The notes under the pieces were generated by a model that saw only the letters and a list, made by a program, of their open reading frames with translations, was not told the DNA's origin and searched no databases. From Paragordius varius (Eukaryota; Animalia; Nematomorpha), in contig OZ176051.1 of the NCBI GenBank assembly GCA_964247055.1, forward strand, positions 14,012,001-14,076,000: a stretch of DNA of 64,000 bases. Reading direction: 5' to 3'. Both the position numbers and the translations under genes were made by a program. Shown piece after piece: positions 1 to 64,000 of the stretch (its first letter is position 1; every line of letters begins with the position of its first letter).

Positions 1-336
1 TAATTTTGAAAGAGAATTATATAAAATTAATAATGATTTTATCCTAATATATGACATGATGATTTAAAGCAAATATTTGAAGGGAGGTCAATGAATTATG
101 AACAGGCTGATGTTGAGAATAGGCGCTTGAAGATAAAGTGGAGAGATATAATAAATAAGGAAATGAAACAGTTGGTTAGATTAAAATATTGATAAAAATG
201 AGGGTAATGACCACTTTAATAACTTTAAAATACCTATTTTTTGAAAATTTTTTATAAATATTTAAAATCCGGGGCCCCTCAACTATGGCGCTCGCTGCAT
301 CAGCCGCCTTTCCCCCGCCCCCTAGCTGCGCCACTG
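1..336. mobile_element. Right part of a non-autonomous hAT element (paralog of 38172-39410)
   Basis: Ends in ccccctagctgcgccactg followed by tttgaaca, the same terminus and flank as at 39410. Confidence 0.75.
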
Positions 337-2092
337 TTTGAACAATGACATATAATATATGTAATAAACTAATCTTATGAATATGTATCATTTAAATAGT
401 TGTATCATAATAATAATATTAAAAATATTTTTTGGTTTTTTGGAAAGTTGGTAGCTTTCTCAATGTTATAATATAAAATATTTAAAAATATGTGTTTTCA
501 CAAAATTTTACCCACCATGTTATATATATAATATGTAATTATTCAAGTTTACCGAAACGACTACACCTGGAAAGTATATCAAATGCGAAAATATTGGCAC
601 CAATATTGATTGGGAAGTAAGAATTTTTATGTAAACTCAATATTTTAGGAACTCAAGAATATTAGTGATCCCAATGGGATATATGAAGTAATATATAATT
701 GTTAATCTTTTTTCCATTAAAAATGGCTAGAAAATAGCGTTTGCCGTTATGAGAAAGCGCTGGAATAAACATGGAATCCTATGCAAAGAACAAATAAAAT
801 TTAATGATAAACAACCCAAATTTACCAAAATGTATGGCTCATTTGTCGGGACTTTGTTGAAGGGAAACAACATGTAAGTATAATATAAAAATGAACGGTA
901 AATTAATAACTCTTTCGATTACTTGGCCTAATTACAACGCCATTTTTACTAATTCAGTGTTGAAAAAACCTATGAGTGCGCACATATTCTATGATATTCT
1001 AATCTATAAATCTTATTAATAGAATGTTGAAAGATTTTCTAATCCTGTATGTCGCAAATATGTTGGCACCATACACCGTCCCTGATTATAGAGATCATCA
1101 GGCCAAGTTAAACGAAACCCACAAATATTTTAACTCATCTGATGTGGATGCCAGGTGTGTAAATATGATATTATCCGAGCAAGTGGATTTATCAAAATAC
1201 TCAATTTATCTTAGTCAACAAAATTTTTCCGTTTCTGAAGTAATAATGTTTTTTTCTTACAATATGTTATAAAGCAATCTTAATTTCTTTTCTATAGTTT
1301 GCTTTATTGGTTTTTATAACAGTTACAAAATATGGTGAATAAGTATCTCAACAAAACCGATTTGCACAAACGATATTACGCAAATGATTCAGTAAATTTT
1401 TTTTAATAGCTATTTTTGTAGGAATTTAGTGAAATGGTATCAAACATGTTCGTCCAGCAACATAATTCTATAGAAATGGTATGCATATATTATTAATTAT
1501 TTCAATATTATTATTGAGTTTTGTGTTGGGTAGTTAGTTTGTAAACATTAATATCTTTTCTAAAACATATACTAATCGCCTTTTTTCTACTTAGTAAGTT
1601 TCAAGTATAAGGGTTGTAATGTGTATTATTCTTCATTAATAACGACTCTTATGTATTAAAAATAAACACTGATAGTAAATGAAAATTTTTCTTAGATAAT
1701 TTTAAATTAAACGTTTTTTTTTCAATAAAAATGACATAAAACTGTGCGACACGAGAAAAAAACTGCAAATTACACGATTATAGACTAATACACCTCAGAT
1801 TACACCTTGATTTCGAATTATTATTAATATAAAAAATTACCTACTTTTTGTTTTAAACAGAAAATTTTGTTAAAACAACATAATACGGAAAAATAAACTA
1901 TGCCATAAAAAATATATATCAATAAAAATGAGAAATACAAAAACACAATTTACGGTGATATTTAAATATTTTGGGTAAATTTGGAGTGTTAATTTTTTAT
2001 ACTGTGCCGACAACATCCGTAAAGTTTGTTAACCTCTCAAATATGTATGTTTGTGACACGTTTGGCAAACATTAAAGCTTAGGAAATATTTA

Positions 2093-3215
2093 TCAGTTCT
2101 CATATGTTTTTATCGGTTTTTGGTTAAAAATGGTAATTTCGAAATGATATCAATTATTTATATTATTCAAAATATTTTTCATTGACTTCTACACATTCCC
2201 ATCTCTCAATTAATATTTGAATGCCGCGGAAAAAATTGTATTTTGCGGAAATCATTCGTCAAGTCATTTTCCAACGTCTTCGAAATTAACGTGTTCCTCT
2301 GCAGGGGTATACCCTATATGGCGCAAGGTCATGAGACAGTAGATGCGAAAGAATTTTCGATCGAAGCGACTTCGATATGTCTTTCACTGGTTTTGCTGTG
2401 TAAGACGGATAACCTTGTCATAAAGCAAAATCTTTTTATCATATCTTCTGGCCGATTCCGGTCGTTTTTCGATTAATGTTGTTTAAATTAATCATTAGTT
2501 GGCGATAGCGTTGTGGTATTAACGGTTCCACTGGTTTTCAAAATACACCTAATACCGCTCGAGTCTTACCAGACACAGAGCATGGTCTTCTTGCGAAGCG
2601 ATTCAGTGATATTGAGAGACCGACTTGGCAAGGTTAAAACAACGATTTTTTTCGCTTTGTATTTGCAAACTTAAGCACCTTACGAGTACGAATATGACGC
2701 TAATAATCTTTTTTTGTGACGTTGAAGCAATTTCACAATGCACTTTGCCATTTTTGATTTGACGTTCATTATTGTATGAGACCCATTCACCGAGTTTAAT
2801 AATCTTTGCTCTTAGATATCGATTGATTGTTTTTTGTGATACATGTGATGCTTTTCCCAAGTGTTTATTTATTGTAATAATTTACCAAAGTGCCCACCCT
2901 CCTTCAAGAACATCACAATTATTATATCGAAATTATGTTTTATATATAGATAGAGTATGCCTATCAGAAGTTTCTACCAGAAAGCTATAACTTTCAACAG
3001 CTTTTTTCTTCTAATGGCCATGCGTGCCGCAAATGTTCTTTTTCTGACACAAACGACATTATTATATAAGATGCTAGTTTTTGGTGAAATCAATTTGTCT
3101 GTGTTTGTAACTTAATGTCAGATGAAAAAAATGGGGTACGTATCAAATTTATAGTATGCGTTCTTTTTGCAGACGTTTTCTTATAGTTAAACCGGTAACA
3201 ACATATGACACCTGG
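2093..3215 (-). mobile_element. Degenerate mariner transposon in an intron of the M13-like gene
   Basis: TA-flanked imperfect terminal inverted repeats (TIRs): tcagttctcatatgtt..cggttt and aaaccggtaacaacatatgacacctgg. The minus strand holds frameshifted mariner C-terminal remnants (TVNT..Y.Q.MINLN; FEDVGK.LDE; RWECVE...YFE*). Confidence 0.8.
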
Positions 3216-3414
3216 TATTTAAGTATATGTTATAACTCGTATCTTAAATATTTTCCTACTCACCCAATACCAATCCATTATTATGGCCCACATCTGTTAA
3301 ATGGCTAAAGATTATTCACAGTATAAATAAAGATTGGTAGTGTTTTATTTAATAGTGCGAGATAGAAATTACATGTCTGTTGTCAATGAGATTTTTACAT
3401 TATACACATATATA

Positions 3415-3744
3415 CCATTTACAGTTCAAATTCACCCTTGAACAATTCAAATTCACCCTTAAGCAATTCAAATTCACCTTCGAACAATTCAAATTCCCCG
3501 TAAAATAAATTAGGTGTTTTTTAGGATTAAATATTACCTATATTTTTTTTATATTTTTAAAAAAAGATATTTTGTATGTAATCAAAATAATACTTAATAA
3601 ATAATAAACTTTCCAATAAAAAATATATTTAATTTTAATGATGATTAATATTAGACCGAAACGTCATACTTTATTTTTAGGGTGAATTTGAATTGTTCGA
3701 GGGTGAATTTGAATTGTTTAAGGGTGAATTTGAATTGTAAATGG
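3415..3744. mobile_element. Foldback MITE with 21-bp subterminal tandem repeats, inserted in a (TA)n tract
   Basis: TIRs CCATTTACA..TGTAAATGG flanked by TA. ttcaaattc units at 3425, 3446, 3467 and 3488 are mirrored by three units on the right. Absent from the paralogous site near 42770. Confidence 0.85.
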
Positions 3745-4102
3745 TATATATATATATATATATATATATGTTGGCCAATTCAGATTATTTTAGGCCAATT
3801 GGTAACAGTAGTGCTCAAATTTTCACCGCCATTTTTAGGTTTCAAATTTTTTTAATCGCTAATACATTAAAACAGTAAATTAGTAAATGAAATTGATGGC
3901 AAGAGAAGAAAGGGTACTCTTTTCTTATAATGATATAAAAATAGACCGACCTACGTATTCTTACCACCGAACAATTAAAGATGGTAAGTTGTAACGGAAA
4001 TTGTTTAGTGGGAAAAATCTCAGAATCTGGAGTCTTTACCTAATATATCTAGCAAAATTTGAGATCTTTTAGATGCTCATGGGCACATTGTTGGAACACA
4101 TA

Positions 4103-4376
4103 TTTAAAATTGAAATTATACGAACAAAACATAAAAATATAAAGATAAATATTTTTTTCTAAAAGACAACCATACTTTTAAAAATAATGCCCATATAAGC
4201 TACTTAGTTACCATTGTAAAAAGATTGATTGTGTTAGTTGTAATATCTATTTCACAGTCCATTTAAAACAATGAGTTATTTTGAAATAAATCAAGATTAA
4301 AAAGTATCGTTGTCTTTTAGAAAAAAAAATTTGTCTTTATATTTTTACGTTTTGTCCGTATTTTCAGTCTTTACTG
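4103..4376. mobile_element. Tc1/mariner-type MITE (TA TSD)
   Basis: ~60-bp inverted arms (atacgaacaaaac..aaaagacaac / gttgtcttttag..gttttgtccgtat) and a right end actg|ta. Empty site acacatatcttt at ~44572. A truncated copy lies at 17506-17690. Confidence 0.75.
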
Positions 4377-7300
4377 TATCTTTTTTTCAAAATATTCTAT
4401 ATCAGTAGTCACCAAAAATTTTTAAGGGCCCAAAAACTATTTTTTCTATCTCAAGGGCCATAATAACGATATTATTATCGATGTTTGACACATTAGGGCC
4501 ATAAAAAAGCAATTTTAGGGCTGCGGTTGCATACTGATCTATAGTCGTATCAATTTCCAACATATAATCCAAAAGTAAATGGATTAAATTCGTAGCACAG
4601 TGCTGGTAAAGTTTAGGGTCAAACAATATATGCTTTGGCTTATTTTCTAGAAAACAATTAATTCACTGAATAATCATTATTTGTCATTCAGATTAAACCA
4701 AATCCAAGAGCTGAATACTTTTTACCTAACATGCATGATGTGAGGAATGCACGACCCACACATTTTTTCAATGCCAAATACAGGTAGGTTAATCTAATTA
4801 TTCCATAATAAAAAAAAGAATTTTAAATTTAATCTTGGAGAAAACATTTTCTATATATAGACATATTTATATAATATAGTTTGATGCCGAGAGTAAGCTC
4901 TAAGCCTGGGGCTACATTTATGTATGATCGTCCCAAAATTGATTTCTCTTTTATAATAAAATGCAATAATGTACTTACTACTAATTTATATTCTTTAATA
5001 TAGCAACAACTACATGTTTGGTTATGAACTTCTACCCTTCAGTAATTAATCTAAAATTATGTGACTATATAATATTATCTACATTTTATAGAAAAGACAA
5101 AATGCAATGGAACTTTTTGGGACATCGATCTTTTACAAAATGCAATAGAATTAGCAACGGTATTAAATTTTTAAATAATACTAAAAACTGGCCTCCCTTC
5201 CCATGATTTTTTTATTTCCTATATTTTTTTAAAAAATAGATTGCTTCTTCTTCTAATCAGAAAGAAGCCATTGATATGACTCAATTGCAATTGGAATCTA
5301 TGTTGGAGGTATGTGTGTCTGTATTTATTACTGTCAAAAAATATGTTTCACATATTGTTTCGGATTGTATAATAAATCGTTAATAATTTAAATTAGGAGT
5401 ATTGTGAAAATCCATACATGGATCCAGAATTGACAAAAAATTTATTTTTAACGCTTGGATCTATGAAATCAGCCGAACGAAAATTCTCGTGCAGACCTCT
5501 TAAGATATCCCATGCAAATTGCACTATTGAATAAAATTAAATATACTATCAACTTTCATCAATATACTATTGCTATTGGGCTTTCATGATTATTAATTAT
5601 CCATTTTGTAATTATCAAAAATAAATATTTCAGCATCTATTATATTTTAACGTTTTTACTGTACTTATTGAGTTTCTCTACAAATTCCTACATAATTGAT
5701 AAATTATGAATCGGGGTATGAATAATCACTAGATGGAATTTACTTCAGTTTGATTGTATCACTAAATATGAACATTTTGCGAGCGCCACTCAAAAAGAAA
5801 TTTTATTAAATTTAGTGTTAACCAAATCTAAAATTATTTTTAATCTTCCAAAATAAAATTAATGGTTTTCCGATTAAAACAAAAGATCACACTATTTTTT
5901 TATCGAAACAATAAAAAATTTAAATTAGCAAATTATATCATGAAATAAAGCGTTAAAAACGATATATAAATAAATCGGGTATTACAGTATGGGTGTGTTA
6001 AAAGCTGTTTTTTAAACTTTTCTATAATATAAAATACTGAAATGTGCATTTTATTTATCAAAGTGTCGGAATTTATAATCTATATTTTCGGTTATTTCCT
6101 AAAGTTCTGAGTTTTTTATATAAATGCGTCAAATATAAGTTACGGCTCTAATTTATTTCCTTATGGATAGTTTTTAATTTTAAATTTAGATCAGGTGTGC
6201 GCTAATTTTGGATATTATACATAGGATCCTATAAATAGGGATTTTAAGAAAGATTACAATGAAAGACATGAAATCTCAATTTCTTCAAAAAACTTTCTCA
6301 TGTTATATGAACCAACATTTCTAAACTATTTTTTATATTGATTACGTATAAGAGTTTATTTACCAACATTGTTTCACATATATAATATATTTTGAATTGA
6401 TAATTCATTTATTGTGAACATAAAAATTGTATTAAACATTAAAATCCACATTAAATCGTCAATCACATTTAAGGCATTCCTGATTTGTATCCAGATTCAA
6501 ATCTTTTGATGTCGTAATACATCCGCTTACCGACTTGATCGGCAACCATTGAAATTGACAATTGATGTTGTTTACAAGGCACGTGGCACAGATTTAAAAG
6601 CGCTAGGCACATCAGGGCTTAAATATTAGTTTTGTCGTTTTGCCATAAAAGCTTGGAAGAAATGAAAATGGCAAAAACTACCCGAATAGGTTGATATGAA
6701 ACGTCACCAAGATTGGCTGGTTAGTATATGTTAAATCATTGGTACTAAAAATGGCATTTTATCTATAAGCTTTTTTCAAATCGTGTTTTTTAATACGACA
6801 TGCACATCGCATATTTTTTTGGAGACCATGTTCCTTTTGGTGTCAAAATATTTCGTGAGTTTTCTATTATCATTAAATTTCAATTTTAAATATAAATTTT
6901 CCACAACACATACACAAAATATTCATTTTTGGACTAAAAGAAAAATATCCCTGCTTGAAAAAACCAAAATAATTACAAACCAAATCTGGCCGTAACTTCA
7001 TTGATAATAGGTATAATATATATAATAAAATATTGGGTAAATAGTCTATAGCGAGTAAAAAAATAACCTTTCTCGGAGCTAAATATAAAAACCATTATTT
7101 AATTAATTGCAGCTTATATATTTTTAAAGTTACGGTCGTTCAAATCACAACTTAGGGTTCAGAGAGTTGGTCAATATAAATATATTTCAATCTATATTTT
7201 TTACTTTAAATTAGGTGAATGACAGTGTTGGAAATACCGACCTTATGAAAAATATTAAGCCAACATTAGCTGACCATTATATTAAAATTTAATATTAAAT

Positions 7301-7996
7301 TGGCTTCTTATGTCAATAAAGAAATAAGCATTTTGATAATCCATATATTTTAATAATAAAGGGAAAAAATCAGCTTGCGCTTATAAGATATAAAATCTAA
7401 TTCTAAAACGCAAAAAATTATAGACACACATGCTTTTACTTTTTTCTCTTAGTGCTGGTAGGTTTATAACCCTGAAAATTTTGTTGTAAAAAGTATTCTT
7501 TTGATATTTTAGTTACAATTTAAATATAAAACAGTGTTCTCATGTACTAGCTGTAAAAGCTTATATAAACAGTTTGGTGACTTTTAAGGTTTAAAATTAG
7601 AACAGCTCCAAAACACGATTGAGGCAAACAGCTGATATTAAAAACATAAAAACAAGTTTTTGTTAAAATGTAGCCTGAAAGCTTATCGAAGTAACTTTTA
7701 CTATTTCTATATACTTTTGTTTTCTCAATTATTAGAATTTAAGAAAAATATGGTGAAAAAGTTAGATGATTTTTTACAATTTTACTTTTTTAAAAAAAAT
7801 TGTATAATGAGCCCAAATGGCTAAGAAAGCATTTTTTGAAATTCAGCTTGATACCTTAAATACTTTGATAATTAATTTCTCGGGGATATAAAACTACCCC
7901 ACAAAGTCATGGAGTGATGCTGTACTGTTGAACCGAAAGCATGAAAACCTTTCGCTCAAAATCTTCATTCCGAAACTGTCTATGCATAAATCATTA

Positions 7997-8980
7997 CACT
8001 AAACAACATATTATTCTGCCACTCAACCATTTACTGATATTTACTATCATTTTAACAGTAAATCTGAAATAAAAATAATAATTTCACCTAAGTTGAATAA
8101 TTTGATTTTTCGATTATGCGCCCTCTTTATCAAATTTTTATTTAGAAATCCTTAAAAATTTACAATAATGCCATTCGAAAGAATAAAATCTATATAATGC
8201 ATACAAAGTTAATATTGGACATGCGACAAACGCGCGAGAGCGTTTTTCTTAATTAATATTGAAATTAATGGATGAAAATAGCACAAACTTTGTGTAGATG
8301 ACAATCAATGTCCAAAAAAGATAACACTAGGATTTTTTTTTGATTAAAACACTTATTTATTGCTTATCATTCAAAATAGCCTTTTTTAAGTGTTTTGTAA
8401 AAAATTACCATCTCACAATATTAATTTATTTTGCTAAAAACAAAATAGGTATTTTATTTTTTTTTAACCACTATGTTAATTTAAAGTTAAAACTTGCATT
8501 TTAATATTCACTAGGTAAAATAATTTTGATAATAATAATTTTTATTAAAAAAGCGCTAACCAAAAGCTTTTTCAAAGATTTTTTTAAATTTTATACTAAT
8601 GTAACCCTTATAATTATGTTAAAATAATTTATATGATTTTTCAATTAGTTTGTCTGAGAAAATTTTTGACTTTAAGGGTGGAAAATTTTGACCATATAAC
8701 CCCAAATAACTTTTACATCAGATTGATTTAAATGGCAAACCACCATTAGAAAAATAGAGTGTTTTGCGCTCTTTCGAATGAAATAAAAATGGCTCTATAT
8801 CTAAAACTTCTAATTTTGAAAATACGAGTGTAATGCCAAATCGGAGCCAAAAATTATCGATAAACCCTGATAAAAAAATAGGTGTTGGACCATTTGTTTT
8901 TTCAGATATCCTATTTATGAATTTTAATGAAATAAATTTTAAAATTACAATAATGGCACTTAAAGATTCAAAGTATAGTG
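7997..8980. mobile_element. Non-autonomous CACT-terminated (CMC/Chapaev-like) element, family 1
   Basis: tta|CACTA...TAGTG|tta. Empty paralogous site cattatataatg at 50861. Confidence 0.85.
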
Positions 8981-9446
8981 TTATATAATGATTTTATTAG
9001 ATTTAAACATTCATTAATATGCTTATGTGCAAATATTTTACGATTGCATGAGAGATTTGGTAACTGTTAACATCAGGTGTTGGCTGGTATTAATGCATCA
9101 TACATTACTAATTTTTGGTTTAATATTATGCATATAAAATGAATATACCTAATTCACATAAATGTAAAAATATTTTAAACTAAATATATTGAAAATCTCA
9201 ACGCATAACCAAAGAGTTTAATTGAACAAAAATAAAAATTTTAAATTGTGTTAATTTTCTTACCAATTTCAACTATAACAACTTAATAATAATATTTACT
9301 ATCTGCAGTTTCTTGAATAGGTACATTATCTCACCATTTCTCGCACGCACAGATTCGATAAATCTTGAATTTATCAAAACTCTCTCCCCAGATACTTTGC
9401 CTTTCAAACTAGATGACTGACAATCATTTAATTGGATAATTAAATC

Positions 9447-9910
9447 TATACAATTTGCATTTCAAGGTCCTTAAACACTTCAAGTTGGCAGTTTGGATTC
9501 AATTATGACTGCATCTATTTTGATTTTTTATATTTTATGTATTTACTCATTTAAAATTTATATTTTTCATTCAAAACCCATTTTTGTTTCAATGTATTTT
9601 TCAACGCTATTATTGACTTATAACTGTTTTTAATAAAAAATTATAATTAATAAACCAGAAAATTAAAATATTTTTTAATTACTTCTTGAAATCTTATTTA
9701 TATTAGAATTTTTTAATAAATTAATAAAGGTATATTGTAAATGTAAATAAGTAAATAATGATTTAAAAGTTAGGTTAAATAAAGAGAATTTTAAAAGTGT
9801 TAAAAGATGAAAGGTATATGTATAAATATTGAGTGTTCAAGAACACTCTTAATATGAAGGACCAACTATTAGAAGTGTTCAAGGACACTCTTGAAGTTCA
9901 AAAGATATAT
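9447..9910. mobile_element. Probable ~460-bp MITE (also at ~51325-51780)
   Basis: Inverted motif aatttgca(c/t)ttcaag..ccttgaacacttc versus gaagtgttcaaggacactcttgaagt in both duplication copies. Confidence 0.45.
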
Positions 9911-10217
9911 ATTATTAGGGTGACCAGCCCGCTTTTTTACGATTATATAAAAAAATTTTTTTAAATATATTTAAATTCTTATCCGTTTAAATTTTTTATC
10001 ATTAGTTATCTTAAAAATATATATCAATTTTAAATTAAAATTAATTTTTAAATAATTATTTATTTTTTTCGAATTATATCATTATTATGCACTTTGCTTC
10101 CTACTCCTACTGCCAACATTATCAAAATGACATAATACCACAAATCGGTAGCTTATACGTTTACTCCAGAAAATTAAGATAATATAATATTTTTATATAC
10201 TAATATTGTTTAAAAAT

Positions 10218-12039
10218 ATGAATAGAAAAAGAGGTTGTAAATTTAACGATGAATTAATGAATCTTTTATCAAAAAAACTGAGAATGAATCATTTGTTAAA
10301 TGTTCTTTATGCGAGGGGAATTCACCCTAGCACATGGCGGCAAGCATGATATTACAAAGCATATAATAACACAGAAACATGAAAAATGTTTAGATATGGC
10401 GGCATCATCTTAAAAAATGAGCGTCTATTATCGAAAAACCGCTTTTGGAGAGGAAGAAAAGAATTTGGCACTATCCGAAGGTGTTTTGTCTTTTCACGTT
10501 AATCACAATCATTCCTTTAGATCTATGGATTGTACCTCACAGGTTATTCGTATCTTATTTAATAAGAATTTACATGTGCTCGTAGAAAGGTTGAAGCCAT
10601 TGTATGCAATGTCCTTTCGCTACAACATTTTCTGAAATAAAAAAAGATTTGCTGAAAATTAATTTCATATCGCTATATCTAATGCATCAAAACACAAGGA
10701 AACAAATTTCTACTTTAATAAGATATTTATATCCAGCGGGGTAAAAATTAAAAGTTTAATTTTATTTCTCTACCCGGTGAAAATTCCGACATAATTTTTC
10801 ATTAATGAATATTCTAGAAAAAAAATCTAAAAGACAAAATCATTGCATATTGCGCTGACACCAATACGAACTTCGTCAAAAAATCAAGGAGGGGAATAAA
10901 AAATATTTTTCATAAATTAGCAGATAATCTTAATCAAAACATTATTGGCGTTGGGTGTGCCACGCATATAATACACAACGCTATTCAAACAGCTGCTGAT
11001 TTGTTACTAGATGTGGAAAATGGAGCTGTTAAAATATATTCCTATTTTTATATATATACGTTACGCCTTGAGACGCTTAAGGAATTCTGTGAAAATGCAG
11101 AAGTTTAATATCAAAAAATGCTTGGATTGTAAAACTCGTTGGTTAGCTCTTCTGCCAGTTATCGAAAGAATTTTAAAATATATGATCCTTAAAAATCCTA
11201 TTTTTTATCACAGGACAAATGTCCTACAACTTTGAAAAGTTTTTTGAAAGTGAATCTTCAATAAAAATATGATTAGATCCTACATAATCAAGCTTCTCTC
11301 TTTCAAAATGTAATTGATAGAAGGTGACAAAATTTCGGCAATCGAAGTAGCCAATGAACTTAGTAACCTGAAATTCCAATGTCAAGAAGGTTAAAAAATA
11401 ATTTTATACCATTAACCATCCGCAATATTGTATATAATTTAGAAAAACTAGGCTTAATAAATCGCCAACATATACTGTCCCATATAAATGTGTTTTATAC
11501 AAACTGTAAAGATTATTTGGAAGACTGGTCGGTGCAATTTAATGAAATTTATCCTTTTCATTGGATTATATTAAAACCAGAATTTAATTGGTGCGATGTT
11601 CAAAAATGATTTGATTACATCTGCATCTCATAAAAATTCCCAAAAAGTAATCTTTCAGAAAATCTTTTTTCTGAAATATCGTTACTTAAAAATAATATTA
11701 ATAATGAAAAGCTTAAATTATGGACAACGGAAAAAATAGGGTAGAAAAAAATGGTTAGATATAATTTCGTATTTTGAAATAAATTATATTCCATACAATA
11801 ATATTTAAAAATTGAATTTGCATTATCTTTACCTGGAACCAACGCTGCTACTGAGCGCGTTTTTCCACAGTAAATCAGGTGTGGACATCGGAAAAATCAA
11901 ATTTAAATGTTGAAACTTTAAAGGCCATTTTATCTGTCATGTATAATTTGGCAAATTCTTGTAAAGACATCTACAATATTTAAAAAATGATGACAATCTG
12001 CTAAAACACATTCACTCAAATAAAAAATTTAAAGAATAA
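10218..12039 (+). pseudogene. hAT transposase pseudogene (zinc finger, DDE and dimerisation remnants)
   Basis: Frameshifted segments KCSLCEG.FTLAHGGKHDITKHI, HNHSFRSMDCTS, GVGCATHIIHNA, KTRWLALLPVIERIL and SLPGTNAATERVF. Confidence 0.9.
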
Positions 12040-12353
12040 AATATTTTTTTATTTATACAGTTTTTGTGTGAAAAAAAAAATTCTTAATGTATAAGTATGC
12101 ATAATAATTTGTCAAATTATATTTGAACACATAAAATGGCTCTTAAAGTTTCAACATTTAAATTTGCTTTTTCCTTGTTCACACTTTCACTGTGGAAAAA
12201 CGCGTTCAATAGCAGTGGTTCCAGGTAAAGATAATGCAAATGATTCATTTCAAATATTGTGTATGGAATATAGTGTGTTGTTTAAAAATGATTATTTCAA
12301 ACCATTTTTATTATACTGTATTTTTTTATTGTCCATAATTTAAGTTTTCATTA

Positions 12354-13466
12354 CACTGGACAACAAATTTTTCTGCCACTCGAGTTTTTTGAATTTTCTG
12401 ATATTTAATATCATTTTAATAGTAAATCCGAAATAAAAATTATAACTCGTTGGAAGAATTTTGTATAATTTGATTTTTTTGATTATGCGCCCTCTTTATC
12501 AAAATTTTACTAAAAAATATTTTTCTTTGAAAATATTCAAGTAATGCCCATTTGTAATATATCATTCGAAAGAGTAATAAAAACTCTTTAAAATGCATAC
12601 TAATAAGTATTACCTCGACAGTTAATATTGGACACAAAGAGCGACAAACCCGCGAAGCGAGAGCATTTTTTTTGATTATTATATTTTTAAAACTAATGGA
12701 TGAAAATACGAACTTTGTTTAGATGGTGATGAATGTCCAAAAAAGATAACACAAGAAAGTTTTTTTGATTAAAACATTTTTTATTGCTTTTATGTCACTC
12801 AAAACAGCCATTTTTAAGTTTTTTGTTTTTTAAAAATTACCATCTCATCAATATTAATTTATTTTCTTTATAAGGCTGATAATTTCGAAATTTTAAAGAA
12901 ACAAAGTTTAAGGTATTTTTGATCTTTTATAGCCATTATGTAATAAATTAACAGTTATAACTATGCATTTATCCACTAGGTAAAATATTTATGATAATAA
13001 TAATTTTTATTAAAAAAGCAAACCAATAGCTTTTTCAAACATTTTTTTTAAATTAAATACTAATATAACCCTAATAATTATATTAAAATAATTTATATGA
13101 TTTTCAAATTAGTTTGTCTGTGAAAATTCTTGACTTATTTAAGGATTTAAAATTTCGACCATTTAAATCCAAATAACTTTTACATCCGATTGATTTAAAT
13201 GACTTACTACCATTTAATAGATGCAGTTTTTTGTGCTCTTTCGAATGATATAAAATACATGGCTTCATATCTAAAACTTTTAATTTTCTAAATTTCGAGT
13301 TTAATGTTAAATCGGGGCCAAAAATTATCGATAAACCCTAATATAAAAAAATTCTTCCTTGCTGGACCATTTTTCTTTTCAGATATACTAATTATGTACT
13401 TTAATGAAATAAATTTTAAATTTACAAGAATGGCATTTAAAAAAAGTTAAAATTTGTTGTCTAGTG
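12354..13466. mobile_element. CACT-terminated element, family 1
   Basis: 16-bp TIR cact(g/a)gacaacaaatt with TTA TSD (12351-53 and 13467-69). Internally homologous to 7997-8980. Confidence 0.9.
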
Positions 13467-13587
13467 TTATCAATATATTTATTTAATAATGATAATTCAG
13501 AAAAAAGTGTCATTGAATTGCACCGTCTTGTCTTCCAAATAATATTTTCAGTTTGTATAAAACATTTTTATATCCTGGCTATTTATT

Positions 13588-16500
13588 TTTATGATCGGCT
13601 GCAGGCGCGGAGAAGAACTTGGTATGTTCACTCCTGAGATGCGTGTACCTTTTGATTTTATAGGAAATCTTGTTTACATTCGGTGATAAATGGAATTTAT
13701 CTCATTATCTTCATCAATTTATTGCCAGTTTTATTATCCGGAAGAAATTCAATCACTCAGAATTATAATCACACATGAATTATTTCTACAGAACATACAA
13801 CTCCAAAATTTTCATCGACAATTTTATTCCCTGAGAACCATTCTTAAACATCAGTGGACCTATCATACTGATTCTTTCTATTGATTCTTATATCTCAATA
13901 CACCACCACTAAACTAATTCCTACATGGAAAGCAATAACTCTAAATAAGCTCCCGTAATTTAGCAATAAATATGGCCACCTGGAATACACGTGGCACTTC
14001 AGATAACAAATTGGATATAATAATTCGCGAGATGAAACGTTCAAACATCCATGTGTTAGGGTTGTCGGAGACGAATCTGCAACATGACTCACACAAAATA
14101 TACGACAATTACTCGTTTTATAACTCAGGCGCTGAGCTCAAACGAAATGGATGCGGTTTCTTAATATCGAATAATCTTGCCAAACATACTGATATATATA
14201 GACCTATCTCCCATCGAATTATATCCCTACGAATTAACACCAGACTCCAGGCTATAACAATATATCAAATCTATGCTCCCACGAGTGTCTCACCCGAAGA
14301 CGAATGCGAAAAGTTCTATAATGAGTTACAAATGGCTCTCTGTGAAACATCCAAGAAAGACATAACTTTCATCATCGGCGATTTTAGCTAACGATAAAAC
14401 AGACAAGGTAACTGGTGGAAAAGGCCTTGGTAAAGTCAAAACCCCCCGTGGTGAAAGGCTAATTGATTTTTGCCAACAAAACAATCTCTTTATAGCGAAC
14501 TCATTTTTCAAACAGCCTAACAGACGGCTCTACACCTGGACCTCACCGTGTCGTAAACACAGGAATCAAATAGACTACATATTGGGAATGCAAAAATACA
14601 AAAGCTCATTTAAAAACATCCGGTGCTATTCGAGTGCAGACTGCAACCCAGATCATAACCTCTTAATGGCCAAAATCAAAATAAAGCTACAACTTCCACA
14701 GCCGTTAAAAAACTTTTCCAAAACTAAATTGAACTACAAACTTATACCCGCCCATTTTACTCCAATCCTTAACAATAAATTTGAATCCCTAAAATACGAA
14801 ACATTGAACACAGATGATCTTTGGTCTACTATTCACAAAATTACCACCGAAGTAGCCAAAGAGAATATACCGCCTGCAACTAAAAACAAAAAATTTACCA
14901 TATCACAACAAAGCATCTCTAATTGAACAGAGAAGAGTAGCAAAATCCAAGGGCACTCCCCTTGAGTACAAAAATATTAATAATAACTACAAAGAAGTAT
15001 AAGATCCGACAAAGAATCTCATTATAATACAATCTGCGCTAACCTAGAGCAAGCTGCTAAACTTAATCACAACTACTTCTCTTATATTAAAGACATTCAA
15101 CCGCGCAAAAAACAAATGTACAAAGGTCATATGTCTCAATCAAACGGAAAACTTCTAACCGATAAAAAAGGAGTAATTAAACTTTGGGAAGAATACATCC
15201 AAAATTTATTCTCAAAATCAAATATAATCGCCATGAACTCTAAACAAACTTATGACTCTCCTATACTAAAAAAAGAAATTGAATGGGCCTTGAAGCATTC
15301 ATCAACCGGCGCAAAAGGATTCAATGACATCCCTACCGAGTTACAAAGGCACATTCCCATAAAATTAGTTCTTTCATTTTTCAAAAAATCTTCGATGAGG
15401 CAACATTCCCGACGGACTGGAACAAATCACTAGTGGTCCCGATATTCAAAAAGGGCGATCCTAAACTATGTGAAAAATACCGTACAATAGCATTTTTAAA
15501 TCAAACCTCAAAAGTTTTCTTTAAAATAATACAAAACCGTCTACAAACATATGTCAAACCGGAAATCTCAATGACCCAGGCAGGCTTTAGAGAGAAAAGA
15601 GGATGCCGAGACATGATCTCAAACCTTAGATGGATAATGGAATAAAACTGTAAATTCCAAAATGAGCAACACCTATGCTTCGTGGGTTTCTCTAAAGCCT
15701 TCGATACCGTTAAACATGACATTCTCTGGAAGGCCCTAAACAAATAGGAGTTTCCGATCACTTAATCAATCTCATTAAATCCATATACTCCAACTCCTAC
15801 CTATTACTTAACACCCCGCATGGCCCGACCTCTTGGAGTCCAATGAACATAGGTCTGCGTCAAGGCTGCATTTAATCCCCCATGTTGTTCAACATATATT
15901 TGGAATGTATCATGAGGGATCTAAATCTGCCAGGAATAAAAGTGGATCACACTCTGACGACTCTCCACTACGCAGACGACACGGTTATCTTAGCAAATTC
16001 ACAAACAAACCTCGAAAACAGTCTCCGAACTTTTATAAATGTGAGCAAAAAATACAATCTTACATTAAACCTCAACCAAACTAAAATATAGCATATCAAC
16101 TCCCCTCATTCCTATGACTCGCTTCGGATTAATAACGAAACAATTCAAGTAGTCAACGAATCCACATACCTTGAAAGCATTACCAACAACTCAAGCTCCA
16201 GTTCCCAAGAAAAAAGAAGACGCATAGCTATCGCCAAATGCGCTCTAGCCTCAACACTACAAGATATGAAAATTTCATATCATAACCCTTAAAACAAAAA
16301 TCCGACTAATAAACGCATGAATATTTCCTATCATGCTATACGGATGTGAAAGCTGGACTATCAAAAGTGAAGACGAAAAAAGAATAAACGCTTTTGAAAT
16401 GTTTTGCTGGAGAAAAATACTTGGTATAACATGGAAGGACAAAATAAAGAACATCGACATTGTAAATAAAATTAACGCACAAACAACGCTTCGGGGTAAA

Positions 16501-16757
16501 ATAATAAAACAAAAATTCGGTTCCTTTGGACACATTATTCGGGGCAATTTTTTGGAAAAGGATATTATGTTAGGAAAAGTAAATGGTAAGAGAGGAAGAG
16601 GACGCAGACGTATTCGCTGGGTAGACGAAATCTTATCACTTTCCAAATTGTCACTGCAAAAACTATCTCAAAAAGCTCACGACAGAACCGAATGAAGGAA
16701 GTTTTCCTACAAAATCGCTAATGGTCGATAACCGACTACAAGCTCAACATCAACAAC
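13588..16757 (+). mobile_element. Near full-length RTE-clade (BovB-like) LINE, degenerate
   Basis: Apurinic endonuclease (ATWNTR..LGLSET..QIYAPT..IGDF); reverse transcriptase (RT) (PIFKKGD, QAGFR, KAFDTV, LHYADD); C-terminus LYGCESWT..GKRGRGR; CAA-type tail; TSD atttatt/attcatt. Confidence 0.92.
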
Positions 16758-17827
16758 ATTCATTGAGCCTTATTTTTCTGGATGATTTATAATATTGCAA
16801 TTGAGTAAGGGTATAAAATTATTTTCTAACCTTTCTTGACTTGGAATTTTAGATATTTTTCCTGTGAAAATAGAATTCTAGGCGATCATACATTTTTAAA
16901 ATTTTTTCAATAGCTGACAAAAGAGCTAACCAACGAGTTCTACAATATTCAAGCATTTTAACAACTACATTTTCCACATCCAGGGGTACAAATCAGCAGC
17001 TGTTTGAATAGCGTTGTGCATCCGCCAATAATGTTTTGATTAAGATTATTCGCTAAATTATAAAAAATATTTTTTTGTACCGCTCCTTGCATTTCCACCC
17101 AGCGCACTTTGCGATAATTTTGTCTTTTAAATTATTTTTTCCAGAATATTGAAGTAAAATTTATGTCAGAATTTTCACTAGGTAGAGAATGAGAGTGGGA
17201 AATAATTTTGAGCATCAGACTATAGCGATATAAAATTTATTTTCTGCAAATCTTTCTCTATTTCAGAAAATACATGTGGTGAAAGGACATTGCATACAAT
17301 CGCTTTACCCATTTTTCGTGCACATGTAAATTTATATAATAAGGTACGAATAACCTTACACCAAGGAATAAAATATTTTTTTATTTTATAATTGTGTTAA
17401 AAATAAATAAGTATTACAATAAATTTTTTTCATAAAATTTTTTGGTTGCAACCCCCCCCCTTTCTCAGATTTGTCCCGCTTTTTCCTTAAAATTTGGTCA
17501 CCCTACATATAAGCCACTTAGTTACAATTGTAAAATATAGTAATATTATATATTATTTTACACTTTGTCATTTAAAACAATAAGTTATACTGAAATAAAT
17601 CAAGATTTAAAAAGTATGGTTGTCTTCTAGAAAATTTGTCTTAATATTTTTACGTTTTGTCCGTATAATTTCAGTTTTTGCTGTAAGTTTTGTCTCTAAT
17701 TTTTTAAGTTTTAAGGTAAATTATTAAAAAGTTTTAAGGCATTCCATGCCATTTTTAAACTGACATTCACATATTATTCGCAAAATTCAATTACCTTTAC
17801 CTAACATATCGAAAAAAGAAAATATAC

Positions 17828-18420
17828 CTTGATCGACTGGCAGGATAGCAGATTTATTAATGGTCCAAAATTGACTCCCTTTGCCACATTGATTTCCGCC
17901 CATTTTTATGAATTTTGGGTTTAGAGATAAGTTGTGCCTTAAGCTATTACGCCATCCCTTTTCCCGTATGTTACATACCTGAGGATATTTGGTTAGAACA
18001 TAGATATATATATCTTGAAGAATTAACTTTTGATTGGGTAAATATGTAATATTAATAAATTAAATTAATGTAATTGAGATGGGAATTATTGTTAATTTTG
18101 AGGGAAATAATAGAGTTTAAAGATGTTGAATTTTTATTATTTTATTTTTCTCTTGATTGTCATATGTTTCGGTTTTTTAAGTTATTCGATCATATTGAAT
18201 AGTATATGGTTTGACAAATGACACAAAATCGGAATTAAGCATTGCTTTATTATCTGCCAGCTGGTTTTTATACAATTTTACTTGTGATATTTTACAATGC
18301 GGTATTAAAGGATGACCCGCTTCAATTGGACTTGGAGTATTTAAGTGTTTATAAATGTGTTGTATTGGCTTAATATATTACATGGAGTAGATATTCCATA
18401 TGCCAAAAATTCGTATAATA
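17828..18420 (-). pseudogene. Forkhead-box (FoxQ2-like) gene remnant
   Basis: Minus strand reads LPNQKLILQDIYIYVLTKYPQ..KGWRNSLRHNLSLNPKFIKM..GKGSQFWTIN, then a GT donor at 17827. The helix-1 motif NYINLI is in another frame, and upstream in-frame TAA stops are present. Confidence 0.8.
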
Positions 18421-18479
18421 TCTTTGAAATAAACTATGAGTATTCAAATCATTAGTTGGATCAAAATTTGAGATATTCA

Positions 18480-18656
18480 TTATTACTAGAAAGTTAAGTA
18501 TTGCCAAATAGCATATACAGCAAAGGGAAGTATTATTGGCATATAGTTATTTTTTTCACTTTTTTACTATTATTAGCTAATTATATTTCACTTTGCTCCA
18601 TATGCTATTTGGCAATAATTAATGAAAAATTAGCAAAAGTATACTTACTCATACTG
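18480..18656. mobile_element. ~180-bp palindromic MITE family (copies also at 22772-22947 and 38665-38842, fragment at ~42387-42460)
   Basis: Arms gccaaatagcatatacagcaaag / ctttg..tatgctatttggc; end ctcatactg|ta. Confidence 0.7.
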
Positions 18657-18952
18657 TAAGTATCTGAATTTTTTACTATAATAGTTGGATAACAAATTAT
18701 GTATTGCATCAAGCTAATTTACGGTTTAGAAAATGTTTTAAAAATAAGAAATCAATAATGACAAGTGGAAAAACACAACGAAGAATAGTCTACGAAACCA
18801 GGAGGTATCTTATACCCAAACTGTCACCCAAAATTAAGAGTTTTGATTTTTTGGTTTCAGTTGAGTTCATAAAATATTTTTAAATTGTCTAACTATTTTT
18901 ATTATGGTATAAGTGACTCTATGTCTTGTATCACCCCTATAATAATGGAATG

Positions 18953-19191
18953 CAGAGGCGTAGCTTGCATTTCTGGCCTCTCTCACCCCATTAAACCATT
19001 GAATTTTAACAAAATAATTAAATTGGTGGTTATGTCCAGTCATAAATGGTCATGATTTTTTTTATATATTATTTGAAATTATATTTAAATACCTATTTTT
19101 GGAAATAAAAATATAAAAAATGTTAAAATCCGCCCTTTCAACTATAGCGCCTAGAACACCCCCTTTCTTGCCCCCTAGCTACGCCTCTCTG
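18953..19191. mobile_element. Short hAT-type MITE
   Basis: Termini cagaggcgtagct / agctacgcctct, related to the 38172-39410 element. No clear TSD. Confidence 0.55.
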
Positions 19192-19859
19192 CAGTGGCTA
19201 TTATTTGAAAAAAATCCCCACAGAAAATATTTTATAAAGCCGTGTAATCCTTATTTTTGGGTGAAATGAAAATATTTGTGTCATTGAAAATTTAATAAAG
19301 CAGAAAGAAGAAAATTTTGTTGAAATTAACACCACAATCTTGTTTGAAACTAATAAAGTATTCAAATATAAATGTTAATTTATACATTTAACCGGGGGTT
19401 TATTGAGCGCATCATTTTAATGTGGTGTTGTTAACGTAAAAGAAACATTTTTTACAATAGATACAATTATTCAACATGACAAAACTAATTTTTTAAAAAT
19501 TGTGGTGTAAGAAAATAGCGGAGAGCCTAGAGATAAATGTAGTACGAAAAACATAATATATCTCTCACGCATTACATGCGTTCGTGTACATACGCGCGCA
19601 ATAAATAGCTATTATAATGACGACACAACCAGTTTTTTATTATTTATTTTTTCCATAAAAAATCTTTTATATATTTTATACTTTTTAATATAAAGTTTCA
19701 TTAAATGAAATCGTATTCAAACCCAAAACATTTTAAACTTGTGATAGTTGGGGGAGGGGCCGGTGGAATATCACTAGGCTCAATATTTTCCAGAAAAATT
19801 CCCAAATCCCAATTGGCCATTATTGAACCGGCAAAAGTATACTTTAATTGTTGTGTGAT

Positions 19860-20000
19860 ATAAAATAGCGTATGGCATAAAATATTATTAGTCCATAAAA
19901 GAATAAACAATGTTTTTTTAAAAAACAAGCCTAGTTGTATATACACATCCATTATTCTTATATGGACTAATATTGTTTTATGCCATACGCTACTGTATAT
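19860..20000. repeat. ~140-bp inverted repeat (small MITE)
   Basis: tagcgtatggcataaaatattattagtccata..gaataa versus ttattc..tatggactaatattgtttttatgccatacgcta. Confidence 0.65.
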
Positions 20001-20194
20001 AATTTCTAAATTTTTTCAAAATAGTTATCATAAAGCGCTTTTATGTCAGTTCAACTAGGTTATTTGTATAGCCAAAATAAATCATTAAATGGCCGAGTTG
20101 AATAAATGTATCATGTCATATATCAACAAATTCTTTTTCTTTTTTGAATCTAATGTATAGTATTTAAAAATTAAAAAAAAATGAAAGTTTGCGT

Positions 20195-20198
<4 letters not shown>

Positions 20199-20250
<52 letters not shown>
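20199..20250. repeat. (TA)n microsatellite
   Basis: Pure TA run. Similar runs at 3745-3768, 22618-22638, 23967-24017, 25535-25568, 42771-42818, 45063-45091 and 54570-54586. Confidence 0.95.
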
Positions 20251-20255
<5 letters not shown>

Positions 20256-22617
20256 AAAATGGAAAATGCTGGCTGATCTGTTTCGGAAAAACCGGTAGAC
20301 CCATTCAGATCCAAATGTTAAAAAAATACATTAATGAATGCCCGACAATAGTTTTGCCCTTTTTTGAATTAGGTCCCTAGTTCGGACCCACCCCGTTTAA
20401 AAAACGGTTTTTTTTGAAAACACAAGTCTACAAAAGTCGCGTTAAGACACCTTTCCAGAAAACGTGTGTAATTATTCGATTTTAAATATGATATTTATTT
20501 ACTTTTTTTGATTGCGCCGAGTCGGCTCGCTTTTTTAATTTTTACCCTCTTTTTACCCGCTCCCCCGTAAAATGCCATTTTTTTAAAATAATTTTTTGTA
20601 TCTATTTTTCGCCCAAAATATGAGACCGTAAAAATTCGATAATGATTCCAGGTATTCCTGTTAAAAGGCACAAATTTAAGTCAGGCGTTTCTTTGATGAT
20701 AGCTGCTGGGTAAGGAAAGACTCGCTAAAAACTGACCCATCATATCGAAATAGCGTGCTTTTGGGGTTAAATTTCAGAAAGCCTATCAGGCCATAGGAGT
20801 TCAATAGCTGCTTAAAGTATTACCCATAATAAGGCAAAAATTTTGGTCGTGCGACAATTAGCCCTTATTTAGGCCCTTCACGCCTTGAAAAATGCGATAC
20901 CATAAAATGATTTTTCAGTTTTGAGCCAATTTTTCCATAAACTGATGAGAGCATATGGAATCGATCATGATTTCAGGTATTCTCCGTAAAAAGTTCAAAA
21001 TTTTAATCAAGCGCTTTTTTTGTATCAGCGGGTAGGGAGCTACCCACCTAAAACTGGACCAATATATCGAAATGGCGTGTTTAGGAGTTTATTTTCAGAA
21101 ATCTTATCAGGCCATATAAATATAATAAGGGCCTAAAATATTACCCGTGAAAAGGCAAAAATTTAATTAAAGCGGTCTTATTAAATTCCGTTAATTATGC
21201 CGTTTAAGCCCTAAAAAATGCGCTATCATTGAACTATAATTTAGTTTTAAAGCCATTTTTCCAAAAACTGTTAAGAACATATGAAATGAATGATGCTTCC
21301 ATCTATTCCCCTATAATGGGAAAATTTTTTATCGAACGTCTTTTTTATATTAGCCTCTGGGTAGGGGGCTACCCGCCAACAACTGTGCCGCCATATCGAT
21401 ACAGCGTGACTTTGAAGGAAAATTTTAGAAAACTTATCAGGCTATATGAGTTTAATAAGGGCTTGAAATATAACCCGAAAAAAGGCAAAAATAAAATAAA
21501 GCGGTTTTATTAAATTACCCCTTAATTAGGCCCTTGCCCTGAATGCGCCCCCGTAGAATAACTTTTTGGTTTTGAGGCAATCGAATCCCACAAGAGCATA
21601 TGAAATCAATCATGATTCCAGATATTACCCGAATTAAAGATTTTATAGGTTTTTTGGTTCGCCCCTGTTTAGGGAGCTACCCACGTAAAACTGCGTAACC
21701 ATATCTATAGAGCACGCCATTGGAGCCAAATTTCAAAAATTTATATGAGTCTAATAGGAACATATGGAATCCATGATCCTGATATTCATATAAAGGCAAA
21801 TTTGCCCAACGCTTTTTTCATACCGGCCCCTGGCTAATAAGCTAGGCCAAATATTGTGCCACACTCTAGAAATTGCGCTGTTTTAGAGCTAATTTTAAAA
21901 ATCCATATGAGTTAATTAAAAGCTTTAAATATTAACCGTAACTAGGTAAAAAAAGGCAGGCGTTTTTTTATTAGCCGTTAATTTAGGGCCTTTATGCCCT
22001 AAAATTACGCCATCATATGAGGATTATTTAGTATTGAGGTATTTTTTCAGATAACCCATACGACGATGGTATCAAAGATGATTCCAAATATTTGCACTAT
22101 TAAGGAAAAGAATTTAACTCAGCGCTTTTTCCAAATAGGTCTATGGGAAGGGGCTGACCGGTTTAAAACTGAGACGCTGTACAAAAATGGCGTGGTTTTG
22201 GAGATTTCCAAAAAACTTAAGAAGCCATACGAGTTCAGTTAAGCACATTTCTGGGAATTCTTATAATATTATTCTTTCTTTTAAAAAAGACCACGAATGA
22301 TTTACTTTTTATATCCCTTCATCCCAGCTGTGCGAAAATAATTTCAAAATAATACTTTTGTCAATGATTTCATAAAACGAAATCTTATAATAAATACAAT
22401 GATAGTTTAATATAAACTTTATTAAAAGACAGTTTAAATATGGTCAATTTTGAGTAAACAATATTTGAGCCTATGCAAAAACCCGTAAAAGAATAATTAA
22501 AGTTCTTTTTATTGAATATGTTTATTATTATTTTTTTATCTCCATAACCTCTAATTATTGCAAATAAATACGAATAATTATCAGAGAGACTACGTCACAG
22601 CGAAGCAACAGGGCCAG
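20241..22617 (+). mobile_element. Non-autonomous Helitron, copy A, between two (TA)n tracts
   Basis: 5' ..tttataaaaatgg..gctggc and 3' tacgtcacagcgaagc..gggccag match copies B and C. Terminal CTAG is missing. Internal ~160-bp repeats. Confidence 0.8.
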
Positions 22618-23235
22618 TATATATATATATATATATATTTATCAAATATATATCATTTTTTTGGTTAAAAAAAATAATCAAGATGGATTGATCGATAGAT
22701 TTTTTTCCCAATAATAATAATTACTTATTCTGCCATAGCTAATTTCTTTTTAGTGTTAAATTTTAATATTATAGTATGAATAAGTATACATTGCTAGAAA
22801 GTTATTAAATCTTGCCAAATAGCATATACACACAACAAAGGGTAGTATCATTGGCTTATAGTTATTTTTTCACTTTTTACTATTATTAGCCAAAAATATT
22901 TCTCTTTGGTGTATATGCTATTTGGCAATAATTAATAACTTTCTAGCTGGCACCCAGAGTTAGAGTCCGGCGCCCTACCTACTAAACCATCACGCCTTCA
23001 ATTTCAGCTTTGACTGCTTTTACTGTAAAAGGAAAAATTCCAAAATACTAATAATTCTTATTTTTATTAAGGCACTGATGTTTGTTAAACTATAATTTTT
23101 ATTTATAAATCCATTGTTTTGGATTACAGTAATAGATATAGGCTTATTCGATTATATATTTTACATTAATAAATCCTACTTTACTCAATATTTTTTTATT
23201 ATTTAGATATTTTATTCTTAATACTTACGTATTAG

Positions 23236-23965
23236 ATCAGCTATGATATTCTGGTGATTGTTATGGATTTACAATTGGACTTTCACGAGGTAACACATAT
23301 ATTTCTCGTCAATGAAGCTTTATTTCATTATTTTAATCACTATTAAGATATTATTCCAAAATATAAATGAAAATAATTTTTTTTCTGTATAAAATTAAAT
23401 AAACTAAACAGTAAAATCTTAAAAACGAAATATTTTAGAACACAACCAAACATTTTCAAAACTTAATTTTTGTTAAATTTACTCATCAATTTTGTTTGCA
23501 AAAAAGTTATTGCTAGTTATGAGCGAAAAATAGAGGTTTGAAAAAAATGGCTGTTTTATAATAGACTTAGAGTTTTTACGTTTTGTAAAGTGTATTAATC
23601 ATGCAGCAGATGTGAAACATAGGATTTGGATACCATATTAAACATAACCTCAGTATTTAGTTATTTATATAAAATATATTTTAATATATCACAGGTAAAA
23701 GGTTTGAAAGAGAGCATTTTAGATTCAAAATCCAAAGTAACCACAAATTATTCGCCTGAAACGGTGACCAAAACTTTTCCGCTCATTGAAAGACTTCGGT
23801 CAGGAAATGCCTGCTTTACATTCCCAGAAGGACCTATAAAATGTGCCGGGGCGGCCCAAAAAATTATGTATCTGGCAGAATCGTATTCAAGAGAGGTGTT
23901 CGATAAAAAGATCTTTTTTTTTCCAAATTTCATGGAATATAATATTTATAAAACTATAATCTGTT

Positions 23966-24020
<55 letters not shown>

Positions 24021-24660
24021 GCATGGCCATCGATCCAAAATAAATTTTCATTACATGACACCATCAGCCGAAATATTTTTGCCAAGCATGGGAAAGCGTT
24101 AGAAACTCTATGTCAAACGAGAGATATCAAATTTAACCCATTCCACAAACTGGTTGAAATTGATGATATTAATACGACAGCATATTTTGAACGCCTGAAT
24201 TGGTCAACTAAAAACTACCCAAAAATAATACCCTTTAAAGTACAGATAATATAATATATAAATCATATGTAACGTTTGATTATTTCGCTATCTTTCAATC
24301 TTTTGATAATAATATCATTTTTTTCATGTGACACCTCCTATGGGTGCTCCAGAACCCTTAAAAAAAGTCCTTTAACCGATTTATGTGTTGAACCCAAAGG
24401 ATATATGTTAGTTGATAAGGAACAGTTTCGCCAAAATATCCCAATGTATTTGCTATCGGCGATTGTGATAATGCTCCCAAAAGCAAAACCGCCGCAGCCG
24501 TCGGTATATCATTCATTAAAAAATATATTTTCATTTTTTCTTTTGAGATTTGCAACCGTTTCATTATAATATTTTCAGAAATTAATAAATTACAGTATGC
24601 ACAATAATGTTGCTCAATTCTCACTATTATGGCTAATTGGTAATACAGTAACGTATGATA
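23236..24660 (+). pseudogene. SQOR: Sulfide:quinone oxidoreductase, partial and apparently disrupted
   Basis: Exons 23236-23289 (ISYDILVI..QLDF), 23695-23895 (VKGL..GNACFTFP..PIKCAGAAQKIMYL), 24022-24239 and ~24325-24503 (HVTPPM..YPNVFAIGDC..SKTAAAV). Frameshifts near 24079, 24363 and 24420; no AG acceptor before HVTPP; degenerate YDGY exon. Confidence 0.88.
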
Positions 24661-24744
24661 TAAAACAAACTTGTTTCCATAATTGAATAAAATATAATGT
24701 TGTAAGATAAGAAAAATTGTAATTTTAACCATTTGTTAAGCCTA

Positions 24745-25470
24745 AGGATAGGAGGGAGAAGAATTAACAATTTAAGATTCGCAGATGACACGACGCTGAT
24801 CGCAGACAATGTATAAAACTCAAATAATATGATAAGGTTAGTAAGTGAAGAAAGTAAAAGATATGGATTGAACCTTAATCCTGAGAAAACCAAAGTTATT
24901 AGTCTGTTTAGAAACAAACCTAACATAACCATAGAAGACACCCCAGTAGAAGTAGTGAACGAAATCCTATTCTTAGGCTCTCTCAATATCAACGGCTCCT
25001 CCCCGCCAGATATTAAACGCCGCATAGCATAAAGGAAGTCAGCTGCGAACAAATTAAAATGATGGAAAAGGAAAGATATGCCTATGAAAACTAAAATGAG
25101 AGTAATGAAATGCATGGTTTTTCCGGTAGTTAATGCTGCCGAAAGTTAGACATTATTACAGAATGATAAAAAAAGGATTGCATCATTTCAAATGTTAGTT
25201 GGACGGGAATGTTAAATATTGGTCTGACAAGATTAAGAATGAAACAATAAGAAAAAATTAAAAAGAGTCACTTAATGGGAGCTAAAATAAAAAGAAATTT
25301 CACGACATTGGTCACATTTAAAAAGTACATCTATTGGAAAGGATTTAATTTTTGGGAAAGTTGAAGGAAAAAGAAAAAAGGAAAAAAGGAAGACCGATGT
25401 TAAGATGGCTGGACACTGTAAAGGTAGATGTATAAGGGAAATGAAAGAAATAGCTTGGGAAAGAGCTGGT
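24745..25470 (+). mobile_element. 5'-truncated degenerate RTE-clade LINE fragment
   Basis: GGRRINNLRFADDTTLIA..YGLNLNPEKTKV, plus C-terminal remnants with stops. Confidence 0.88.
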
Positions 25471-25527
25471 CATTTTATTTCAAGAAATTACCCAACTACC
25501 TACCATAACCTACCTGCCTAAGAAAAA

Positions 25528-25571
<44 letters not shown>

Positions 25572-25589
25572 TGAAAAAAAATTTTATCA

Positions 25590-26670
25590 AAATATTTTTT
25601 TTATGAGACAGCCTATGACCATCGTATTCATAAGTAAAATTTTTTATTTGTTTACGACATAGTTTATCAAATATTGAGAGTAAATAAAATCGAAATCGGA
25701 CAAAATGTAAAAATTAGGGGATAATTAAGGATAGTTCGAAAAATAATGATAAAAGTTGAGATTTTATGGTTAATTAACGTTTTAAATATTTTCTATATAT
25801 AATTAGCCTAAAATTATATAGTTAGGGTTTTTATAAAATCTCGGTTCAAAAGATGACGTTTTTCTTTTTAACACACTTAACAAAATATTATTTATGAAAC
25901 TCTATTAAAATATTGTATTAATTATTTACCAGCTTAACTTTGTATTAAATTGTTAACATTCATATTTTATTTAGTAAACAAACTTATGTATCAAAATAAA
26001 ACTAAAAAATTTTGTTTTATATTTTTTCCTTTTTTGTCATTTTAATTTTTAAATTTCATATAAGAGATAATTATTAAAATTAATAAAAAATAAAATTTAC
26101 AACCAAAAATCCACACATATCCCAGCAAAAATAATATGTGTTAAACAAACGTTTTACAGATATTTCTAAGGGTTGTTGGTTGTTTCACTACTTTTAAATT
26201 CTATATTGCAATAATATACTTTATAGTTCCCACTCATGTAAGATTTCAAAATAAAACATAATATAAATTTATACACTCATAAACCAGATGAAAAAAATAA
26301 TATATAAAAACAATATTTATAAGTTTTATTTTGATATATAAGTTGTTTTGGAATAAAATATGAATGTTAAGATTTTAATAGTAAATGATTGAAATAAATA
26401 TTTTAATATAATTTTATCAAAAAAAATTTGTGTTTTAAAAGAAAAACGGCATCCTGAGATTTTATAGAAACCCTAACTTGATTTTAGGCAAATATCTAGA
26501 TGAAATGATAATTAACCAATACTCAACTTTTATCATTATTTTTCGAATTATCTTTAATATTTATTTTCACTTTTTGCCCGATTTCAATTTTCTTTTAATA
26601 TTTTAAAAACTAGGTCGTCAACAAATTAAAATTTTTGCGGTATATAGATAATAAACTACCTCATGAATAT
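25590..26670. repeat. Foldback element with ~400-bp imperfect inverted arms
   Basis: 25590-26010 is the reverse complement of ~26300-26670, e.g. gttagggttttataaaatctc / gagattttatagaaaccctaac. Confidence 0.65.
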
Positions 26671-26986
26671 CCCAGCAAAAATATTATGTGTTAAACAAAC
26701 GTTTTACAGATATTTCTAAGGGTTGTTGATTGTTTCACTACTTTTAAATCCTATATTGCAATAATATACTTTATAGTTCCCACTCATGTAAGATTTCAAA
26801 ATAAAACATAATATAAATTTATACACTCATAAACCAGATGAAAAAAATAAAAAATAAAAACAATATTTTTTAGTTTTATTTTGATATATAAGTTGTTTTG
26901 GAATAAAGTATGAATGTTAAGATTTTAATAGTAAATAATTGAAATTTTAATATAGTTTAATAAAAAAAATTTTGTGTTTTAAAAGA
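26117..26986 (+). repeat. ~325-bp near-identical direct repeat (26117-26442 and 26667-26986)
   Basis: Both copies begin atatcccagcaaaa and differ at few positions. Confidence 0.9.
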
Positions 26987-28337
26987 TATCATAAAACATG
27001 GTACTTTTGGTTTTAAGCTTTGCAAATATTAAGAATATTTACACTTTTGCGCCATATGAAAAAATTGAGAAATTTGCGGAAATCATGCTACATAAAATAT
27101 TTTGAAAGCTAGTGATTCATTTCAAAATAATATATGATATATATATATATATTATAATATATATGATATACAATGTATAAAAGACTATATAAAAGTTCTC
27201 ATTTTAACCCCCTTTTAAATAGGTTACCCGAGGTTTCGCGCAATGAACCTTTTTTTGAAAAAGCATATTTTAAAAATTTAATTTACAAAATTTTGAATAA
27301 CCGTATCTTATTCAGTTCAAAACCTAATTGAAACATTAACACATTAAGATATTATAAATACTCATTTTCTATACAGTTCTACTAGGTTAAACATTCTTAT
27401 TAGCTTAGATTTTGGATTGGATGAAAATTTGATTTCTTCTGACTTATTATTTTTATAAACAATCTTAGCCACGGTTAATGCATTCTGAATCTGTTAAACT
27501 CAACCCCAATTATATAATAGAGAGTCATTTCTTGTGATTAAAATGATCAATGCCTATATCCTTAATAAATAATTAGAAGTTAAATATATCTCAAATATTT
27601 TGTTCACATATTAATAATCTAATTTTTAAATAAATGTAATTTAATATTAAGAGCGAATAAAATTAATTCATATTGTCTGTTGCAGGGCTTCTTAAACTAT
27701 TGGTCACGACCCCATTTGGGGTCGCGTAAAATTATGGAGTCGCGAATGATAAAAATACAATTTTACAAATAATGTTTAAATTTTAAAATTATTGTTCTAA
27801 AGTAAAATAACAACCATCGTAGAAAAAAATATATCATAAAATCTTCTGGTTCGGAAAGACTGTGTATACCAGCATTTCTATTCCGATAATTATAATCTAT
27901 AAATTTATAAAAATGGGAATGCTGGCTTTGTGATCGGTTTTGGAAAACCGGTAGGCCCATTCAAATCCAAATGTCAAAAAAATATAATCATTAATGAATG
28001 CCCCGACAATAGCTTCGCCCTTTTTTGAATTAGGCCCACATTTCGGGCCCACCCCGTGTAAAAAACGGATTTTTTTGAAAACACAAGTCCACAAAAATCG
28101 GGTCTTTAAGACAATATTCCGGAAAACGTGTTGATCTATTTCAAATATGATTTTTTTACGTGTTTTCGATTGCGCCGAACATACTCGGCTTACTTTTTTA
28201 ATTTAGGCTCTCTTTTTACCCGCTCCCTCCGTAATGCCATTTTTAAAAAAAAACTAAATAATTTTTTTCCCAGGGTATAAGACCGTTATAATTCAATGAG
28301 GACTCCAGGTATTCCCTGTTAAAAGGCAAAAATTTTA

Positions 28338-31300
28338 GACCCATGTTCAAGTAAGTATTACTTACGTCATGCTTATATTTTTGAATAAATATCATATATT
28401 CATTTAAGTCTGCTAGTAGACTTATTAAAATTTTAAAAATATTGCAAATTTTTGAATTCTGTAAATTGGAGGATGGAAAGTAGTGTATTTAATATATAAT
28501 ATATAGGTTTGAGCCTAAATATTTTGGCATTAAAAGGGGTTTACACAACCCCTCTTAAAAAATTGATAAATCCTAAAACATGCATGCAAACAAAGTTTTC
28601 TAGATGATATATGTACGCCATTTATCGAACTATATTTTTTAGATTTATTTGAGTCTGGAAATTCAAATATTTGCATACTTTGTGAAATTTAAAAATCTAT
28701 CCAGTTTTTGAATCCTTTAAATTGGAGGATAAAATATCATGTATATATAACTAATTATTTATAGGTTTTAGAGATTAATCTCTTAAACATCTTTGTTACA
28801 AAAAATATATCTGGAACAGAATTAAAAAATATAATGGTTTTTTTTTTAATTTTGGCAATTTTTTAGCGTAATTTATGGTCTTTAAGATATTACAAAAACA
28901 TTTTTTATATATAATTCGATGATGCTTAACATTTCTATCACCTCAAAATTTTGATTAGCTTTTGCTTTAAACGGGTAAATATTTAGGGTCTAAAATGTGA
29001 CTTTTGGAGTCTACGCTTAAAATTGTAAACTTCATTTTGGTTTAAAGTTTAGTTCATAAGTTAATGAATCTTTTAAAGGGAAGTATTTAACTTTCACTAA
29101 AAAATTTATAATTTTGCCTAATTTGCAACTTTTCGATAAGGAACAACTACAAAATTGGATTTAACTCTAAATTATTCCTTACACCTAAAACCAAAAGCAC
29201 CATGATATTCCTAATATGCAATATATTTAATTCATCATGATATTTTTATAGCCTCCAATTTTGTGCACTGTGGATTGAAATGATTTGACGCTTGCAAGGT
29301 GGAAAGATATAGTAAATTCCAAATATTATATATTTATTGTCAATAAATATATTTTTATGCATCTAATAGTAAAAATTTTATAAAAATCCAATAAAATGGG
29401 TAGATTCTTCAATGCTTCATCCTCAAAATGCAAAAAGTTCGCAGATATTTCAATCGCCATGACATCAAAGTCTAAAAAATATAGTTAAATCAATTGCACA
29501 CCTTCTAAAAAACTTTAAATTTTACATGTGTGTTCCAGATATTTTTTAAGCAGTTTAGATAACTAAGATGTGTAATAGATCGATGTTTATAAAACCAAAT
29601 TATTTGTTATATATACAGATTTTCTGTCCTCCAATTTAAAGAATTCAAAAACTGGGTATATTTTTTACTTCACAAAGATGCAAATATTTCGATTTCCATA
29701 ACTCAAATAAATATAATTCGATAAAATGCGTACCTATTTATTCTAAAAAACTTTGGATTTTGCATGCATGTTTTAGGATTTATCTATTTTTTAAGAGGGG
29801 TTGTGTAACCCCTTTTAATGCCAAAGGGTTGAAGCAACATTACTCAAACCTATCTATTATTTGTTAAATATACTTTACTTTCTATCCTCCAATTTACAGA
29901 ATTTAAAAATTCGCAATATTTTTAAAGTTATGCCACTTAGAAATTTTAGGTCTACAAGGAGCAGACTTATGATAAATATTAGATATTTATTCAAAAATAT
30001 TAATGTGACCAGATATTTTGAACTTGAACGCAGTACAAAATTAAAACATACTTTGCCTGTTTTTACACCCGCGTGGTATGCACAGTTTCCACAAATCTCC
30101 AGATGAATGATAGGAAAATGTCAGGATTATCATGATGCTTTTTAACATTTGCGAGTTAAAGAAAATATTTTGACATTTGTGGCAGGTGCTTTGTATAAAA
30201 TTGTCATGCGCAATTTTTCATATTTTTTGGTTAAAGCTAAATGCTTTATTTCAAAAATATCACTGCAACATAACATAAACTACATATAAAAAGCAATATT
30301 TTTCAAAAATTTTAAATTTTTAGATGTGGGCTCTAAAAGTCCCAAAGGCTTTTAAATGGACTGTTCTAAGCAAAAATTCCGACATTGTGCAATTTTTAAT
30401 ATATACTAAATTTTGATATCAACCAAATATATATTTAAAGAGCTTATAAAAATTTAATTTTAGCAAAATTTTATGAAGCGTACTTATTATTTTAAGCATG
30501 ATGCAAACGATATAAACGGTTAAAATGTTACAACATTTTTTATAGATAATTATGCTAATTCTCAATCATTTTGATAAATTATTCGTTCATTATTTATGTT
30601 AAATAAAAATTGTTTTTTTTACAAAAATTCACAAAATTTGCAAGAACAAACCTTTAAATTAAAATTTTTAGCCTATAGCAATGTTCAACATCATGTTATT
30701 TGGAAGGGATTTATTATTTAAAGCGTTATACCGTTTCCATCATGCTTCAAAATCGTTAAAGTACGCTTCAACAAAATATCTCAAATTTGTTCATAAAAAA
30801 ATAAGAAAACTAATAAAAATTAAAATTTAGGAAAAAAATTAAGTAATATATCACCTCCCACCTAATGAGTATAGAAACGTAAAAACTCATAATTTAATAC
30901 AAAAAGGTTATTTTGAATATGCCATATATAAATTTAATATAATATGTTACGGGGTTAACAATTTTCTATGTAATTTTCCGTTTGATAATTATAACAAAAA
31001 AAACTTGCTAAACATCAAACATTTATTAAAATATTATAAATTAATTTTGTAAATTTTAATTCAGACACCTCTTTTTGCGGAAGCCCTAAGTGAAAGAGCT
31101 ATTAGCTACGGTGTCCGAGATTTATAGTTTCGCCACTGCGCGAAAGGCTGCAATCCTAAGTTTTATATATGATTCAAGCAGAAAAGTTAATATTAACCAA
31201 TTAAAAATAGGTCATCTTAGTTTTTTACCGCAAAAACCATTCTTTTACAAATTATGGTTATTTTAACTTAGGGTATAATATTATATTCTAAAATAATTTT

Positions 31301-31530
31301 TTTAAATAAATAAAAGATATTAGTATATTATTAAAAATTATTAATTTCAAAAAGCAGTACAAAAGTGGGCGCAGTACTGGCGCAGTTTTTTTCTGAAAAC
31401 ACAGTGCTGTGCTGCGAAAAACAGCCAATATGGTCACATTAAAAAATATAAGCATAAGGACGTAAGCATAACGATTAAGCATAAGGACTTAAGCATAAGG
31501 ACATAAGTAGCACTTACTTGAACATGGGTC
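28338..31530. mobile_element. PIF/Harbinger-like non-autonomous TIR element nested in the Helitron
   Basis: TIR gacccatgttcaagtaagt / acttacttgaacatgggtc; TSD TTA/TTG; empty site aattttagtcttg in Helitron copy C; ~13-14-bp aagcataaggac subterminal repeats at 31448-31505. Confidence 0.75.
28375..30000. repeat. ~1.6-kb foldback with ~450-bp inverted arms
   Basis: atatttttgaataaatatc / gatatttattcaaaaatat outer ends. Arms pair to ~28820 and ~29530. Confidence 0.8.
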
Positions 31531-32796
31531 TTGGTCTTGTGTTTTTTAATATTGGCTGCAGGTTAAACAGATAGCCGCTAAAACTGCGCCACTATATAGA
31601 AATTGCGTTGTTTTGGAGCTATTTACATATATGAGGCCATATGAGCTCATTAAAAGTTTGAAATATTACCCATAACTAGTTAAAAATTAAGGTGGGGCTT
31701 TTCCGTTAATTTGGGACCTTTATGCCCTAAAGATACGCCATCATATAACGATTATATAGTGTTGAGGTATTTTTTCGAATAACCCAAGAGGCGATGGTAT
31801 CAAAGATGATTCCAAATATTTGCCCTATAAAAGCAAAGAATTTAACTTAGCGCTTTTTCGATATAGGTCTATGGGTGGGGGTCTACCGGTTTACAACTGA
31901 GACGCCATACAAAATGGCGTTGTTTTGGAGCTACTTTTCAAAAAAAACTTAAGAAGCAATACATGTTCAGTTAAACAAATTTCCGGCGAATTTGTATACT
32001 ATTATTCTTTTCTTTAAAAAGGGACCACAGATGATTTATTTTTCATATCCCTTGATCCCAGCTGTGCGAACACAATTTCAAAATAGAACTTTTAACCATA
32101 ATTTCATAAAACGAAAATCTTAAAATAAGTCCATTTGAAAAACTTTAATATGGGACAGTTAAATATGGTTAATTTCGAGTAAACAATATTTGAGCCTATG
32201 CAAAAACCCGTAAAAGAATAATAAAAGACTTTCTTTTTATTGAATATGTTTAATATTTTTTTATGTCCATTACCTCTATTTATTGCAAATTATTAAGAAT
32301 AATTATCGGTGAGACTACGTCACAGAGAAGCGTGACAGGGCCAGCTAGTATCTTGATAAATTTACTATGAATCACAAAATGTTTTAGAAATTTATAAAAA
32401 ATGTAGATTTATCTTTGTCAATCTCTTAAAACCGAAATAATTTTGATTTATATTATCAACAAAATTAAGTGTTATTTCGAAGAAACTATTATTTTTCTTT
32501 TATAATTGTTGGGGTCGTTAAGAAACTCGCAATCATAAATGAGGTCGGGCACTACAAAAGTTTAAGAAGCCCTGGTCTATTGTCATTATAAAACATTTCT
32601 CAGTCTTAAAAACTTTCCCCGTCAGTCGAAACAATTTCCCAATCAAACCAAACTTTTTCCCAGTTAATCGAAACGTTTTCTCAAACAATCGAAACGGTTT
32701 ACTTTGTAATAATAAATATTAAAATAAGATATAAAAATATTATCATGTTTAATCTGAATCAAACATGATATTATTTTATTGACAATGCATTATTAA

Positions 32797-33248
32797 CTCC
32801 AATATGGCGCAACTATTAAATAATTTTATAAATAATATTTTTAATGTCAAATCTATTTTCAGAAATTTAAACTCCAAACATTTCATGTAATTCAAAATTG
32901 AATATTTGTTGGCCTGGTTCATCCTTTTTCTGCTCATAAACCTTAGTTATAAATGGCGTGTTTAATAAATAATGTTAACGAAATTTCCCTAACCAAATCT
33001 TATAAGTAATTATCACATTTGCATAAGGAGAGAAAACAGGATGAACAATTACAAAAACAAATATAATTTGAGTTAATTTAGCTAGGAAACACCTAAACTA
33101 ATTTAAAATAATGTGAAAAATTGAAAGGAGAATCAGAAATGTTTAAAAAATAAAATGTTTGAGGTTATAATCGAGGTATAAATGGATTAAAGGTAAAACA
33201 ATATGATTTAATAAGATTAAAACCTTTAATAGTTGCGCAATATTGGAG
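32797..33248. mobile_element. TTAA-flanked MITE (piggyBac-like)
   Basis: ttaa|ctccaatatggcgcaactattaaa ... tttaatagttgcgcaatattggag|ttaa. Confidence 0.75.
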
Positions 33249-36200
33249 TTAAAAATAAAAAATTGCAATAATGATTTTACTAAAAACTTGTTTAACACTT
33301 CGATTCAAATTGGAATATCTAAAAACCCCAGACTAAGAAAAACTACTGAAGGAAACGGTCCCATTTTAAAATTTTGCTTCTATCCTAATAATAATTAAAT
33401 AAATCCAAAATATCTAATTAAAATTTTTTTTGAAAAAAAAGTTCCATGTCAAACTACTTCGACGCCATTTTTATTTATAAATTTTTTGCAAAAATATAGT
33501 CTTCATTTAATTCTAAGGGTAAAATTAAAGTTATTTTTTAAATTACATTTAACATTGATAGAAATAGAAAAAGCGGTTTATTTTGTAATATAATTCAATT
33601 ATACCATTGCACACATGTCACATTGACTATATTTTTACCTTTCGGTTTTAGCTTAAAATAAGTAATATAAAGTATTTTTGAATAAAATTTATTATAAATT
33701 TCGGTTTATTACTGTTATATAAGTGCAAAATTTTGCCATGGTTTCAATTCCTTCCATATTTTTAAATAATTTTATTTTAAACAAGCCTGGGGTATTTAAC
33801 TACCCCAATTTTAATAGAACGACCAAAATGAATGTGTTGTATCCATGTGTTAATTCTTATAATGATCAAAGTTAATTTTATATTTTGATTATTAATATAA
33901 AAAATAAAACCGTTTTTAATGAATGGGAAAATGCTTTTATTATATTGGAAAATGTTTCAATTGTATGGGAAAACGTATACTGGAAAAATGTTTTTTTAGG
34001 CTTGGAAATGGTATACTATTAGAAGCTATTTGTAAAAATGTGGAAATTTGATGTTTACTTTACTAAATAAACATTAACATTATATGTTTTTAAAAATTAA
34101 ATAACCTTGGATATGATATATTTACAATAACAGTTTTATCTAAATGTATGGCAAGCAGGTAATAAGATGAATATTTGTTATTCACCATCATTTTTTGGGC
34201 AATAAAGCTTAGTTTTTCATTAAATTTTTGATACATTCATGATATGCAAATAAAATGACAACAACATAAAAATAAGCTCCAAATATATCCTTGTATGTTG
34301 CAAAAGAATGTAAATATTAACATATCATCCATCAATATTTTTTAGCAATATTATTTTTTGGGATAACTTTATTTAAATAATCCAATCGCTACTGATTTAA
34401 AAAATAAAATTAATGATAGATATACAAACAGTTGCCGAAAATCGAAGGATAAAAAAGGCATCAAGCTTCGCATGGTGTTTTTGATTTTGGGGTTTCGAGT
34501 TAAATCGCACATTATTTTAACAAAATTATTTTGTAAAATTTTAAAACTTCTTTCAAAAAATTGCATTTAAACATAGCAAAATTTATATTTAAAAACAAAA
34601 CGATATATTTGAAAGTATAAATTTTAGGTATAGATTCCAAATATCTCCAACTTGGGATATGTTAAATATAAAAGGCAAATAGCGCGATAGATTATTGAAA
34701 TAAATTAATAAAGCCCACTATATAATGTGGATATCAGCTGATTCAGCAGTCTGAAAAAAGGTATCGTGCGCCTATCACCGTTTTATTAATAAGTAAAGCT
34801 TTTACACGACATTTGTAGCGCAAAAAATACTTTTTGCGTCAAAATATTTAATTTACAAAAACAACTCTTTTTATGCGGCTCCATGTACCCCATAAAAAGA
34901 GTTCGAATGTATATTAAACTGTAAAATTGATTAATATTAATTTTGGCTGACATATTTAACCATTGCTTTTTTTTTATAAAAACAAAACATAAAGAGTAAA
35001 TTTTCATCACACCCAAAATTACATTTTATGCTAATAGCTAAAATTCAATTGCACATCCCATCACCTGGTGTATTTTTTTTATTTTACCGCGCTCTATTCT
35101 AGAACAAAATCTAATAATGTTTAACAAAATTATAATATAAAAAATGAACACCAACTATTAATTTTTGCTAAATTATTGTAAATGTATTGCTGTAAAAATG
35201 TGTTTTCAAGTATATCTGATAGTTATATTTTTTGTAATGCGCAATTATTAGTATCATTTAATTTTATTTCGTTTGGCTAAGGTAATGTTTAAATAATAAA
35301 AATTGGATCAAACAGGTATAAACACTACACAAAATTGTATAACACAAGCCGTAAGGGATTCATTTTTTACTTCATTAATTTGTCTTAAAATTTTTATTTT
35401 AAAGTAAATCAATTTATATTCCATGAATTATTTAAAATAAATTTCTTAAAGTAACATACCTGCATTAGTAATGGCTTCTCCTATACTATATTACCTTTAA
35501 ATATGCTATTCTTCAAAATACTTTTAGAACGATTAGCCACTGTTTCTGTGAATCTTGCGCTGTTTCTGAGTTCGAACTCTGGCACACCAACTGATCACAA
35601 TGTAAGAGTCTGAAGCTCTGCCATTTTATTAAAATGATTTAATATCACAAAAGGTGCAAAAATGAAAACAATAAATAAATTAGAGAATCAAAATTTTTTT
35701 CGACTGAAGGCGCCATTTATTGTGCTACTATTCTCTGAAAATGGTATAAGTCTTTTACCATTATGCTGGCTTATTAACATTATTTTTGGTGAATTTAATA
35801 GAGTGGAGTGTGTTATACCGCAATTTTTGTCTGGAAATAGGAAAAACTGTATTATTTTAGCATATCGTTGTTTTTACCCATATACTAATGTACTGTCAAT
35901 TGACCAACAATGTTCATACTGTGTATTCCAAAAATAATATACCATATAGAAAATTGAGTTATTCATGGTGTTAATGATGGTTAAAAACTATTTGAGTCGT
36001 ATGGTAATTTATTTTTGTTTTAGTAAAAGCTGATTTTTAATTTTTAATTCATTATATTAAATTTTTGTTAATACATTGCAATCAGAATAAAATCATAGGG
36101 GTTAAAACACAATAATTTATTTATTATCTGGTAGAGTGCTCAATACTTGCATCATTTAACAATTTACATCGATTTTAATTTACGTATATATTTTTCTGCT

Positions 36201-37454
36201 TACCCAGGGTTGCTAATAAACCAATTTATATTACATTTGATAATATTTTTCCCTTACACTCCTATCACCATATCACCCAGAAACATAGTCAAATAATGTA
36301 AGTCTATTTATTAAATAAATAAACATATATAAAAAAATTTTTTCTATCATAACAAGCGAATTTTTTATTCAGATGTTTGTTTGATTATTATCGTTTCCTT
36401 TACAAATAAAACTGGTTGCGCATTTGTCACATCAAATTTTTACATCAGTTATAAAAGGGTTGTTTTTTATTAATATTATTTATTTTTTACATTTCATTTC
36501 CAAAAAAATAATATGAGCCAATTTGCTTTACGGGTAGCGTTTACCTTGATTTTGTGTATCATTCCAACCTTTTTATCCATTAAGTCAAAAGATCACGGAG
36601 GTAACATTAGAAAATTTATTTCCATTCATTTTAGATATTGATTGCAGTCAAGCGATCGAAAAACACTGTCAAAATATAAGTAAAAGTGAACCTGATCAAC
36701 TCCCAATTAATTACAGAACCTTTATTAAAGATTTAAGTAAATTAGCTAAAATAGCGCATAATTTTTAAACTTGATTGATATATCTTATTATATTTGCACT
36801 TTTAAAGATAATCATAAACCAATATCCACCAATCGATACCTCTCTAATGTTAAAGCAGTGTACGATTCTTGTCTTGCCTATCAAAATAGTACCCAAGGTA
36901 ATAATAATACATTAGCTATCGAGGAGATTCGAAGATTCCTCAATAAGTATGGTAGCTTAAGTCAGAATAGCTATGTAAATGCAACGCTCACGAATGATAC
37001 CAAAAATTATGATGCAATTTTAGAGCTCTTGAGTGATAATTTCATGTTAGTCCCAATGAGTTTTGATTACTCAGTTCATGAGCAAAACGATTCGTCAAAC
37101 GAAACAATGCCTAAACTGATTGTTAATGAGGTCTACATGTATTACTTAAATATAATAACGGACCCAAAGATGTTTGAAGATGAAATTAAGATGCTGAAAT
37201 CTTTATATCTAGCAATGGGCGGCATCCAAGAAAATTGGCAGGCCCTGAATGTTACCTACAATTATCTAATTAACGTTATCATGGCACAGGTTTAATCAAT
37301 TGCAATAAATTTTTTTACCTAAACAAAAAAATTATTGCGATTTTTTTCATAATGTTTAAATATACTTGCGTATGTTGGTAAAAAAAGTTTAGCTTAATAA
37401 AATTAAGCGCATTTTTGTTTGATATCTTATATACGTCCTATTTATTTTGATTAG

Positions 37455-37595
37455 CACCCGGATCAAGAGGGTTCGGGGATGGAGATAAATATTTCTGGAT
37501 CTTCTTCAGGTTTTCCATACTCAGGCACCAGCCATCCTCTTGAGGAGGAAAATTCTGGTTTAACCTCAGGATCCGCTAGTGGCTCAGGATCAGGA
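37455..37595 (+). CDS. Phase 0-0 Ser/Gly-rich exon of the M13-like gene
   Basis: ttttgattag| HPDQEGSGMEINISGSSSGFPYSGTSHPLEEENSGLTSGSASGSGSG |gtatat; 141 nt, compatible with the flanking phase-0 exons. Confidence 0.7.
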
Positions 37596-38171
37596 GTATA
37601 TAAATAGATATTTTAAGTATAATTTTGGTTCAAAATGTAGCTATATAAATCTTTTATTTTAAAAAGTACCACTTTCAAAAAGTATTAAATATTATAAAAT
37701 GTTGGCTAGTATATTGCATTCTAAGGATAAATCCGAATCTAATATCTACTACCAGGATTCAAAGAGCCTTTTTTAATTAATCACAAGTAGATGATAAAAA
37801 ATACACTGTTTAAATGATTATATAGCTTTGATATTTGTATATTTTAATAATAATAATTTTTTTTCAAGAAATGGGAAAATATAACCTCTATATGTTATAA
37901 CAAATTTTTTTTAAATAATAACATATGATCAGCTTGTTTGGCACATAGAGAAATGGTGATTTTATTTAATAAAATATTATTAAAAAACTCGTGTACACAT
38001 GTTAAATATAGAAGTTTTACTTTAAAAATATATATATTTTCGCCATCAGGCACCATATTAAATTATAAAATATAATAGTATTCCCTATTACATAATTAAC
38101 CCGTTGGCTAAAATTATCGCATATATTTGCATTTTATATGCTACACATAAAATATTGGAGCCATTTAAACA

Positions 38172-39410
38172 CAGAAGCGTGGCTTAAATTTCTGGCGCAT
38201 GGTCCATGAATTCCACGCTCTTTCCCTCCCTGCCCTTTGCATTTTAAAAAATCAAATTCAAACCGTAAGCGGCGAAATGTGGCTCGTCATAAACAGAAAC
38301 ATGTAAAAAAATATGTTTCTATTATTTCTTTGAAAACGACGGCTTGCTTAGCAAATGTATCAGTAATAAAAAATAATATTAACTTTTGCGTGAAAAGTTC
38401 GATTTAGTTAAATATAAATAGTGTATAAAAGAAGTATTTAAACTGCAATCGGTGGCCCGAATCAAAGATTTTTTTTGAAAAAAAGGCTTGCGTACGAAAA
38501 TAGAGTGGCAATCATTAGGTATTAAAACATTAAAAAAAATCCCAAAAAAGTTGAATATGAATTTTCATGAAAACTGCATCCCTAGACATAAATATATCAC
38601 ATCTCATATATGATTCCCATTTATTTATAACTCTTCACTTATCAATATTGATTTATAAAATATACAGTATGAGTATGTATCATTGCTAGTTTTTCATTGA
38701 TTATGCCAAATAGCATATGCAGCAAAGAGAATTATTATTGGCTAATGTAAGAAGTGAAAAAATACATTAATATTGCCCTTTGCTGTATATGCCATTTGGG
38801 AAAAAACAATGAAAAACTAGCAATGTATACTTACTCATTCTGTATATGATGGCCATATGTTAAAATATTGGTTCATTATGTACATTAAAATTATTTTAAA
38901 TAGTTGTATTAAATTAAATATATAATCATATTTGATACCTCTCTAATGGATATAGAATAACGAAAAAAGATAAATTTTATTTACGAACAATAGAAAAAGA
39001 AAAAAGGCACTTATAATATCAATTTTAAATTTAAAGGATTTTGTCATGATGGGTGGCATTAAGCAAGCAATATATATAATTTTGAAAGAAAACTAATATA
39101 TAATTAATAATGATTTTATCCTTATATTGGACACTCTGATGATTTAAAGCAAATATTTGAAGGGAGGTATTATGAAAAGACTGATGTTAAAAAAGGTAGG
39201 CGCTTGAAGAAGAAGTGGAGAGATATAATAAATAAGGATGGAAACAGTTGGTTAGATTAAAATATTGATAACATTGAAGGTTATGACCACTTTAATAACT
39301 TTTAAATACTTATTGTTTAAAAAAAGTACAAATTTTTAAAATCCGGCGCGTCTTAACTATGGCGCTCGCTGCATCAGCCGCCTTTCCCCCGCCCCCTAGC
39401 TGCGCCACTG
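38172..39410. mobile_element. Non-autonomous hAT element with a nested MITE (38665-38842)
   Basis: Termini cagaagcgtggct / agctgcgccactg; 8-bp TSD tttaaaca/tttgaaca. Confidence 0.8.
38665..38842. mobile_element. Palindromic Tc1/mariner-type MITE
   Basis: ta|cagtatgagtatgtatcattgctagtttttcattg ... caatgaaaaactagcaatgtatacttactcattctg|ta. Confidence 0.85.
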
Positions 39411-41182
39411 TTTGAACAATGATATATAATATATGTAATAAACTAATCTTATGAATATGTATCATTTAAATAGTTGTATCATAATAATAATATTAAATTT
39501 TTTGGTTTTTAAGAAAATTGGTAGCTTTCTCAATGTTATAATATAAAATATTTAAAAATGTGTGTTTTGACAAAATTTAACTCACCAGGTTATATATATA
39601 ATATGTAATAATTTATTAAAGTTTACCAAAACGACTACAACTGGAAAGTATATCAAATGCGAAAATATTGGCACCAATATTGATTGGGAAGTAAGAACTT
39701 TTATGTAAACTCAATATTTTAGGAACTCAAGAATATTAGTGATCCCAATGTGATATATCAAGTAAAATATAATTGTTAATCTTTTTTATCAAAAAAATGG
39801 CTAGAAAATAGCGTTTGCCGTTATGAGAAAGCGCTGGAATAAACATGGAATCCTATGCAAAGAACAAATAAAATTTAATGATGAACAACCCAAATTTACC
39901 AAAATGTATGGCTCATTTGTCGGAACTTTGTTGAAGGGAAACAACATGTAAGTGGGATAATAAGAATGACCGGTAAATAAATAACTCTTTCAATTACTTG
40001 GCCCAACTACAACGCCATTTTTACTAATTCAGTATTGAAAAACGCTATTTCTAAACTATATCTTATTCATAGAATGTTAAAAGATTTTCTAATCCTATAT
40101 GTCGCAAATATGTTGGCACCATACACCGTCCCTGATTTTAGAGATCATCAGGCGAGGTTAAACGAAAGCCAAAATTATTTTAACTCATATAATCTGGAAG
40201 CTAGGTGTGTAAATATGATATCATCCGAGGAAGTGGATTTATCAAAATACTCAATTTATCTTAGTCAACAAAATTTTTCCGTTTCTGAAGTAATAATGTT
40301 TTTTTCTTACATTATGATATAAAGCACTGTTAATTTTTGTTCTATAGTTTGCTTTATTGATTTTTATAACAGTTACAAAGTATGGTAAATAAGTATCTCA
40401 ACAAAACCGATTTCCACAAACGATATTACGCAAATGATTCAGTAAATTTTTTAATAGCTATTTTTGCAGGAATTTAGTGAAATCGTATCAAACATGTTCG
40501 TCCAGCAACATAATTCGATAGAAATGGTATGCATATATCATTAATTTTTTCAATTTATTATTGAGTTTTGTGTTGGGAAGTTAGTTTGTAAACATTAATA
40601 TCTTTTCTAAAACATTTACGCCTTTTTTCTACTTAGTAAGTTTCAAGTATAAGGGTTGTAATGTGTATTATTATTCATTAATAACGGGTCTTATGTAATA
40701 AAATTGAACACTAATAGTACATGAAAAAGTTTTTCTTAGACTTTAAATTAATATTTTTATTTTCAATAAAAATGACATAAAACCGTGCGACACAAAAAAA
40801 GACTGCAAATTACACAATTATAGACTTTTTTTTAAATGTAATACACCTCAGATTACACCTTGATTTCGAATTCGCCCTATTAATTATTATAAAAAATTAC
40901 CTATTTTTTGTTTTAAAAAGATAATTTTGTTAATACAACATAATACAGAAAAAAATGATAAATGCCATAAAAATATATCATCTCAATAAAAATGAGTAAA
41001 ATTAGACCAAAAACACATAATTTACTGTGATATTTAAATATTTTGAGATATTTGAGTGTTTAAGGGTAAATTTGGAGTGTCAATTTTATATACTGTGCCG
41101 ACAACTTCCGTAAAGTTAATCTCTCATATACGTATGTTTGTACATGAAATTGGTCAAACATTTAAAATTTATGAGAAATATA

Positions 41183-42209
41183 TCAGGTGTATTCATTTTC
41201 ATCGTTTTTGGTTTAAAATGGTAATTTTAAAATGATATCAATTATTTTATTAATTCGAAATATTGTTCATCGGCTTCTACACATTTCACTCATCTCCAAA
41301 TTAGTAAATGAATTCCGCCGAAAAACTGATTGTATTTTACGGTACACCATTCGTCAAGTCATTTTCCAACGTCTTCAAAATTAATGTGCTCATCAGGGGT
41401 ATACCCTATATGGCGCAATGTCATGAGACAGTAGATGCGAAAGAATTTTCGATCGAAGCGACTTCGATATGTCTTTCACTGGTTTTGCTGTGCGAGACGG
41501 ACCCTTGTCATGAAGAAAAATCTTTTTATCATATCTTCTGGCCGATTTCGTTCGTTTCTAAAATAATGTGGTTTAAATTAATCATCTGTTGGGGATGGCG
41601 TTGTAGTATTAACGGTTTCACTGTTCAAAGGTAAACCCAAAACCGCTCGAGTCTTATCAGACACAGTGCATGGTCTACTGGCCAAGCGATTCGGTGATGT
41701 TGAGGGACTGACTTGGCAAAGTTAAACCAAAGATTTTTTTTGCTTTGTATTTACAAAGTAACGCATCCTACCCATACCAATTCGCCGCTAAATTGATCTT
41801 TTTTGTGACGTTGAAGCAAATGCACTTTGCCATTTTCGATTTGACGTTCATTTAAAGGGTATGGGACTCATTCACCGAGTTATTAATCTTTTTTTCCGTA
41901 GACATCGATTGATTGTTTTTTGTGATATATGTGATTCGTTCCCATATATAATTGATAGAATATGCTTATCAGAACTTTCTACCAGCGATAACTTTCACAG
42001 CTTTTTTTTCTAATGGCCATGCGCGCCGCAAACGTTCTTTTTCAGACTCAAACGACATTATTAAATACGCTAGTTTTAGGTGAAATCAATTTGTGTGTGT
42101 TTGTAACATAATGTCAGATGAACAAAATGGATCTGTATCAAATTTATTGTCTGCTTTATTTTGCAGACATCTTCCTATAGTTAAACCGTTAATAATTTAT
42201 GACACCTGG
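41183..42209 (-). mobile_element. Degenerate mariner (paralog of 2093-3215)
   Basis: ta|tcaggtgt ... gacacctgg|ta; same intronic position as in copy 1. Confidence 0.8.
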
Positions 42210-42766
42210 TATTTAAGTATATATTATAACTTGTATCTTAAAAATTTTGAACAAATCATCTTTTTCATACAATTCTCATATTTCAGTACAACCCATTATT
42301 ATAACCCACATCTGTATTTGAATAACTAAATGTTATTCACACTATGCATAGATTGGTAGTGTTTTATTTATAATATTGTGAGATAGTATATGCAGCAAAG
42401 AGAAGAATTATTAATAGCAGTAAAAAGTGAAAAAAATATACGCCAATAATAATACCCTTTTTTTTATCTGGCATAATTACAGTCATGTATATGTAGAATT
42501 GACAAACATTCGTTTTCAAATGATTATAATTTGTTTTTAATTGTTTTGATGTTTGTTCAACATGTGCATTTTTAAGCCTTATGTTGAAAGTTGACATAAA
42601 CATCAAAACAATTAAAAACAAATTTTAATCATTTAAAAACAAATGTTTGTTAATTCTACATATACATGACTGTAATGAAACACTAGAAATATATATCTAC
42701 ACATACTGTAATTACATGTCTATTGTCAATGAGATTCTTTATTTTATTAATTATATTTTTACAGTA

Positions 42767-42823
<57 letters not shown>

Positions 42824-42921
42824 GCCAATTCAGATTATTGTAGGCCAATCGGTAACAGTAGTTCTCAAACTTTTTCACCACCATTTTTACAGCTACAATT
42901 TTTTTGATCGCTAATACATTA

Positions 42922-44310
42922 TGGATTAAATTTTTTGGAGCGTGTATTTAATAAAGTTGTTTCAACGTATGAAATCCCGGTTGAATGGAAGGAAAGTTTA
43001 ACTGTGCCTTTATTTAAAGGAAAGGGTGATATAAATGAATGTAGTAACTATAGAGGGATAAAACTTATGTCGCACACTATGAAATTGTTTGAAAAAATAA
43101 TTGAAAAGCGAATCAGGAAAATGATATCTATAGAATGAAATCAATTTGGTTTCATGCCAGGAAAGTCAACAGTAGATCCTATACATGCGGTTAAGAGGTT
43201 GATTGAAAAACACATTGAAAAAAAGAAAGAATAACACGGGGTTTTGATTGATATAGAGAAGGCGTTTGACAGGATTCCTAGAGAAACTATTTGGTGGAGT
43301 CTCCGTCGTAAAAAAATGCCAGAAAGTTATATTAAGTTGTTACAAATAATGTACGAATCACACACCTCCAGGATTAAAACTCCACAAGGTTTATCAGAGC
43401 CCTTTTCAATAAAGCATGGAGTCTACCAAGGCTCATCACTCAGCCCCTTATTGTTTATAATTTGTATGGACGAGGTAGCCAAGGTTGTTAATGTGAGTTC
43501 AGGATGGTACTTAATGTATGCAGATGACATAATCATCTTGTCTGATTCATTAATTGAGTTAAAGCGAACGGTAAACAGATGAGTTGTTATGCTGGATCAA
43601 TATGGTCTGAAAGTAAACAAAGCAAAAACCGAACTTATTACTTTTGGGGGTCCACAACATGAAATGGTAGTTGATGATAGTTGGGTTCTGAAGGGTAAAG
43701 AAAGTTGCAAATATCTGGGAGCTATGTTAAGTGCAGATGGTTCGTTAACTGACGATATTAATTTAAGAATAAAGAGCAGCTGGGTAAATTAGAAGAAAAT
43801 TTCGAGCGTATTATGCAATCGAAATATTGATGTTAGAGTGAAAGGTAAGATCTACAGTTCAGTTGTCCAGCCCTCAATGATGTATAATTCACAGACATGG
43901 GGTGTCAAAAAATCTGAAGAGAGACAATTTAACGTGACTGAAATGAATATGCTCAGAATGATGTGTGGGGTAACTAGAAAGGACAAAATCGAGAATAGAT
44001 TTATTCATGGGAGCACAGATATTAAACCAATAGTGGAAAGAATGTCAAAAAATAGGCTACGTTGGTTCGGGCACATTGAAAGGAGAGATTCTAATTATAT
44101 TGCAAAAATAATAGATGGTTATATAGTTGAGGGAAAACGAGGACGTGGGCGACCTAAAACAAAATGGATAGATACAGTAAAAAGAGAGCTAGCAGAATAC
44201 GAGCTTAATGCAGAGGACGCCATAGATAGAGTTTCATGGCGAGACAGGTTGTATAACATGACCGCTCTCACGAGTGAAAACATGTAATGTAATAATAATA
44301 ATAATAATAA
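42922..44310 (+). mobile_element. 5'-truncated RTE-clade LINE with (TAA)n tail
   Basis: RT motifs (PLFKGKG..NYRGIKL, DIEKAFD, QGSSLSPLLF, LMYADD), C-terminus RLRWFGH..GKRGRGRP; TSD taatacatta (42912-21 and 44311-20); empty site at 3860-3869. Confidence 0.95.
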
Positions 44311-45057
44311 TAATACATTAAAACCAGTAAATTATTAAATGAAATTGATGGCAAGAGAAAAAAGGGTACTCTTTTCTTATAATGATATAAAAATAGACTT
44401 GATCTACATATTTTACCACCGAACGAGAATGGTAAATTGTAGCGGAAATTGTTTCGTGGGAAAAAAAACCCTAATCTTGAGTCCTTACCTAATTCTGCCA
44501 AGGGAGCATATCTCATATGTAGGTAATCAAACTTCGAGATTTCTTTGATGCTTATGGGCACATTGTTGGAACACATATCTTTTTTTACAAAATATTCTAT
44601 AGTGGTCACCAAAAATTTTTAAAGAGTCAAAAAAATATTTTTCATATCTCAAGGGCCATAATAAGATAAAATTAAAATCGATGTTTAACACAGGGCCATA
44701 AAAAAGCAATTTTAGGGCCGCGGTTGCATTACTGATCTATAGTCTTACCAATTTACAACATAATCCAAGAGTTAATGGATCAAATTAGTAGCACAGTACT
44801 GGTAAAGAGGGTCAAACAATATACTCTTTGGTTTTCTATTTTCAAAAATCAATTAATTTACATTGAATAATAATTATTTGTCATTCAGATTAGACCAAAT
44901 GCAAGAGCTAAATCCTTTTTACCTAACATGCATAATCTGATGAATGTACGACCCACACATTTTTTCAACGATGCCATACCCAGGTAGGTTGTTATTCCAT
45001 AATAAAAAAATGAATTTTAAATTTAATATTGGAAAAATTATTTTCTATATATAGACA

Positions 45058-45098
<41 letters not shown>

Positions 45099-47203
45099 GT
45101 TTGATGCCGAGAGTAAGCTCTAAGCCTGGGGCTACATTTGTGTATGATCATCTTAAAATCACTATTATAATAAAATGCAATAATGTTCTTACTAATTTAT
45201 ATTCTTTAATATAGCAACAATTACATGTTTGGTTATGAACTTCTTCCCATCAGTAATTAATCTAAAATTATGTGACTATATAATATATTTAATCCATTTT
45301 ATAGAGCAGTCAAAATGCAATGGAACTTTTTGGGACATCGATCTTTTACAAAATGCAATAGAATTAGCAACGGTATTAAATTTTTAAATAATACTAAAAA
45401 CTGGCCTCCCTTCCCATGATTTTTTAATTTCCTATATTTTTTTTAAAAAATAGATTGCTTCTTCTTCTAATCAGAAAGAAGCCATTGATATGACTCAATT
45501 GCAATTGGAATCTATGTTGGAGGTATGTGTTTCTGTATTTATTACTGTCAAAAAATATGTTTCACATATTGTTTCGGATTGTATAATAAATCGTTATTAA
45601 TTTAAATTAGGAGTATTGTGAAAATCCATACATGGATCCAGAATTGACAAAAAATTTATTTTTAACGCTTGGATCTATGAAATCAGCCGAACGAAAATTC
45701 TCGTGCAGACCTCTTAAGATATCCCATGCAAATTGCACTATTGAATAAAATTAAATATACTATCAACTTTTATCAATATACTATTGCTATTGGGCTTTCA
45801 TGATTATTAATTATCTATTTTGTAATTATCAAAAATAAATATTTCAGCATCTATTATATTTTAACGTTTTTGTACTTATTGAGTTTCTCTACAAATTCCT
45901 ACATAATTGATAAATTATGAATCGGGGTATGAATAATCACTAGATGGAATTTACTTCAGTTTGATTGTATCACCAAATATGAACATTTTGCGAGCGCCAC
46001 TCAAAAAGAAATTTTATTAAATTTAGTGTTAACCGAATCTAAAATTATTTTTAATCTTCCCAAATAAAATTTTTAATTACGGTTTTCCGATTAAAACAAA
46101 AGATCACACTATTTTTTTATCAAAACAATAAAAAATTTAAATTAGCAAATTATATCATGAAATAAAGCGTTAAAAACTATATATAAATAGATCGGGTATT
46201 ACAGTATGGGTGTGTTAAAAGCTGTTTTAAACTTTTCTAAAATATAAAAATACTGAAATGTGCATTTTATTTATCAAAGTGTCGGGTTCACAATCTACAT
46301 TTTCGGTTATTTCCTAAGGTTCTGAGTGTTTTTTATATAAATGTGTCAATAAATATAAGTTACGGCCGTAATCTATTTCCTTATGGATAGTTATTAATTT
46401 GAATTTAGATCAGGTGGGATCCTATAAATAGGGATTTTAAAAAAGATTACAATGAAAGACATGAAACCTCAATTTCTTCAAAAAACTTTCTGTTATATGA
46501 ACCAACATTTCTAAACTAGTGATTGTTATGTTTTTTATATTGATTACGTTTTAACATATATTATTTCACATATATAATATATTTTGAATTAATTTTATTG
46601 TGAACATAAAAATTGTATAAAACATTAAAATCCACATAAAATCGACAATCATTTAAGGCATGTCCTGATTTGTATCCAGATTCAAATCTATGTCATAATA
46701 CTCTGCTTAACGAATTGATCGGTAACCATTGAAATTGACAATTGATGTTGTTTACAAGGCACGTGGCACAGGTTTGAAAGCGCTAGGTACATCAAGGTAA
46801 ATATTAGTTTTGTCGTTTTGCCATAAAAGCTTGGAAGATATCAAAATGGCAAATACTATCTGATTAGTTGATATGAAACGTCACCAAGATTGGCCGATTG
46901 GTATATGTTAAATCATTGGTACTAAAAATGGCATTATATCTTTGAGCTTTTTCGAATCGTGTTTTTGAATGCGACATGCACATCGCATATTTTTGGAGAC
47001 CATGCTCCTTTAATATGAATTTTGGTGTCAAAATAGTGAAAGTTTTTTATTAATATTAAAGTTCATTTTTAAATAGGTCCACAACACTTGCGCAATTTAT
47101 CCATTTTTGGACTAAAATGGTAAAAATATCCCTGCTTGAAAAAAATCAAAATAATTACAAACTAAATCTTGCCGTAATTGCATAGATAATATTTATGATA
47201 TAA

Positions 47204-49932
47204 ATAGCTGGCCCTGTCACGCTTCGCTGTGACGTAGTCTCACCGATAATAACTCCTAATAATTTGCAATAAATAGAGGTAATGGATATAAAAAAAACAT
47301 ATTTAAAAAAAGAATGTCTATAATTATTATTACGGGTTTTTACATAGGCTTAAATATTGTGTACTCGAAATTGACCATATTTTATTATTAATATTCAACT
47401 ATTATTGGATTTGATTTTCCTTTAACGACAGGGTTAAAAGTTTTATTTTAAATAGTGTTCACACAGCTGGAATCAAGTGATATAAAAAGTAAATCATTTG
47501 TGGATCCTTTTTAAAGGAAAGAAAAAATCCCCAGAAATGTGTTTAACTGATGTCGTATGGCTTCTTAAGTTTTTTGAAAATTAGCTCCAAACCACGCCAT
47601 TTTTGTATGGTGTCTCGTAAACCGGTAGCCCCCTACCCATAGACCTATATGGAAAAAGCGCCTAAAATATTTTGTCTCTATAAATATTTGATATCATCTT
47701 TGATATCATCTATCGGGTTTTTCGAAAAAATACCTCAACAGTAAATATCGTTATATGATGGCGTATTTTTAGGGTAAAAGCCCCAAATTAACGATTAATA
47801 ATAAAAACGCTCGACCTTAATTTTTACCTAGTTAAGGGTAATATTTCAAGCTTTTAATGAGCATATGGCTTCATGAATTTTCTGTAAATTAGCTCCAAAA
47901 CAACGTAATTTCTATATAGTGGCGCAGTTTTTGGCGGGTAGCTCCTCACCCAGAAGCAGGTATAAAAAAATAGTTGCGCAAAATCTTTGCCTTGATAAGG
48001 GGAATATCTGGAATTATTATGGATTCCATATGTTCCTATTAGTCGCATAGGTTTTGTAAAAATTTAGCTCCAAAGTGCTGTATGATGATGCAGTTTTAGG
48101 CGGGTAGCGCCCTATCCAGGGGCAAAAAAACGCTCAATTTAAATTTTTGCCTTAATTTGGGTAATACCTGAAATCATGATTGATTACATGTAACGAATTT
48201 TCGAAAAATTGCCTCAAAACCAAAAATTCTATGGTGACGCATTTTTTAGGAGGGCCTAATAAAGGTGTAATTTAATAAAACCGCCTTACTCAAATTTTTG
48301 CCTTTTTACGGGTGTATAAAAAAGCGTTGGGAAAATTTTTGCCTTTATATGGGAATATCTGAAATTATCATGGATTCCTAATGTTCCTATTATACTCATA
48401 GGTTTTCTGAGATTTGGCTCCAAAGGCATGCTGTATCGATAAGGTGACGCAGTTTTACGCGGGTAGCTCTCTAACCAGGGGTGAAACAAAAAAAACGCTC
48501 GATTAAAATTTTTGCCTTAATTCGGGTAATACTCGGAATCATGATTGTTTCCATATGCTCCTGTGGGATTTTCGAAAAATTGCCTTAAAACCAAAAAAAG
48601 TCATTCTATGGTCGCGCATCAACGGCCTAATTAAGGGGTAATTAAATTAAACCGCTCTACTTAAATTTTTGCCTTTTTACGGGTAATATTTCAGGCCCAT
48701 TAAACTCGTATGGCCTAATAAGTTTTTTAAAATTTGCCTCCAAAGTCACGCTGATATGGTAGCGCAGTTGTTGGCGGGTAGCCGCCTACCCAGAGAACAA
48801 TATAAAAAAGACATTCGATAAAATTGCCTTTATAAGGGAATACCTGGAATCATCATTTATTCCTTATGTTCTTAATAGTTTTTGGAAGAATGGCTTCAAA
48901 ACTAAATAAATCAATGATAGCCCATTTTTTAGGGCGTAAAGGGCCTAATTAAGGGCTAATTTAAAAAAACTGCTCAACTTAAATTTTTGCCTTGGTAATA
49001 TTTCAAGCCCTTATTATACTTATATGGCCTGATAAGTTTTTTGAAAATTAACTCCTAAACAACGCAATTTCGATATGGTAACGCAATTTTAGGGCGGTAG
49101 CTCCATACCCAGAGGCTGATACAAAAAAGGCGCTTGATTAAAATTTTTGCCTTTTTAGGAGAATACCTGGAATCATGATTGATTTCATATGCTCTCATTA
49201 GTTTTTGGAAAAATTGCCTCAAAATTAAAAAATCATTCTATTGCGGGGCATTTTTAGCCCATGAGGGGCATAATTAACGGCTAATTTTATAAAACCGTAC
49301 GACCTTAATTTTTGCCTTGCGGGGTAATATTTTAAGCACCTATTGAACTCATATGGCCGGATAGGTTTTCCAAAATTTAGCCCCAAAGTCACGCTATTTC
49401 GATATGACGGGTCAGTTTTTAGCGGGTATCTTTTCACCCAGCACCCTTTATAAAAGAAACGCAAGACTAAAATTTTTGCCTTTTAATAGTGAATACCTGA
49501 AATTCTCATTGTATTTTTACGGTCTCATACCTTGGACGAAAAATAAAATCAAAAAATTATTTTTGTGGACTTTGTTTTTTATAAAAAATGGCATTTTACG
49601 GGGGGAGTGGGTAAAATGAAGGCTTAAATTAAAAAAACGAGCCGACTATGTTCGACGCAATCGAAAAAAAGTAAAAAAAATATATTTGAAATCGAATAGT
49701 CCAATACGTTTTCCTGAAAATTGTCTCAAAGACACGATTTTTGTGGACTTATGTTTTCAAAAAACCGTTTTTTAAACGGGGTGCGCCCGAACTGGGAATT
49801 CAAAAGAGGGCGAAGCTATTGTCGGGGCATTCATTAATGATTATATTTTTTGACATTTTAATTTGAATAAGTCTACCGGTTTTCCGAAACAGATCACAAA
49901 GCCAGCATTATCCATTTTTATAAATATATAGA
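47204..49932 (-). mobile_element. Non-autonomous Helitron, copy C
   Basis: Minus-strand A|TC start, hairpin gtcacagcgaagcgtgac, CTA(G>T) end. Absent at the paralogous site ~7020; no TSD. Confidence 0.9.
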
Positions 49933-51781
49933 TTAATAAAATAGTGTGTAAATAGTGTATAACGCTTAATAAAATAACTTTTCTCAGAGCTTAATTAATG
50001 AACTATTTTTTGATTAATGCAGCATTATTTTAAAAAATTACGGTCGTCCCAATTACAACTTAGGGTGAGTTGGTCAATATAAATATATTTCAAACTAAAT
50101 TTCAGTTTTCAAAATTGGTGAATGACAGTGTTGGAAATACCGACCTTATGAAAAATATTACACCACCATTAGCAGACCATTCTATAAAATTAATTAAAAT
50201 TGGCTTCTAAGGTCAATTAAATAAGCATTTTGATAATCCATATATTTTATTAATAAAGCGAAAAAATCACCTTGCACATATATTATTCTAAAACGCAAAA
50301 ATTTATACACTCACAATTCATGAATTTTTCATAATATTGGGGTATGTTTATTTTCCTGAAAATTTTGTAAAAAGTGCTCTTTTGAAAGTTATTTTATTTA
50401 CAATTTAAATATCAATCATTGTTCTCATGTATCTAAGAGCTTATTTAACAGTTTTGTGATTTCTAGAGTCTGAAATTACAACAGCTCCAAACGATTGAAA
50501 CGACAGGTGATAGTAAAATAAAAATATATCAAGTTTTTGCTGGTAAAATACAGCCCAAAAGTTTTAAAAGTTAATTCATATACATTTATTTCCTTGTTAC
50601 ATTAACCCTGAAAAGAATTTAATAAAACATTGGCTGTGAAAAAGTTTAGATGATTTTTTTACAATTTTACATTTTTTTAAAAAAAACACTATAATGCGCC
50701 TAAAAGGCTAAAGAAAGCATTTTTAAATTCGGCTAGATACCTTAAATACTTTGATATTCGAAAAACTACCCCTCAAGGTTTGGAGTGATACTGTACTGTT
50801 GAACCGAAAAGCATGAAAAGCTTTCGCTAACCTTCAATTCGAAACCGACTATGTATAAATCATTATATAATGATTTTATTTATTTTAAACATTCAATAAT
50901 ATGCATATGTGCAATTTTATGATTGTGTTAGATGATTTTTTTGTTTACTTTTAACATCAAGTGCTGGCTGGTATAATCCATCAAACATTACTAATTTTTG
51001 GTTTAATATGCATATAAAATGGATAAACCATTCACATAAAAAATGGGAAAATATATTTAATGAAAATCTCAACACATAACCAAAATAACAATTTTAATTG
51101 AACAAAAATATAAATTTTAAATCGTGTTAATTTTCATACCAATTTCAACTATAACAATTTAATAATAATATTTACTATCTGCATACCCTTGGGCAAGAAC
51201 ATTATCTCACCCTTTCTCGCACGCACAGATTCGATAAATCTTGAATTTATCAAAACTCTCTCCCCAAATACTTTGCCCTTTAAACTAGATGACTGGCAAT
51301 CATTTAATTAGATAAGTAAATCTATACAATTTGCACTTCAAGAGTGCCTTGAACACTTCAAGTTGTTAGTGTGGATTCAACTATAACTGCCTTTATTTTT
51401 ATTTTTTATATATTATGTATTTACTCATTTAAAATTTATATTTTTCAACTCACCTTTTTGTTTCAATGTAGTTTATATATTTGAACAATATTATTGACCT
51501 ATAACTGTTTTTATTAAAAGATTTTAAATAAACCATAAAATTTAAATATTTTTCAATTACTTCTTGAAATCTTTTTTATATTAGAATTTTTAATAAATCA
51601 ATAAAATACGGTTTGTAAATGAAAAGCAGATAATGATTTAAAAGTTAGGTTAAATAAAGAGAATTTTAACAGTGTTATAAGATGAAAGGTATAAATGTTT
51701 AAATATTAAAGTCACTCTTAATATGAAGAACCAACTAGTAAATGTGCAAATACACTCTTGAAGTGCAAATGATATAAATTA

Positions 51782-52915
51782 CACTAGTCGACAAATTTGG
51801 ACATTTTTAAGCACCACCACTCAACCTTTTTAAATTATGACTAATTTCAGTGTTTTAAAACCGAATTTGAAAAAAATTTTGATCCCGCCAATCAGAATTT
51901 TGAAATATTATAGGTTTTTCAATTTTTCAAAAACAAGAGAAAATCGAGAGAAAATCAAATATAACTTTATAATAAAATGTTATTATATTATAAACTTAAT
52001 ATCATTTAATAAAGCGTTTTAAACTCTATCTTTTGAATATAAATATGTCATTTAAATATCAGAGGGAAAAAAATAGTACGGACTTAAACGTCAAAATTTA
52101 GTCCTTTTCTTTCAAGTGAATTTTTAATACGTATAAAAAATTTTTAAAAAAATACTAAAAAAGGGATTCTATGGTTTAAACCTTCGGCTTTCAGATAGGC
52201 TATATTTATTTGTTAGTTTTCGTTCTTTCGAGTACTTATTAAACTTTTTCTCTTGAGTTGGTTCTTATAAAAAATTCTTTATTTATACCTAGTGGATATA
52301 CCTTATTTTTTTAAATTATTGGTTGTTTTGTATTTTGAATTTCAGATGGATGTTGTTTAGCCACATTTAGTAGAATTTACTGTTATGGGGTTGGACCATT
52401 TGTATTTACCTAATTTATATTCAATTTAATTGTATTTATCTAACTTTATTCTGTAAATTGGTTAATTTAACATGTCAATTTGCCTGGATTTTGCTTGCAA
52501 GTCTCTCTTATCGGACTTTACGATTACTTATTGTTATCTTTGCCATATCTGGCATAATTGGATCGCTTGGGGGATATGCAGAACTTGTGCAGCCGCCCGG
52601 ATCTATCACACTATAAATAAGCCCCTTTTAGATTTTTAATACTTTGGCTCTTAGCTTGTTTAGTATCTTATTTAATGCCTAGAATTTGTTATCCATGCAT
52701 GAAAAATTACTTGTATCGACTTGCTTGTTTGAATATTTAAACATATGTACACGAGGAATGATTGTTATTTTTGAATTAAATACAAATTTAAAAATTAGAT
52801 TTTGGAAAAATCCTATTGGTGGCCTCAATTTTCTTTTTTGTTTTGGCCTATCCATGCCATTAGGTATCAGAAAATGCAAAAATAATGGGGTGGTGCAAAA
52901 CCTTGTTGATCAGTG
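51782..52915. mobile_element. CACT-terminated element, family 2
   Basis: tta|cactagtcgacaa ... ttgttgatcagtg|tta; highly similar to 61179-62317. Confidence 0.88.
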
Positions 52916-54379
52916 TTATATATAATTTAACTAAACCACGCTGATATTAAATCGTCTTCACACAATTATCAATAAATAGTTGGCCGCAAAAAAATTTTTT
53001 TTAAAATTGTCGATTTTTCAATTAACATTTCGATTAAAATTGCGGTATTGAAATACCCCAATTTTTAGGTTGATGTTTTTGAAAACTACTGAAATTTAGT
53101 TTTGGAAAAAAAGATCCGTCCGTATCAAACCACTTGGACGCCATTTTATTTTACATTATTTTTGCAAAATACATGTTTAACATATGTTATAAAGAATTTC
53201 GAACTTGGTGATGCAATTATATACATCAAATAAACTGACCAGATGTTTCACATGCCGACCTTATGGAAAATATTAAAACAAACTTTTGCCTAATTTTAAC
53301 TGACCTCTGGGCTCATGTATAAAGGCAGTAAAAATTATCCAATAAATTTTGATAATAGATGATGATGGGAAAAGATTACTTAGCACACATCTCATACTAC
53401 ACAGATCAATTAATGAAAAACTCAAAAATTAATGCATCAAAAAAGCTTTTTTTCCAAACCTTCAATTGAAAAACGACTACGCATAAATCAATCATGATAT
53501 AAATTATAAAATTTTTTGGATGTAAAACATTTAATATGCATATAAATTGCGTAAGAACTTCGTGTGAACTTTAAACATCAACTGCTGGTTAATAGTTGCA
53601 TTAAACATCTGAACCCTGGTGTAATTTGTAGATAACGGATATCTGAATAAATTTCATAAAATATTTTAAGATTAAATGTTTTAAAAAAATTTAGATAATC
53701 AATTTCAAGCTGATTTGCCTTTAAAAATAGATAGCCTACGATCAAATCATTCAATTGGCTCAGAAGCAAAAACGAATGTTATATTTAATTGTCTTCAACA
53801 CCGTATTATGATATAAATTATTTGAAGCCTAATTTAGTAGAATTCACAGTATTGTCGGAATTTTTTCTTTAAATTAGATTTTCTTATTATAAAAATAATA
53901 CAACCAAAATATTAACATTTGTAAATCAAATAATTGATTATAAATTGCCAAATGTATAGTGAAAGAAAGATAGTATCGCCTAATAAATAAAACAAAAAGT
54001 ATAAGTACAAAGGTATATAATGACTGTTAAATTAAGTGTGGCATCTATTTATTTAACTTTAAAAAATTTTTGCACCAAGCAATTCGTTGGTAAACTGCTT
54101 CTCAGTCTGAAAATATAAAACTAAGGTTAAAAAAACTGCTTTCAACGGAGATCTATATATACGAAAATATGTATTATAAATAACCTTGAGTTATAAATAT
54201 TAGTTTTTTTAGAACAGCCGAATCACCCAAAATTCAGAGAGTGCTAATATTATATTAGGCGCTTAGTTTTAGGTTTGAAGTTTTAAGTATGTGATTTGTA
54301 GTAGTAAATAAAATTTGAATAATAAAATAAAATTTTTATAATCAAAATCATATGGAAACAAGTAATTAAGAGGGAGGAA

Positions 54380-54570
54380 CCGGAAGCGGGTTAGTTTCTT
54401 AAAATTTATAGATAAAACCCGAGGGGTTCCTGAATTTTGAAATCGGTACCGGGGTGGTTGCCGGGGAAGTGACACCGGAACCGCCTTGCTTCCATCCCAA
54501 TGGAACCGGTTCTTGTTAAAATCACAGGAACCGAGTTCCAGTTCCATGCGGTTCCAGTTCCAAGTCCCGA
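54380..54570. repeat. GC-rich ggaacc/gttcca repeat cluster, probably a solitary DNA-transposon end
   Basis: Repeated ggaaccg and gttccagttcc motifs ending at a (TA)n run. No partner end found. Confidence 0.4.
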
Positions 54571-54841
54571 TATATATATATATATATGATAATTTTGCCA
54601 ACAGTGTTTGGAAAATTTTGTATAATTCTTTTTAAAAGAGTGTATGGCATTTGGGACAAAAATTCTTATTACTTATCATCCGTAGTTTAAAAATGTGAAA
54701 TGAATCGACAAAATACTAATGTCGCAATATGTTTGAGTTATAAATATACAGTAAAAAACAGAATATAATTTAATATATTAAGCATAATCACACTGCAAAA
54801 GTAAAAACCAAGCAAACTATCCAGAATATTTACGCATAATT

Positions 54842-57830
54842 TCATTGAGACAATTGCAATTCGGTGATCGATTCTTCTGGTTAAAATGGTGTAAAATATT
54901 GGCAAATTACGGAATCGGATACATCTTATAGTGTGGAGGGAATCCAATTTGGCTTATTATCTTTATCGAGTAGCACTACAAAAAAACAGTGTGATATATA
55001 TGTTATGGAATAGGTATAAGGTTGGTTAATTTTGCGAAACATTTCTGCAAAATAAATTTATAGATAAAACATATTTATTAGCCCTGACGCCTTCGATAAA
55101 ATCGTGTGCACGGGTGCAACGACACACTAATCGAAATTCATGGATTAAGTCAGCAAGGCTCCAATCCTGAGCTCTACTGTCGCACAGCAGTTTGAATGTT
55201 AGCTAAAAAACATATATACTTATTTCTAAATTATTTCATTTTTAGTACAAAAAATGTATTAAAGAAACTTTCAATGAAGTGGGTGACAGTTTAGAGGAGG
55301 AATTGACAGAATCTTCGTTGGACTCTAAGCCAAAAGAATTGATTGCCGAGGGGCCCAGGATAGATTTTATTTCCTTGGGGGAACGATGATAGCATTCTTT
55401 AATGTAAGAAATACATTTATCAAAGGAAGTTTTATTGGCATGGTTTGGGTCGGTAAACTGAACAGGATCAAAAAGTTTTTTGATCAACTCTAAATTTTGA
55501 GGGTTTAGTGTTAGGTGTTTTGATGATAATGTGTTATCTGTTCGAGTAGGTTTTGCGAGTTTAACGGACTAAAAATAAATGGTTTGAAAAAAATAGGTTT
55601 ATTAAAGAATATTAAGCTATTTCGGTAAAAAATTATGACATAGTTTTAACTTTTTCATGATAATCGCAAAGGATCTCATTGAGATTTTCCTCATTTAGCG
55701 TGTCGTTAGATAGTAAAAATTCTTCCTCAAATTTGGTGACCTTTACAGAAAAAATTTAAATATAGAATGTTAATAAATAAATGTCTAAAACGTATTAAGG
55801 TGTATTGTTAACGAACATGAAAAAAACGGTTTCAAAAATGATGAAATTTTACATATTGTGGAACCAAGTAATGCGTAGCTATGCCAGAAGTAAAGACATC
55901 AATACCCTTCAATCGCTGACCCGTTAGCCCAAGGAAGATACCCAAATTATGAGGTAGTTTTGGCAAAAAATAGGAACTACCGACATCAGGAAACAAACCT
56001 ATGTAATAAACAATTTATTTTCAAAACTGAAGATGTGAGTGGTAGCTAAACAAAAAAAATATATTCTATAAAACATTTTTGGTTAATAAATGTATAAAAA
56101 ATTTCCGATGACTCGTTATAAGTAATGAGATATAAGAGTAAATTAACGAAAATAAACCGAAAATAGAATATTAAATAATTATACTAACTGATAAAACAAA
56201 GTCATATGTGAAACTGTTTGTCAATAGTAATCGCAGACTATTTTGGTCTTTTATTTGACGGTTTTCCCATACATATATCAATATAGTATAGAACACTAGC
56301 AATAAATTTCTGCCAATCGAGTTTTTTGCATTTTCTGCTATTTACTAACATTTTAACAGTAAATCTAACATTTATAATTATGCGCCTCTTTATCAAAATT
56401 TTACTAAAAATGTCTCTTTTTAGAAATAAACAACAAATGCCCATTTGTAATATATCATGCGAAGTATTTAAACTATAAAATGTTTATTAATATGTTTTAC
56501 ATATCGGACATAACCCGCGAAACGAGATCGTTTTTCTTAATTAATATATTTTTATATTAATGGATCAAAATAGCTAAAACTTTGTGTAGATGGCAATGAA
56601 TGTCTAAAAAGATAACACAAGAAAGTTTTTTCGATTAAAACAACTATTTATCGCTTTTATATAATTTAAAACAGCCATTTTTAAATGTTTGTTTTAAAAA
56701 ATTACCATCTTATCAATATTAAATTTTCTTTAGAAGGCCTATAAATTCAAAATTTCAAACACTAGAAATCAAATAGGTATTCAAAATGTTTTTTGGCCAT
56801 TATGTTATAAATTTACAGTTATATATATGCATTTTAGTATCCACTAGGTAAAAAATTATGGTAATAATTTTTATTAATAAAGAACCAAAAGCTTTTATGT
56901 AACCCTTATAATTCTATTAAAATTAATTTATGATTTTAAAATTAGTTTGTCTATGAAAATTTTTGACTTATTTAAGAGTGGAAAATTTTGACCATATAAA
57001 GCCAAGTAACTTTTACCTCAGATTGTTTTAAATGACAGACTACCGTTTTCAGTCTTTCGGGTTACGAATGATATAAAATACACGACTCTATATTTTAATC
57101 GGGGCCAAAAAATTCGATAAAACATAATAAAAAAATTCTTAGGTGTTGGGCCATTTTTTCATATACTACTATTTATGTACTTTAATGAAATGTTGTCTAG
57201 TGTATTTTTGCATAAATTTTATGAATGTTAAATAAAAAACCAATAGCCGTTTCCGGCATGGCGAAAAAGGTAGAGTCAATCGCAATCCGATGAGAACTGT
57301 GAACAGAAAGGCCCACGCCTCCACCCATAGTAATCCCATTTAAAAAGGCGATGTAAGGTTTTTTATAATTGGCCAAATCAGAAATAACTAGTATAAATGT
57401 TGGTGATTGCATTATATTTTAAGGTAAATATTCTCTTCAAAATACATTATTATTGTTAATTCTAAAAAACGATAAAAAATGATTATATTTGAAGATGCAT
57501 ATAAGGTAAAGATGATAATTTTTTTATCAATTTCATAATTCAGGGTATACTGCTTTCCAAAAGATCATCTGCCGCTTCATAATTTTTTGACTCGGATATT
57601 TGTTTAGTAACAGATAAGTATTACTAAAAGTTACTTTTAAGATCTCCTCCCGAACAAAAGGCACGACCCCCTTTACTTTTAATATATACCATATCAACAG
57701 AATTATCGGATTTCCACTTCTTTTATAATAAAGTATTGCATTACCAATAAATTTTTATAGATAAGTTGAGCCATAGGTAATGTTAAAGCATTTAAAGTAA
57801 TAACATTGTTTAATCTAATACCTCCAATTT
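54842..57830 (-). pseudogene. HIBCH: 3-hydroxyisobutyryl-CoA hydrolase, disrupted
   Basis: Exons VITLNAL (~57745-57810), 57635-57719 (AFCSGGD), ~57524-57610, 57241-~57370 ([21 protein letters not shown]), 55853-55998 (LFPDVG..GLTG.RLKG..GIATH), 55651-55740, 55269-55568 (LSPTSLK), 55079-55202 (HDFIEGVRA) and 54842-54975 (LLDKD..W.P). TAA at 54926-28 and 54881-83, RPKALN deleted, several non-GT/AG splice sites. Confidence 0.92.
56294..57202. mobile_element. CACT-terminated element, family 1, in a HIBCH intron
   Basis: cactagcaataaatttctgcc ... gttgtctagtg; internally homologous to 12354-13466. TSD not preserved. Confidence 0.75.
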
Positions 57831-58758
57831 TATTTAAATTATTAAAAACAACTGGACTTGGCATGTACCAAACAACCAAATAATTTACAGTTGTTAGTAA
57901 AATAAGTCCATAAAATTAATACCAAATATAAATCCAAAAAATCGACTGCAAATCTAAAATAAACACATATTATATTTGTATAAAAATCCAAACAGCTAAC
58001 ATTTTTTTTGGAATGAAGGATTTAGCTTTCATCGAAAAAATTTGCGCAATTTTCCCATTTTTTGATATGGAGCTTTTACCATAAAAGTGTAAATAACTTT
58101 CCTATATCACTCGTAAGGGCTAAAATCAAAAGGACCACCCGGATACATTTTCCTATCAGAATATATATTTTCACCAGGTTTTTTATACCCCCGGATTTGG
58201 ACGCAGTATTATTATATATACAAAAATTTTTAACATTCTTTTTTGGCTTACTGAGGGTTAACAAATTAGCATGGTGTCAAAAAATGTTCCTAATTACAAA
58301 TACGTATAAAACCGCAATTATAACATTTTATGACAGTTTGAGGTAGTTTTATATTTCAGGGCGATAATTTGAATAGCTTAAAAACATTAATCCTTATTTA
58401 AAATTATGCTTTCTGTATCTTTTAGGCGTTTTATACAAATAAATTATTAATAATTTCAAATAGATCCTCAACTCAAACTTTGTCGGGCCATTTTTTTATA
58501 TTACTAAAACAATAGGCAAATAAATATGTATTATATACAAAAAACGAATAAATAATTAACTTTAGCACGCTTTCATTTTAACCATTTCTTGATTTTAAAC
58601 AGCTTTTTAGTTTTGTTAATGTAACTTTTTCTATATATATTTCTGGTAAAAATAACTACATGTCTAAGGGTCAACATGAAGTGTTTTTAGTAAAATTTGT
58701 AAAGGATTACACCTAAAAAATAATAGGTCCTTAGATGATTGCGCAAATGTGAAATACA

Positions 58759-59771
58759 CCAGGTGTATTAATCAGTTTATACCGGTTAAACAGAGAGAAA
58801 ACGGAAAATACCTAGATGGTTAATTTAATAAATACCCTATTCTGTTGATCCGACAATTAACGACTTATTTTTATCATTCTAGTTAATTGTTTTCTGGCAG
58901 AAACATATGTTGAAATATTCTATCGAAATGTTAAACATTGTTAAAAAATAAAAGTTGTTATTCATGTGAAAGGGTATGGGCACTCTGGCAGTGTACAACT
59001 GCGAGAACGATAAAGTATAAGAGTAATACGATGATCCTACTTAAAAACAAAGCTCAAAAGCAGGATCCTAAAAAACATTCAATTGAAGTCTACGAAAATG
59101 GAAAAGATTAAAAAATTCGGTAAATGAATATCATACAATTTGACTAAATGTCTAATAAATCGCAAAGGGACTTGTAAAATCCTGGACCACAAAAGTTTGT
59201 ATTGAATTAAAACGGGTGATGACTAATGGATCTTTTTAATAAATCTAAAGCATGGCTTTCATCTTGTCAATCCGCTCCGTCCACACTAATATCAAATTTT
59301 TTTGGGAAACCATGCGCTGTGTTTTGTGGGATAGACCGGTATGTGCCATAAACATACCCGTGAAGTTAAAACGAACACTCTCGTTAACAATTACTTAATT
59401 AAATTGATGCATTCTAATTGAAAAACAACCGTAATGGGTCAGAACACATGGCAAATTGTTCATGAGATTATTTCATAAACAGCGAAACCAGGAACTACAC
59501 CTTAAAACTTTTTCAACGGGAATCTGAACTATCCTGACCTGGCGCCATTTCCCAAACAATTGGCTTCAATGAGGCCCACCCTCGCAAAGTAGCACTTCAG
59601 TCATTCGAGACATCTTAAAATTGGGTTAGCCGTAAAATTCAATCTTTTTTTTGGCCCCGCATTTATATAACTGATAGATAAGCGATATGTGTGGACGCAG
59701 ATGTATTATATTATGTATAAAATAAATAAATAATAATGACATGTTTTAAAAACCGGTAACTTAATACCTGG
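58759..59771 (+). mobile_element. Degenerate mariner transposon
   Basis: TIRs ccaggtgtattaat..accggtt / aaccggtaacttaatacctgg; remnants of TGDE.WI, GK..LCV.WD and YSPDLAP. Confidence 0.75.
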
Positions 59772-60518
59772 CAGTTCTCCTACTATCAAAGCAAAAAAGC
59801 TAATTTTAGGTTAAGGTTTTTTAATATATGTAGATTTTAAAAAATATATTTTTTAAAAACATACATTAATGAAAATAAATTTTTGCAAAATTTTTGATGA
59901 ACGTCTTTCATAACGTTTCGATGGTAAAAACGGTGAAAGAACATAAAATAATATATAAACACTTTAACTATCCATAGTGCACATGATTCAATTGTTTTAG
60001 ATAGTGTCAAAGTTATTTTCATATTTGTGCTAATTTCCATATTAGTTGCAAAAAAAGTCATTCAATTAATTTTTAGTGAAATATAATGCCTGATTACAAA
60101 TATATTAAATTATATCATAATATATTTAAGAGGCAAATAAATATTATAATATTTTGCATGCAGACTCCAAAAGTAGCAAATTTTTGGACCACCCCAAAAT
60201 GGACTTATTTAAAAATAAGCATAAGGGCAAAATTCCGAAGGTGGGAAACAATAATTTTTAATACATGCTAGAGTATGACATCGAACAGATATCATAATTA
60301 TTCCTCAAATTTTTATTTTAGCAAATTTTTGTTGAGGCGTAGTCATATTAGAGCCCAGAGAAACGGTCGAAAACATTTCATGATATTATATAGACCATTT
60401 TCTATGTCCCATAAGGTTTTAAATCTGAATAAAATTTTGTATCCATGAATATTTTAACACCATAAACATATTTTTTAATCCAAATATTCTGAGGTGATAG
60501 GAATGTTCAGCATCGTCG

Positions 60519-63500
60519 GTGTGGCGGAACTATAAAATGTGGGCCCTCCGCAAGATTTAATACTGGCCCTCTTTCCCCCCAAAAAAATGGTTTGCAGTTA
60601 TCTTTTCCCCTGGCGCATCACTCAGATATGTAAAGAAATATTATATCAAAAAATGATATTATGTACATGACTTGGCATCCTGAGTCTATAAGTTTTGCGT
60701 TCCTGGTATGATTGTTAATACCCACCCGCCCGCCGGCGATTCTCAGTCTTAACGTTCATTTTTAAAATTCAAATAATAAATAAGGGCATGGATGTATTAA
60801 TCAGTAAATAATGTTTTATTTCGTTTTCCGATTTTGCGTAAGCAAATTATTATAACTTTTTTATCCATTTGATCCGCCATCTCCTCTTCAATCGCTAGTA
60901 ACGATAAATCGCTCTTTTTTCAGCCATCGTGCTTCCAATATAATTTTTGAATATTTTTAATTTTAAGAATTAACGTTCCGCTGTAGCAATCGTAACTGGT
61001 AAAGTCAAAAACAATAATAATGCTGTTACTTCATCACAACTGGCTTAAACTGTTGGGTAAATAATAATTCATATCTCTGCAAATTGCCTAGCATTTTTAT
61101 TGAGCTATTTCATCCTTAAGCGAATTATAAACTGACACTATTTGAATCGGAAAATATTCACTCAAATCGTTTAGATAACACTAGTCGACAAATTTGGACA
61201 TTTTTAAGCACCACCACTCAAACTTTTTAAATTATGACTAATTTCAGTGTTTTAAAACCGAATTTGAAAAAAATTTTGATCCCGCCAATCAGAGTTTTGA
61301 AATTTTATAGGTTTTTCAATTTTTCAAAACCAAGAGAAAATCGAGAGAAAATTAAATATAACTTTATAATAAAATGTTATTATATTATAAATTTAATATC
61401 ATTTAATAAAGCGTTTTAAACTCTATCTTTTGAATATAAATATGTCATTTAAATATCAGAGAGAAAAAAATAGTACGGACTTAAACGTCAAAATTTAGTC
61501 TTTTTTTTCAAGTGAATTTTTAACACATATAAAAATTTTTTAAAAAAATACTAAAAAAGGCATTCTATGGTTTAAACCTTCGGCTTTCAGATAGGCTATA
61601 TTTTTTTTGTTAGATTTCGTTCTTTCGAGTACTTATTAGACTTTTTCTCTTGAGTTGGTTCTTATAAAAAATCCTTTATTTATACATAGTGGATATACCT
61701 TATTTTTTTGAAATTATTGGTTGTTTTGTATTTTGAATTTCAGATAGATGTTGTGTAGCCACTTTTAGTAGAATTTACTGTTATGGGGTTGGACCATTTG
61801 TATTTACCTAATTTATATTTAATTTAATTGTAGAATTTATCTAACTTTATTCTGTAAATTGGTTAATTGGACATGTCAATTTGCCAGATTTTGCTTGCAA
61901 GTCTCTCTTATCGGACTTTACGATTACTTATTGTTATCTTTGCCATATCTGGCATAATTATAGGATCGCTTGGGGGATATGCAGAGCGTGTGCAGCCGCC
62001 CATATCTATCACACTATACATAAGCCTCTTTTAGATTTTTAATACTTTGGCTCTTAGCTTGTTTAGTATCTCATTTAATGCCTAGAATTTGTTATCCATG
62101 CATGGAATATTACTTGTATCGACTTGATTGTTTGAATTTTTAAACATATGTACACGAGGAATGATTGTTATTTTTGAATTAATACAAATTTAAAAAGTAA
62201 ATTTTGGAAAAATCCTATTGGTGGCCTCAATTTTCTTTTTTGTTTTGGCCTTTCCATGCCATTAGGTATCAGAAAATGCAAAAATAATGGGGTGGTGCAA
62301 AACCTTGTTGACTAGTGTAATTAATTATTACATTTATAGCTGATATGATAATTTCTACTTCACTCATTTTTACTTTGATGGAAGAATTGAAATATATGTA
62401 TAAATGTACTAATTAAAGAATATGAATGTGCAGACCGCCAAGATTTTCATTTTATGAGAATGGGCCGCTGAAAAATTGCCGACCCCTGTTTTAGTGTGTG
62501 GTAAAAGTTTATCGAAAACTTTATGTTTTAGAACTAAAAATAAATTTGAAAATAACATGTATCAAAGGGTTAGAAACATTAAAAAAATAATGCACATTAA
62601 TGAATATCAGCTAAAAAATATTGGCCAATTCACTTTACAGTTAACTATGTGAAATAACGATCATTCTGTAAAATATAATGAATTTCTTCTCGATGTAGGC
62701 ATTGAAAAACATTTTTTACAAAATTATTGTTATTGCTCATACTTTGCTGTAATATGAATTGGCCAACATTAATGTGAGAGCGCCTGCATTAAATTGTATA
62801 TTGTAAAATCAAAATAAATAAATTGAAATTACTTGTTTGAGAATATTGATATGATGAATGTTTTTCTTTTTTCTCTCCTTTGTTAACTATTAAAATGTCA
62901 GAAATTAATAAAGTAACAAACAATATCATTATGGAAATGGATAGTAAAAAAAATGCATTTTTTGCTCTGTCTTCCCTTAACTCAAAAATTAAAATTTGAA
63001 CCCATTTCCTTATAAAAATTAAAATATGTAAATTGTCTTTCACACTATATTAAAAAAAATATATTTTTACGCATTAATATATTACTCCAAATGATATTTT
63101 ATTTGTAATTATCTTAATTTAACAGAGGCAAAAAAAATACATTTTTAATTTTGTGAATCCATAAAATTATAATACTATAATTTTTGATAACAAAATAATT
63201 TCGGACTTAAAAATTTATAAGCACTTAATTTTTGATGTCAACTATCTATGCTTAATTATTTATTTTTTACACTTTTTTAAAGTGTTTACCGGAGAAAATT
63301 TAAAGGTGTATATTAATTATCAACTTATAAAAAAACTGCTTTTTGAGATAAAGGAAAAAAGCATTTTTTCGCTTTTTCTTTCGTTCACTCAATAATAATT
63401 ATCTTTATTCTTTGCCAGTATACGTGCAATCAGGCAATCATTGGTTACATTTCCGTATATAAAAATAATAAATTTTGGGCCCCCCTCAAAATAGAAAGGG

Positions 63501-63591
63501 GGCCTAAATTTAATTTTAATATAAAAGGGCCCCTGTTTTGCCTTAGGGCCCCCCCGCACTGCTCCTTCAAGCTCCCCGTAGTTTCGCACTG
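60519..63591 (-). mobile_element. hAT element with a transposase C-terminal remnant and nested insertions
   Basis: Perfect 8-bp TSD catcgtcg (60511-18 and 63592-99); termini gtggcggaacta / tagtttcgcactg; minus strand ~60830-61050 reads LFLTLPVTIATAER..DLSLLAIE. Confidence 0.85.
61179..62317. mobile_element. CACT-terminated element, family 2
   Basis: taa|cactagtcgacaa ... ttgttgactagtg|taa. Confidence 0.9.
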
Positions 63592-64000
63592 CATCGTCGT
63601 CGAATATACCGTATCCACACCATGTTTTCAAACACCAAAAAGTAGGCTTCAACAAATACAACTTTTAAAGAATAGTAGGCATATTAATAATAATATTTGA
63701 ATGACTTAATCTAATCATATGAATAGCTAATTCTCTGCATTTTTTGTGTTATTTCAAATAAACTAGCCCATCTTAGAGAATTGGCGAAAATTTGAAAATT
63801 TCGGTGCCTACATTTTAAAATTTAAATATTATATATATTCCTATTTAATTTAGGTATATGATATATTCTAATAATATTTTTTGAGAAAGTATCTAGCTCA
63901 AAAAAAATAATTCTGTAACGGAATTTTACGATTATTACAAAAGTGGTAGGTAATAACTTGCATCACTTGTTATAAAAATAACTTTAATCCATCAATTTTT

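Follow-up and report, generated by a model that had tools for sequence, protein, structure and literature searches.

Inactive relatives of neprilysin are already known in flies and nematodes. In Drosophila, Nepl15, Goe and Frma derive from M13 peptidases and are predicted to be inactive; the products of the 21 Nepl genes have, for the most part, a signal peptide in place of a membrane anchor, and the sequestering of peptides has been proposed as their role (PMC8223033, PMC7822871, PMC4242634). On a wider scale, Bland (2008) described thirty M13 homologues, mostly from invertebrates, in which residues of catalytic or structural importance are deleted or substituted, and the cysteine framework of these non-peptidase homologues is generally conserved (PMC2259306). 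The homologues in that study were found by ordinary sequence similarity (PMC2259306), whereas a phmmer search with E3, the largest exon of the family described here, returned 0 matches in 1.84 billion representative proteins.

The gene at the centre of this study (gene B) lies on the + strand at 36513-45748 of the window, by which we mean the whole stretch of 64,000 nucleotides of Paragordius varius DNA that was analysed. It probably encodes a secreted, N-glycosylated and disulfide-rich protein of about 595 residues, which would descend from an M13 gene of the neprilysin/ECE type, is one of some 12 paralogs and has lost the catalytic core. With the Drosophila Nepl proteins the family has in common a probable M13 origin, predicted inactivity and lineage-specific expansion; unlike them, it lacks about 125 residues comprising the whole zinc site, is blank to Pfam, and includes one clade with a Ser/Gly-rich acidic insert exon. 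With human neprilysin and ECE-1 it shares the order of landmarks, from the N-terminal cysteine pair to a C-terminal cysteine three residues from the end, but it has neither their membrane anchor nor their zinc site, and the likeness is one of sequence. In neprilysin, the C-terminal cysteines join the N- and C-terminal segments to each other. None of the substrate-binding residues of that enzyme (Asn542, His711 and Arg717) is present in the family.

Gene structure and conserved features

Gene B was read from the sequence as 15 exons, all with AG/GT borders, running from an ATG at 36513 to a TAA stop that ends at 45748. The spliced length of 1788 nt is in frame (595 codons and a stop), and the exon phases close without any additional exon. 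The sequence-only reading had proposed a spliced gene of about 17 exons encoding some 650 residues: its start, stop, hydrophobic leader, many N-X-S/T sites and landmark strings, all in the stated order, are present, but we count 15 exons and a product of 595 residues. In the leader, a probable cleavable signal peptide, a hydrophobic core of 14 residues precedes a polar stretch. The product carries 14 N-X-S/T sites, and 10 of its cysteines are invariant among paralogs. A second, tandem copy of the gene (copy A) begins just outside the window, its exons E1-E4 lying immediately upstream. The features are as follows.

1..5544, + strand: 3' two-thirds of copy A (E5-E15), 87% identical by self-blast, 87.5-100% exon by exon
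36513..36600, + strand: E1, start codon and hydrophobic leader; ends in phase 1; kept in copy A and the C3 paralog
36635..36736, + strand: E2, C-x7-C block, counterpart of M13 'PC.DFY.YAC'; preceded by a 34-nt intron
36808..37289, + strand: E3, largest exon, 160 codons, seven sequons
37455..37595, + strand: E4, Ser/Gly-rich and acidic, 47 codons, phase 0/0; inserted, without M13 counterpart
39622..39690, + strand: E5, 'IDW' exon; the other in-phase acceptor gives a start at 39649
39723..39761, + strand: E6, 13 codons; preceded by a 32-nt intron
39805..39947, + strand: E7, conserved, 47 codons, invariant cysteine; tblastx matches to all paralogs
40073..40289, + strand: E8, 72 codons, counterpart of Pfam M13_N 263-338 ('L.NYL.W ... 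RW..C')
40470..40526, + strand: E9, 19 codons
42921..44311, + strand: degenerate non-LTR retrotransposon fragment in intron 9 of gene B (Pfam RVT_1, 5e-17)
44889..44983, + strand: E10, kept in four paralogs
45100..45141, + strand: E11, least certain exon; required for phase between E10 and E12
45215..45252, + strand: E12, from splice reading and paralog matches
45305..45372, + strand: E13, 'W....NA' block, invariant cysteine
45454..45522, + strand: E14, 'T.LQL' block; preceded by an 81-nt intron
45611..45748, + strand: E15, last exon, three invariant cysteines ('YC', 'FSC', 'C-x3-stop') and stop codon

The weakest points of the model are the small exons E11 and E12 and the start of E5, for which there are two in-phase acceptors (39622 and 39649). 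For E11, no paralog match passed the filters of the exon-by-exon comparison; outside gene B it is supported solely by copy A, where a stretch is 97% identical, and by the C3 paralog, which matches in part. An additional phase-0/0 exon may lie in the 2-kb intron 3' of E4. Both cysteines of E2 are invariant in 7-8 paralogs, and that of E5 in all four copies recovered. E3 is the counterpart of Pfam M13_N ~50-200 (K.VY.SC motif, beta-hairpin and L.G helix). By motif reading, E7 would represent the M13 'QP.FF' region, E13 the 'W...VNAYY' start of the C-terminal domain, and E14 'QLFF..AQ'. The insert exon E4 is present only in copy A (twice), gene B and the C3 paralog, and between A and B its identity is 93-94%, compared with ~87% for the duplicated block overall.

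Evidence for descent from M13

Standard searches do not connect the family with M13. No exon gave an M13 Pfam match in single-exon hmmscan, even at E = 10. Scans of the genome, which pick up about ten true M13 genes, yielded 41 exon matches for PF05649 at single-exon scope, none of them in the family, and no PF01431 match in the locus or its paralogs. A word search with E3 found nothing, hmmsearch of the PDB with the E3 and E8 alignments gave chance rows only, an ESM Atlas search with E8 gave no usable match, and hhalign against a bacteria-only M13 profile gave E >= 0.07 for every exon. AlphaFold2 folded E3 alone at pLDDT 51, and wide searches with Foldseek and VIA-align returned generic helical matches only; this blank carries little weight, because a Pfam-confirmed M13 exon from this genome, folded by itself as a control (pLDDT 45.5), found no M13 structure either. 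The sequence-only reading had named the lack of any M13 profile or structural match as an outcome that would refute it, and that is what Pfam, the PDB profiles and the single-exon folds all returned.

That all the standard homology tools are blank, and that most of the small exons have no measurable M13 similarity, is what would be expected of a lineage-specific family of secreted, cysteine-rich glycoproteins unrelated to M13, whose motifs resemble it by chance or convergence. We regard this explanation as improbable, as a number of observations stand against it. First, exon profiles were compared by hhalign with Pfam-confirmed M13 exons of the same genome. E3 scored 22.1 against the N2 exons (z 4.5) and E8 scored 19.4 against the N3 exons (z 4.6), neither score being reached by any of 100 column shuffles; the two pairs, both prespecified, are the top two cells of the 15 x 6 exon matrix. 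The comparisons of E2 with the N1 exons, and of E9 and E15 with their cognate true M13 exons, were not significant. Against an M13 profile of 675 columns, built from 69 bacterial PepO ORFs and M13 exon fragments of this genome, the top matches of E3, E8, E9 and E15 fall at cognate columns, with a score that is not significant for E9 and a z of ~2 for E15, which lands on the C-terminal columns. Of all the exons, only E8, E3 and E15 showed enrichment in single-sequence hmmsearch against the enriched M13 HMM; single-sequence HMMER placed the small exons E5-E7 and E10-E14 nowhere, and these are assigned by reading their motifs. In size, too, E8 is comparable to the N3 exon of true M13 genes (72 vs 73-83 codons).

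Second, three introns of gene B match introns of this genome's true M13 genes in both position and phase (N2 end, N3 start and 'AQ|vWC'). The intron 3' of E3 agrees in place and phase with its equivalent in these genes, the one 5' of E8 coincides exactly in both (AG|A) with that of four of them, and the E14|E15 intron corresponds in both respects to the 'AQ|vWC' intron of the gene at C1:2.777 Mb; the intron beside the NAYY equivalent (E13) differs in phase. Third, by ESM Atlas language-model features E3 is assigned to Peptidase_M13_N at 0.97, with 30 of 30 matches within that family set. Fourth, the cysteine framework is collinear with that of M13 (C-x7-C, Y.SC, R.C, YC, F.C, C-x3-end): 7 of the 10 invariant cysteines occupy M13 framework positions, in order, and the terminal Trp of CxxW is gone. 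The equivalents of Cys142 and Cys410, a pair confirmed in neprilysin (Bland 2008, PMC2259306), are invariant in the family. The order of secondary structures predicted by AlphaFold2 is the same in E3 as in a true M13 N2 exon. Exon profiles, introns, language-model features and cysteines thus support the M13 descent first suggested by the sequence-only reading. The true M13 genes of this genome (e.g., at C4:4.035 Mb, C1:2.777 Mb and C7:9.14 Mb) have the cysteine positions and the three introns of the family; they also keep HExxH and reach 79 bits per exon with Pfam, and the family does neither.

Loss of the catalytic core

About 125 residues of the M13 consensus (columns ~481-606, containing FPAGILQ, HExxH and GENIAD) have no counterpart in gene B. 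The missing stretch lies between the equivalents of NAYY and QLFF, and at the expected place of the catalytic core E13 and E14 are separated by an intron of 81 nt. An earlier claim that HExxH and ENIAD are absent is borne out; the accompanying description of a region shortened after HExxH was right about a loss and too modest about its extent, since the whole stretch is missing. The zinc site and the GENIAD glutamate being gone, the product of gene B cannot be a zinc peptidase.

We consider it extremely improbable that gene B is instead an active M13 peptidase whose catalytic exon or exons were missed in the model. The model was built from genomic sequence, and its introns of 2.0 and 4.4 kb could conceal exons. 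Such an exon was looked for: HExxH is absent from every + frame of gene B, copy A and six paralog loci (8 loci), and the PF01431 scan is blank at the locus. Moreover, the corresponding gaps in compact paralogs measure merely 75-320 nt, and the closed exon phases leave no need for a further exon.

Duplication, selection and expression

Local and segmental duplication enlarged the family, apparently under moderate purifying selection. Within the window, positions 1-7024 are a copy of 39077-47206, 87% identical by self-blast, and about 12 full copies, with fragments in addition, are spread over C2, C3, C6 and C11 of the genome, in agreement with the tandem expansion proposed earlier; the proposed fast divergence is also supported. 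Paralogs that are only ~40% identical still have their exons conserved at the protein level. A search of the genome with the family profiles added a single, even more remote relative at C2:14.15 Mb and found no intermediate between the family and true M13. The non-LTR fragment is present in gene B's copy only: copy A lacks it, and the flanking matches meet there at 3860-3869.

The copies might be decaying M13 duplicates, pseudogenes that are intact in appearance only. There is a retroelement inside one intron, family fragments at C6:2.416 Mb and C2:13.451 Mb are broken, no RNA contig covers gene B in three probable RNA runs of the species, and omega between the youngest copies is ~0.7, on very few changes. 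Yet around 12 copies have open exons with AG/GT borders, ten cysteines are invariant despite an identity of only 40%, and the exons of copies A and B are better conserved (93-100% identical) than the duplicated block as a whole (~87%). In addition, dN/dS between older paralogs is 0.2-0.35, which argues for working genes. Decay appears quite improbable to us.

Implications for the evolution of M13 proteins

In the scenario that we favour, that of a working family descended from M13, an ancestral M13 gene would have lost the core of ~125 residues with FPAGILQ, HExxH and GENIAD, and the product of gene B would retain the N-terminal cysteine block, the helical N-domain and the last ~70 residues of the M13 architecture. 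Its most likely role would be a non-catalytic one outside the cell, that of a scaffold or binding protein. The Ser/Gly-rich acidic exon, a gain of the copies on C2 and C3, could bear glycan chains. The roles put forward by the sequence-only reading (binding protein, decoy or matrix protein) are proposals of this kind and may apply. A more specific view, which we hold to be rather unlikely, is that the family constitutes a distinct class of M13 derivatives. In such a class the thermolysin-like subdomain would have been removed, probably as whole exons between two old introns, and the helical domain 2, held in place by disulfide straps at the N and C termini, would have become a secreted ligand-binding protein or proteoglycan that evolves fast. 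If the worm is parasitic, the role of such a protein could concern host peptides.

Peptidase relatives without activity are common, and most of them are unexplained. This family goes beyond point changes in the active site, as the entire catalytic core is gone and the rest appears to be under selection in about a dozen copies. There is also a practical warning here: Pfam, HMMER and word searches all miss this expanded secreted family of a little-studied animal, which could be placed only by comparing profiles exon by exon and by the intron positions it shares with true M13 genes. From the family one would learn which portion of the neprilysin architecture is able to stand alone, and its members would offer a natural minimal scaffold with which to study binding by non-catalytic M13 proteins.

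An intact gene and its paralogs

The window holds an intact gene of a multi-copy family that is under purifying selection and has no zinc site, together with most of a tandem duplicate:

36513-45748 (+): gene B, 15 exons (E1-E15)
1-5544 (+): copy A, the upstream tandem copy, E5-E15
13972-16695 (+): ORF series between the two copies, resembling a non-LTR retrotransposon endonuclease and reverse transcriptase
42921-44311 (sense to gene B): degenerate, stop-interrupted non-LTR reverse-transcriptase fragment of 1.39 kb in the 4.4-kb intron 9
20229-22648 vs 47175-49930: inverted repeats of ~75-80% identity with internal tandem arrays, in intergenic DNA around the gene copies
57197-57412 (-): ORF fragment like an enoyl-CoA hydratase / 3-hydroxyisobutyryl-CoA hydrolase exon, probably part of an adjoining housekeeping gene with very short introns

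The genome spans 110.5 Mb in 44 contigs (G+C ~27%). Gene B was modelled by tblastx against paralogs at 40-60% protein identity and by direct reading of splice sites, and all its searches and scripts were run on single exons. Every exon has an AG acceptor and a GT donor, and the exons sum to 1788 nt, i.e., 595 codons and a stop; the introns measure 32-4362 nt, three of them being ultra-short (34, 32, and 43 nt). The gene proposed in the sequence-only reading is real, and all the motif strings quoted there occur in the order given, but splice sites reduce its ~17 exons to 15 and its ~650 residues to 595. The model includes 14 sequons and is weakest at E11, E12, and the E5 acceptor. No contig of gene B was found in probable RNA runs.

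Positions 1-7024 duplicate positions 39077-47206 at 87% identity, and the first four exons of copy A lie directly upstream of the window. Exon identities between the two copies range from 87.5% to 100% in a mosaic (1023-1239 and 4692-4780 vs 40073-40289 and 44889-44983): E3, E14, and E15 are 99-100% identical, identity falls to 87.5% in E10, and E8 differs at 16 nucleotides and 11 amino acids. Some exons could have undergone gene conversion, or others could have changed faster. Copy A lacks the reverse-transcriptase fragment of intron 9, and its two flanking matches overlap by ~10 bases (3860-3869), as a target-site duplication would.

Searching the genome with E3 and E8, as well as with profiles of each, gave ~12 full copies, plus broken fragments such as C6:2416391-2416836 (E3 with several stops) and C2:13451448-13451671 (E8 with a frameshift). 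Among older paralogs, dN/dS is 0.2-0.35 (Nei-Gojobori on E3, E7, and E8), and ten cysteines are invariant in the family.

Family copies by contig
C2: tandem pair (copy A and gene B)
C2: two more, at 15.04/15.07 Mb
C3: one
C11: one
C6: two clusters, at 1.52-1.61 Mb and 2.40-2.49 Mb

A more remote relative lies ~80 kb downstream of the window (C2:14152660-14159212; L159:8660-9989 and L158:4934-5212); in a small database it was matched by the E8 profile (E = 2e-5) and less strongly by the E3 profile, and Pfam gave no match to it.

The Ser/Gly-rich acidic exon E4 was seen only in copy A, gene B, and the C3 paralog, and was looked for without success in the C6, C11, and C2:15 Mb paralogs. It is single in gene B and doubled in copy A, as tandem 141-nt copies each in phase 0/0 (L002:2188-2328 and L002:2759-2899, i.e., C2:14009862-14010002 and 14010433-14010573). 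One may speculate that it bears glycan chains.

Probable descent from M13 peptidases

The family quite probably descends from M13 (neprilysin/ECE-type) metallopeptidases with loss of the active site. The sequence-only reading, which proposed this, is borne out in part. Exon profiles, introns, and cysteines favour such descent, but standard profile searches are blank. Matches to PF05649 and PF01431, which that reading named as a check, were not seen for the family: a Pfam scan of single gene B exons returned nothing and whole-genome scans with both profiles returned ~10 true M13 genes, none of them of the family. A word search, profile searches of the PDB with E3 and E8 alignments, and phmmer with E3 against 1.84 billion proteins (0 matches) were equally blank.

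Using hhalign, we scored every family-exon alignment against every class of Pfam-located exons from the true M13 genes. In the resulting 15 x 6 matrix, the two top cells are those of the pairs expected, namely E3 with the exon spanning Pfam M13_N positions 50-200 (z = 4.5) and E8 with that spanning 263-338 (z = 4.6), scores reached in none of 100 column shuffles each; E2, E9, and E15 were not significant against their partners by the same procedure. Against a full-length M13 profile built from 69 bacterial PepO ORFs and true M13 exon fragments of the same genome, E3, E8, E9, and E15 match best at their cognate columns, and a cognate-place match with at least the observed score arose in one of 50 shuffles for E3 and in none of 50 for each of the others. 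An ESM Atlas feature search with E3 gave Peptidase_M13_N at 0.97, with 183 features in common and 30 of 30 matches in the Peptidase_M13_N set, at a recognition value of 1868, below the tool mark of 2300; E8 gave no usable match.

The family and true M13 genes have three introns at exactly the same place and in the same phase. The E8 acceptor reads AG, one base, then a hydrophobic-x-x-D/N-Y/F start, as in four true M13 genes. The E3 donor is in phase 0 after Ala-Gln, where the two true genes checked codon by codon (L031 and L033) have Ala-Leu or Ala-Lys. The E14|E15 intron, in phase 0 nine residues past 'QL' and followed in E15 by Cys at position 3, matches the 'AQ|vWC' intron of the true M13 gene at C1:2.777 Mb. 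Next to the NAYY equivalent the intron differs, being in phase 0 in the family vs phase 1 in true M13 genes. Seven of the invariant cysteines fall at M13 places, including the equivalents of Cys142-Cys410 (PMC2259306).

Folded alone by AF2, E3 is poorly modelled (pLDDT 51), with an order of secondary structures (helices, a beta-hairpin at about residues 91-118, two long helices) that is the same in the true M13 exon folded likewise. That true exon also misses M13 structures, and single-exon folding is thus unable to find them.

Probable loss of the catalytic core

On the M13 consensus, E13 corresponds to 'W...VNAYY' and E14 to 'IDGFTP.QRFF..AQ'. The consensus columns between them (~481-606) carry FPAGILQ, HExxH, and GENIAD; in gene B an 81-nt intron stands in their place, and the matching gap in the C3 paralog is ~75 nt. 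No HExxH occurs in any forward frame of eight loci; the sequence-only reading had already noted HExxH and ENIAD as absent. The small C-terminal exons were assigned by motifs, cysteines, and one common intron, their alignment scores not being significant. Equivalents of Asn542, His711, and Arg717, which bind substrate in neprilysin, are unconserved or replaced.

A separate cluster of exons with weak PF01431 matches (L149-L154; C4:6823813-6892453, C2:14776339-14776461, and C7:3980863-3980994) reads 'GLGMLQ...' followed by an intact H-E-M-M/I/V-H motif, and may represent another divergent M13-like family that kept the zinc motif.

Discussion

Neprilysin-like proteins that are secreted and inactive, and that form lineage-specific expansions, are already well documented. 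There are 21 Nepl genes in Drosophila, most of which encode a signal peptide (PMC8223033), and Bland et al. listed 30 sequences, mainly from invertebrates, in which catalytic positions are deleted or substituted (PMC2259306). In contrast to these, the family of gene B has had its catalytic core wholly removed, has diverged past the reach of standard profiles, and includes an extra Ser/Gly exon. We infer that its products would be secreted, glycosylated, disulfide-braced scaffolds made from M13 domain 2 and terminal straps, and that such scaffolds would act through binding.
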